From: Albugo candida
Taxonomy: Eukaryota
Assembly (NCBI GenBank): GCA_040437565.1
Contig: JBDOQK010000008.1
Span: 248,001-312,000, forward strand
DNA: 64,000 nt
Direction: 5' to 3'
A model generated the notes under the pieces. That model did no database searches, was not told the DNA's origin, and saw nothing but the letters and a program-made list of their open reading frames with translations. Both the position numbers and the translations under genes were made by a program. Positions 1 through 64,000 of this stretch are shown here, in pieces. Positions within the stretch are counted from its first letter, which is position 1. Every line of letters begins with the position of its first letter.

Positions 1-2758
1 CAACTGCTGCGTCAGAATCCGTTCTGGTGGACACATCAGCGCCATGACGGGAAATTATGGAATCTCAACAATTATCGAACGGATATGATTCAGGCGCTGG
101 GCGGTGTTGAAGGCATTTTGGAGCACACACTATTCAAAGGAACTTACTTTCCAACATGGGAAGGCCTGTTTTGGGAAAAAGCATCAGGATTCGAGGAAAG
201 CATGAAGTATAAAAAGCTTACAAACGCGCAGCGTTCAGGTCTGAATCAGATCCCAAATCGTCGATTCACATTGTGGTGGTCTCCAACAATCAATCGAGCA
301 AATGTGTACGTGGGATTTCAGGTTCAATTGGATCTGACTGGAATCTTCATGCATGGTAAAATACCGACTTTGAAGATTTCGCTGATCCAAATATTCCGAG
401 CTCACTTGTGGCAGAAGATCCATGAGTCTCTGGTAATGGATTTGTGTCAAGTTTTTGATCAGGAGCTGGATGCTTTGGAGATTGAAAACGTTCAAAAAGA
501 AACCATTCATCCTCGAAAATCGTACAAAATGAATTCCTCGTGTGCAGATATTCTTCTGTTTGCTGCATATAAATGGCAGATGAGTCGACCGTCCTTGCTA
601 CACGATACGAAAGATAGCTTTGACGGGTCAACGAACGGCACAAAGTATTGGATTGACGTACAGCTTCGTTGGGGAGATTTCGACTCACACGATGTAGAAC
701 GTTACGCTCGAGCGAAATTCTTGGATTATACCACTGACAACATGACTATATATCCGTCCCCGACCGGTGTGCTGTTGGCAGTAGATTTGGCCTACAATCT
801 GTACAGCGGGTACGGCAACTGGTTCCCTGGAGGAAAGCCTCTTTTGCAGCAAGCGATGGCTAAAATCATGAAAGCCAATCCAGCGTTATACGTATTGCGC
901 GAACGTATCCGTAAAGGTCTCCAACTGTACTCTTCCGAGCCGACTGAACCATATTTGTCGAGTCAAAACTATGGAGAGCTATTTTCAAATCAGATCATTT
1001 GGTTCGTGGATGACACCAATGTGTATCGTGTCACCATCCACAAGACATTTGAAGGCAATCTGACCACGAAACCCATCAATGGAGCCATCTTCATCTTCAA
1101 TCCTCGAACTGGTCAGCTTTTCCTGAAAATCATTCATACGTCAGTGTGGGCCGGACAAAAGCGTTTGGGACAACTTGCAAAATGGAAGACTGCCGAAGAA
1201 GTAGCTGCCTTAATCCGCTCTTTGCCTGTGGAAGAGCAACCGAAACAGATCATTGTGACAAGAAAAGGAATGCTGGACCCACTAGAGGTCCATCTTTTAG
1301 ACTTTCCAAACATTGTCATCAAGGGAAGTGAGTTGCAACTACCATTCCAAGCGTGTCTCAAAGTTGAGAAATTTGGAGATTTGATACTGAAAGCAACTGA
1401 GCCTCAGATGGTTTTGTTCAACATCTATGACGACTGGCTGAATACGATCACATCGTACACGGCTTTCTCGCGTCTGATTCTGATTTTGAGAGCGCTGCAT
1501 GTTAGCAGTGATCGAACAAAAATGATTCTACGTCCAGATGCAACGACCACGACACAACCACACCATATCTGGCCAACACTCAGTGATGAACAATGGCTCA
1601 AAGTCGAAGTCCAACTGAAAGATTTGATTCTTGGAGACTACGGAAAGAAAAACAATGTCAACGTGGCATCCTTGACCCAATCTGAGATTCGAGATATCAT
1701 TCTGGGAATGGAAATTTCGGCTCCTTCACTGCAGCGCCAACAAATGGCAGAAATTGAGAAACAAGCACGAGAACAGAGCCAACTGACCGCAGTGACCACC
1801 AAAACTGTCAATGTGCATGGAGATGAGATGGTAGTCACCACAACCAGCCAGTATGAACAGCATTCTTTCGCGTCGAAAACGGACTGGCGCGTTCGAGCTA
1901 TCTCTGCCACCAATTTGCACTTGCGAACACATCACATTTACGTGTCGTCAGAGGACATTCAGGAGGCCGGATGCACATACGTGCTTCCCAAAAATATCCT
2001 CAACAAATTTATAACAGTTGCTGATTTACGCACACAAATTTGCGGGCTTTTGTATGGAGTCAGCCCAAAGGAGAATCCACAAGTGAAAGAGATTCGGTGC
2101 ATTGTGATGCCGCCTCAACTTGGTAATCATCAGAGTGTGAGTATCCCAATCCAGCTACCACAACACGAGTACTTGGATGAGATGGAAGCAATTGGCTGGA
2201 TCCACACACAGCCCAATGAATTGCCACATTTGCCACCTCAAGACGTCACGTTCCACTCGAAGATCATGTCTGAAAATTCAGCTTGGGATGGCGAAAAGAC
2301 GGTCATCATCACATGCAGGTGAGCTCCAATGCACGAGTTCAAGTTTCTTGCGAGTAATTAACCTGTTGTCTTCTTTGTTGTATAGCTTCACTCCTGGCTC
2401 TTGCTCGCTGACAGCGTACAAACTTACGCCTGGTGGATACGAATGGGGACGTCAGAATAAAGACTTTGGTGCCAATCCGTCCGGTTACGCGCCAACACAT
2501 TATGAAAAAGTCCAAATGCTTTTGTCCGATCGATTCCTCGGGTTTTACATGATTCCTGAAGAAAATATGTGGAATTATAATTTCTTGGGAGTCAAACACA
2601 ATACCGCGATGAAATATGATCTCAAATTGGGCAATCCCAAAGAATTCTATCACGAAATTCATCGTAAGACTCACTTTATGAATTTTAGCGCTATGGAGGC
2701 CATAGAAGAAGCAGAAGAAGTAGCTGTGCAGCAAGAACAAAATGACGTATTTGCCTGA
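1..2758 (+). CDS. PRP8: Pre-mRNA splicing factor PRP8, 3' part (5' end outside window); intron 2319..2385
   Basis: Near-invariant PRP8 sequence ([51 protein letters not shown], RNaseH-like and Jab1/MPN regions). A GT..AG 67-nt intron restores [13 protein letters not shown]. Stop TGA at 2756-2758. Confidence 0.98.
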
Positions 2759-3230
2759 TAGGAATAAAAGCGGGAAAAATTTAATGCATGAATTTTGACC
2801 GTTTATTTTATGCGACGTTTATGCTTCGAGTGACAGTGTTCATTGCGTCCTTCAACTCAACAAAAGCATTTCTTGAGTTGAAGTCCCGCGCATTGAGTTT
2901 CAACAATTGATATTCTGTATCTTCGTATACTCTACATATTCAACATAAGGTTTCACCAGATATTATTTACTGCAGTGCTTCGTGTGGGGTTTTGTGTATC
3001 GCTGAAAACACAGCGTGAATGATCGCGTCAATTGCATTGATTCTCATATCGTAACGACATCAATAGGAAGTAGCCGACCGGAATCTGCTTCACAAAAGCA
3101 CCTCCAAGTCTTCCTGATACCTGACCTTCTTTCTCCTGGCATCGTTCTCATTTCAGCCGGATCTTATATCGCAAACTGAGCACCGAGGCAGTTTGAATTG
3201 TATATACTCACGGTCTCTCACACTGGAAAT

Positions 3231-6200
3231 ATGCATACATGCAATCATAAGACATCTATACGTACAATTAAGAGCACAGAACTGCTTCATCGTTTGGTAT
3301 CAAAGAGTTATGAGGATATTCAGCAGTTAATGCATCATATTGTAAAATTGAGGCAGATAGAGCGGCGACAACATCTCTTGAAACATCTGCAGGAGTGTAG
3401 AAAACGTTTCATGCATATATTTGTGCTACTAAAGTGGTCGGTGCAGGCTTCTTTGGTCTCAAAGTGCGGAAAATTAGTGCAGGCGTCCACAAGGTTTCAT
3501 CGATTGGTGGAGGAATCCTCTGAACGAATTTTTCGCTTACAACATCAATTACAGCGTGTCAGGGAGAGGAGGTACGATATCAGCACAGCTGTGGATGTGC
3601 TTTATGGACGTACGTATTGCCGTTTACCTCAAGTTGTGAAGGGATCAGGATTTGAACGATTTTCACACATTGAATTTACACAACCATTTTCGACTGTAAA
3701 AGGCGAATTGGAGAGTGTTCAGCGGAGAAGAGAAGATCTATTACGTTTCTGTCTGATTCGAACTGACGTTCCCAAGCAATTCACACTTTTTCTCAACAAA
3801 GATCGGGTCAGATGCAAAGAAGAGAATTTTGAGATTTGGCTGACCGTTCACCAAGTCGAAAGCAGCTTCAGATGGCATGTGTTACGGATTCATACAGGGC
3901 TTCCGTCGTATAGTGACACATGCAAGAGCTCAAAGATCCGGAGGATTCAAAGACAGCTTCCGCGAGAAGCCGACTGTACTCATCTCTGCCACTTGGTCCA
4001 AATTGCCATGAATCAGTCCACTGAGCCGCTGCTGACAGCATTTCATATCCTACGAAATTTCCTGGCTTCAGTACTGCTGGGAATCCTGTCCTCACAAGTT
4101 CAGGTAGCATTCAAGGAGCGTTGGAGAGGTAAAATCCAAGCTCAATATCACAACAATGAGCTTATCTTTTGCTATTGCCATCATTTGTGTACGAGTTATG
4201 ACAATGCAACTCAGTCCAAAAATGAAGACAAGGCTCAAGCGCGTCAAGAACAAAGTATTGCGAGACCTCCTGCGGGATGTGCTTTTGTAAGAATTCACCC
4301 GAATTTCGAAGGAAGTCATTTACTGGCGGTTGACTTACATCCTTCGCTTCCCGTCAATCTTCCAGGTCGTCAAGTGATATTAGCGGCGCTAAAGCCTCCA
4401 GAGAATCCGATGGATATTTGTGGTGAGAGGCTTTTACTAGCAGCAATACGAGCGCATATGGCCGCTGTGCTGTATCAACTTGGAGAGATTATCGCCATCA
4501 GTGCGCCTACGGAGACTCCCAGCACACAATTAGTGACCGGAGAGCTTGTGGATGTAGAGCTGGCTATGAACTCGTTGCGAATCAGACGAGGCGACATTGG
4601 AGGTTTATGTCAATTTCTCAACATTACTTTCGACGTCCACGGCCAGAAGCTTCAGGCAAGATATGATACGACCAGCGTTCACTTGCAGGAGCATCTGTGT
4701 CAGTTGGAAGTTATTCTGAACACACATTGTCGGATGCAAAGCTGCTCTGAGACTTCCAACTCGAAGCGTTTGTTCATACAATCGGAAGAAAATGCACACA
4801 AAGTGATACAAAACGCCGTAGGGCGAGCACTTTTCGAAATCGTCAAGAACGATATATCAAATATTGGAGCATCGCTGGACGGCATTGAGGTCTGTGGCCA
4901 AGTGAGTTTGAATTGGGAGCGATATCTCCAGTTCCGCCAGCATCATGGTGGCCTTACACAAGAGCTCTCGATCTCTGATGATGCGTTGTATTTCGAGATA
5001 TTCACATCCAAGCAATCCGTCTACTACCTTATCATCGAGCTTGATAAGTACGCAGAACCGGGAGAACAGGAAAGCGGGGACAATACGATGCCACAAAAGG
5101 ATTTGTACGTTCGATATCCATGCTTTTCCTTGCTTCAAACAAGCGTGCCAGCAGTAAAAACGCAGGTAGCAGGAGTACAGTACTTCCAAAGCTTGCCAGC
5201 AGTAAGAAAAAGCGATCTTCAATCGAGCTGGTGTCACACGTCTGGCAATCGCATGCATCGAAAGAGAAAACGCAGTCCAAGCTTCCATGAGCTCAAGTGC
5301 GAGAAAACATGGCCATCTGATCTATATTCCAGCATTAAGCAAGCTACTGACGTAGTGGATTCAAATACAGAGCCAAATCCGACCATACGTTCACTCCTGC
5401 TTCATTATCTTCACATTTGTATCGAACGAATTCAACTGCAGCATTGTATGTCTTTTGCTCGTCGACGAAAATCTCGGATCCGATACTCTGGCGAGGCATC
5501 GTGGGGCATACAACAAGGCACTGGTGGCAAAGTGGTGTCATTATCGTTCCCTGAGAAGCTAGAAACAGCACCACTTCAGATCCACTCGATCCAGGCACAT
5601 CTTCAGCGAGATGGAGGCTTTGCGATTTGTCTCCGATTGGTATCTCCTCCTTTCCAATATGTGCATTCATGTCTGAATGCTCGGGCTGGTTGTTATCAGC
5701 GAGACCGCAGATCTTACGTGAACGAACGCGGCGATCTGATGTTCCAATTCCCATTATCGGTGCTGTGCAGCCAAGAATACGTTCATGAGAATCCATTGGA
5801 AGTCTTACTCGTTGAGTTGATTTGCGGTGTGAGACCATTGTGTGAATTTGGAAGCAAGTTAGAAGCCATTCTCACTCCATTGGGGCGGTATACGAACAAG
5901 AGTATGGAACCAGGTCACTTTTACGTGGAAAGTGCTTCGCCATTCGAAATCGCACTCGTCTGTCCGATCGCGACGTCACGAAATGCGGAAACAACCGGCA
6001 AAGCATTCGACCACTATCGTGTGATCATACAACATCGCCACAAAATGGGGTTCGTGCTTCATTACAGCCACAAGTCTGAGCATCCGCTGCTACCTTTCAT
6101 TCAATCAGCTTTGAACGGACATTGTGACGCGTCACAGCTCATGGAGGCGCTGGAGCGAACATGCATCCCTTTGAGCATCCTCGCATCGGTTGTCAAAGCT

Positions 6201-6685
6201 CAACTTCTCTCATCCAAGTATTCTCGGCCTTGCAAATGGAACAAAGACGCATCTGTGTGTCTCCCCAATACGCAAAATGGTACGAAGACGTCTTCATGCG
6301 GTAAGAAAGGTGGCAAAGGTATCAAGCTTGGGTATAAATTCAAGCTCCCCGGCGAAGGAACCGAGTACTTTGCAGATGACAAAGCTTTTGTGCCTGGAGA
6401 ATTGACACTTATCCCGCGATCTCAATTGCAATTGCGACTTGTGTATGGAAATCGATGCGCAGTGGATCTATTTTTCTTGGAGGTTTTGTCATTTCTATCT
6501 GTCGTATTGGAGCTAATGGTCTCACAATTTATGTATATTTTTTCCAGAACCAAATGGTGAGAATGCAAAGCGTTTTCAGCAGTTTTCCTGTGCCAAGCTG
6601 TCCGTGCGAGAAAGGTGTCGACATTGAATTGCACCATTTCGCATCGAAATTGAAAAGCATTCTTTCTGAAATGGCATCGTTATGA
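3231..6685 (+). CDS. MED14: Mediator subunit MED14-like; probable intron 6483..6547
   Basis: N-terminus matches the Med14 pattern (ERRQHLLKHLQECRKRFMHIFVLLKWS; YDISTAVDVLYGRTYCRLP). First ATG at 3231. A GT..AG intron joins to the terminal exon ending 6685. Confidence 0.82.
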
Positions 6686-7065
6686 CAAAGCTTCAGGCTG
6701 TATATAAAGTGTTGCTCACGTGGATCGACCTCGACGCGTTGCTTGGTAGCATTCGATCGACAGACTCCATAGAACAAGGGACCTCGTCTTGATCGATTGG
6801 CGTGCATATCCAGCTCGTGATATACAAAATACTATTAGAGAACAAAAGAGAATGAATAATTTATTATCGGATACCGGCCAGCATCTCACATCTCACATCT
6901 CGCATTCCATCTTGGGACCACAGCGCATAGGAGTTGACTAGAGACTGATATTCGAGTGATGGGGAACAACAAAAAGACCCAGTCTGAAGATGATATATTG
7001 ACGTCTATGAAATGCGATACAAAATCCAATACTGGAGATTCTTAGCTGGCTGCTCGATGTACCGA

Positions 7066-10000
7066 TCATATGAAGCGGATACTTTGCGCACGTAATGCTT
7101 CCGCTTCGTCGTGTGTGTCGTCATCGTCGTTTGTGGCAACAGATAAGATCTCGGCCATTTTGCGTTTGAATCGCTCACAATACGCTTGAGATGGAATCGC
7201 TGAAATACCGTCGGGATCATTGCCGAGAATCTTCACTTTGACAAATCGTTCGAGTTTCTTGTCCATATTCCATGTCTGCAGGATATCAATGATGCCAAAG
7301 TAGTAGACAGATGGACCCACCACAGTATTTGCTCTTCGAGTTCCAGTCATCAGACGTGGTAGACCCTTTCGTTGTGATTGCCTCATACTTTCCAATTCTT
7401 GATTTGCTGAGATGTGTTCCATGTCACTGACAGTGTACTCGACATTGTGAACACCAAGCAGTAGAGAGTAATCCATGATTCCCAGTCGAGAAAGAAAAGT
7501 GGCGTCTTTGACGAGCTGATCGTAGAGGTCAGCAGCCACACAAGGATCCAGTCGAACACGTGAGGTCAAATCGTTGTCTTTGAGCACAACATTGGGTTCA
7601 TGTCGACCTACTCTTGCCCGACAATTCTCGGCATCGGTGGACCCAAAGACGTATTTTGCATTACAATGTCGACAAGTGACGCGCTTGCCTTTGGACGGAT
7701 GTTTAGCGCTTCGATTCACATAGGATCCCTTGATGTCATATCGCCGATTGATGACTCGATCTGTGCTGAAAAGATTGGCCATTACGACGAAATTGAATGT
7801 GTTTCCATACAAACGGATCGCATGACATCCGTAAAATCGAGTCAGTAAGCTGTCGGGATTGTTGAGTAAGAAGGAAGCATACTCTGCTGCTATTGATCGC
7901 AAAAACACTGATTCTTCGTTGCTCATACTTTTGACGATCAGTTGCTGATCGTGGGAAAAGAACATAAATGCTCCACTGGCGCCCTCACTCAATCGTTCCT
8001 TTGTCGTCCGACTCAGACTACTAATGTACTGACTTGTATCGATGCCGAAATGTTCCCGAATTGTTTGGAATGTATGTGGGCAATAATCGATAAATAGAGT
8101 TCCTTTGGTGGGCTCACCTTTCGATTTTGTTCGAAGGAGGTAATCATCGACTCCTAATGATCCATCACGACTTTCTTCCATTTTCTGTGGCTGGAGATAT
8201 AATTCCTGCTGACTCGCACCCGGTGGAAGATGCTGTGTATCGCGTACTGCCTGAATGATTCCCGTGGTCGTATAGTATAAGACCTCACATCGTAAGGCTA
8301 AATTCACTTGAGGACTGAGATCAACATCGACATCGACATTTGCTCCTTTGTTCTTTTCTCCTTTTGTAAGCGCATCATTCGATTTATTCATTTGGAACCA
8401 CACGACAAAGTCAAAGTATCCTTTGCATGTTATCATGAAGCTCATAAGCTGCACAATCCATTCTGGAGGATTCGTCTGCGTGAGGTATGGCACGTAAATG
8501 ATGAATGTAATTCCCCAGTAAATAATAAGCGCGATCACATAGCTATTCAGAGACACCGTCATTTCGTTGTAAGCCGAAAATGAGACAATAGAGCACGCAC
8601 AATGTGACCGAATGCAAAACTCGAATCCTCATTCGAAGCGTTTCGGATAATCCAGATTGTAGCCGTTTCCAAGCAACATACAGTACACTACAAGAGACAG
8701 GGATGAGAAGGAGTACTCACAGCCAGTTCAGATTCTCTGTACGTACGTGATAGCATATATCCAGAACATGATAAGCCAGATGTAGAATAACACCCAAGAT
8801 CTAAGTATACGCGTTAATATCGATCCCATAACACCGTCTTTCTGGCTCACTTACTGCACATTGAATTTCCACAAAGCCTTCAACTCAATATGTCTCATAT
8901 TTGGATCGGTTTCGGAGCTCGATGAAAGTTGCCGCCGAGTACGGGTTCTTGTCCAACAGTATCCAAACTCGGAAGGTCCGGCCCAATTTGGGTAGGATAC
9001 AAGAAATAATGACGTGAAAATCGCTACGAGAACATATAAGACATCCTTCTACCAAACAATTGACGGAAATGACCCACCTGTAATCCAAACGAACGCGTGA
9101 TACCTTCGAACATTGCGTTTGTAGTCCGTAAAAGGACTTTGAAGCGAAGATAACATATCAATCGCCATAACAAAAAACCAGCTTTCCGACGCCCACAGAA
9201 AGAATTGAGTCAGACCCGCTGTGGCAGAGCATGAAGTGTCCGGCAAAATCGCCTCACAAGTGAGTGATGTGCATTTGTACAATTCAGTACTCAGAAGAAT
9301 CAGAACGAGACACATATCACATAAACTTCGAAAAAAAATGATTGGATTTGGATGCTTGCGCCACGTCGGTTGACGCACAAACGTGTAAATGACCGCCGCA
9401 GATGACACCATCGTAATGAGACCGCCACATACTAAACCGACTGATGTATGTGCAGAATTATTTGCAAAAATGACTGTAGTGGACGCGCCAACAATAAACA
9501 TAAGCAACATCAAAAGCTGAATGCGATAATTGTTGGACCATTGGATAGCATTTTCGACCTTGATTTTGCCATGAAACCATCCCAGATCGTCATTGGAGTG
9601 TGTGATGACAGTCTCTTTGTCTCCTTGATTGTCTTGAGAGATACCGGATAGCGAATTTCCAGAGTTTTCAGCTTCTATTCGAGAGAATCGCTGGCTTGCG
9701 CGTGTGTATTGTTTTTCTTCAACGGGTGTGGTCATCGAGTGATAAGGATTCCCATACCTAACAAAGTTGTAAGCTAAATCCTGACAAAGGAATATCATTA
9801 TCAGACCTGCTGGGTGGAGGTAGGGGATGCAGCCTATTTGTCAGCTGATTGCGCTTTTCCGGTGACGATTGCGGCGGAACGTTTGAGTGATGAGACATTG
9901 TGTGGCCTCCGGTGGGTTGTTGACTTAACTCTATCGAGCGCGTAGGGGGATGCTGAGTGGGATTTTTATGCCGTATGTGCATACCAGAATCGGTACTCGG

Positions 10001-10183
10001 GTGCACAAGCGGATAGCTGTCGCTTGTGTTTCTATAGTTTGTCCGTATAGAATGCTGCTGATTCTTATGTTGGGTGACATACGGTGGGATAGAGCGCGTA
10101 GAATTGGGCAGCACGGTGTCAGTATTTACTCCCGTCGAATATTGTTCTATTGTGGGGTATGCTTTCTTTTTATAGGTCTCCAT
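7066..10183 (-). CDS. GPCR-PIPK (GK): cAR-like membrane domain fused to phosphatidylinositol phosphate kinase; multi-exon (e.g. intron 9758..9806)
   Basis: PIP kinase motifs (LSEGASGAFMFFSHD, LLTRFYG, YDIKGS, LKDND, IMDYSLLLG, YYFGIIDILQ). They are preceded by multiple TM segments with CSATAGLTQFF and GYCW of cAR-type receptors. Confidence 0.93.
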
Positions 10184-11943
10184 GTCCTAAAGTTAGTCGA
10201 TGAAACGAAGTGGCTTTCGTCTATGAGGAATTTCGGCTCCAGGGAAAAAGTCGACAAGTCAGAAGCATGGAAATGATAGGGATCTACAGAGGTATTAGTT
10301 ATAGAAGGTACGATGGCACCACTAAATCAAGAGCTTGAGATGCTGGTGCATGCATTATGGCAAGTATTACCTGTCATAGAGGGTACATCATCGAGCGGGT
10401 CCTTTACATTCGGAAAGCCGTAAATAGTATTGATAGCTACCGGTATCATATTACACTTGCAATCGAATTCCTCTTCGATGCGACGGAAATTGAATTGAAG
10501 GCGACGTGTGACACTCCGCACGGCAATGTGCTCATGAACGAGCACATTGCGAAGTGATGCGACGATTCAGTGCCTTTAATATGTATAACCATGCTGAACG
10601 CAATTGAGCGATAGAGATGTACCGAGGACATTAGGAAGCGCTTACCCATACTATGCATTCGAGTTACAAACGGCTTAGAAAAGTTGTAATAAGGGACTGA
10701 AAGGCATAAAGAGGAGATTTACGCGAGTAAGATCCGCTTTGCAGGTGAATTCTGAGATGATGGAGCGTATGATTACGCGAAAAGGATGCGTTATTTCGCG
10801 AAAGCGATGCTAGTCTCGCAAAACACCGTGACGCTCTGTGATAGTGTTACTGAGAAGTAAAGCCACGACGACCAAGATGTTCGAGAAAGCGATAGCAATG
10901 TAGCCGATGCAGAACTGTATGAGCTTATATGTCGAAAAGCAATTCAAAAAGCGGAGAGGTCCGAATATGAAGCGTGTGAGACCATACTGGCCTTCCGCAA
11001 GAGGCTGACGGATCGTATCCGGGAGGGCAATGACACCGGGAAACCGGGTGTGATGAGAAGATGAACGACAGGCGTTGTTTAGTCATGCGATTTTGTGTGG
11101 CAAGCACAACGCATTCGTTAGTTGACCCCCAGGCCCCCGTCATTGTTCAAAGAAAAGGACAGTTGGCCAGGCACAATATCAGTCCGCGACCTGGAAGTCT
11201 ACTAAAGGCTCACGAATTCCACGCAGACGTCTAAAGTATCAGTCATCCGTTTTTCTGAAGAAACCATTAGAAGATGGTCGATTTAAGCTTCGATACACTG
11301 CCAAGTAGAACGAACCTGTCGAAAGAAGACAAGTTTTCCAGATGATAAATATCCTTCTTGACCAGCACTAATTGGCAATCGTATAGACCACTGGAACAAT
11401 ACAAATGATAGCCTAAAGCAAATGTACAGCGCAAGCTCTTCTTTGTCGGTTCTCAACAGCCAAAAGCATGAGCTCGGGGCAGCAAAACCAAGCTCATCAT
11501 GTCCCATACAACCGGTTTAGTCTACCCTAAAGCGCATTCCTCATCTTCTGAGTGCATCTTGTCATCACGCTTCAATCGATCGCGCGGTGGGCAGTGCGTT
11601 GGTGCTGATGTGATGACACGTTTGGGCTGGAAAGGTTAGAAGAGATGCACACACTATTTCATTATGCAAGCAGCGTAAGATCAGCATAGTGCTCATGAAT
11701 AATTCGACAAGTGGCGCAATCCGAAAGCCGCAGGACCCCGATACATAGGTAAGGCGTACTGCTCTGGACACGCCGATATCTATCCTCTGATTCGATGTCG
11801 ATCGCTGTTCAGTCTGTAGCTATGAAGATAGTCGCAATAGCTCTCAAGTGTTTTTTGATTGCCAAGCCAAAGGCTGGTTGGATGTTTACAAGTTTTAGAA
11901 ATAATAGGTCGATTGTCAAAGACACATTTGTTATGCATCCCAC

Positions 11944-13498
11944 TTAGTCCTTCACAATAAATCCCCAAACTTCCACAGAAGACACAACAAACTCGGCACT
12001 TGATGCCAAGCAACTACTCAAAGCACAGAGTCATGAACTCGAGACATACCATCACAATCACACAACTTACGGATTTGAAAACGTCTTTGACTTGCCGCTC
12101 GTTCCGCGAGACAGATCGGAATCCAACGACCACGCAAAATTGCCGCTGTACACACAGTTTTTCAGACACGAATTCGGCACAAATCAGTCTGTAATTACCC
12201 TCCTCCCATCGCGATGAGCTCACCATTACTGAACATAAACATGGAGTTTTCTTTGGACCAAGGAAAAACGTTGAAGTAAGGCCAGCACGTGAATACAAAA
12301 GACTCTCCGATCCCATAGTATGCATTAAATGTTTCCCAGCTTGTCGGGGCAAAACCACCGAGCACATCACCTTGGACCGTTTTGATGATCAAGATTGTCG
12401 GAGAGATCTTTGCAACGCGTGCAAGTAGCGTGTGCAGACTCGACCCATGCCTGGCTGTACTATAAAGTAGCTGCCAATTATACCCGCGAAAACGATAGGG
12501 AAGGCAATGCTCAAGTCGTGGAAGAAGCGAGTGTCGATACTTTGCATTCGCAAGCAGTTCAGCATTCGATCCTCCAATGAGTATGGGAAGCATATCTTGC
12601 GCAATCATTGGAATCTGCTCCGAATGGGAGCGATGATTCCGGCGAAAATTTCTCAATTCTTCCTGTTGAGAAGGATTATCTTCAGTGTCTTCAATCAGTA
12701 GAGTTTTCGGTGGTGTTGATGCTGTCAGATGTTCGTCCCTACATTCGTCTGGTTGAGCTATGTCCGGTGCAATTGAGTCATTGCCACGAACCGCGTATCG
12801 TTCGTTTCAGGGGTAGATTCATTCTCTCTGTCTTTATAGTTGTAAATTCCAATATGCGAAAGCAAATCTTGGAGAAATGGTACAACTGGCAAGCTATTGC
12901 TCCGTTTCCTGCGGTATACTTTGATTAATTGACCCTCCGCGATTTCGTCACTCGTCAATTCATTCAAAGCTTTCAATTCGTTGACATTCATATCATATCT
13001 AGTTAGGCCGAGTACTCAAAGGGAACGATGATNNNNNNNNNNNNNNNNNNNNNNNNNNNNNNNNNNNNNNNNNNNNNNNNNNNNNNNNNNNNNNNNNNNN
13101 NNNNNNNNNNNNNNNNNNNNNNNNNNNNNNNNGTTCGTTTCAGGGGTAGATTCATTCTCTCTGTCTTTATAGTTGTAAATTCCAATATGCGAAAGCAAAT
13201 CTTGGAGAAATGGTACAACTGGCAAGCTATTGCTCCGTTTCCTGCGGTATACTTTGATTAATTGACCCTCCGCGATTTCGTCACTCGTCAATTCATTCAA
13301 AGCTTTCAATTCGTTGACATTCATATCATATCTAGTTAGGCCGAGTACTCAAAGGGAACGATGATCAATTACACGGGAACTCGGATGAAAAGTACCTCGA
13401 AGCTACGTCACGCAATGAGTCTTCTCGTTGTGCCTGATACACAACCATGCTTTTCTCCATCTCAATAGGGAGTTGAAATCGTGATATTTGTCTTTCAT
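11944..13498 (-). CDS. LysM + TLDc domain protein (OXR1/NCOA7-like); multi-exon, spans gap 13033..13132 with duplicated flank
   Basis: LysM-like VYQAQREDSLRDVASR|YDMNVNELKALNEL..I.EGQLIKV. TLDc: WQLLYSTARHGSSLHTL, YYGIGESFVF, MGGG|GNFAWSLDSDLSRGTSGKSKTFSNP|CLASSAEFVVSSVEVWGF. Stop at 11944-11946. Confidence 0.88.
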
Positions 13499-14836
13499 TT
13501 ATAACGCGTGTCTCACCAATGGTCACTGCATCATCGCATGTGAAAATCGCAATCAGGCATCTAAATGTGGTATTTCAATGCCGATATATGCCGATTTGGT
13601 TTGGCCTGTAGTGATGCAGGCTGCATGATTACAGCTCGAGTGAGATGTGCGGCAAGCCTGCGGTAATTATTGTGTTGATGCTGTCAGACTCTCCGAAGGT
13701 GCCAAAAGGTGAGTTGAGCAGGCAATGCACAACAATTGATTGCCGTAAAGTATGATGTCTATACGATGGTGCATCGCGCATTTGCAACTCATACCTTCTC
13801 GTGTCCTTGATCAGAGAAACAGTGTTTATAGAGCAAGTGGTAGCTGGGATGCATGGAGAAGCGATGTTTGTGGTAGAAAGACCCCAGACGATGCATGGTA
13901 GCGGAATTGATTGAGCATTTTGAACTTGATGATAATAAAAGTTTTAATGCGAGCGGATAGTAAAGTACAGTAGTACAAAGACAAAGACTACAAATGCAAT
14001 CAAATAGAGCATATGCCTACTTCCCCCTTGATCCATCATAATGCCGAGCTTTCGCATTGTTCCCCCTAATAATCCTTCTGTACGATCAAAATCTTTTCCC
14101 TATATAGATTCATCAAAGTTCGTGTCAGAAATGCTGTAACGATCGCGTAGACGGAGAGCACCATTCCGTCGAGATAACGATTCTGATCCAATACTTCTGA
14201 ATGTATGCTTTGTGATAGCTAAACACACAAATTGTGAACGAATCCATCAGAAAATTTTACTCCGTTGCGACTCAGCAGCGCAAAACCTGTTTCAGTTGAT
14301 TGATTTGGAGTGATAAGTGACCAATTTGTTCATCGTTTTGCTCTTCTAATAAACACTTTGTTTGGTCTCGATTTTGATTTTCGTGCGGATCGACATGCTA
14401 AATAACATCATTGTGTCAGAATACGCTTAATCAGTAAAAACAGCATCACAAACACGCTCGGTAGCTCCAGAAAAAAGCGCACTGCGGGTATCCGCGTTAC
14501 GATTATTCATCCGGTTGTACATTATCTTTTTTTATCCAATCCCAATCCAGTATGTTACAAAAAGCATTTATCGCAATTAAATTGTTTAAAGGCCGAGTCA
14601 AAGCCTGTCTTGAAAATAAGTAGAATTTCGCTGTTTGTGTTATCCAGCAATTTCTGAGCGCACGAAATAGGGCTCAATTCCGTCCGATAACTTCTAATCG
14701 CAGAATTGGAGAAAACGGATTGGCTGAAAATAAAGAAGCCTATACATTGCTCTTACCAATTGGTCAAAAGTATCACCTTCATGCGCGCTTGTTCTCGTTG
14801 AGGAAGAGGCGCATTGGGTCCGAGTGTCAGCTCATA

Positions 14837-16466
14837 ATGGACGATCAAACACATGCGAACGATGCAAAAAACATCGGACATCACTCCTCGCCTTTAGAAA
14901 TGATAACTCATATGACTCCTACGGATTTACCGTATCAGAAAATCGATACTTTGTCGAGCAAAGAACCCGAACTTGCTCGAAATAGCAGTGCTTCAAGTCA
15001 AAATGTTAAGGAGAAGTCAAATTTGCGTCAATTCTACTGCCAATTCGATCCAAAACATCGAAGCGGTCGTTCTTTGGTCCGTTGAAAATGCGCATAGTGC
15101 GGCGATGTGACTCATTGGCGTGTTGTAGGTGCTGAAATTTGATATATTTGGAAATTCATATTTCGAAGAGATGAGTCGGATCGATGTACTTCGAATGACT
15201 GAGGAGGCAGCAAAAGAAAGGGAGCAAGACAATGAATGTATTCACGTCGTGCCCATGGCCACATCCGTTTCTCCTCGCGCAGGGTCGAAAACATTTCCGC
15301 GTCCTCAACGTTCCAGCAATGCAGATAGGATGGATAATGCGCTTCATGGAGGCATATGTGACGTCCAGGTACGTCAAAAATACAACAGCGAGAAAAATGA
15401 TGGCTTGATTGCTGTTTATTTGCGGCTGTAGCGCGTGCATGCAAGAGATATTCGCAAGCTGAACAATGTGTATGCTGTATCCAATGAGCCCTCTATCGTT
15501 TTGCGAAAGCAAGCGATTCTCGTAAATGCTGGTAAGGATAAGTAAGGACAGAGTATTGGCACGTGTTGACATTCAATTGATAGATCCCATCCGTGCGCTG
15601 GTCATGCGAGATGCTTGTCTTGTTTTTGTGCCAGATGGAGCCGATAGTTTGTTGTCACTTTTGAAAGAGAAATTTCACGAGTCAAATCAAGATATGACCA
15701 CACAAGCGTTCGAGCTCCGGTGCGTACATGTGTTCGAGACGAAAGTGGAAACAATCATAACATTGACATAATAGCGCTCTGGAAGCATTGCTCGCGACCC
15801 TTTGCCGTATTTTCGAATCGGATTACGAGAAAATGGCACCAGTAGTTATTTCAGCGCTCGATCGACTTGCAAATGGCAAAATTGGAACAAACGAATTGGA
15901 CACGTTAAGGACCTACAAGAACACAATCAATGAATTTGAGTCTCAAGTCGACGGAGTTCGACGAGCATTGATGGAGATTCTGGACAATGAAGAAGATCTC
16001 CGGCTTTTATACTTGACCAAAGTAAAGCGTTTCGAAGTCAAGTGTGCCTTGGTCTGATACAGTGTTGATGTAGCTGCATAAGAACCCCTCCCTCTTGACA
16101 GATCTTTGGAGCTTTGATTCAGAGGAAGTCGAAGCCATGATCGAAAACTATCTCCAAGATATCTACACAACCAGAACAAAAGCCAATTTGATGCAGCATC
16201 GCATCCAAAACACAGAAAGTTTGGTAATGATGAAGTTGGATTACTCTCGAAATTATCTGCTTGGAGTGGAGCTCTTGTTCTCGCTAGTAGCACTCGGTGT
16301 GTCTATCGGCACGTACGTGACTGGGATTTTCGGCATGAACCTCGCATCGGGCATACCAGAGCAGCCTGTATACTTTTACGGCACTGTTGTGATTACTGGA
16401 ATAGCCATTATCGTGATTGTCGTCGCTGGAGTATTCTTTTTTCGACGACAAGGCGTATATTTGTGA
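14837..16466 (+). CDS. MRS2/CorA-family magnesium transporter, multi-exon
   Basis: HARDIRKL, FELR|ALEA and LDYSRNYLL motifs. C-terminal two TM segments with the GIFGMNL (GMN) signature. Start ATG is approximate. Confidence 0.9.
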
Positions 16467-16526
16467 CCTCCATAGAGACCTGCATTTTTATTGGATTGGG
16501 ATTATAGAGAGAATATAGTGCTGATG

Positions 16527-18024
16527 TCAGCTTTTATCAAATTGAACCGCGCCCAGCGTGAATTGCTCTTCGGATCCCTTTGCAAGGATTTCCCCAAGTT
16601 CCGTGCCGATGAGATGCTGATTCGATATTTTGATGTCGCGTTGTTTCCGCGTTCGCGTTTTCTTCTTGTCTTCCTTTAGACGACGCTTGCTTTGACGCCG
16701 GCTTGCATCAACTTTGGATTGCGTTGTAAGTCCAGCTTGCACGAGTTTTTTGTAGAATTCATTTCGGTCCGTTGGGAAATTTCGCATTGTATTTTGCCAA
16801 AGTTCTCGGATATCATTTGTGCATCCATGTTTCGTCATCTGGAATTTCGGGCCACGTCTAGGAAGTGCATCCCACCGATCCATTGAGGCAGCTGTGTTGT
16901 TACTTGCGTCTGGAAATGGAGCGTCTATAGGCATGTGATCTTTGTCAAATTTGAATAAGTATCTAACCGTCAAAACGCATTACAGCAGGCTGCAGAAAAT
17001 AGGTCTGATGGAGCGTACACACCTGACTTTCTTTGAAGTGTTTGGATCTTTAACGGATGAGACACTTTTGCTTGACATGCCGGAAAAAGGGGCAGGACGA
17101 CTGGCGCTAGACGTCTATTGATCATTAAAGGTGAGTGAGAAGAACAGAACAGATTGCAATCTTAGACCTTGACAGCTCCTGATACTCGAAACCAGTGATT
17201 GCCGATTTTGATAGCATCGCCACGGCGAATCTCATTGGTTACATCTTGTGATGAATGTGTGATATAGCTGCCAGGTTCGACAGTGGCGACACCTGATACG
17301 TCGACTAGGAAGGACATGTCACGCGGATAGAACACTTCTGCTCCCTTTTCTGCGTTCTTGACACAAATCACTTCGCCTGATCTTGCGAGTGCCTGCAAAT
17401 CGCGCTCCACATCCACATAGCAATCCATCAAATCTTCCGTTGGAATTCCTTCCGGAGTCTGAAATAGAAGAGCATTTTCAAAAGAGGAGCTATCAAAGGC
17501 TGTTGGAAATCGCGTACTCGGTCGAGCATTTTCAGCAATTGTGTTTTGTTCTTGATGTCGTATTTCGCCTAAATTCCCAATATTTGAGCTTCAGATGCCT
17601 TTGTTTGTGTATGTCTTCTTCCACTAACCTGGTATGCATATCGATCACCTACGACGCGCACTTTGGGATTGTTCTTGAGCCGATGATCCACTTGATCGTC
17701 TACGCCCAAATCCTTTACAACAGCTCGTGAGAATGCTAAATGAAAGTGCTATAGTGTGCACCAACCACTCCTGTGTGCTGGAAAATGTCTTTTATCGAAA
17801 CAGGTTGATGCATTGGAACCTTTCGCAAATACTCCAATATATTGTAGACTTTGGCTCCATCATTCTTGGGCACGTTGGAAATATCAACTAGACTCCACAA
17901 TTAAAAGGGATCAGTACAGGAAAAGGTGCGCGTTAATACTATGCGGGGCTTCTTTGATGGGAATGACGGTTGTGGCGGATTCTGCCACTTGCTTTGATCC
18001 ATAAGCAAGATTACGCCACGACAT
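16527..18024 (-). CDS. Transcription initiation factor IIE beta subunit, multi-exon, with internal insertion
   Basis: Spliced reading MSWRNL..KVYNILEYLRK..AKYDIKNKTQLLKML..EGIPTEDLMDCYVDVERDLQAL..VFYPRD..DIRELWQ. Basic tail ends KISNQHL, like the TFIIE-beta C-terminal xTNxH motif. Confidence 0.8.
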
Positions 18025-18087
18025 TCTTCTCAAGACGACGATTGCCTAAAACTAGAAGTTGGATCCTAGTATCGTGTGGTAGAAGGC

Positions 18088-18817
18088 ATGGATAACCAGG
18101 ATAAATGGACCGAGATTATCTTGCAGTTTATGGAAGTGGCCTTGCACGAATTTCTGTAGGTCGATCGCTTTTAGATGGTTCGTGACTGACATTTTTCTTT
18201 CCAGGTATGTTTGGAAGGTCTACCCAGAAGGTACGAAGTGTTCTTTCATCTGATGGTGACATTGCCTGAGCCGTACTCTTGTAGATGCATTCGAGCTACG
18301 TTCAATGTACCAACTTCCAGTTCACATGTGTCGTCACCCACAACTCTCCAATTATTTGTTTTCAATTCTGACCGGATGTCGTCCATGGATTCAGTCAGGC
18401 CAATTAAGGCGCTTCAGTGTTCATCTTTTGTCCGAAAGAAGAGCTGTTTTGCGAGTAATGCATTTCGAACCAAATTGGAGAAACTCGTCAAGTCAATCGA
18501 AAGAAGCTAATCAGGTTTTGATACATTTGGAAGAAGAATTTCGCGCCACGCTGATTGCGATAGCAGCAACACCGCACACACGTTCGCTTGAAGACACGGA
18601 AGGTAGTGTGCATACGTTCCAAGTCTTGGCCGAGACGACGGAGAACAACGAACGAAAAGTCGATATCGAATACGTTGAGAGTGCTTGGATATTGGCTGAT
18701 TCTGTCTTGAAACAACAAGTGGAAAGCGACCATAAGCGCGAGATTATTCCCGTTAGAAGTATTGGATCAGCAAGCATTCCAATTAAAATGGAACTGTACA
18801 TGGAAACTAGAAGTTAG
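18088..18817 (+). CDS. REV7: HORMA-domain REV7/MAD2L2-like protein, multi-exon
   Basis: Spliced MDNQDKWTEIILQFMEVALHEFL|YVWKVYPE|DAFELRSMYQLPVHMCRHPQLSNYL matches the REV7 N-terminus. C-terminal IIPVRSI..IKMELYME. Confidence 0.82.
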
Positions 18818-20229
18818 TAGGCCAATTTCCAAAGATTTTGTAATGCTGGTTTACGCGTTCGCAAAAAATTGTCTGGTACGATTTCTTGAATGTTTTGCTG
18901 AACAATGATTGCAAGAAGATGTTTCTGGTCACCAAGCTTCTCTTCAAGACGTCGTAGTTGCTCAGCGAGACAAGTAATATCCTCGCTTCTTTTCAAATAT
19001 GAGATGACTTGATGTATTTTATCAGCACATTTATCTTTGGCTAGCTGTGGAGCAACTTCGTACCAAATTGTACACATTTTTTGTCGGTGCGATTTCGTCC
19101 AGAGAGCACTATTATTGTATATACTACCAGATCATCTGCAGATTCCGTAGCATTCAGCGAGTCCATAGCTTTCTAAGAGCGCTGAATTGAATTTTTGAGT
19201 AGCTTTTTCATGTTTGTAAGCGTACTTGGATACCGGCCTAAATTTGAAACGTCTTGATCACCTTGGATTCACTGACACAAGATACACACGTTCCAGAACG
19301 CTTACCTTCACCACAAACTCGGCAACAGCCTTTCGGATCTTTCGAATAACGAGGTGGTCCATAAATCAGATATCGGGGATCAGGAAGGTACCTTGTACGA
19401 TTGGTCATCACAGAAAGCTAGGACTCCCTGAAATTCGGCTAGGGTATTCGCTGTATCACAAGCTTGCTGAAACAACACATCACGCATCCATCTTGAAGCA
19501 AACATTGCGTAAAAGCTAACATGAAAAGAGATACAAGCATCGGCAACCTGCAGGAATCATGAAATCGACATAGCTGCAAATAAAAATGGCACTTGCTGCC
19601 AAAAGAAAGGTCCTTTGAACTTTGAACTCCTGATCAAAATGCTCAAGTATTGTCTCAGAGGCTGGGAAAGTTAACCTTGAATAATACACTTTTGCAAATT
19701 CCGTTGTCGAATTTGATCCATCCAGTTTTCCAGCATTCGTGAGTATAACTCACTGAATCCAGCGATAAAGTTCATGTTTGTCATCCACATAGTAATGGCT
19801 GCATACAATTTAATACGCATCCATTCGACATATAGTTTGCAGCTTACAGCGTTCCGTCCATTCCCTTCGAAATTGCATCATCAATCCTGTCACACAACTA
19901 CCAAAAGTATAAAAAATCCTTCTTTCCTGATCAAATTTCATTCCATGGAGCAAAACCTCCCTAAATGACCGCGAGATAGGAAGTATTAGCGTATCCTCTA
20001 CTAGTTTCTGAGAAGGCTCAGGTTTGAAGATTCTTTTTGCTAATAGCTGATGCAGTATTATGGGCATTATTCTCGTCAGATATATAGGTTCTTGCTGCCA
20101 GGCTTGAAACAAGAGTGAGGCCACTCTTCCAGCAGCATCCTCAATATCACTATTTTCAAAATTTTCGTCCGATACAAGATAGGATATTGCGTCCTCGATG
20201 AGCACATCACGAGCTGAAGTTGTCATCAT
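18814..20229 (-). CDS. Hypothetical multi-exon protein (helical, no family recognised)
   Basis: Chain of minus-strand open exons (19810..20232, 18814..19077 and intermediate ones) separated by short GT..AG segments. Exon structure not fully resolved. Confidence 0.55.
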
Positions 20230-20612
20230 CAAGTTGCAAATGAAATGTACGCCTCACTCAATAGAGGGCGCTCAACATTCAACTGCAACTTCAATTTAAA
20301 GGTCGATATCAATTGGACTAAAATCTCATTCTTCCGTAACTTTATAGGGAGTACCCCCCTTTTAAGTAACGATTACCGTGCGCTGCCAATTTTTCATTTT
20401 CTATACCCGACGAAGTATANNNNNNNNNNNNNNNNNNNNNNNNNNNNNNNNNNNNNNNNNNNNNNNNNNNNNNNNNNNNNNNNNNNNNNNNNNNNNNNNN
20501 NNNNNNNNNNNNNNNNNNNCTGCCAATTTTTCATTTTCTATACCCGACGAAGTATACACCCGTATAGCGCTGCAATTGTGACCACTCTCCCTCAATTAAG
20601 ACGCCTTTCGTA

Positions 20613-23021
20613 ATGCATGACTCGGCATCAAAGAACAACAACACCGATGTGACCAACAGCATGCTAGTACGCTTTTCAATTTTCTCTAATTGTGCCATAG
20701 TAGCAATATCTCATTGATTCTGTAGGTCGCTGTACGTTTGCGTCCCATCAATCAACATGAAGAACGCCAAGGACATCGAAAGTGCTGTCGGGTGATCGGA
20801 AATCAAGTGCGTAAAGTTTATTTGCCAGCTCATGTAAATTTATGAGCTCAATTATATGAATTGCATCAGACAATTGTCATTGAGCGATTGGGTCAGCCAC
20901 AACATCATTTAAAAAGTCAGCAGCGCTCGGAGCGGGAATACGCGTTCGATTTGGCATTTTCAGAGGATGCGACACAGAACGAAATTTATCAGAGAACTGT
21001 TCAGGATATAATTCCTACGATCTTGAACGGATTTGATGCGACTATATTTGCGTATGGAGCTACTGGAGCTGGCAAAACTCATACAATGATGGGATCAGAA
21101 CGCGACGGACTGATTCTATCAAGTGAGTGCAGTGAAGAGATGGAAGATCTGCAAAGTCAAGACTCAGGTCTTTCGGTAGATGGAATTATCCCTCAAGCTC
21201 TAGCCGATATTTTTCAGTCCATCCACAATCGGAAGGCCGAAGAAGGACAATTACGAATGCAAAATGGCACGATATTCGAGTGGGAGGTCATGATATCATA
21301 TTTGGAGGTTTATAACGAGCAAATCCGAGATTTGTTGAGGCCATCTGACACCCCACTGGCACTTCGAGAGGATACCGGTAAGTCTTTCGGAGATATTCTT
21401 ATCGAGCTGATGAGGTTTGATAGCGAAAGGTATTGTTCATGTCGCTGGACTGCACTACGAGAATGCACATAGTGCCGAGGAAGTCTTGGAGTTTCTTCGA
21501 AGGTGTGATCGCTATTATCTGCATTTTTGGACGGTGATCACTTCAAGCACGTTGTTTTAGAGGCAATCGATACCGGAAGACGGAACCAACCGCGGCCAAT
21601 CAAGTTTCTTCGCGGTCTCACGCTGTCATCCAGGTTCTTGTGCGACATAAAAGAACCGAACTTGTACCGCCAAGAGCACAACCTGGCGAAGCTATCACAG
21701 AAGGGAAGCTATCTCTAATCGATCTGGCTGGCTCCGAAAGAGCATCTGCGACCAAAAATAGAGGATTACGATTAACCGAAGGTGCAAACATCAACAAGGT
21801 AAATCTCATTGTACGACTGATAGAAGACAAATGTGAAGCTGATTGGTTTTTCTCGGAAAAAAAAAGTCGCTTTTAGCTCTGGCAAATTGCATCAATAGCT
21901 TGTCAACAGGTCAGACAAAGACGAGATTGTCACGAAGTCGAGACTCGATAGCATCAAAAAAAGCATTTTCTTCAGTGATACGCACTCCGAGAAGAAAAGC
22001 TCATTATAGAGACAGTAAACTCACACATTTACTCAAGGTGCGTATTGCTTCTCCGATACAATTCATGTAATGAGGCTGATGAGAGTTCTGTTTGTAGAAT
22101 TCTTTGGAAGGTGACTGTCGCCTAGTGATGATTGCCAACATAAATCCGTCACACACGTGCTATGAAGAAACTCACAACACGTTAAAGTACGCCAATCGAG
22201 CCAAAAACATCAAAATTCAGCCTCGAAAGCACGTGGTCACCGCAGAGATGACCTATCAGCAACAAATTGCACGATTAGAGGCTGAAAATGCTGCTTTACG
22301 AAAAGCCCTCGCGGTTTCTCAAGAAGTTCAGCTACGGAATAAATTCGCAGGATTCAACTCGAAAGTCGTAGCACCCCCCATGAGCCCACGAAAACGACGA
22401 TATTCAGCTTTCGTGCAAGAAACGCCAGCCTCAAAAACATCAGCAATTCAAATAAGTCCAACGACGGTCGATGCGGAGGTAGTCTTACAAGCTCCATGTG
22501 GTGTTCCGAAAGAGTTGCTGGAGGTGAGCCACGCGTCATCGATTCTACCGGACGTGGTCGCTCTTAAAGAAGAGAAAGCTGCCTCCATAGCACCTAAAAT
22601 GGGTAAATCTATCCAGCGTTCGGCTTGGGTGAACAATACTCCCAAGTCAACCATCAGGACCGGCGCTTTAAAGACATCCAGCGACGGTGCTTCCAGTATC
22701 CCTCGTCTTTCAAAAGCATCTTGTTCCATTCGTGGAAACACGAAGCGATCCATTTCGATAACGAACCTCCCGGATGAGTCGCAATTGGCCTCTCAGTCAG
22801 ATATTGATGCGTCAACCTCTGTGCTTGACATGCCCAAAGCTACTGGTACCACTCGACCCCTTTGGAACCAGTCCTCGTGCCTCCGAGTTCCTGCAGCCAA
22901 TTTCCGACTTGAACCACCACTTCGTGTCCTTCACAACCAGCACAAAGATTCGTCATCACGAAAAAGCCATTTGCCTTCTCCAACATTATTTCGTGTCAAA
23001 TCGCAGGTGCCCGCTTTGTAG
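20613..23021 (+). CDS. Kinesin-8 family (KIF18/KIF19-like) motor, multi-exon
   Basis: SML|VAVRLRP, P-loop FAYGATGAGKTHTM, SYLEVYNE, SSRSHA, LSLIDLAGSERASATKNRGLRLTEGANINK|SLLALANCINSL, YRDSKLT, ETHNTLKYANRAKNIK. Confidence 0.93.
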
Positions 23022-23124
23022 TTTGCTGACAAGCCATGCTTAAGTTACGAGACGAATAAGCGCACATTTTGAAATATATTTTTGGAAGCCACCACAAATT
23101 GTTTGCATCGTTCAAAAGATCACA

Positions 23125-24782
23125 ATGGACAGCCCTAGCGCAGAACATGGCGAAAATTACTTAAATTCGATCAACTTTCGATCGCTGATTGAATGGCTCA
23201 CAGCTGAGACTCTGCTAGCTCGACCAGACGATCCTTTACAGTTTACACGAGCTCTGATTGATGAGAAAATGGCACAGGTTTGTTAGCCGTCTTTGAGATG
23301 AATGTAATCCATAGGTGCCTGTAGCGCACCGACCACGACCTGTATCAATCTCAAGATGCTGTCATGTATCTTAAGCAATGCTACATGTCCGCGAGGTAAT
23401 TAACATTGCTGATGCGTGTCAGGCTGATTGTATTCCTAGTGCGTTTGCCAATGGGCAGGGAAGGATTGGAATCCAGCCACGACGATCGATGTAAATCATT
23501 GCTTTGTGGGAAGCGGATGCTAATTTGAGCATATTAAGCAAAAATAAAGAATCCGACAAAGCGCCGATAGAGGCGCAAGACGGCGTCACACAGCAACGTC
23601 TTCGCTCACTTGAAAACGCTATCACGTCATGCCATCGCATTGCGAATTCCTTGATGTTTCCCGAAGGTATCGCCGATATCGAAGTAGTACGTTCAGATGA
23701 CACTGATTGCTTTTAGTTGTGTCTTCTGTCATCATTGCGGGAAAAGCCTTACTCAGCGCTGAACACGTGATTCTGTATNNNNNNNNNNNNNNNNNNNNNN
23801 NNNNNNNNNNNNNNNNNNNNNNNNNNNNNNNNNNNNNNNNNNNNNNNNNNNNNNNNNNNNNNNNNNNNNNNNNNNNNNGTGCCTGTAGCGCACCGACCAC
23901 GACCTGTATCAATCTCAAGATGCTGTCATGTATCTTAAGCAATGCTACATGTCCGCGAGGTAATTAACATTGCTGATGCGTGTCAGGCTGATTGTATTCC
24001 TAGTGCGTTTGCCAATGGGCAGGGAAGGATTGGAATCCAGCCACGACGATCGATGTAAATCATTGCTTTGTGGGAAGCGGATGCTAATTTGAGCATATTA
24101 AGCAAAAATAAAGAATCCGACAAAGCGCCGATAGAGGCGCAAGACGGCGTCACACAGCAACGTCTTCGCTCACTTGAAAACGCTATCACGTCATGCCATC
24201 GCATTGCGAATTCCTTGATGTTTCCCGAAGGTATCGCCGATATCGAAGTAGTACGTTCAGATGACACTGATTGCTTTTAGTTGTGTCTTCTGTCATCATT
24301 GCGGGAAAAGCCTTACTCAGCGCTGAACACGTGATTCTGTATCTATACGTAAGTGGCTGCACATTTTTCTTTAAAAAATCTCGTCTCATTCATCCAAGGA
24401 TGAATCGCTGAAATGCTTTTTGGCTCAAAACAGCGATCTCGAGGTTGCTCACGTTCCGAAAGATAAAGGAATTATTGGAGCCGTAGCTGCAAGCTGTAAA
24501 TGTATCAATTTGTCTAATATCTACGATGACGACAATACATTGGACGCTTATTATGACAGAATTGCCGGTATTCCCGCACGTTCGTTACTCTGTGTACCCA
24601 TTCGCGAGAATGGAAATGTCATCGGCGTTCTTCAAGCACTAAACAAGTGTGCGAACGGAAAGTCAAGTTCAAGATTTGATGCGTTGGATGAGGAATTACT
24701 CGGTATTGTAGCCGCACAAGCTGGAATATCCGTCACCAACGCGCATTTGTATGAGATTGCCCGAGAAGAAATCGCCAAATAG
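23125..24782 (+). CDS. Small protein with N-terminal RIIa/Dpy-30-like D/D motif and one GAF domain; multi-exon, spans gap with duplicated flank
   Basis: Exon 1: YLNSINFRSLIEWLTAETLLARPDDPLQFTRALI. Last exon GAF: KGIIGAVAAS..INLSNIYDD..RSLLCVPI..VIGVLQALNK..FDALDEELL..QAGISVTNAHLY. Confidence 0.8.
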
Positions 24783-24882
24783 ACCAAAAGTAAAATCATA
24801 GAATATCAAACATGCGTTGACCACTTTATCTAACAACCTTGACCCAAAACTGATGTAATAGCATACCCCATATACGGAGGTT

Positions 24883-26529
24883 ATGACGGCGCACGACGAC
24901 GAAAGCTTTAGCAAATCAGTAAAGGAACTGGTTTCCTTTCTTGCTCATCCGCGAGCGGAATTACGAAAGTCATCAACCCGTCTTCTTGTGGATCTTACTG
25001 CTTCCGAAAATGGGATCCAAGAGTTGATGCATTCGCAAATTGATGTCGTACGAGCTTTATGTCGATTATTTGGTGATATGCAGTCCATTGCACGAGACGC
25101 GCTCAAAACCGCTATCAATCTCACGGCCGCCAGTCCGATATTCTGTGNNNNNNNNNNNNNNNNNNNNNNNNNNNNNNNNNNNNNNNNNNNNNNNNNNNNN
25201 NNNNNNNNNNNNNNNNNNNNNNNNNNNNNNNNNNNNNNNNNNNNNNNTTCCTTTCTTGCTCATCCGCGAGCGGAATTACGAAAGTCATCAACCCGTCTTC
25301 TTGTGGATCTTACTGCTTCCGAAAATGGGATCCAAGAGTTGATGCATTCGCAAATTGATGTCGTACGAGCTTTATGTCGATTATTTGGTGATATGCAGTC
25401 CATTGCACGAGACGCGCTCAAAACCGCTATCAATCTCACGGCCGCCAGTCCGATATTCTGTGGAAAAGCTGTGCAATCGGACGCTATCGGTCGAGTTCTG
25501 AATCTCATTGCGGATATTGATTGGTCACTGGCCAATCTGTCAATGATGCTTCTTGCCAACATCACAACAATCACCACAGGAGTGAAGGCTTTGATTGGGG
25601 CAGAAGATAATGATCCAACGTCGAAATCCATCGATTATAGAGAATTCCATATGCGAAGATTGACGGATCGCTTTCTGGAAACTCAACCAGAGCCCGATGG
25701 CGCTGATGCTCAGACGGGGGAGCCCATTTGGGATGACGATTTTCAGTATGTGGCTGCTATCTTCGCCAATATCAGTCAGATAGAACAGGGTCGTGATTTT
25801 CTCCTACGAAATAGAAAGGAAGGTGTTGTTGTAAAGCATCTCTTACCTCAAATGAACTCACCAAATGTAATTCGACGTCGGGGAATCGTTCATGCCGTGC
25901 GAAATCTATGCTTCGACACGAACAATCACTTTCTTCTGTACGATCAGCTGGATATCGTCTCCACGCTGCAATATCTCTTGATCGGGCCAGAGGAACTAGA
26001 AATACAAGATCGGGAGGGAATGCATCCGAGCGTTTATCGACTTGGTACAAAGAAGAAACGCGAACAAGACAGTCAAGTTCGTGCTGCAGCAATCGAATGC
26101 TTATTACTACTTTGCACAACTCGAAATGGCCGGAAGGATTTGCGTAAGAAGAACGTTTATATCGTCATTCGGAATGCGCATCTGGCAGAGACGGACGAGG
26201 AGATCAGCGAGCAAATATACAAATTGGTCGATCTGCTAATTCGAGATGAGGAAGGAGAAGAACCAGACTGGAACCAAGTTCATACGAAAGCTTTTTCGGA
26301 CCGTTCGGCCGAACCCAGCCCACAAAAAGATACTCATCACGAGCCTCTCCACCCGTCAGTAGTCATGTCGTCCGTAGTCAAGCCGCCGATTGTCACGAAA
26401 GCCGTCAAGCCAGACCCGATGACTGAAGAAAGTATCGAAGAATCAATCCCTGACGATTTGGCAGCTCAATTGGCCGATGAAGTAGCCGCCTTAGACGTCA
26501 GCAGTGACGAAGAAGTTGAAGTCGATTAA
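24883..26529 (+). CDS. HGH1: HGH1/FAM203-like eEF2 chaperone (N-terminal segment duplicated across gap 25148..25247)
   Basis: ARM-like repeats with SMMLLANIT, YVAAIFANISQIEQGR, RRRGIVHAVRNLCFD, LLLLCTTRNGRKDLR, LVDLLIRDE. Confidence 0.88.
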   Translation: MTAHDDESFSKSVKELVSFLAHPRAELRKSSTRLLVDLTASENGIQELMHSQIDVVRALCRLFGDMQSIARDALKTAINLTAASPIFCXXXXXXXXXXXXXXXXXXXXXXXXXXXXXXXXXXSFLAHPRAELRKSSTRLLVDLTASENGIQELMHSQIDVVRALCRLFGDMQSIARDALKTAINLTAASPIFCGKAVQSDAIGRVLNLIADIDWSLANLSMMLLANITTITTGVKALIGAEDNDPTSKSIDYREFHMRRLTDRFLETQPEPDGADAQTGEPIWDDDFQYVAAIFANISQIEQGRDFLLRNRKEGVVVKHLLPQMNSPNVIRRRGIVHAVRNLCFDTNNHFLLYDQLDIVSTLQYLLIGPEELEIQDREGMHPSVYRLGTKKKREQDSQVRAAAIECLLLLCTTRNGRKDLRKKNVYIVIRNAHLAETDEEISEQIYKLVDLLIRDEEGEEPDWNQVHTKAFSDRSAEPSPQKDTHHEPLHPSVVMSSVVKPPIVTKAVKPDPMTEESIEESIPDDLAAQLADEVAALDVSSDEEVEVD

Positions 26530-26766
26530 AGTCAATTCGACATACAAGGCGCCGATGCGAGGCTCTCTTCTGAATAGATAGCATACTTGAATAAAAGCTG
26601 AGCGACAGATATTATACAAAACGATGGCATCGAGGAAAAATGGTGTTCCTGGATCTAAGTTTTTGCTCGTCGCTGATGACTTACAATGGACTTTGACTAC
26701 ATCCTCCATGTGGTCCGATTCATTCGTGAGTCACGGATATCAAAGGGGAAATAATGTCCAATCTAT

Positions 26767-27945
26767 TTACTTTCCAATTTTCAGCGGGAGCTTCGCGACA
26801 CCCATAAACCGTTCCTTTTCAAATTTCCGGCGAACCGCTGATAATTTGCTGGTCTTTCCCACTCCGTTTTGAGCGTTCCAGAGCATTTCTCTCAGGTCTG
26901 CTACGCACTTGGATAGCTCAGCTTCTTTGTACGAAGTGTGGTGTTCCAAAATTGAATTCCATAATGGAAACTCATTCATCTGACATTTTGAGATGTACAG
27001 CGCGGAAGAAGCAATCAAAGATGGACGATGGCGAATCAATTTGTACTCTTGTAAACTCCGATCGATGATGTAATGAGCAAAATAGTGCACACGATCATCA
27101 GAGGTGCCTGAGGCCTTGAAAAACCGCTGAATAAAGTGATACGCTGTTGGGAATGTGACGCGATAACTGACGCTAGAAAGGATACTTTCTTCCATTCCAA
27201 ACACTTCATCTCGTGTGTACGCATTGTCAGTGATACGAACAAAATCTTCAGCTTCCGGGGGATAGATTTCTTCATACTTGGAAGCGATAAACATTGCAGT
27301 GACGCCAACCAGCTGAAGACGTTGTCTAGGAACAGACAAATTCTTCTCCAAATGTCGATCAATCAATTGTATCGCAATGTGAAGAGCATGAGGGGTCAAA
27401 TCGTATTTACAATGAACATCCACGAGCCAATCAATCAAAATAGATCGCATTTTCGAATTGATATCGCTTTGACGAGACATGTAGCTGCAACTGGTCATAA
27501 ACTCTTTTTCCACAGAAAGTTGGTATTTGGTGATTTCTTCAGCGTATTGCCAGCACGATGACGCATCATTCTTATCTTTCGAGTCGATATCATGCTTTTC
27601 CTTTTGGGGGATTTTCGGAAGCACCGGAGACTGGAATAAAGAAGACCGTGCATCCTCAATGCCCAAAGACGATAACGATGGACCCACCGGCTTTGATACA
27701 GCTTTTCTCGGCTGAAAGATAGCCGCAATCGACTGTTTGGGATCGGTGATTGTCGACAGGCCTTTGCGAACCTTCTTTTCCGCTGGTTCATACACTGTCG
27801 ATAGCGAGTTCGATTGCAGCTTGATTTTCTTCGCATGGAGCTGATTCGTGACATCGCCAAGCACTGTACGTTTTCGGAATGTCGAAATTGGCTTCTGTCC
27901 AATTTTGCTTCCATTTTGGCGGTCGTCCACTTTTGCGTCATTCAT
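26767..27945 (-). CDS. Mitotic cyclin (cyclin B-type), intronless
   Basis: Destruction box RTVLGDVTN. Cyclin box MRSILIDWLVDVH..LQLVGVTAMFIASKYEEIYPP..ITDNAYT. Confidence 0.93.
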   Translation of the reverse strand: MNDAKVDDRQNGSKIGQKPISTFRKRTVLGDVTNQLHAKKIKLQSNSLSTVYEPAEKKVRKGLSTITDPKQSIAAIFQPRKAVSKPVGPSLSSLGIEDARSSLFQSPVLPKIPQKEKHDIDSKDKNDASSCWQYAEEITKYQLSVEKEFMTSCSYMSRQSDINSKMRSILIDWLVDVHCKYDLTPHALHIAIQLIDRHLEKNLSVPRQRLQLVGVTAMFIASKYEEIYPPEAEDFVRITDNAYTRDEVFGMEESILSSVSYRVTFPTAYHFIQRFFKASGTSDDRVHYFAHYIIDRSLQEYKLIRHRPSLIASSALYISKCQMNEFPLWNSILEHHTSYKEAELSKCVADLREMLWNAQNGVGKTSKLSAVRRKFEKERFMGVAKLPLKIGK

Positions 27946-28568
27946 AGAGATTGCATGCTAGAGGTCATATTTGTGAAAAATACAGTATGGTTGGTCATTT
28001 TCGTATTTCTAATATAGAGAGCTAATGAGTTACCGCGCTTCGCTTAAGTCCGATACGAGATTTATTGAGCACACGCGTGGCATGATCAGGGACTTCGTTT
28101 TCCGCATTGCTAGAGTATTTTGAGCGCATAATGTCGATTGCTACAGTGTCGTAAGCTCGTAGCAACGTATTTAGATCGGATTTTTTCGATGCTGTCGGCT
28201 GGTTGTGAAGCGACGCTGACGTGTTATATACGATGAGGGCTACTGTACACAGAGAGATATGTACAACAGAATGATTCCTCTCCTGTAGCTAGCTATACAA
28301 AGTTAATTTGGGTGTGATAGCTGATGATTGCTTTTGTGATTTTTTCTTTTTTTTAGCAATCGTCCCTTCTTCACAAAGCCACACTGCCAAACTCTCTCAA
28401 CCGGTAATTGAATGCAGCCGTTTGATTTTGCTATAATAGAAGACCTGTGTGAATTTACAGTCGCTTCAAAAAAAATATCAAGGGTTCGATCCTACAAAAA
28501 CGTTCTTCCACTATTTTATGTTTATCTATAATAATGTACGCACCTTAATTGCGTTTTTGCTTGTGCGT

Positions 28569-30915
28569 ATGGATTCCGCAAGTGCTGAAAATGACGACGA
28601 GTTTTCAAATCTTCTGGCTTCCTATGACATTATTCATTCGTGCGACGCTTTGAGGGAGTACCTCTTCTATCATTCTCAATTCAGGTACCAATATCGTCTT
28701 CTTACAATCAGATTTATGACCATATTTGTTGCGCTCATTCAGGGTCGGAAGGCGATCCAATCAATGTCGAAGCGAGTTTTACGAGCGAATCCATCTCATT
28801 CTCGATCGCATTTTTGGCAATGACGATCTTTCTCGTCATCGTTATGGCGGATGGTTGGATTACAGCGCTCAAAACGACGGTATCAGCACTCCACCTCATC
28901 TGAAAGAAACCGAGTCGACTGCCAGCCAAATTGCCTCTCCAAGTGAGCTCAAATATGTAAACGCAGAGAAAACCACAGATTGTGGAATTTTTGGAAAAGA
29001 ATTACTCACAAAGAGTTCAAGAAAGCTCGTTGAATTCCTTTCCATTTCCATTTTAGAACGCGACGAAGGCTCCTTGTGCCAATTTATATTCCAAACGCAT
29101 CATTCCGTGCTGTTCCGCTATGAGCTCGATACGCTTCCAGAGCAAGCAAAGATTTCCATACTCACAAATTCGCCGTGGACGTCAGTTTTATTCACTCAGT
29201 TATTGCACAAGTCGATTATCAAGCATCCTATCGACACGCGAAATCCTTCTCTTCTCCTAACGGCTCAAGAATTATATCTCTTCTATTTCTTACGTCATCC
29301 AGCATCAGCCGGACATTACTCGACGACCTCAAACTCGATACCCAAAGAAAAACAACACCAAGGCACATTTTTGACTTCTATTTCTCACTCTTTCCATCGA
29401 GCTGGAAAGCGATTTGGGCGTCAGGATCATACCTGGCGATCATTTTTCCGCGATGGCTACACCCCTCTTCTGCACAACAATCCGTACAATGTCCTCCTTT
29501 TGCATTACCTTCGAATATTTCTTCCCGATACCAACATGACGGTCAAAAATCGATTTCATTCCAATCTTTTGAAAAACACCAATATCTTCCTACACACACT
29601 GATTGAGTTTTGGCTTCGACAAAATATGATACTTTTCTATGAAAATGTATCGGAGTTAAACGGCTTTCCCATACGCCAAACGTGTGAGCAAATCGGTCCA
29701 ATTCACGAAAATACCATTGGAAATCGAAATAATCCTTTGGCAATCGTTCAGACACAAACGAGTTATATGGCTCCATCCGACGATCTACTGAGCTCATTGG
29801 TCGTCACTATCATTCACTTGCTGTCTGACTCGCATTATCCGATTTCCATGCGACCAATTATGAAGTCTCTGTACCCAACGGATGTTCTCACACTCAATGT
29901 GCATGTCGTAAGACGGCCTTTGTATGAGTTTTTACGACTGGTTTTCTCGCGGGCGCCGATCGGACTCACGCCAATCGCATTCCTCACGATCTCGGACGTT
30001 TGGCTCGCCTACATTCAGCCGTGGCGATGTAAGCATTGGGCAGCCTGCAGACAATCGAATGATGCGTATACCAGTGACTGGGAGACCTTCGTGCTCGCCA
30101 ATTATCATTTCTATGCGGTCCTTCTGGGGGCATTTGTGCAACGAGCAAAGGAATTGGATTTCTCAATACAAAGTCGTCGAAATCTGTTGTTACGCGTCTT
30201 GATTGTCTACACTGCGGATTTGCTGTCACTACTCAAGCGGATTGATGGATACCTGCAGCGTAAGGGATCACGAATCGAACGCATCGACGAAGTGGACATG
30301 GAGCAGTATCAAATCGTCGAGTATTACTGCAAAATGCTCGGGATCGAATGCATTCCAGTACCTCTGCACGAAACATTTCATCGGGATGCCGAGCGGCTGT
30401 ATGATAAACTCGTCAATGATTCTTGCTGCACGGAAAAGGACTCGAGCCAAGACGCCACAATGGATCGACTTTGCGGCATGCTACGCAGTATTTTTGAGAT
30501 ATCCGATGCGTATGTGGCATCTGTTACGCAAGTAAAGTCAAGTTTCAGTCCGATCGATTCACTGGAGCCGACTCGGGACGTCAAGCAGCCTCATCGACTT
30601 ACACGCCAGGGAATTTTTGAGCTGAAGAACGGTCTCCGCCTATGTTCACCAGACACCGCAACGTACATTGGCGATCCGATACTGAGACCCATTCGATCGT
30701 ATGAGATTCCGATACTCGTTCGTTTGCTGTATCGCATTTCCATTTGGCTCAATGGGATTTTTGGCTTGGAGAATCCGTATCGCGGCAAGAATCTGCAGGA
30801 TAATATCGACGTCAAGTCGCCCGTATTTCGCATCAATCTTCGATTCCTTGCGAGCAAACCGAATCTCATCACAATCTCAGTGCTAATGCTGTTGCTTTGG
30901 ATAAGTTGGAGATAG
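28569..30915 (+). CDS. SMPD4 (neutral sphingomyelinase 3)-like protein; start uncertain, intron near 28685..28743
   Basis: ELYLFYF, LIEFWL, VWLAYIQPWR, W..FVLANY, GDPILRPIRSYEIPILVR, RINLRFLA, plus a C-terminal TM anchor. All are typical of SMPD4. Confidence 0.8.
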
Positions 30916-30959
30916 TAAGAGCGGAATACAAAATGCCAATAAGAAATCACATTTGATTT

Positions 30960-33900
30960 TCAGGCTACTTCGCTCGATTCGCTATCGGAAGATGACGAAA
31001 AGTACGAAGAAGAAGATGAGCCAGCAGAGTCATACTCTTTAGCACTCGAAAGCGCTTGTGCTTCCGGAGGCCTCTGGTCCACTGGAGATGGTGTTTGAGG
31101 TGGTAGAGGTGGAGGTGCCACTATTGGTTGACCTTCCAGCTCAGATGGAGCCGACATTGCTTCGTCCGAAGACTCGGTAAGGGCTTTGTGCTCTGTTTCC
31201 GACACACTTTGGGAATCGCTGTCGCTCGATCCCTTCCGTGAGATTTTGCGCTTCCGTCGGGGCATTGATCGCGGACATTGGCTTGTGCTATCGGACGAAT
31301 CATTTTTGGTGTCTTCGCTAGAATGACCGCTACTTGCTTCCATTGTCCACGCATCTTCATTAGAAACACCCACGGAATCCTCATCATTTTCGCTCTCCAG
31401 CGCCATTTTCGTATCGCTCAAAGTCCGGGCTCCATGATGCTCGGCACATTTACACATTTGACCAAACATTCGCCTCAGCGTATTTGCGTACGATACAATC
31501 ACCGAATCCTTTGCGTTATACGTCTCACAATTGTGCCAAATGAGCTCCACATCCGATTTGAACATTTCCCAGGACTAAGAAAAAAANNNNNNNNNNNNNN
31601 NNNNNNNNNNNNNNNNNNNNNNNNNNNNNNNNNNNNNNNNNNNNNNNNNNNNNNNNNNNNNNNNNNNNNNNNNNNNNNNNNNNNNNTTGTGCTATCGGAC
31701 GAATCATTTTTGGTGTCTTCGCTAGAATGACCGCTACTTGCTTCCATTGTCCACGCATCTTCATTAGAAACACCCACGGAATCCTCATCATTTTCGCTCT
31801 CCAGCGCCATTTTCGTATCGCTCAAAGTCCGGGCTCCATGATGCTCGGCACATTTACACATTTGACCAAACATTCGCCTCAGCGTATTTGCGTACGATAC
31901 AATCACCGAATCCTTTGCGTTATACGTCTCACAATTGTGCCAAATGAGCTCCACATCCGATTTGAACATTTCCCAGGACTAAGAAAAAAAGTCAGGAAAA
32001 AGCTTTGGATTTCAATTTGCAGACCTGATAGAAATGCTGCTGCACGCGAATGCGTACGGTCCCGAGATCCATTGGATGCGGAATACGATCGAGATAATCA
32101 ACACAGCCATCCATTTCCGGGTCCACAGGCCGTGCAAATAATTCCTTGACAATTTGTGAGTTTTCAGTGGAGAACTCAAATTTCTCTTACAGCAAGCTCT
32201 TCATGCAGCAAACGCTGGATGATCGTCATGCACAGTGCCGATAATGCGTTCTCAGGTTGAGACTACAGCATACAGCACGATGATCAGAGCGAGTACGAGA
32301 GAAGCTGACTGGTACCTTGAGGCCGTGCCAATCCATCCAGTCATCAGTATCATCATCTTCGCTTGATGTGTCGACTTCACGCTGCCTTCTTCGCGCCCGT
32401 GATGCTCTATGCAAAGTGTCAGTATCAAAAAAGCAATGATTTCTTCATTGTCTGACCGTTCCATTGCAAGACGTTGCTTACTGTCACCCCGAGGCATTCC
32501 TTCTGGCTCCGAGTAGTCTCGATCATGCTACCAAAAAATGTCAAAATTGCTCGATCTCTTTTGAATGACGTACATCTCCAACTGATTGCCTCTTTATCCG
32601 TGTCATTGCAAGTCGTGACGATTGTCGTCGAGGTAGACTCTCGTAATGCAATTCCTGACGCTTATGACGTTCAAACTCGACAGTTTCTTGGTGTTTGAGT
32701 ATGGAAATAAGACGACCTCGGAGTCTGCAGGCCAGCAAAGTGAATGGAGCTGTTGGTTGAGAGAGCGAATTCGACTCACCTTTCTTGTTCCAGGGAGCCG
32801 CCCATAAGCGATTCAATCACGTGACTGAGGCTTCCTAGAGACGAGCTAACCACTCGCCACGTGCACGGTCCGGGCAACTCGATATGATGTTCTCGTATTC
32901 GTTCCGCTTGAATTTTCTCTCGTAGTCGTCTGCGTTTCTTACATGCATCCAACAATTTCCTAAATTCTTCGTGATACCGCCTCCGGTGAGTTCGATTGTG
33001 ATTACTTCGATGCTGAGAGCTTTTTTTGTGCTTTTTCTTGATTTTTGTATGCTTTCTATCGGGATTAGAATTTGATTTGGCTTTGTGCTTTCGTACTCTT
33101 TGATTTTTTTCAGAGTGATTCTGTGTTGGATCTGCCTTTGCTACTGTATCGCAAGGCCGTCGACGTCTTGGCCAGCCTCGTGCATCATTGACAAGACACT
33201 CGAAACATCGCCATTCACCTTTAGGTCGAATATCCAGCGGTGGATCCAGGTAACGCATATCGTAATCCTTCCGACAAGAGGCACATAATATATTAAACGT
33301 CTCTGTGCCTTCGATTGGATCCGAGCAAGGAATTGCTTTTTGTGTGATTTTCGGGCATTCTGGTGGTTGTTCCGCTTGAACGTCTTCAATTTTGACTTTT
33401 TTGCTCTTGATGATCACAGAGAGAGGTTGGGAGCTTCCGCTTTCATCACTTCCACTCGAGTCGTCATCGATAATAAATCGTTTTTTTGAGCCGATTGCGT
33501 GGAGAACAGGTGCTTCTTTCTTCATATTTGTATCGGATATCTTATTCATTCCATTCTGTTCGCCGTTGAGAATTTCTGTTTTCATAATGTCTCTGCATTC
33601 TTTCTGCTTCAAATTCGCCCTGGCTTCTTCGTCCTTCTCCTCATTGTTCTCTTCCTTTATAATCACCTCGCTTTCTGACTCCACCTTTATCTGTTCCAGG
33701 GAGCTATCTTCCTTGTCTTGGTGGCTGAAATTCACAGACAGACGAATGCGAGTCGAATCGGCGAATTCCACGCAATAATTGGCTTCTCTATACGAAAAGA
33801 ATCAGAGTATATGAGAAAGATACTGGGCACAACGTATTGGAAGGAAGACTTTATTCATAAGCCAACTAGCTATTCTAAGCTTCCACAAGTAAAAGCAATT

Positions 33901-35658
33901 GCCTAACCGATTCCAGCGATCTCCTTCCGTCTTCTTTTCGGCATACACCCAACACGCATCGTCGAAATACCAGTACACTAATCCTTTATCATCTTGCCCA
34001 ATCGACTTGACTCTCTACAACAGACACAATCAATGATTTGCGGACACAAGCAATAGGTACTTACAAAGCGGTTGTAATCGATTTCTCCTTCTTTCTGACA
34101 ACTATTGATATATTTACGTATGTCCACACAAGTTTCAATTTTCCAGTGACATAATGCATTCAGTACGCCAATCTTGTACAAATTTATGAGTCATTGTGTT
34201 CGAATAAGTTGAGGTCACGTACCTTTTTTTCGATCGAGAGCATGGGATACGTCGTACCCAACGGCATTGGGTTACACGGGAAGAAAAGCATCCAATTCTC
34301 ACTCACTTTGCGAGAAACACAGCGTTCCCAGNNNNNNNNNNNNNNNNNNNNNNNNNNNNNNNNNNNNNNNNNNNNNNNNNNNNNNNNNNNNNNNNNNNNN
34401 NNNNNNNNNNNNNNNNNNNNNNNNNNNNNNNTAATCCTTTATCATCTTGCCCAATCGACTTGACTCTCTACAACAGACACAATCAATGATTTGCGGATAC
34501 AAGCAATAGGGTACTTACAAAGCGGTCGTAATCGATTTCTCCTTCTTTCTGACAACTATTGATATATTTACGTATGTCCACACAAGTTTCAATTTTCCAG
34601 TGACATAATGCATTCAGTACGCCAATCTTGACACAAATTTATGAGTCATTTTTTCGAATAAGTTGAGATCACATACCTTTTTTTCGATCGAGAGCTTGGG
34701 ATACGTCGTACCCAACGGCATTGGGTTACACGGGAAGAAAAGCATCCAATTCTCACTCACTTTGCGAGCAACACAGCGTTCCCAGTCCTGAATCCTGCAG
34801 GTACAATGAGGGTCCGCCATGAAACTCTTTCTGTAGCGTACATTTTGTCCAGCTTGACACCAACCGCGTCTCGTGCAAGGCGATAATGCAATTCCGCCAA
34901 GAATGGAGCCTAAGATGAATCTCAGTACGGGTCATGAGGCAGCGGTGNNNNNNNNNNNNNNNNNNNNNNNNNNNNNNNNNNNNNNNNNNNNNNNNNNNNN
35001 NNNNNNNNNNNNNNNNNNNNNNNNNNNNNNNNNNNNNNNNNNNNNNNACGTCGTACCCAACGGCATTGGGTTACACGGGAAGAAAAGCATCCAATTCTCA
35101 CTCACTTTGCGAGCAACACAGCGTTCCCAGTCCTGAATCCTGCAGGTACAATGAGGGTCCGCCATGAAACTCTTTCTGTAGCGTACATTTTGTCCAGCTT
35201 GACACCAACCGCGTCTCGTGCAAGGCGATAATGCAATTCCGCCAAGAATGGAGCCTAAGATGAATCTCAGTACGGGTCATGAGGCAGCGGTGAAGCCTGT
35301 AGACGTACACAGACGGCATCATTTTCAGTATTTCGCAATGCGCTCACAAGTTCCTAGTTCAGAGTGTAACCAGTTACGAATGAAATTGGGTTACAAAATA
35401 GCTTCCCCCTCGTCATAAAAACGTTGCATGAGGGTATCAGAAGCGATAAATTACCGTGCGAGAGAAATTTGGCAATTTGAGAGGAACTCGGAACGTATGG
35501 CAGAAATGACATATTTGAGCGATTTCAACCATGCTCTCCGCGTCGACGGAGGTGTTAGGTAGGGGATAGACTAATTTTTTAGGTGCGTTATCATCTTCTG
35601 GGGCAGTATCCGCAGAATGAGTACTCGATTCACTGATGCTAGTATCAGCACGATTCAT
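30960..35658 (-). CDS. DDT/WHIM + PHD-like + bromodomain chromatin protein (RSF1/CECR2-like), multi-exon, three gaps inside
   Basis: N-terminal EIAQICHFCHTF..LPNFS (DDT-like), GVLNALCHW, IGQDDKGLVYWYF (WHIM-like) and PHD-like CASC..LDPPL..PKGEWRCFEC. Bromodomain F..DVELIWHNCETYN. Confidence 0.75.
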
Positions 35659-37357
35659 TTGTACAATTCACAGTCGCTTGCGAGCAAGAATGAATAAATT
35701 ACAAATATAGCGACATGCAGCAATAATATCTCAAATGAGTGAGGCAGGGGTGTCCTATTCGAGTCAGTGATTCGAGGTCACCTACAAATAGCTGCGTGCA
35801 TTCGATATCTGTGAACAGGCTTCTCGAAAATTACATATTTGATGCAATTACCGCTCGCGTATCCAGAACAAGTGGCCGATAGTGTCATTGATACTTTATA
35901 TACGACGATGCGTCAAGATTCTGGCTCTGCTGTATGGATCCGATAAAACACAGACTATCTGAACTTACTATAGTCATCCCTATATAGCATTAATTCTGGC
36001 GCCGATATCACAATAAATACTGCAGTGATGTAAGTACCCATCGCAAAGCTGCACAATGTGAACAAAAAGGTTGCGTTTTGGATCAGATGAGCACCAGATC
36101 TCGAGCAGCAAGCATAGCAGCTCTGCGGTACAGTCTGACGTTCTGTTCACTCTCAGCAATCTCATACAAATATAGTAGCATGCCTTACGCTACACATCAA
36201 TTCAACTCGTGATCCAAATTTGACGAACTGATAGCCGATACGTAATGGAACATAGCAAATGTCATCGGGACAGCTCAATTCATTTTTGATATCACAAGTG
36301 TACCGTCATCATCCCATAAACAATACATTTTGTGGGAGAGGAGATGAGCGTGAATTCCAATCACGTTAGCAATTTCACGATACTATCAATTCATTTATTA
36401 AGGTTGAAAGCCCTGGTATAGCTAAGAAAGCGAAGGATGCAATGATATAAACCGCATTCGTGCGATTTTCGGACATAATTCCAAGCAGCGATACCAAGGA
36501 AATGCATAACGTAGACGCTCGCGAGAGGCACAGTATTCGAATCTAGCTTGATTAATGAGCCAATTAGAAAACAGCTCAAGTAGAATCGGCATCGACAAGG
36601 GAAATCAACCAGAACATCCATCAACTTTTAAAGCATGTATGTCCTCGGGTGGTTAATCTTGACTATTGTAATGCTTTCAGCTGATTTTGAAACATTACGT
36701 CGGTATCCGTATTGTCAGCGAGATGCAGAGTGTGACACGTTTGTGTACTCCTGAAACCCAACACGAAAACCAGGAACAGCAGATGTCGCCCTCAAATACA
36801 CGTCAGACGGAATCGGAAATGTGCACCACCCAGCGGACAGGATTTTTATGGGTCTGATTATCGTCTCATCATTGATAGGGCTATTGAATCGTCCTTGAAT
36901 ATAAAGACTTTTGTATACTAGTGTCGGCGTATTTTGATACAACGATTGCGGTCTTCACCGCTTGATGTTCATATTGTGATCAGGATGAATTAAATACGTA
37001 CAAAATACGCATCTGTCACAATATCCATCGAGGAACTTGAGCTTCCTTGAAAAGTAGTTATACGTTGAGCTATACTCACAACCGCCTCAAAACTGAAGTT
37101 CGCATGCAAGTTGATTCAGTGCCAGAAAACCGTACCTTAAACTTCCACCACTATACTAACAGCTGGATTGTAATCTACGACGAAGCCGTTCAGCTTATCC
37201 TACAACCAAAATGTCGTCCGAATGGTGTTACAACAACTGAGAGGTTGAGAAGCCAGTTCATCTTGCTATCGTATTGGCCAAAACCTCTACACAAAGGTAT
37301 TAGGTTAGAACACAAAGGTTCTCACTTGAAATTCATATTCACTTGCAACTAATAGAC

Positions 37358-37774
37358 ATGGACGCCGAGGATTGCTGTGAATCTCTTTTATGCTGCGCGG
37401 CTTGCTCTGCATGTTGCGCTGGTGCTGGCGCAGCTGCTGCCAACGCCTCAAATCGTCCGGGACACAATCACCAGCAACATCAGCATCAGCCCGTTTACGT
37501 ACAACCAGTTCCCGTTGGCTACCATCCACCAGGGTACACTCCAGGCTACGGCCCACCGCCGGCTGGCTACGCTCCCCCGCAACAAGGCTACTCTACTCCT
37601 CAAACGCATGCTCATCCTTATGCGCACCAAGGCCACCCACCAGCACAATACGGAGGTGCGCAAGGATACCCAGGCGCCCAAGGGCAAGGATATCCCGGTG
37701 CACATGGACAAGGACAGCAATATCCCGTGGCTCAGCCTTACTACGGAGGGGATAAAAATCAAAAAGGGGTTTAG
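37358..37774 (+). CDS. Small Cys-rich N-terminus / Pro-Gly-Tyr-Gln-rich protein (CYSTM-like composition)
   Basis: MDAEDCCESLLCCAACSACCAG followed by GYPG/PPxGY low-complexity repeats. Inr-like CTCACTT upstream at about 37321. Confidence 0.75.
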   Translation: MDAEDCCESLLCCAACSACCAGAGAAAANASNRPGHNHQQHQHQPVYVQPVPVGYHPPGYTPGYGPPPAGYAPPQQGYSTPQTHAHPYAHQGHPPAQYGGAQGYPGAQGQGYPGAHGQGQQYPVAQPYYGGDKNQKGV

Positions 37775-37915
37775 ATAGAATATCTTTAAAATTGTATACA
37801 TTTATGTTCGCATCGTAAATATTATACAAAATCGTACATTTGTTCACAATCCCACGAAATGACGACGTTGTGAACCGACAAACTCACATTTTTATTCACT
37901 CGACAGCACGCATTT

Positions 37916-40900
37916 ATGAGTGTGAGACAATGTGTTTTCGCAGCATTCTGCTTCTGTAACCGCACGCTTTTCATCGTAGCAGAAAAGAATGAAAGTGTGT
38001 TTGGCACTAGTCAGCTCGATTGGTTTAGTGAGCGGTACCCCGATGCAGCCTCACAAAAACTGACTTTGCCCTCGGGTGACGCAGCCAAAGGGTCTACGAT
38101 GATGACAGCCGCAGATTTATTGCCGACACTTACAACACCCACGATTTTGACTTCTTTCACTGCCAAATTAACCAAGCCGAATCACACCTTTCCAAAAATT
38201 CCCATTCCACTGAATGTCCCTGCACCTCCTGGAGACCCCGAGAAGCCCATAAAGCCTTCACTCGACAACCAATTTGTGCGTGATATATTTTATTTCCAAG
38301 CGCGTGTTTTTTCTTATAAATGTTGTGGTTGTAGGCTGGATGGCTCCAAATCGTTCGAATCAAAGATTTGAAAAAGTTTGTTATCAAATCTGGAAAATCA
38401 AAGGCTAAAGCGAAAAAACATCAGATGATTGCGTTTCGTGCAAATCGCCGTACAGATTTCAATACGTATTCCAATGATTTTGTGGGTAATGGGTCCACGA
38501 AAAGCGATCACAATGTGACGCAGCCTCCGTTTCTTGGAGAAGTTCCGTACACGACGACAAAGAATGCGACGACATACTTTGTCGCATTCGAATCAGATGG
38601 TCTGGCCACTCTGCAAGCCGGCAAAGATGGACAATTTTGGGGATTCGACTATGGCGAAAGCAAAGTTATTTGGGTCAAAGAACGCAACGATGCGATTCGC
38701 TTACAAATCTACGTCAATAAAGAAAAAGATGTCTTGTTCCTCAAAACAGCAAATGATTACTTTGTCAGCTTTCGAGGGAATTTATTCAGCAACAGCACAG
38801 CCAAAACCGAAGGAAAGCACGGACTGACACTGTTATCGATTTTATGTGATACTGGACTCTTCTATGCTCCTAAAGCCAAATTGCGAGATATGAATTCATA
38901 CATTGTCCATTACCGCCGACACGCTCTCATCGATTATCATGGAAAAGTATCTCCGCTCTTTGCACCATATGATTATGCCCTGTCGGTACTTTTGCGAAGA
39001 GATCTGTCGTCATTCCACATTTCGACCACCAATTATCGCTATGAATGGTTCAATATGTTATATACAATGACACAAGTTATGGTGCTCAATATCCCGGAAT
39101 ATCGTTCCATGTACACAACCTTCGGAACCAATATTTCGGATGATTTCAATATAAATGCGATTTTATGGCCACAGCACGATATCGATGTATTAGGCGTCCA
39201 ATACGGCTCATTGAAGCTATTGAAAATCGCATCCGAGCCTCCTGAAAGCGCCAAAAAGGATACCAGGCGATTGGAATGGGCTGGCATCGTCGGCACATTG
39301 ATCTCACGAGCTTGGCTCCGAGACATCAAAGCAAAGCGGTATCTGATACTCTCCGATGAAACTAGTGTGCATACGGTTCTCCGAACATTTTACACATGGT
39401 CGTGTACGTTGGCTAATCTTATGCTTCCACATTTGTCGACTCAGATGCAGTTGGAGCATATTGAGATCCTGCATCCACTGGATACGAACGACCCTTACTT
39501 GGAGAAGGATCAAAATGGGCAATACTGGTTCGATACCTTTGCAATTTGGGAAGTCATGCCTCTTTCTAAAGCCAATATTTTGCCGGACTTGGGTCTGTTG
39601 AGATATCTTCCCGGAGATTTCTTAAAGCTCGGGTCTTATGTGGGTGCTCGACTCGTTGCAATGATCATCTCGGAGACCATGAAAATCCTTAGTCAAAGTA
39701 ATATTCGAGGTCTCCTCCAATATTCAAGTCAGGATAAATTCATATCAATCAAGAAAGCCGCAGATGATATTTGTACACCAGACTCCAAGCTGCGATTTTG
39801 TCTTGTACAAGCCATTTTGACTCAATTCAAAGCGCTTTACTCGAGCCTCCAGACTATGTTTCCTACAAGATCGATCACATCGCTTTCAATGTTTCAAGAC
39901 ACCAACTTGCAGGAATATGTTGAGCAGCTGCTACAGCAAAGTACCCAAAAGGATCTGTTGGGTGTGATCGCCATGCGAAAAACTACTTTACTTGACATAC
40001 TGGCCCAGAGTATGAACAAACCAGCTTCTCTTATCCTCGATACGCGGCTTGAGCTTATTCTGGAGTCTAGTGGAGCCATGGCTAAAAGTCAGGCTTCACT
40101 GTCCAAGCATCTTCAGATCACGATGAAATTCGAACGTATGACTCGATCGGCTCAATTCGATCACAAAGTCACGATGATGTCTGAAGAAACACAGGCTGCG
40201 ATTCAAGGCAAAGCTCAATTAACCGCTTCCATGCAAAAACTTGCCATCCGAGCTAATGGAGAGCAAATCGTCGAAACTTTGGTAAATATGGTCGAACTTA
40301 CACTTTCAGCTTTTGCTGTTTACAATCCGTTTGCCGCAAGCCCAGAGTTGGATCTTCCTCAGGTTGGTTACATGATGACCGATGTCAATCGATTGAGCAA
40401 ATCCCTAGCAGGTCTCGTGGACACCGGCATGTTGACCTTTGCCTCGAGCAAGACTGCCCCACAAAGATTTGCCAGTATCATAACACGAATGATTCAGTAT
40501 CAGTATGCGATTGGGAATTTAAGTGAGGCTGTGCGTCCGTTACTCAATGACAGCGCCCTGGAAATTGATGAGAGTAAGCTGGAGCAATACGCTCCGACAT
40601 TTCTGGCTGCGTACGCAAAGTTCTCTCCTCCGGTCACGAATCCAGAAATCATGGAGCTTCAGTCCCTCATGTGTGCAATCATTCAGGCATTTTGTGCAAA
40701 GATCAATATTGATGAGTATGAAGGATGTATGACTGCCCCCAGCGACGCCATCAGAGTCTTTACGAGTCTTAGTCAAAGTACCATAATCGCCATCGACGCA
40801 GTGGAGACACTGTTTCAAGTCGCCACGGCGGCCGTCAACGTCCAATACGCTGCCAAAATTGGTAACGATGCTTTGCTGAGAGAGCAATACGTCGAACAGG

Positions 40901-42090
40901 GAACAGCACTTCTGCAGTCGAAATGGGATAATGATCGCACGAAAAAGGAGCTATGGTGGGCAAATTGGAAATTACAAGCTCAATACGCTGACGATATGGC
41001 AAATTTTGGACTTATTATCACTCGTACGTTGTTATTGCAGGGCGTCATCGCATTGTGCAATCAATACGCTTACATCAACGGAGGAATCTCACACTTTGTA
41101 TGCAAGTCGACAATTTTTCAACTCAAACCAATGTCAGATACTCAGATTGAGATTCTGATTACTGCGAAAACCGCTGTATCGCCTCAAGAATTGGATGTCG
41201 TCGCTTATATTCCAACCCAGCCGTCGTACCCGGGCGATCTTGCCTACCTTGATATGGGTAAGCTCATGAATGAAGAAACCCTCCATTTTCAAATCCCAAT
41301 GAATATGAAATGGCTCGAAACCTTTGGCTGGATCCCAAAAGTCAATGGAAATTTTAATCTGAGGTCTGTCTTCATCAAAGCCATGAATGTATACCTTCCA
41401 CCACGCTACGTAAATCATAAAAACAAGAAGACTCAGGTATCGATTCATGTCAACTTTACGGGCCGATCCATCCTCCTGAATGGGAAACAAGTTATCATCC
41501 CATCTTCCGATTTCATCAATAGTTATGAAGAGCGACCGAGTTCCTATGTTGGCCTATGCAGTTCTGTCCAGCTTCCATTCCATCAATGTGATCCGTATCT
41601 ACCCAAAGTATGCTCGACATCCCGTTCGACCCTCCCTCCCAAGCTCTTGCCAAGCTTGTTCAGCCCCTGTAAGATTCAAGCTTCTTTCTCGGATCCACGT
41701 TTGCGAGCAAAAGATGGTCGATACAAATACACGAACGTGACTTCGCCTCTCTATTTGCCCGTTGGACTGACACTCGAAATCTTCAATAACGAGCCTACTC
41801 AGCCAAATACACGCCTTCATGCCACGCCATCAAAGCCAAATGCAAGAAAAGGTGCCAAGCCAATCGTCCAATCTCGATATCCACGAAGCGCCACTCGTCA
41901 GCTCTCATTGAGAAGCGAGCCATCACCGAGCGCGCAAACACAAGCTCCTAATAGGTGTTGTCCCGTCGGATTCTACAAGAATTGGATACAAGGAAGCTGT
42001 CATCAATGTCCTGTCAATAGCGTGTCACAAATGGGCGGTTTTTACTGCGTATCGCTTGACGCTTCCTCTCCAATTCCGGCGATCTCGTAG
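37916..42090 (+). CDS. Large (about 1370 aa) putatively secreted uncharacterised protein, paralog A; intron 38276..38334
   Basis: A phase-0 GT..AG intron joins a 120-codon exon to the long ORF. Colinear motifs are shared with 42893..47884. C-terminal CCPxG..C.QCP..G.YC cysteine module. The signal peptide is weak. Confidence 0.85.
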
Positions 42091-42159
42091 TTCAAGATGT
42101 TCTGCATAGTACCTAGTTTTACGTAAAAAAGTTATTTTTCCACAGCAAAGTGAGAAAAC

Positions 42160-42810
42160 ATGTTCCAAGACAAAAAACTCAATGCGAATCCGACCGTATA
42201 TGCTGTTGAGAAGCCAGTTTTGTGTGATTATGATGCTTACGATCCGAGCGACGAGGCGACAGTAGATCCCTTTGATAATGAAGAAGTATTCCGTACGTTT
42301 TATAGTACACAATAAGCAAAGCATTTGAATTAAGGCTAAACGCTGTAGAAATGATTCGTCATATCAACGATCCGGAGCACCCGCTGACTCTAGAACAACT
42401 CAAAGTAGCTACATTGGACAACGTGCATGTGAACGAACGCGATAGTTTGATAAAAGTGTTTTTCACGCCGACAATTCCTCACTGCAGGTTTTTGATTTGT
42501 ATGTGAATTTCTTGCAATTTTATTGATATTCTGTGCTCAGTATGGCGACACTTATTGGGCTCTGTTTGCGCGTAAAGCTTATCCGATCGCTACCAACGCG
42601 TTTCAAAGTCGATATTCTCGTGTCACCTGGAAGTCACACCTCAGAGGACGCGAGTAAGGACCGCATTTGCATGAGCATTGACTGTATTGACGGGCTATAT
42701 ATCGCGTAGTAAACAAACAGCTCAACGATAAAGAACGGGTCGCAGCAGCATTGGAAAACACACACTTGGTTCAAGTCGTCAATCAATGTATAGCAAATTC
42801 AAATAAGTAG
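42160..42810 (+). CDS. CIAO2B: MIP18/FAM96 (CIA2B-like) cytosolic Fe-S assembly factor, 4 exons; missed by ORF track
   Basis: Spliced: [84 protein letters not shown]. Confidence 0.93.
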
Positions 42811-42892
42811 AGTGATCGACCGGGCGGCGGTCTTTAGGACGAATACGAGAGGCTTGAGATCGCATACATTTATTGTATTTTGAATGAAAAAA

Positions 42893-45800
42893 CTATACCT
42901 TCGATTCCGCCTCTTTTGCATTTGCGGTCGATGGACGATTTTTCAAAAAGGCTTTTGGAGTAGAAGCTGTTGGAGCCGAAGCCGTTGGAGCCGAAGCTGT
43001 TGGAGCCGAAGCTGTTGGAGCCGAAGGCGTCGAAGTTGCAGCGTTCGCAGTTGAAAGCGATACGCAATACAAGCCTGCCATGCGTGATTTTGTGCCTCGT
43101 GGACATTGGTAGCAGCTCTGCTCCAGCCCATCTATATACTGTCCTATCGGACAGCATCGTTGCTGTCCCTCTTCGACGAGATTTCGACGAAGAAGTTTTT
43201 TTTCAGAAGATGGCGCTGGAGGTTCGACGGCAGTTTTGGAATTGGGGACCGTCTGACTTGGTGCTGGGGTACCTTCCTCTTCTTTCTCCATCAAATTGGC
43301 AGATTTTTCGGCAGTGCTGGGTGCGTAAGTGGAACCTGCTGCATTCACTGTACCAGGGTCACCACTCGTAGTGGTCGTGGCATCTTGCTTTTGAGGACCA
43401 AGTTTGTAGACTTGATACGTCACATGCGCTGTTAGCATCAAATTGGTAGCCAAAGCATCATAATCAATCAGGGGTGATGTACGATTGGGGAACTCAGCCC
43501 TGACAAAAAATCGGCTAAACAATGGAGGAAGAAAAGTCGGCACTCGCGTTGGACCATTGCGCGAGCACACAGTCGGCAAGAGTGTGCTGCAATCTCTAAT
43601 GGGAAGCTGCACAACCGGACATTGCCCAATATAACTTCGAGGCTGTTCTTCATAGTTGTTGATAAAGCGTGTTCTGGGAATTACAACCACTTTGTTTCGA
43701 AGAGCTGAACCAAAGGAAGAGAAACCGGGAAAGCTCACAGTGATTTTTACCGGACATCGTTGCGTGGCGTAGTTTGCATACGGCGGAAAAGCAAAAATCT
43801 TTATATCTCTCACATAAACAGTCGACGAATTTGAAGCCGCTTGTGCGCTTGTGAGCCATTGAAACTTTGTGAGCAATGAGACGTTGTTTGGTAATAAGAA
43901 AGGAACACTTTCACCTCTCATGAGCTTACCGAGAGGAAGATAGCTCGTATCGCCTGGGAATTGTGGTTGCGTGGGGATCGATGCAATCATTTTGACGGAC
44001 TGAGTTGATGCACTTGCCTCATACGAAGCCAACAGTTCAATTTGCGCACTTGAGATCGGCTTTAACTGATATACTGTGGTTCCACAAACAGGAATGGGAT
44101 TGCCGCCATTCTTGTACGTAAGCTCATCGCAATATTGAATAATCGCTTGCAGTAAGTTGGCATGACTGGTAAGTATACCAAGAGAAGCCATCGACTCTGA
44201 AAGACTCAAATCATTTCTAAAGGTACTCCACCATTCTTCTCTCTTCTTTGCATCATCGGCCCATTTGTTTTTTAAGAGCTGTATACTGTCATCCGTACTT
44301 TTGCTCTGTGTTTCGGCTTCAGATGTAATCCTTTGGGCATTTTGATTATTCAACGCGGCGCTTGCGATATGAAACATGATATCGACAGAGTCCATAGCGG
44401 CGACAATACTTTCAGTAAGACTTCCGAATACAAATGCGACTTCAGCTGGAGCCGTGACACATCCAGCAAAACCATCAATATTGATAAGCGAACAAAAAGC
44501 ATCGATGACAGTCGACATCAGCGTTCGCACTTCATCGACCTCATTGTCAAAAATCGTTGGTCTGAAGGTATCATACACGGCAATAAACGCAGCTGCATGC
44601 TGTGCGAGACCATCGACATTCACAGTTAAATCAGCCGTAATAAGCGCTTTTAACGGCTCGTAGATTCGCTGAATTTCCTTCTGGAAAAGTACCATTCGCT
44701 GGAGAATATCATCAAGACGTCTTGCTCCTTCCACGGATATAAAAGCACGCAGCTGTTCCAATTGTACCATATTAGTGATCGATTTTGACAGCCGATTGAG
44801 ATCGACTACCAGACTTCCTACTCTTGCGGGATCCACTACCATGCCGTATGGATTGACCACAGTCAGGACGGCAAGTGTGGTTTCGAATGTATCAATGACC
44901 AATTCCACAATTTGCTCTGTTTTCGCTCGATTGGAAAGCTGTCTTACCGCAGTCATCATCCCACCTCTGCGTTCATCTGCTCTGTTGAGAGCGTTTTTCA
45001 TTGCTCGCATCCTACGCTCATATTGGGCTTGACGACTTTGTACATCAAAGCTTGATGAGCGCGTTAGATGCTTCCCGAGCTCTTCTTGCGACTTTACAAG
45101 GAGGCCATTGACCTGAAGCATCTGATCGATAGTTGCGTCTTGAATATCAGCTATTGTTTGCTTCATTGTTTCTTGCAGAAAAGTAAATACTTCTTTTCTT
45201 TGCTTGGCGATTGTGCCTACGATACCTTCCTGAGCATTTTGCTTTATAAGCTGCATCAAATACTTTTGTGTGTCAACTTCTGCAAAGCTCGTCAAACGTG
45301 TCACTCCTTTCTGTACAAACATATTGTTCAGCGATCCTGCAAGTGTCGATAGCTGAGTCATCAAACTACCAACGGCACAAAATTGGGCCCTTGTTTCCAA
45401 AGTGCATTTTGCGTTGATAAGAGCACCCAGCACACCAAAGTTGTCATTGCTTGTAAGCTTGAATATTCCACCAAAGTCAGAATCGGACACATACTTGAGA
45501 CCATCTACCGAGATATTGGATGTGAATTCAGCCCCAATGTTGGCGTCTTGTACGACCTCCAAAGGCAGATGCAGTATCAAGCCCATCTGCGCAAAGATCT
45601 TGAAATTATCAACAGGTTCTCCAGCCACACTAAGAAACACGGAAAACCAGTATTGTTGATTCGCGTCTTTGCCGATATATTCTTTGCCAGCATCACCGGA
45701 TGTCAAAATCTCCGTAAAGTTGAGCTTTTGTAAAAGCGTCGCATTGGGAAGCATCAGCGTTGCAAGCTTGCACGAAGAGGAGTAATAAAGCTGAAGGGCG

Positions 45801-47884
45801 CTCTCAGTTGTTATCGTCGGTTGAGCAAACACATACTCTTTTTTCTCAACATTCCGCAGCCATGCATGTGCAACGATCGCAGAAAGTGATCCTGACCATA
45901 CTTGCCGCGCTGGTGTAATTGTCGTAAGCGGTATTGGATATTGAGCGATTCGCAATAGACTGTCAGTGACAGCCGATAGGGAGACACTGGCTTCGGTGAC
46001 ATCAATGAGTTGAGTAATGTCAAAGTCTTGAGCCATTCGCTTTCCAAAAGAGCCATACATTTTTCTATATGCTGGGATATTGACAACGACGACCTGAGTC
46101 ATTGTGAAGAGCACATTGAACATTGTGTACGGATCGTTTAAAATTGGCGATCGAAATTCGCTTATTTCCATTCCATTGGCAATAGATAGAGCCATTTCGT
46201 ACGCCATAAAGGGTGATGGAATCGCTTCTTTTTTCGCTTCGATCGCTTTTTGTCGATAACTCACTACTTGCGCATTAAGGTCTCGTGTTTGGATCTTAGG
46301 TGCGTAGAAGAAGGAATTTTCGGTGACCGCTTGGGATGTAATCAGACAACGAGATACTTCATCGCCCATGTATATATTTTCATCCGAATTTGGTGCGGTG
46401 CCTGTCAATTGCGTAGGCTTGGCACTTATCGGTCCTTTGCCTGCATCTGGGACATTTGTACCTGCAGGTTTTGCTGGTACATTTATGCGTGTATCAGCCA
46501 ATTTTGGAGGGAGACTTGCTGTCCGGACAGATTCCTTTGATGGAGGGCTACCAGATTGAAGCTTTCGTCGAGTTCCTGGAGCAGCAGATGCCGGTGGTTT
46601 ATCAGGCGGGATCATGGTAACTGAGCTTGGAGAGGGTGTTCTGACTCCTGCATCCGAAGTTGCAGGAGCTTGATCATCCTCTTGACCTAGTTTGACTTGA
46701 ATCATTGCAGCGGCGTTGTTTGGAACACTTCCCATGAAACTCAAAAACTTGTCGCCATGCTTGAAAATCACGACGTCCAATGTATCTAAAAGATAGATTT
46801 CCATCCTCACAGCCATCGCCGCAGTATCCACCCATTCAATAACGTTGGTTCTGACGTTCAAAGCCCAATATTGCTGACTGGCAAAAGATCTTACGATAGC
46901 AGTTCCATTGCTATCGAAGAATAGATTGTAACATTCGATAGCGGGAGCCTCACCACTCTTTGTGGTACTTGACCAAGCTACCTCCCCAACACAGGTACTT
47001 ACTGAGCCCTTTAGAGGTCCAATGGGACCATGAGAGTAAGTATCAAAGTCGGCACGGCGATTAGAGAAAAAGCTGTAGCATTTGTTGACTTGTGGGATCT
47101 TACTATCCGATGCCGATGCTGATTCAAACTTGTCTAAAGATTCTGCTGATAAAACTCGGACCAAGCCATTCTATGACAATGCAGCGTTGTATTAGGTACA
47201 CATGCACATATTGNNNNNNNNNNNNNNNNNNNNNNNNNNNNNNNNNNNNNNNNNNNNNNNNNNNNNNNNNNNNNNNNNNNNNNNNNNNNNNNNNNNNNNN
47301 NNNNNNNNNNNNNGGCACGGCGATTAGAGAAAAAGCTGTAGCATTTGTTGACTTGTGGGATCTTACTATCCGATGCCGATGCTGATTCAAACTTGTCTAA
47401 AGATTCTGCTGATAAAACTCGGACCAAGCCATTCTATGACAATGCAGCGTTGTATTAGGTACACATGCACATATTGCAAATGAAAAAAACGTACATATGC
47501 CGAAGCCCCCAAAGCAGAATTTAGCGGACGAGTTGTGCCTCCATTTGTTGGAGATGTAGTTGCGCCTAATACTCCCGTTGTTACGCCACCTCCGTTGGTT
47601 CCTCCAGCTGGACCTTTCGCTACTGGTGGTGCTATTGGGCCGGGTACTGCAGTACCCGACTTATTAGGAGCAATTGGACCTCCTGCCTCTGGGGCTCCTG
47701 TTGATGGTATGGCCGGAGGACTAGCTGGTGCTGGTGGTGTTACTGGAGGAATCACTGGTGCTGGTGGTGTGACTGGAGGATTCACTGGTGCGTTTTGTGC
47801 TTTGATAGCGCGATCATCGTGTGATACGATGAGAAGTAGCGCGATTACTCTAATGGAACGTCTAAATCGCGTCTTCCAATTCAT
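42893..47884 (-). CDS. Large (about 1555 aa) secreted uncharacterised protein, paralog B; intron 47434..47494 (duplicated across gap 47214..47313)
   Basis: Signal-like MNWKTRFRRSIRVIALLLIVS and Pro-rich linker. Phase-0 intron at the same relative position as in paralog A. 1423-aa ORF with shared motifs and C-terminal Cys module. Confidence 0.88.
42954..43030. repeat. 15-bp coding tandem repeat (PTASA x4) in C-terminal tail of paralog B
   Basis: ttggagccgaagc(t/c)g units repeated directly. Confidence 0.9.
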
Positions 47885-48097
47885 ACTGTCACAAACAAAA
47901 TCGACGTGTGCACAAGCAAATACTTATTTCCAAATGAGTCATTGTAATTTTGTAAAGAAAACATATTGGACACCTCATCGCAGGATCATGATCATGACGT
48001 GGACGGGCAGGTAGAAGACAGATCACGAGCCTTTATAAACTCATATATATAAATAAAGCATAATTCTTTGATAACATGAAAGCTAGTACCTGAGCAC

Positions 48098-51000
48098 TCA
48101 AGCTGAACCGGCATAATGCAAGAAAACCAAACTAATCGCTATGATTGCGATGCCAAAGAAGAGGGAGATGCTGAAATACTTTCCACTTGGATCGAAACGA
48201 AAAGCACCTGGCACGAGCTCGATAGCAGTAATGGCCATAAGCATTCCAGCAACCACAGCGTAAAGCGTTGCTTGTAATGCTGAAGTCAAGCCACCGGATA
48301 CGACGATCCACCCCATTAATGCTCCCATGGGCTGAGCGATACCACTCAATGTCGTCCACTTCAGTGCTTGCCAGATACTGCCAGTTCCATAGTAGATCGG
48401 AGCAGCAATGGCGACACCTTCGGGAAAATTGTGCAGAATGATTCCTACCGAGAGCGTGACACCCGTNNNNNNNNNNNNNNNNNNNNNNNNNNNNNNNNNN
48501 NNNNNNNNNNNNNNNNNNNNNNNNNNNNNNNNNNNNNNNNNNNNNNNNNNNNNNNNNNNNNNNNNNGGATACGACGATCCACCCCATTAATGCTCCCATG
48601 GGCTGAGCGATACCACTCAATGTCGTCCACTTCAGTGCTTGCCAGATACTGCCAGTTCCATAGTAGATCGGAGCAGCAATGGCGACACCTTCGGGAAAAT
48701 TGTGCAGAATGATTCCTACCGAGAGCGTGACACCCGTTTTTAGGCCTTGTAAAGACGAAACAAATAGTGCTAGGCCTTCTGGAAAATTGTGGATGGCGAT
48801 AGCGATCCCTGTCATGATACCAGTTCTTTCAAATTCCTCTTTGGTGATGGCATTTGGCGCATGGAGAGAAGCACTTCTGACAGAACATCTTTGTTGTGAG
48901 ACTGAACTTGGTTGCGCTAGAAAATGCTCTTCAGTAGTCGATATTCCATTCTTGATTTTGAAGCTAATGTTGGATCCTGTGGCGCCAACTTGTGGTTCGT
49001 AATGGGGTTTTGGCTCTCGATCTTCCATGCTGTCATGGGAACTATCTGAGCCATGGCCAAAGCATCGGTGCACCAGTATTTCGACTAAATAGATCAACAA
49101 AACACCTCCAGAGAATGCAACACAGGTCGCTAACCATGACTTTCCGCTGCAAATTCTGTCACACGTCCCAATCTGAGTAGTACTCCCGCCATGCTCGTAA
49201 GCTTCAGCATCTCCATTACCGCCAACAGTAAAAGTAGCTCGATAATATGTGACTGCTTCTGACCACAGATCTGCAAAAGCGATAAAAATCATTACTCCTG
49301 CCGACAATGCAAATGCAGCCGCCAGAGAACGAGGCTTGGCTAATATCATCAAACATTTACATGAGACGACAAGTGTTGACATAATGGTAGCAATGCCGGC
49401 CAAAACACTCATACCCAAGGCAGAAAGAACGGTACTTGTTGGTATCTTATTCGTTCCTGAGCTGGTTTCATTCGGTGTGTCATCGTCTGTGGCCGTCAGC
49501 TGGAAGTAGCTCACCATTTGATTTGCTTCATGTTCCATCGTGTGACAATGCACCAAGTATGGTTCAGCCGTAGGGTCAAAACCGTATCCTTTGGCAGACC
49601 GATTGCTATTTTGCACAAGGTACTCATCAGGAGTACAAGCTACGTAACAGACCTGGGAAACCTTGTTGCTTGGGTCACTTGGGATCGCAACCACATCTTT
49701 CAGTCCGTTCTGATCAATTTCATCATCATTGGGACCGCATTGCGCATTCACAAGATGCCAATGAAATGGATGTGCTTCATCGGTTGGATTTTTGAAATTC
49801 CACTTTTCCACTTTGCCATATGTGCAATTAATAGTTCCAGTCACTTCTTGCAAACTCAGTTCTTGGTTTTGATATATAATCATTGCTTTTGAGGGACAAT
49901 TCAGATGATGTTCGTATTCTCCGAGACGAATGACACGTTCTTTACCCCTTGATTGCTTCCATAATGCTTTCAGATCTTTATATTTGACAAGTGTTTTTGG
50001 CATCTTTTTGTCTGTCGTTTGAGACTTCGCCAAGCGTTTAAGGACTCGAAGTTGAAACACTCGAGAGTCATAAGGAGTATCTTGTACGGCAGTTTGGCGA
50101 TCCACAACATCGTAAATCACCTCTTCTTGAGTGAATTTTGTAAAATCGCATAAAATTTCCAAACGTTGGAAAGGATAGAGAACTAGATTAGACTTCATTG
50201 CTAATACATTCTGTACGTATCCGCTGTCGGTGGCAATTTCTTCACAATATCTATGAAACGGAATGCTGAGATTATAGTGACGTGCATTGGCAACGTTTGC
50301 AAAACGGAGTCGGATCTGTCTTGATGGGACTTCTAGATACGGCATCACTATCCCATTGATCGTATTGACGGTTCCGAAAGATTCGGGTACCCATTTTGTA
50401 TTCGCGGTAGGTTCACATTGGTATTGAGAGTATAAAAGCTTTCCAGATTCATCCAGTATCCGATCTGCTAGCATCAACGGATAATCGTATTCTGACGGTA
50501 TATTCAGCCGAGTATCCAATTCTTGGTCTTCGATAATGTACAGCCCAACAAGTCCTGCCCAAACACTCAATCGTGCCAGACCAATCGCATGATCATGATA
50601 AAATTTTGTTGAGGGTGATTGAGCATTCAAGTACGTTGCTGTTGTACTTTGATTATCATAAATCGAGTACCGTGGCATGCCATCATTCTGTGGTGATGCC
50701 TCAAGCCCGTGCACATGGACAACCGCTGGGACTCCACAATGCGGGTAACAATGTGAGTCTGTGAACCTCAATAATGAGTCTTCAACATAGTCGTCCAGCA
50801 CATGTTTCCTTCCTAGTCTATTGTACCAAGTCACATTGACTGGTTTGTTTCTAGACACCAAAAGCGTCGGCCCAGGAAATGATGTAGTATCGTTCAACGG
50901 CCCGTATCCATATATGATATCCGACAATCCTTCGTGGCCTGTTCCATCCTCCCAGAAGTGCCTTGTTGGCGCCATTTGCATATCAGCATGATGACCATCC

Positions 51001-51170
51001 CTCAAATCTATCACTCTGGGAATTGGTAGTCTTGACCGATATGCCTTCCAATTTTTCTTTAATGGTCGCGATGCCGTATTTCCATTTGATTGGTAAAAGG
51101 CAAGAGCAAAAATGAGCAGCCATTCTCGCCACTTGTGAAAAGGAATGTTGGTGTTTGAATTGGATTGCAT
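48098..51170 (-). CDS. Multicopper oxidase (CotA/bilirubin oxidase-like) fused to ZIP (ZupT/GufA-type) metal transporter; about 933 aa after removing gap duplication
   Basis: Signal-like N-terminus. Cu motifs VHVHG, FYHDH, HPFHWH and HCHTMEHEANQM. Then ZIP: ALSAGVMIF, IAIHNFPEG, IILHNFPEGVAIAAPIY, AQPMGA, VAGML. Removing 100 N plus the 171-nt overlap (48296..48466 = 48567..48737) gives a 2802-nt frame. Confidence 0.93.
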
Positions 51171-51229
51171 TTTTGCAATCGGAATTGAATTGGAGCAAGT
51201 TCGACTGAATTGTTGGTGGTCGACTAGAG

Positions 51230-51245
51230 AAATTTGAAAATGAGC
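51230..51245 (-). promoter_or_regulatory. Oomycete Inr+FPR core promoter element upstream of MCO-ZIP gene
   Basis: Minus strand reads GCTCATTTTCAAATTT, matching the oomycete Inr (YCAYTYY) + FPR pattern, about 60 nt upstream of the ATG. Confidence 0.7.
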
Positions 51246-51635
51246 TTTTGATCGAGACAGGAACCAGTCATTCTGCTTTTGTTAACGCTGAATACCAATC
51301 GGTCGATATTGTGGCAGCAATACAGTCTTAAGTTATAAAAGGGGAAATATGAGCAGAGTTGTATCATCACGTCAATAGCGTTCGCCTAAGCGTGTAACTA
51401 GCCAATCAAAATCGTACGATATTCCTTTCTATGCTTTCTAAAAACCTACGCAGCCGAGGAGTGACAACGTTTCAGCAATCAAGAGTAGAGGTATAAGATG
51501 AGAATCTGCGAATCGAAAAATGTAAAATCCATTGCAGGGCTTCAAATGTGACGTTCATTTGGCTCATATCGCGATGAAAATCGACTTCAACTTCAATCCA
51601 GTTAATTGATCAAATTACAAATCCGCCCACATACT

Positions 51636-54600
51636 TTACGGAATTTCCATAAACTTCAACTGGCTTGCACTGCTTCGGAAACACTTCACAAGTCTCTGAC
51701 ACTGTTCCGGTGTAAATGCATCACACACTTGATGATGTTCATCAGCCACAAAATCTGCAATTTCTAATGCTTTTTCGGCTAATGGCCTTGCTAGCTGACA
51801 TCTAGATTCCATCGGATAGTGCTCGAGGCGGAGAATGGCACGCGAAGATTCATGCAGGAGGAAATGAAAGTCGAAAACAACCATCGGTAGACAATACTGC
51901 CGAATCTTCCGCTGTTTGTCCGCCTCGTCCGGAAGAAGGCAGTGGCACATCCATCCATTCTCAAAGTGAACCGCATCGATGAAGCTTGTGATGGCACGAG
52001 ACACATGATACATGAGTTCGGTGACAAATACCTTCTCTTGGTGATAAGGCGATGACGAAGCGGAACGGGTAAGAATGCTGCGCCAGCTATGAAAAGTTTC
52101 AGACAGCTGAGCGAGTGATCGCCAACACAAATGCTCACGAATGCAGCGATCCAAGTAATCGTTTGGTTGGTCGTGTCGCTTGGTCTCCTGTTGACTCAAA
52201 AGTTGCTCATTACGATGCATTTGAATAATTCCAATGGAATCGTCGCGATCATATGTTCGAAAGAGTTCTTGAAAAGCGGCAAAATTCTTTTCGAGTATGA
52301 ACTCTCGAGCTAGTAGATTCATTTGAATCAAGGCTTGCGCACGATGTTGCTGGTAGATGAAAAGCACTTCAAGTACCTTCACTCGTTGCCGGTCAAGAGT
52401 GGTGACGCCATCATTTGCCCGTTCTTTTATTTGCATGTCGATGTCCGTCACGCTCGCATTGGAATGGATTGCACAAAATAAATTGTGTAATTTACGTTCC
52501 ACGGTCACAAAGACGATGTCTGATACATTATTCATGGACAGAAATTGAAGCATACGTCTGATACAAGATTCCATTTCAGCGTGCGTGTCAATCTGGAGCA
52601 GAATCTGGCAATACAGTTCAACCAAGGCTTCATCTGGAAGTGGAGATATGTAGATAGGCAACAGATGAAGCTGTGCATGTTTTGTCAAATGTCGGATATA
52701 CATTTTCACGATCATATGTCCGGCTTTGAAGTGGCCTTCTAGTTGTTGCGTGAAGCCCATGAACAAGACAAAATGAGCTGCAAATCGTAAGAACTGCACT
52801 GGTACAGTATCAGCTGGTATGGGTTTATCGTCGCCAAGATGCAGGTTCCAATCATATTCTTCAGCATCATGTCCCAGTACAATTGCTCTAAGTGTTTCCG
52901 CCATTATGGAGCCAATCTTGTTTGACACGAGGCGGGCTTGTACGCGACGAAATGGCTCGTTGGCTTGTGTCCTGACTCGTTCATGGTTGCATTCCATCAG
53001 ATCATTGAACAAGAAATCTATATTCTTCTCATACTTTTCGAAGTCTTTCGTTTTATCGATCAAGTCGGTAAAGATGGCCATGTGCCGCTTGGTATTGCCC
53101 ACAAGCATGTTAGAAGATTGAAGTTTGACTTTGCACAGTTCCAAGAGAATTTTGTCGACTTGTGATTCTGTAATGGCTTGCACCAAGGCCCAGCAGTGAT
53201 CTTCCCAGCTGTCACACGCCGGTGATTGAATGAGTGTATGAGCATTTCCACAGAGTGCTGCGTATATGGCTTTCTCGTAACTCAATGCAATCTTACTATT
53301 GGACTTGACCATTTTCCCAGGAGTTTCGAGATTTGAAAATCGCCAGCAAATCGACTTCCACAATGGTCGAAATGGATTCCCCCAACGAGAGATCGAAGCG
53401 TCTCGTTCTATGGAAGCACCGACCGGTGTGCCACCAGAAAGACTGGCTGCTCGCCAAGCTTGTCCTCGTTCAGTGCATATATCAATCGCTCTCTCGAGTT
53501 GCCCGCTGCGCACACACTTCCACAAACATTTCATCAGTGATGCCTCATCTTCAAGATCATCATCCAAGTAATCAGCATCTCCAACTCGTAGCGTTGCATC
53601 GGGGTCCAGATAAACTGTCTGGCTATCGGTCTTAGAATAAGGCAATCCCAAATATGTTCCTTTCTTCAACGAGCGCAGTGTTCGAGGTGCTATTCCTTTA
53701 CGTCTCTCAAGATTCGTCAATTCTTCTTCGGCCGCCAGATCCTCCAGCCAATCCTTGACTGCTCTGAGCACTCGAAATGTTGTATTATGCGACTCAAGCA
53801 ATTCAACCGCTTNNNNNNNNNNNNNNNNNNNNNNNNNNNNNNNNNNNNNNNNNNNNNNNNNNNNNNNNNNNNNNNNNNNNNNNNNNNNNNNNNNNNNNNN
53901 NNNNNNNNNNNNTATCAATCGCTCTCTCGAGTTGCCCGCTGCGCACACACTTCCACAAACATTTCATCAGTGATGCCTCATCTTCAAGATCATCATCCAA
54001 GTAATCAGCATCTCCAACTCGTAGCGTTGCATCGGGGTCCAGATAAACTGTCTGGCTATCGGTCTTAGAATAAGGCAATCCCAAATATGTTCCTTTCTTC
54101 AACGAGCGCAGTGTTCGAGGTGCTATTCCTTTACGTCTCTCAAGATTCGTCAATTCTTCTTCGGCCGCCAGATCCTCCAGCCAATCCTTGACTGCTCTGA
54201 GCACTCGAAATGTTGTATTATGCGACTCAAGCAATTCAACCGCTTGGTCTTCGGTCATTCCAAAATGAATTGCGCTTCCTAGATCAAGATCAATCATGGA
54301 AATCTTTGTAGAGATTGAATCCATTGACTCTAAGGTCATATCAGCCTGTCGTAGTTGATACAGCAGCTTCCATGTGTTGCGTTCGTCCCGCAACTGAGTG
54401 ATATCGTCAGCAAATTGAATCGGTTTTATGTTTAAAGACTCCTGTGAAGATCTTATAGAAAGGGTTGGCTTCCAAGATGCATCACAATTAACTCGTCCCT
54501 GCTTCACTTTCAGACGCTTTATTTGAGCGTCTAGAGCATCGATATATCCGCACAAGAGTTTGTCACAAAGGATTTTCTGATCTTCTGCGTCAGGAGCAGT

Positions 54601-55383
54601 CTCATGAAAATCCGCTAGCATATTTGCGAAAAAGGTTTCCTCCGGTCGAATTCGCCAAGATAAAGCTTCCCCAACTGAAGCTGGTATTGATCGGGGAGAT
54701 GAAGCGGATTCTCCCACGTGTGACGCATGTATGCTTGTGGGTGAGGCTGAGGCCAACGAGGAGTCATGTTGTGAGGTCACTCGATCATTGAAACCGATCT
54801 GGTACGAGGATTTCTTTACAATATGGATCGCGCCATTAAAGTGAGCTCCGCAATCTGCGACCAACCAGTCATCTTGTACAAGATTGCCGTCAAACATGAC
54901 CTGCGCGTGGTCGACAGAAAAGCTGAAAGCGCTTTCAGTATTGCGTTTGGCACAAAACGCGTGCTTGATTTCCCGTATTGTTGCGGAATTTGGGTCAATA
55001 TCGATATATTCGACACTTTGGTCCGGAAAATGAGCCTTTATATGAAGCATGTCTCCTCTTACGGATCGATCCACATCATACGAAGCGAGACCGTCGTGTA
55101 TCATTGGGTCTACTGTATGAATTGTTCCAGATGGAGTGGATGCTACTTTAGTGTCGATGGTATCCATTGAATAGAAATTCGAGCAGGCGGGTAATTGATC
55201 TTGCGGGTCGTGTGGAAGTGATATTTCACATTGTGTCTCCGCTGTGGACGCACTAAATTCATCAAAAGTTGCAAGTAATTGCAGTGATTCATCCGCATGA
55301 TCGATCAAGCGTTGAATTCGATCCCTTCGAGGGCGTACGGATGACTGCAAAGAAGATGAAGTTGGCGAAAATGTCGCTTCCAT
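51636..55383 (-). CDS. NUP107: Nucleoporin NUP107/Nup84 with N-terminal ubiquitin-like domain (segment duplicated across gap 53813..53912)
   Basis: ERNTWKLL, VKDWLE, LDPDA, VRSGQLERA..C..GQAWRAASLSG, GNPFRPLWK, YEKAIYAALCG, SWEDHCWA, FLRFAAHFVL. Confidence 0.9.
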
Positions 55384-55567
55384 AATGATAGCAANNNNNN
55401 NNNNNNNNNNNNNNNNNNNNNNNNNNNNNNNNNNNNNNNNNNNNNNNNNNNNNNNNNNNNNNNNNNNNNNNNNNNNNNNNNNNNNNNNNNNNNNTAATGA
55501 TAGCAACCAACCGCAGAGAGATTTACCGTATAGTCTCTTATAAAGCGCTAACGATAGAATATGTACC

Positions 55568-58015
55568 ATGCCAATGGTACACTCATCACGAACCAGTGGA
55601 CAAATGAAGCTTTTCATCGATAATTCTGAGCGAAATACGTCGACTTTGAAATGCCTAGCAACATATTTCCATACAAATCCTTCGTCATGCTCTATTCATT
55701 CATCGTCTGATGCACCACAATCCTCTAAAATCCCTTCTTTTCCGCTTCTTTGTATTCCAACATCCGAGCCATCATCCACCGAACGAATTGTTTGTGCCAA
55801 TGCGATATGCCGATATTTCGCCTTTTTAGCGGAAAAAAATGCACCTGAATCATCATTGAAAGCGGACGATACCTCCGTAGACGATTGGATAGAATGGGAA
55901 GCGAATACCTTGGCACCGCTATTGCCCCATTTCGAGCAAAAAGACTTTGACACTACCCAGTTTACCACCAAATTCATTGAGATCCTTGAAAAACGCGAAA
56001 AAAGCTGCTGTCTAAAAGCTCCATATCTCACTGGAAACTCCATTACACTGGCTGATATCATTGTTGGAGCCACCTTACGTGAATCCTTTGCAATTATTTC
56101 GGATGAGCTTCTCAGTGAGGATACTCTTCAAAAGTATCACACGTACACTTCTCAACTTTTTTCCCACACAAGTTTCACTAAAGCACTTCAGAATTCAAAC
56201 CCTCCTGCATTTAGTCCTGATTCTGAAATGATGCAGGGATGGACACAGCACAGCGTGTTATACATTGTGGAAAGTTTCTTCAAAAAAGCGATCGAATCAG
56301 CCTTTCCCAATTTGGACCCAGCTATACTAGTGGTAGACGTAACACGAACGAAGAACGCTCAATTCGGTGATTACCAATGTAATTCGGCCATGTCGATTTT
56401 CACATCGGTGAAAGGCACTCCAAACGCCATGAAATCACCAAGGGATGTTGCCAATTCCATCATAACCGCTATGAAACAGATCGAGAACCCTGTCTTACAA
56501 TCAGAGTTAACCGTTGCTGGAGCGGGCTTTATCAACGCACGCTTGACACCAACTTTTCTTAGCGCACGTTTACTGACCTTGTTGAAACATGGAGCGCAAC
56601 CGAGCCCAGAAACAAATCACGTCAAAGTCGTAGTGGATTTCTCATCCCCCAATATCGCCAAAGACATGCATGTAGGCCATCTACGATCGACGATTATCGG
56701 GGATGCCATATGTCGAATCCTTGAATTTCAAGGGTATGATGTTGCTCGAATCAATCACATTGGCGACTGGGGGACGCAATTCGGCATGCTCATCTGTCAT
56801 CTGATGGATGCTTATCCAACGTGGGAATCAGAACAGCCCAACGTAACAGATTTGACACAATTATACAAAGCCGCAAAGGAGCGCTTCGACCAAGATGATG
56901 CCTTTCGACAGCGGTCCAAGGATCAAGTTGTTCTTCTACAATCCGGTGATCCTCATTCCCGTCATGTGTGGCAAACGCTGTGTGAGATAAGTCGGAAAGA
57001 GTATCAGAAAGTGTACGATCGACTTCATGTGAACCTCACGGAAATGGGAGAATCATATTATAATCCATATATTCCCAGCGTCATTGACCAATTGGAGAAG
57101 AAGGGAATCACAGAGAACAGCGATGGCGCTTTGGTGGTCTTTACAAAGCAATTCAAGCAGCCTTTCATGCTTCGTAAGAGCGATGGCTCGTATCTGTATG
57201 ATACGACTGATATCGCTGCACTTTGGTATCGATTGCACGAAATGCAGGCGAAATGGATTATTTACTACACGGATTACACGCAGAATGACCACTTTAATTT
57301 GCTCTTTGAAGCCGCCCGTATGGGAGGCATTCTAGACCCATCAAAGCATCGTGTAAACCATATTGGTTTTGGAACTGTAAATGATGAAAGCGGCAAGCGA
57401 TTCAAGACGCGCTCAGGAGAGGTTGTTCGACTAGTAGAGCTGCTCGATGAAGCCAAAGAACGAATGAAGGTACAGCTCCTTAGTCGCATCCAAAGTGGCC
57501 AGACCAGTTTGCCAGCTGATCAAGTGGAAATAGCAGCTGAGAAAATCGGATATGGAGCTGTCAAGTACTTTGATTTGCGTCAGAGTCCGACTTCGAGTTA
57601 TGTGTTCTCATATGATCGCATGCTGTCGACCAACGGAGATACTGCTGTGTACTTGCTGTTTGCTTATGCACGATTATCCTCGATTATTCGTAAAGCTGGT
57701 ATCGACATCGAATCCAAAGTCCTGGCTGTAGATCACTCAGAGGCGCTTTGCATCAACCATCCATGTGAACTCGCATTGGCGTTGGAGCTTTTGCAATTCC
57801 AAGATATTTTGAAATTAATCAATCGAGACTTGAGCACCAATCGACTTTGTAGTTATCTCTACACAATATCGGAAAAAGTGCAGACATTTGTGACTCAATG
57901 TCGAGTAATCGGAGGCGAAGAGCAGCAAAGTCGGCTATTTTTGTGCCAAGCAACGCTCAATGTCATGCACAGATGCTTTTGCCTGCTGGGCATTGATCCA
58001 CTGGATCAAATCTGA
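55568..58015 (+). CDS. RARS: Arginyl-tRNA synthetase with N-terminal GST-like domain, intronless
   Basis: FGDYQCN, DFSSPNIAKDMHVGHLRSTIIGD (HIGH-type), NHIGDWGTQFG, KSDGSYLYDTTDIA, FKTRSG, GDTAVYLLFAYARL. Confidence 0.97.
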   Translation: MPMVHSSRTSGQMKLFIDNSERNTSTLKCLATYFHTNPSSCSIHSSSDAPQSSKIPSFPLLCIPTSEPSSTERIVCANAICRYFAFLAEKNAPESSLKADDTSVDDWIEWEANTLAPLLPHFEQKDFDTTQFTTKFIEILEKREKSCCLKAPYLTGNSITLADIIVGATLRESFAIISDELLSEDTLQKYHTYTSQLFSHTSFTKALQNSNPPAFSPDSEMMQGWTQHSVLYIVESFFKKAIESAFPNLDPAILVVDVTRTKNAQFGDYQCNSAMSIFTSVKGTPNAMKSPRDVANSIITAMKQIENPVLQSELTVAGAGFINARLTPTFLSARLLTLLKHGAQPSPETNHVKVVVDFSSPNIAKDMHVGHLRSTIIGDAICRILEFQGYDVARINHIGDWGTQFGMLICHLMDAYPTWESEQPNVTDLTQLYKAAKERFDQDDAFRQRSKDQVVLLQSGDPHSRHVWQTLCEISRKEYQKVYDRLHVNLTEMGESYYNPYIPSVIDQLEKKGITENSDGALVVFTKQFKQPFMLRKSDGSYLYDTTDIAALWYRLHEMQAKWIIYYTDYTQNDHFNLLFEAARMGGILDPSKHRVNHIGFGTVNDESGKRFKTRSGEVVRLVELLDEAKERMKVQLLSRIQSGQTSLPADQVEIAAEKIGYGAVKYFDLRQSPTSSYVFSYDRMLSTNGDTAVYLLFAYARLSSIIRKAGIDIESKVLAVDHSEALCINHPCELALALELLQFQDILKLINRDLSTNRLCSYLYTISEKVQTFVTQCRVIGGEEQQSRLFLCQATLNVMHRCFCLLGIDPLDQI

Positions 58016-58106
58016 TCATTGAGGCACTTTCAAAGAAATATTAGTTGAGCAATTTTGAGTATCTGATGGCAGTATATTCAAAATCGTAATATTTGCAGAA
58101 AAAATA

Positions 58107-59385
58107 TCATTTTGTGATGATTTTCAACTTTGCCTTTTTAGGGCGGCGAGAGCTATTAAGTTGAATCAGATTGCGTTTGTGCAAGCTATCGAATCGGTCC
58201 AAAAGTACGTTTCCTATCGGGTTTAAAGTGCGCATAGATCCGGTCAAATCCCCGGCAAACGCAACATCCGTTCCTCGGAATAATTTCCTATCAGAACGTG
58301 TTATATTACGGTACGAAGAGATAGAAATTCACTTACACAAATTTCTTGCCGATGCGAACTTTGGGTTCCTCGTCCAATTTTTGCTCTGCGATGAGCGACT
58401 TCAATTGCTTGCTGCGCAGTTGTGCGCATTCTTCAGCCTCAATTTCACGCACTAATTCTTGCACACTAAGAAAAATCCATTTTGTCAGCCCGTATACTGT
58501 GTATGCGTAAGGTATGTATACCAATTAATTTGCTTAAGCAATATTTTCTCTTTCCGTTGGCTCGCATGTTGCGTCAGCATTTGGCGATGACGTTTTTGCC
58601 TGTTGCGTTTTGATTTAGTAACTAGTTCCGTAGCGTTTCTTTTGATGGGAATTACAAAGTCCCGTTCGTCTGTTTCGGAGAGCTCATCGTCCTAGAGAAC
58701 AATTTCAATTTGTTAGAGGTTCGAACTATACCCGTGCGAAGTAGTACCGAAGTGGCTCGATCGAGAAATTGCAAGGTTTCATCCGAAATTCCAGAATTGA
58801 GACCCGCAAATTGATTCTCACGTCTTTCTTCTTGTTCCAGCTGTTCAGCATACGCCTGAGCAATCACATCTTGATGTGCATGGAATTCTGGATGATACGA
58901 TTGACCGGAGCTAGCGATCTCCACAGCTCGAACTCTATTCCTTGTAGACTTTATACTCTGTCGTTCCTAATAAGCACATTCCATTCAAGCAAATGTGTAG
59001 TGCCGGCAACATATGATAAACTCCTACTTTTTGTGCTTTGGTAATAGACGGCGCTTCGTGCCACAAAGTAGGGACATTTGAAACTTTGATCGTGTCAGGC
59101 TTTGGACTCACTGTCAACTGTTTTTTAAGTTTTCGAATTTTCTCATTCAATGCGTTCGATGCGATATTAATTTTTGAACGAGAAAATAATGGGTCTTTCT
59201 CAGCCAGTTTCTGACGTTTTGCAAGCTTCCTTGATAGTGTGGTCACTGGTACACCATCCAGATCAACATGATAAAGCGATTCGTTTGTGGCATGCTCTAA
59301 GCGCTTGTTTTCTCCATCTTGGCGAAGACTCTCCTCGACTTCCTCGCCAACTCGACGCACTCGCTCTTTAAGACGTCGTTTTTGA
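58107..59385 (-). CDS. NOP53: NOP53/GLTSCR2-like ribosome biogenesis protein, multi-exon; start lies in gap
   Basis: LYHVDLDG, GQSYHPEFHAHQDVI, and last exon DLTGSMRTLNPIGNVLLDRFDSLHKRNLIQ. Stop TGA at 58107-58109. Confidence 0.82.
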
Positions 59386-59514
59386 NNNNNNNNNNNNNNN
59401 NNNNNNNNNNNNNNNNNNNNNNNNNNNNNNNNNNNNNNNNNNNNNNNNNNNNNNNNNNNNNNNNNNNNNNNNNNNNNNNNNNNNNAACTGTTCTGGGTAA
59501 GCGGATATATCAAA

Positions 59515-61217
59515 TCATGCAGAAAAATCAAGTCTCCTAAATTTTGATTCGTTGTAGTTGGTCGCGAGCACTTTTCGTCCGCCAAAAAATCGTCCGTTCA
59601 AACCGGCAACCGCTACAAAATGCACAGAGTCTTTCAGTAAAAGCTCGTGCCGGCGACAAATGTACCTCTATCGGCGTCTTGTACATTCTCGAATTCTACG
59701 AAAATGCGTATGGCTTCTCCCGGATGACTGACCTTGTAAATGATACAGTTGCGCACTGCACCATACTTCTCCGCGCACTCCTCCTTCACTTCATTTCCTA
59801 GATGATCATCGACTTCCGCTGGTGTGACCATATTCTAATTGACTGTTGAGTATGACCCGGATCAGAAACAGGACCAATACCGACCTGTAGTAGAATGACA
59901 TGACTTCGTTGGGGAGCAGGTTTTCCTTGCAATGTTACAGATAAGCAAGCATACGAAAATCAGAAACAGATAAAGTGATACCTGTTATCCTATATGATTT
60001 ATCAACAAGTATTGGATCACAAGAAATCGATGTCTGCTGTGTAGTTTGGGCGAATTCTAAGAGGCAACTTTGGGGCCCTAGACTCTCTTGATCATGAAAG
60101 TCTTTCAAATAGCGTTCACTTGCTGCTTCTGGATTTACTGCAGAGTCTTCAAACTGACCAGATATATTTGGCTCAAGTCCATCATCTCTCTCCTCTGATT
60201 CATTGCTCTGAGCACTGGTACTCTCCGATCTGCATGAAAGATTACAAAGAATCAGCTGCTATTTATCAAAGCCATATTTGAGATGTATACATTTTCTTCT
60301 GCATCCATGCGGGCAAGGTCATACCTCGTCCACGACCCGACCCCAAGCTTGGCACTTTACCGGCCTCTACATCCTTGACAAGTTTTTCTCGTTCTTTCTT
60401 GGCCTACATGAAGTTATATGATGTAGCCTATACTATTATAGTGGTGTGTTCCCAGGATTAGTACCTCTTCTTCTTGCACACGCTGTCGCTTTTCAAGATC
60501 ACGTTTTACTTTTTCCATTTTCTTCTTATTGGTACGTTCCTCACAGTAAACCTCATAACTGTTTGGCCGTGCCGGATCGTATTCATCGCGCGAGTTGGAC
60601 TGAAAAAACGTATTGACTAGACCTTCTCTTTGTATGTCTCCTCCAGCGGATGGATTTGGTCCATCGGATACGTTTTGAGGCAGAATGGTACTAGCGAGGC
60701 GAGGTTGTACCGGCTTTTCCTCTCGTTTTGTACATTGAACGGGTTTACGGACCACGGAAGTGGGTTTAAATCCTGCTACTGCAAGAAGATTTGGAGGTGT
60801 GCTTCCCGAACTTTTGTTACGTTTTTCCGGCGCAGAATCTCTTGCTGAATTCTTATCCGAACCAACTGATGAGGATGCTGGCTTGCGTGCTTGCATAACC
60901 TGCGGCACTAGTGCGGGTGCTTTCCAAATCACTATGGAGAAAGTTCATTAGCGCTTTTAAGTCACTAGCGCGTTATGTAAACCTTTGCTCTTGTCGGAAG
61001 CTGTTACATTCGTTTCTGGTAGACCTGCAGAGGTTCCTTTCGCCAACGGCAGATCCGCATACAAATCCANNNNNNNNNNNNNNNNNNNNNNNNNNNNNNN
61101 NNNNNNNNNNNNNNNNNNNNNNNNNNNNNNNNNNNNNNNNNNNNNNNNNNNNNNNNNNNNNNNNNNNNNACCTGCAGAGGTTCCTTTCGCCAGCGGCAGA
61201 TCCGCATACAAATCCAT
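59515..61217 (-). CDS. RBM17: SPF45/RBM17 (DRT111-like) splicing factor, multi-exon
   Basis: MDLYADLP, SPF45 motif DEYDPARPNSYE, GRGRGMTLPAWM. UHM: VILLQ|NMVTPAEVDDHLGNEVKEEC..IRIFVEF..|LNGRFFGGRKV. Confidence 0.88.
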
Positions 61218-61260
61218 TAATTCTTTCAAACATCATTTATTTATACAGGGTATTAATCAT

Positions 61261-61947
61261 TTAAGCAGCAATAGCTGTAGGAGTCCACGGTCCAAGTTTC
61301 GAAAACCGACTCGTTCCACTTAGAAATTGTAGAGCGGCTTGTGCACTGTTGGAAATCCGTGTTCCTTTCTTCGTGACAGTAGCTTGCTGTTTCTCCATTG
61401 GCTTCTCAGTAACCGCGGGATTCACATGGACATAGTCCGAAGGCTTCTTCTCCTTGACACATTTGGTCAGTCTGGCCTCAAGTCGATATTTACTCATTAT
61501 TTCCCGCAACTCTCCAAGCTCATTCTTGGTATTCTGTATCAAAACTGGCTGCTTCCAAAATCGTCTTCTCCATGACTTGAGTGCCTCTGTCCACTGAGCT
61601 TGACTTTCTTTGCATGCAGCGCTTAAGATCAGCATTGTTCGACGAGCATTTTCCGGTCGATTGCGATCGTGCATCGAGTAAACCGGACGCAACTCTAGTA
61701 GAAATCGATTGGGACTCGATAGACCCTGTAACGCTTTGACAGTGACGCGATGTTTCGTCAGTGCGGCCTGGCCAACCATTTTTCCATTCTTGTGTACGAA
61801 ATAGCGAAGAAATCCATTTTCTACTTCAAAATACAAAGGATCCTTCACAAATACGTTAGCATTACTGATGCATGTTTCTATAAAATATAGTCTTACTGCA
61901 GCACGCGCTCCATCGTGAAGTAATAGATATCCTGCGAAATCGGCCAT
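61261..61947 (-). CDS. PH-domain protein; probable in-frame 54-nt intron 61843..61896
   Basis: FAGYLLL..YFEVENGFLRYF..NRFLLEL..LILSAACKESQAQWTEALKSW is a PH fold pattern with the C-terminal Trp helix. Confidence 0.75.
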   Translation of the reverse strand: MADFAGYLLLHDGARAAVRLYFIETCISNANVFVKDPLYFEVENGFLRYFVHKNGKMVGQAALTKHRVTVKALQGLSSPNRFLLELRPVYSMHDRNRPENARRTMLILSAACKESQAQWTEALKSWRRRFWKQPVLIQNTKNELGELREIMSKYRLEARLTKCVKEKKPSDYVHVNPAVTEKPMEKQQATVTKKGTRISNSAQAALQFLSGTSRFSKLGPWTPTAIAA

Positions 61948-62617
61948 TTCTGTTGCGTTACGTTGGGGAGAGAGAGGAATAAAATGAGAATTATTGTGGA
62001 TCATACAATTCAAGCATCATTGTGGAGGTCCCACGAAGAACATAAAGAGTTGCATCATTCGATAAATACAGAACACATCTTGCTTCCTAATAACCTTTCC
62101 AACATTATACGAGATTTTGGGCTCAGTCATCTCACAGAATGCGACACGTTTCGTTGATAACAATTCCACGATACTCGTGCCACGTGAAGCAGTATATCAA
62201 ATATATTCGTTGTGGCGTTTCTCCATGCATTACGCCAGCTGAATTTACGTGTCTACCAGATCTGCCAATTCATATCATGATGACCAGTTTTATTGTCACG
62301 ATTATTTTCGCTTTCGAAACGTTTTCAGTTATCAAATATTCGTTTATGCGAAGAGCCGCATTCCGAGCATTTATTACACATATATTACACCTCGATTCTA
62401 AAAATAGAGAAGTTCATCCAGTTCTATCAATAGGAAGCTGACTTTTATTGACTGACAGGTCGATTGTATGTCGCAAAATCCACTGATAATTCGCTCATGT
62501 GAAAGCACTTACCAATTCTGATTATAGGTTACTGCATATCTAGTTCTCGCCGTACCGATGACCCAACCACCACGTGAAGTATCATACAATCGACATCGAG
62601 AAAATGTCACGCGTGAA

Positions 62618-64000
62618 ATGGCTTTGAAGCACTCACGAGCATCCAGGTCGCACTTTTTGAGTGCATCCAGTCGTTCTTTGACCGGTTTGGGCGCTACGAA
62701 GAGGAACCAATTTCAACGAAGGAGTATTTGTGGACAATGGGTCGAGGATGATTCAATTCAACTATGCACAAACTGTGAGAAAGACTTTACGATTTTTGTG
62801 CGTCGGCACCACTGTCGTATTTGCGGACTCATATTTTGCGGCCCTTGTTCTCGCACTCGGATGGTTTTACCTTTATCCGTTTCAAAAGGAGTAGACGGCG
62901 CAATTTACACGACACGATTGCGTGTGTGTGATGGTTGCGCATCCTATGTGCAACGAAAAGCAACGGTCGATCAACTTGCGAAAGTTGGTAAAGAAGTCAT
63001 ACAAAACATTGATCACTCTAATCGCTTGTCCGATCCAAATGTATCTAATGGCGCGTCAAAATCACCGATCAAATCCGAGTATCATGTCGAAAAGCTCAAA
63101 AACGACTTTATGCTTATTCGTTTATTTGGTTATGCCATTGCGTATTGGTCCATTTGGAAAGAAGTCACGACATTCAATCCAGCAGTTTGGATCATATTCA
63201 TCGGACTGCTAAAATGTGTGGTGGAATGTATTATGACTCTCAGAGGCACGTTATGCTTGAAACTGCGAGCGGAACGGATCATATTCAAAAAATTGAGGGG
63301 GCAGAATAGAAAAATCGAAGTCAAAGCCGACCCGGTGAATAGATTGAGCTCGGCATGGTCGTCTCCGAGAGGATCGGAGGATAGTAAAAAGCTTGCAATC
63401 CTTGATGACAATCAGCGCATATCGCTAATTGATTTAGGCGAACAAACGCTGGATACATTGTGGAATCTTGGCAATTCGACAGAAGATTGGCAGATAGAGT
63501 CTTCAATGCACGATGATGTCAATCTCTCATCACGAGATGCGAAACCAGTCCGAATGTACAAGTGTGAAGTTCTTGTTGATGCTCCAATGGAAGAGCTCTT
63601 CGACATTCTTCATACTAAATTTGAAGATAGCAATACTTGGAACGGTAGCTCAGAAGAAAGTAAAATTTTGGGCGCGTTAAATGAGTGCACCGATTTGATA
63701 TACATCAAAAGTGTGGCTGCATTAAAAGGTTTGATAACAAGTCGAGATTTTGTCAATGTCCGCACATGGCGTAAAGACTTGAACGGGTACACAATCGCCA
63801 TCAATTGTGCTGGTAAAGCCTTACTACCAGGCACAAAGGACGTTGTACGCGGTGAGAGCGGACCTTGTGGTTTTATCATACTTCCAGTCCGAGGCCATGA
63901 GAAGAAAGCCAAGCTCATTTGGGTCCTGAATGTTGACATCAAAGGCTTTTTTCCGTCCAGTATGATAAAAAAAGGAAGTCTCAGTGAAATGGATTGTTTT
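62618..64000 (+). CDS. FYVE - TM hairpin - START (StAR/STARD3-like) protein; runs off window end, absent from ORF track
   Basis: Manual translation of a stop-free frame: WVEDD..CTNC..FTIFVRRHHCRICGLIFCGPCS..RVCDGC (FYVE), two hydrophobic segments, then START: SRDFVNVRTW, VRGESGPCG, WVLNVDIKGFFP. Confidence 0.9.
   Translation, partial: MALKHSRASRSHFLSASSRSLTGLGATKRNQFQRRSICGQWVEDDSIQLCTNCEKDFTIFVRRHHCRICGLIFCGPCSRTRMVLPLSVSKGVDGAIYTTRLRVCDGCASYVQRKATVDQLAKVGKEVIQNIDHSNRLSDPNVSNGASKSPIKSEYHVEKLKNDFMLIRLFGYAIAYWSIWKEVTTFNPAVWIIFIGLLKCVVECIMTLRGTLCLKLRAERIIFKKLRGQNRKIEVKADPVNRLSSAWSSPRGSEDSKKLAILDDNQRISLIDLGEQTLDTLWNLGNSTEDWQIESSMHDDVNLSSRDAKPVRMYKCEVLVDAPMEELFDILHTKFEDSNTWNGSSEESKILGALNECTDLIYIKSVAALKGLITSRDFVNVRTWRKDLNGYTIAINCAGKALLPGTKDVVRGESGPCGFIILPVRGHEKKAKLIWVLNVDIKGFFPSSMIKKGSLSEMDCF

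Follow-up and report, generated by a model that had tools for sequence, protein, structure and literature searches.

The locus described here raises two questions: does Albugo candida encode a multicopper oxidase (MCO) and a ZIP metal transporter in a single polypeptide and, if so, what might an oxidase do at the entrance of such a transporter? A first-pass annotation of the 64,000-nt stretch that contains the locus (GCA_040437565.1, contig JBDOQK010000008.1, positions 248,001 to 312,000; hereafter the window) had proposed that one uninterrupted frame carries both parts. We examined the frame, its homologs and the residues on which each activity would depend.

One frame for an oxidase and a transporter

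The fused open reading frame lies on the minus strand, with its ATG at 51170 and its TGA at 48100-48098. Its parts, in window coordinates, are as follows.

48098..51170, minus strand: complete fused gene in its assembled form, with the gap and the false 171-nt duplicate still in place; true product 933 aa
51078..51170, minus strand: residues 1-31, a signal-like N-terminus containing the hydrophobic stretch WLLIFALAFY (read from the sequence)
49500..51065, minus strand: three-domain CotA/LPR1-type multicopper oxidase, residues ~36-557 (Pfam, CotA alignment, ligand conservation, Foldseek)
50382..50384, minus strand: E263, in the column of the LPR1 Fe2+-site residue E269 (alignments)
49776..49778, minus strand: E465, aligned with LPR1 D462 and two residues upstream of the T1 ligand H467 (alignments)
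49425..49499, minus strand: acidic linker, residues 558-582, 25 residues (alignment of fusions)
48567..49424, minus strand: ZIP TM1-TM6, residues 583-868, with HNFPEG at 48774-48791 (TM4) and 48687-48704 (TM5)
48603-48605, minus strand: ZIP Q856 (TM6)
48467..48566, no strand: scaffolding gap of 100 N, no part of the gene
48296..48466, minus strand: false duplicate of 48567-48737, from overlapping contig ends left unmerged (100% identity)
48098..48295, minus strand: ZIP TM7-TM8, residues 869-933, and the stop codon

Pfam recognises Cu-oxidase_3 at residues 149-217 (E 7e-10), Cu-oxidase_2 at residues 435-557 (E 5e-9) and Zip at residues 583-867 (E 1.5e-20, 74.1 bits, covering TM1-6), and the piece beyond the gap is matched as the ZIP C-terminus (E 1.3e-10, 41.5 bits, against a Zip gathering cut-off of 35.1 bits). 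All four matches exceed their own gathering scores. Three above-threshold Pfam families in so long an open frame are no chance event, and the central claim of the first-pass annotation, a genuine MCO-ZIP fusion in a single minus-strand frame with intact copper and ZIP metal motifs, is confirmed. That annotation had also described a full ZIP with two HNFPEG sites within an uninterrupted frame. The two sites stand, at residues 794-799 and 823-828, but the frame as assembled is interrupted: the window contains 13 scaffolding gaps, and one of them, 100 N long, falls inside the ZIP half, flanked by an exact direct duplicate of 171 nt (48296-48466 = 48567-48737). Because an exact duplicate flanks the gap, the third HNFPEG motif and the length of 1012 aa that the frame appears to have are assembly artefacts. 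Contigs from runs X1, X2 and X7, which come from two studies, agree in joining 48295 to 48567 and skipping exactly 271 nt, and removal of the duplicate leaves 933 aa, the same length as the database protein P0003, from which the product differs by 12 substitutions and no indels.

Could the fusion itself be an artefact, two neighboring genes read as one through mis-assembly or read-through? The gaps in the window, one of them within the gene, invite this suspicion, but we consider it highly improbable. The junction (about 49425-49499) lies at least 859 nt from the gap, as had been noted on first inspection, and the independent contigs of the three runs cross it unbroken. The X1 contig (2,859 nt, 48094-51223) and the X2 contig (2,956 nt, 48066-51292) contain the whole fused frame and little else, and look transcript-like, while the X7 contig is 116 kb long; as all ten contig sets listed for the locus are of uncertain kind, the first two are no proof of a single transcript. 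The same uninterrupted architecture is also found in ten genera, with gene models from many annotation sources. Four database proteins, P0280-P0283 (53-56% identity), at first sight could pass for stand-alone ZIPs, but we read them as truncated gene models: P0280 starts at the axial Met of the MCO, P0281 and P0283 inside TM1, and P0282 in the loop just past TM1, and by pattern match three of the four carry the Gln in TM6 that is typical of the fusions (see below).

The oxidase, the linker and the transporter

In a residue-by-residue alignment with Bacillus subtilis CotA (E 2e-50, CotA residues 54-508), every copper ligand motif lines up. The four motifs HxH, HxH, HxxHxH and HCHxxxHxxxxM are represented by HVH (152/154), HDH (192/194), HPFHWH (467/470/472) and HCH (541-543) followed by H547 and the axial M552, which bears out the original listing of a complete T1/T2/T3 set, and these ligands are conserved in 67-68 of 68 fusions. 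A three-domain cupredoxin fold is supported by the two Cu-oxidase families, both above cut-off, and by Foldseek, which matches the model to CotA with TM scores of 0.67-0.73 normalised on the target, the model being of moderate quality. The nearest relatives outside the oomycetes are an MCO of the soil gammaproteobacterium Dyella (35% identity) and plant LPR1-type MCOs, in line with the bacterial affinity suggested earlier, and the CotA/bacterial-type character of this half is thus supported by comparison of sequences. The oomycete MCOs nevertheless form a separate, long-branched clade of the MCO tree (SH-aLRT 100). In NCBIfam, PhsA and CueO are weakly matched; a Met-rich region such as that of CueO is absent from the fused sequence.

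The motifs that define LPR1-type ferroxidases (motifs 1-3) and their Fe2+-site residues E269, D370 and D462 are given in the available text of PMC9168544, where D370 is reported as the least critical of the three. In the MCO half, two of these three positions are acidic. Position 263 is Glu in all 68 fusions, where CotA has Ala, and position 465 is Asp in 65 and Glu in two, with a gap in the remaining one, where CotA has Gly; four plant LPR1-like proteins show Glu and Asp in the same columns of one alignment. Motif 1, [WVI]xP[EA][YAF]x[GA], reads WVPESFG here, its Glu invariant (68/68), and its fifth position, non-acidic and expected to be [YAF], is Ser in 60 fusions and Ala in eight. Motif 3, NxTx[DEG]xHP, is fully matched by NPTDEAHP, its acid lying two positions ahead of the T1 His. 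Motif 2, N[DTS][AG]xxP[YF]PxG[DE]x(5-10)[VI][ML]xF, which forms the D370 loop, is absent from the fusion MCO; the loop is CotA-like in length in the alignment with CotA, having 25-27 residues against 30-32 in those three plant LPR1-like proteins whose loops are complete (4-5 shorter), and it holds an invariant Asp, D368, two residues before the closing motif. Since the MCO carries acids of the LPR1 Fe2+ site, a metal cation, most likely iron, is the more likely substrate than host phenolics. Bulky organic substrates remain compatible with the protein, because the substrate loop is short and CotA-like and motif 2 is lacking.

The oxidase is probably extracellular or lumenal, as the earlier description of a signal-like start and an extracellular enzyme had it. 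This placement is suggested by the hydrophobic N-terminal run, present in 57 of 58 aligned fusions, by the N-glycosylation sequons conserved in the MCO half (N173 in 56/58, N300 in 54/58 and N439 in 55/58, against a ZIP-half median of 0), by nine invariant Cys in the alignment of fusions, and by the N-out topology of ZIPs, as established in work on BbZIP and ZIP4. The acidic linker, also recognised at the outset, has the consensus DDDxxPxDDG; among 58 sequences D562 and D563 are invariant, and D568 and G570 are conserved in at least 90%. Since the last copper ligand, the axial Met552, is separated from TM1 by only ~28 residues, the T1/substrate site would be expected to lie close to the mouth of the pore. 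The full-length AlphaFold2 model (pTM 0.55, mean pLDDT 66.7) has no confident packing between the domains.

The ZIP half is related to ZupT without being its equivalog: the NCBIfam ZupT model is matched at E 3.8e-54 and 183.7 bits, below the equivalog cut-off of 252. The AlphaFold2 model of this half has eight helices, five of which (TM1-3 and TM7-8) also reach the threshold of a hydropathy scan; the long loop between TM3 and TM4 (residues 706-783) is poorly conserved. All 68 fusions keep the H, N, P, E and G of both HNxPEG motifs (TM4 and TM5). BbZIP (PDB 5TSA) aligns over TM4-TM6 and reveals one difference: the TM6 residue aligned to a Glu of BbZIP is Gln in the fusions and Glu in all ten stand-alone relatives. 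In BbZIP, we take this Glu to be a ligand of the second metal site. At the same position, 116 shorter ZIP matches have Glu in 74 cases, Asn in one and Gln in eight, with 33 giving no pattern match, and all eight bearers of Gln are fragments of fusions. The metal site of the fused ZIP would accordingly be of the divalent type, slightly de-charged by the loss of one Glu.

Distribution and age of the fusion

A survey of homologs for this architecture, proposed together with separate phylogenies of the two halves when the locus was first noticed, shows that it is widespread in oomycetes. With phmmer, both halves were matched in 81 of 113 homologs, and the fusions belong to ten named genera, Albugo, Globisporangium, Pythium, Phytophthora, Nothophytophthora, Lagenidium, Aphanomyces, Achlya, Thraustotheca and Saprolegnia, which span the Peronosporomycetes and the Saprolegniomycetes. 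The ZIP is the more conserved half, with a median identity to other genera of 69% over TM4-8, compared with 53% for the MCO half. All 21 fusion ZIP halves in the tree form one clade (21/21, SH-aLRT 100), and the ZIP and MCO trees recover the same split between Saprolegniales and Peronosporales and the same sister pairs. These patterns indicate a single, old fusion that pre-dates the split of the two oomycete classes and has been under selection. The Albugo gene would then be an orthologue of an ancient, oomycete-wide single-polypeptide protein that combines a secreted-type CotA/LPR1-class MCO with a ZupT-like ZIP of eight helices.

Paralogues that lack the ZIP are nested within the fusion MCO clade, and a tree that keeps the fusion MCOs monophyletic is rejected (p-AU 1.6e-59). 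These paralogues are soluble, have a single C-terminal TM or end in a Ser/Thr/Gly-rich tail; their nesting within the fusion clade implies that the oxidase has a role for which the ZIP is not needed. Several paralogues occur, in Phytophthora and Globisporangium some of them on one contig.

In a library of 1.84 billion representative sequences, no fusion from outside the oomycetes was found among the best 150 of 7,381 matches. Among those 150, both halves occur only in P0008, which groups with the oomycete fusions, and in the fragment P0120, a partial sequence of Aphanomyces stellatus. The junction region, used as a query, matched 23 sequences, and the 21 that are named come from Albugo, Phytophthora, Globisporangium or Nothophytophthora. 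Remoter fusions beyond the searched lists are possible. The named homologs include no downy-mildew genus, which may be a limit of the word-indexed search, and a look-up in the ESM Atlas gave MCO clusters only, with no fusion cluster of 50 or more members. As the first-pass annotation had supposed, no functional description of an MCO-ZIP fusion was found in the literature searched, a scope lying outside subscription journals, TCDB and the InterPro architecture pages. The fusion is not described in the available text of PMC9788385, PMC9168544, PMC11836134 or bioRxiv 10.1101/2024.02.02.578540. The strings “oomycet” and “stramenopil” are absent from the main text of PMC9168544, whose Data S2-S5 could list oomycete sequences. 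The last of the four, a preprint on Acanthamoeba, deals with a lectin gene model and not with a laccase-transporter fusion.

Possible roles of the fused protein

The reading that we favor, with a probability of about 0.4, is that the oxidase may be a ferroxidase at the cell surface, held above a functional ZIP for divalent metals, where it would set the redox state of metals at the pore. In this reading, a short, conserved acidic linker attaches the MCO to the ZIP at the extracytoplasmic N-terminus of the importer, and the MCO would act as a ferroxidase, and perhaps also as a cuprous oxidase, on the pool of metal at the ZIP entrance. Redox state would then decide entry. Zn2+ and Mn2+ would pass, while Fe2+ would be converted to Fe3+, which would be unfit for a divalent-type ZIP site and would be held back or caught by the acidic linker. 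Overall, the oxidase could serve as a redox gate, or selectivity filter, on an importer of broad specificity. One difficulty is that removing Fe2+ beside an importer capable of carrying it would be wasteful if the cell needs iron.

The same residues could serve in another role, in which Fe2+ is oxidised and Fe3+ is passed along the linker to a ZIP that stands in for Ftr1, giving oomycetes a high-affinity iron uptake system. This follows the logic of known oxidase-permease pairs, and several features fit it: the membrane part comes directly after MCO domain 3, like the C-terminal anchor of Fet3p, the acids of the LPR1-type Fe2+ site are conserved, the linker is both conserved and acidic, and there are several paralogues, some on one contig, as is common for nutrient transporters. 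We nevertheless regard it as rather unlikely, for the ZIP has an ordinary H/N/E site of the divalent type, and this site, instead of gaining hard oxygen ligands, has lost a Glu, which argues against a literal hand-over of Fe3+ in the manner of Fet3/Ftr1. Moreover, the permease match in the whole-protein Pfam scan is to Zip, with no FTR1 domain found, and we know of no ZIP that carries Fe3+. It is also conceivable, if unlikely, that the oxidase acts at the pore on something other than iron, be it Cu+ (as CueO does), Mn2+, or organic metal chelators or phenolics, and so serves in detoxification or in releasing Zn, Fe or Mn for the ZIP. This comes close to what the first-pass annotation had in mind. 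Among relatives of solved structure, CotA laccases and bilirubin oxidases are closest, and the short loop, the missing LPR1 motif 2 and the faint resemblance to PhsA and CueO all agree with it; on the other hand, the two invariant acids sit exactly at LPR1 Fe2+-site positions, where CotA has Ala and Gly, and a Met-rich region of the CueO type is lacking.

A more modest possibility is that the two activities are independent and merely share a location, the ZIP anchoring a surface oxidase or the oxidase serving as an ectodomain. The existence of paralogues that are soluble or are anchored differently, by a single TM or a Ser/Thr/Gly-rich tail, and a model in which the domains show no confident packing are what such an arrangement would predict. 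We find it improbable: all 68 fusions keep the ZIP transport residues unchanged, the ZIP is the better conserved half, a fusion-specific substitution has arisen at a metal-site position, the linker motif is conserved, and the two oomycete classes have retained a fusion that is older than their split. The conservation of ZIP and linker, the change in TM6 and the age of the fusion suggest more than a plain anchor would need. A ferroxidase that sets the metal redox state at the pore appears to us the best reading of the sequence.

The fused protein resembles several known systems in part. LPR1 is a soluble protein of the apoplast or ER. Arabidopsis LPR1 and the bacterial LPR1-type ferroxidases, as presented in the available text of PMC9168544, share with the fusion a CotA-like three-domain MCO, acids in the E269 and D462 columns, and motif 3; the oomycete protein differs in lacking motif 2, in its shortened loop, in forming a separate clade and in the transporter attached to it. 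B. subtilis CotA laccase (PDB 1GSK, 2WSD) is the best solved relative, with aligned copper ligands and a substrate loop of similar length. CotA, however, has Ala and Gly where the fusions have an invariant Glu and an Asp or Glu, and it has no membrane part. In the yeast pair Fet3p-Ftr1p, and in Fet5p-Fth1p, an extracytoplasmic ferroxidase MCO, attached to the membrane after domain 3, works beside a metal permease. Here, unlike in Fet3p-Ftr1p, the permease is a ZIP with a divalent-type site, the MCO belongs to the CotA/LPR1 branch, and the parts are covalently fused. With E. coli ZupT, the GufA-type ZIPs and Bordetella BbZIP (PDB 5TSA), the fusion shares eight helices and HNxPEG in TM4 and TM5. 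It departs from them in scoring below the ZupT equivalog cut-off, in having Gln for Glu in TM6 and in its N-terminal oxidase of 560 residues. A large extracytoplasmic domain also precedes TM1 in ZIPs of the LIV-1 type, such as human ZIP4, and could modulate transport; the ectodomain of the fusion differs in being a redox enzyme, and its ZIP core belongs to another subfamily.

Should the doubtful Fet3/Ftr1-like reading prove true, oomycetes would have their own oxidase-coupled iron uptake, a bacterial-type LPR1/CotA ferroxidase welded onto a ZIP. Ferroxidase-dependent metal transport would then have a third, independent architecture, and the protein would be the first ZIP whose choice of substrate is set by a built-in redox enzyme, with the TM6 change from Glu to Gln as part of the adaptation. 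ZIPs are the main importers of Zn, Fe and Mn in eukaryotes, and the basis of their metal selectivity is an open question, for which a ZIP with a redox enzyme at its entrance offers a natural experiment. For iron biology, the recently defined family of LPR1-type ferroxidases would, with this protein, come to include the stramenopiles, in a membrane-bound form. The fusion could also serve as a lineage marker, none having been found outside the oomycetes in the searched lists. Albugo is an obligate biotroph. Its persistence from before the split of the classes, its retention in Albugo and its multiplication in Phytophthora make it likely that the fusion has a part in metal nutrition or under metal stress in oomycetes, which include major pathogens of crops and fish.

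The fusion gene and its assembly gap

The first-pass annotation had placed a signal-like start, a multicopper oxidase (MCO), a short acidic/Thr linker and a ZIP transporter on one polypeptide, and this arrangement is borne out by translation of the frame and by Pfam. The frame runs on the minus strand from an ATG at 51170 to a TGA at 48100-48098, and is broken only by the 100 N of 48467-48566.

Components of the fusion gene (residues are those of the fusion protein; Pfam matches are all above the gathering score)
51170-48567, minus strand: P0001, translation before the gap, 868 residues
48466-48098, minus strand: P0002, translation after the gap, 122 residues plus stop
Residues 149-217: Cu-oxidase_3 (Pfam)
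Residues 435-557: Cu-oxidase_2 (Pfam)
Residues 583-867: Zip (Pfam)
P0002, post-gap piece: ZIP C-terminus (Pfam)

The claim of an uninterrupted frame with both HNFPEG sites held in part: there is a single fused frame with two true HNxPEG motifs, but its ZIP half contains the 100-N gap and a false duplicate. Two identical stretches of 171 nt flank the gap, one at 48296-48466 on its left and the other at 48567-48737 on its right. Without the duplicate the fusion protein is 933 aa long, and P0003, the matching database protein, is equal in length with 12 substitutions and no indels. Contigs from three public sequencing runs of two studies (X1, X2 and X7) join 48295 to 48567, leaving out exactly 271 nt. 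On these grounds a third HNFPEG and a 1012-aa open reading frame (ORF) were rejected as false; the gap is an assembly artefact within the ZIP half. The MCO-ZIP junction (49425-49499) does lie away from the gap, as had been proposed, at a distance of at least 859 nt, and it is unbroken in the same contigs; an artefactual origin of the fusion itself can be all but dismissed.

The window has 13 gaps, each exactly 100 N (starting at 13033, 20420, 23779, 25148, 31587, 34332, 34948, 47214, 48467, 53813, 55395, 59386 and 61070), and at 9 of the 13 the left flank (23-333 nt) reappears exactly after the gap. These duplicated flanks are unmerged overlapping contig ends, a systematic artefact, and gene models across such gaps will contain false duplications or frame breaks.

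The fusion gene has genes for a Nup107/Nup84-type nucleoporin and for an arginyl-tRNA synthetase as its neighbours, and the locus is part of an ordinary eukaryotic nuclear genome rather than a contaminant. Two minus-strand ORFs, 51636-53534 and 53803-55617, match positions 149-716 and 1-165 of the Nup84_Nup100 profile and probably belong to a single gene for a Nup107-type nucleoporin, whose upstream ORF contains the gap at 53813-53912 and its 333-nt duplicate. A 165-aa minus-strand ORF (47387-47884) follows the fusion gene directly, and just past it lies the 100-N gap at 47214-47313. The encoded protein is hydrophobic at its N-terminus and otherwise rich in Pro, Thr and Gly, with PVNPPVTPPAP repeats; it has no Pfam match and might be a small protein that is secreted or belongs to the wall. 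Two longer ORFs, 38425-42090 (plus strand, 1221 aa) and 42893-46816 (minus strand, 1307 aa), match no Pfam family at E<=0.001.

The oxidase and transporter halves

The best PDB match of the MCO half is CotA, the Bacillus subtilis laccase (phmmer, E 2e-50, CotA residues 54-508). Alignment to CotA places the copper ligands at HVH 152/154, HDH 192/194, HPFHWH 467/470/472, HCH 541-543, H547 and M552, all present in 67 or 68 of 68 full-length fusions. A moderate AlphaFold2 model (mean pLDDT 66.7; pTM 0.55 for the full-length monomer) gives TM 0.67-0.73 on target against CotA structures. A hydrophobic run begins 57 of 58 sequences, the N-glycosylation sequons N173, N300 and N439 are conserved in 54-56 of 58 (the median in the ZIP half is zero), and nine cysteines are invariant, the T1 ligand not counted; these features fit an extracytoplasmic, secretory-pathway domain.

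In the Arabidopsis ferroxidase LPR1, the Fe2+ site comprises three motifs around E269, D370 and D462 (PMC9168544, STAR Methods). The same paper describes the triad as absent from CotA and D370 as its least critical residue (PMC9168544).

LPR1 Fe2+-site motifs and their counterparts in the 68 full-length fusions and in CotA
Motif 1 (E269): fusion WVPESFG, one non-acidic position off; Glu in 68/68; Ala in CotA
Motif 2 (D370 loop): unmatched in the fusion, loop of 25-27 residues; short loop in CotA
Motif 3 (D462): fusion NPTDEAHP, complete match; Asp in 65/68, Glu in 2/68; Gly in CotA

In the motif 2 region, three of four plant LPR1-like proteins have a loop of 30-32 residues, and that of the fusions measures 25-27; D368, two residues ahead of the hydrophobic motif that closes this loop, is invariant in the fusions. 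In one alignment, the Glu and Asp occupy the same two columns in all four plant LPR1-like proteins, and are found in 87 and 91, respectively, of 128 other non-oomycete relatives. The MCO half is thus CotA-like in loop size but LPR1-like in the two acids beside the T1 site, a combination suggesting that its substrate may be a metal cation, with Fe2+ the most likely one.

In the ZIP half, hydropathy flags five helices and the AlphaFold2 model has eight, with a long, poorly conserved TM3-TM4 loop. The NCBIfam ZupT model matches at E 3.8e-54 and 183.7 bits, under its equivalog cut-off of 252. The H, N, P, E and G of both HNxPEG motifs are invariant in 68/68 fusions, and TM4-8 is the best conserved stretch of the whole protein (median 69% identity to other genera); the ZIP half is predicted to be a working transporter and not a decayed anchor. 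The alignment to BbZIP, the Bordetella ZIP structure, covers TM4-TM6, and where BbZIP has a TM6 Glu ('sglmEplgal'), which we take to coordinate metal at the second site, the fusion clade has Gln. All 10 stand-alone ZIP relatives have Glu; among 116 shorter ZIP matches there are 74 with Glu, 1 with Asn and 8 with Gln, the other 33 being unmatched by the pattern, and the 8 Gln-bearers are without exception fusion fragments. Among these sequences, the Glu-to-Gln change was seen in the fusions only.

The linker has a conserved acidic motif (consensus DDDxxPxDDG), with D562 and D563 invariant and D568 and G570 present in at least 90% of 58 sequences. Met552, the last copper ligand, precedes TM1 by only about 28 residues, a spacing that must bring the T1/substrate end of the oxidase close to the membrane face of the ZIP.

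A predicted redox gate and its alternatives

The N-terminus of a ZIP lies outside. From this topology and the secretory features of the MCO, we infer that the oxidase stands on the metal-intake side, with its substrate site near the pore. The mechanism we tentatively favor (probability about 0.4) is a redox gate, in which the oxidase would oxidise Fe2+, and perhaps Cu+, at the entrance to an importer of broad specificity for divalent metals; entry would then be set by redox state, and iron would be kept back or handed to the acidic linker. It is unexpected to find a ferroxidase-type enzyme attached to a ZIP for divalent metals, and the arrangement lends itself to direct tests.

Like known oxidase and permease pairs, the fusion joins an oxidase and a permease, and like other ZIPs with an ectodomain, its ZIP has one. 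A literal Fet3/Ftr1-like hand-over of Fe3+ to the ZIP seems unlikely, and we rank it below the redox gate because the ZIP site is of the ordinary divalent type, with one Glu lost and no hard ligands gained, and because the CotA/LPR1/CueO branch of MCOs is linked to conditioning or protective oxidation rather than uptake. Action of the oxidase on other substrates, to be set beside the acids that point to Fe2+, comes next in our ranking and is likewise improbable. Less probable again is mere co-localisation of the two halves; here, the existence of ZIP-less MCO paralogues does show, at the level of predicted architecture, that the oxidase can work without the ZIP.

Distribution, history and earlier records

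Both halves are matched in 81 of 113 homologues. The named fusion genera (Albugo, Globisporangium, Pythium, Phytophthora, Nothophytophthora, Lagenidium, Aphanomyces, Achlya, Thraustotheca and Saprolegnia) cover Peronosporomycetes and Saprolegniomycetes; the A. laibachii orthologue is 86% identical, which assigns the window to a different Albugo. Multiple copies occur in several species of Phytophthora and Globisporangium, in some cases on one contig. No non-oomycete fusion was found among the best 150 of 7,381 matches in a 50%-identity representative library, where only P0008 and the fragment P0120 (by name an Aphanomyces stellatus partial) hold both halves; a two-half protein as similar as the best single-domain matches would outscore these well and appear in the best 150. 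A junction-region search likewise gave no non-oomycete fusion among 23 matches, of which 21 are named, all oomycete, and 2 are without a name.

Separate phylogenies of each half, as the first-pass annotation had suggested, were built. The fusions form one clade in the ZIP tree (21/21, SH-aLRT 100, stem length 0.94), and both trees have the same Saprolegniales/Peronosporales split and sister pairs, which fits one fusion event before Peronosporomycetes and Saprolegniomycetes separated. A long branch (SH-aLRT 100) separates the oomycete MCOs from bacterial and plant LPR1/CotA-like MCOs; among the matches listed, the closest named MCOs from outside the oomycetes come from Dyella (35% identity) and from a moss, the latter being LPR1-like.

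Public databases already contain the architecture, with names assigned automatically ('Spore coat protein A', 'Zinc (Zn2)-Iron (Fe2) Permease', 'Multicopper oxidase LPR1-like' and 'FtsP/CotA-like multicopper oxidase.../zinc transporter ZupT'), and the sequence itself is therefore not new. The view that the fusion lacks a functional description stands: a full-text literature search, with subscription journals, TCDB and InterPro pages outside its scope, found it neither described nor tested. The main text of the LPR1 paper does not mention oomycetes or stramenopiles (PMC9168544). A Phytophthora cactorum proteome table lists KAF1779895.1 and KAF1787880.1, both named 'Multicopper oxidase, type 3', among the proteins that changed on virus curing (PMC9788385); three P. 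cactorum MCO-ZIP fusions bear this name too, the link being one of name only.

The ZIP-less MCO paralogues are nested within the fusions, whose joint grouping is rejected (p-AU 1.6e-59), and are either soluble or have at their end one hydrophobic helix or an extended tail rich in Ser, Thr and Gly. P0081 and P0082 (577-579 aa) have one C-terminal hydrophobic helix in place of the ZIP; P0083 and P0086 (Phytophthora) and P0084 (a JGI protein), of 799-940 aa, have a 250-400-residue Ser/Thr/Gly/Asn-rich tail in which no Pfam family was found. The tails and the helix look like other means of keeping the oxidase at the cell surface.

The closest stand-alone ZIPs are eukaryotic, at no more than 34% identity, and include an oomycete tandem ZIP. 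Among the matches listed in the representative search, the closest ZIP-only relatives of the ZIP half are P0122 (Lagenidium giganteum, 625 aa) and P0137 (621 aa), tandem ZIP-ZIP fusions with two complete ZIP units per polypeptide and two HNxPEG motifs per unit, which would be a covalent version of the ZIP dimer.
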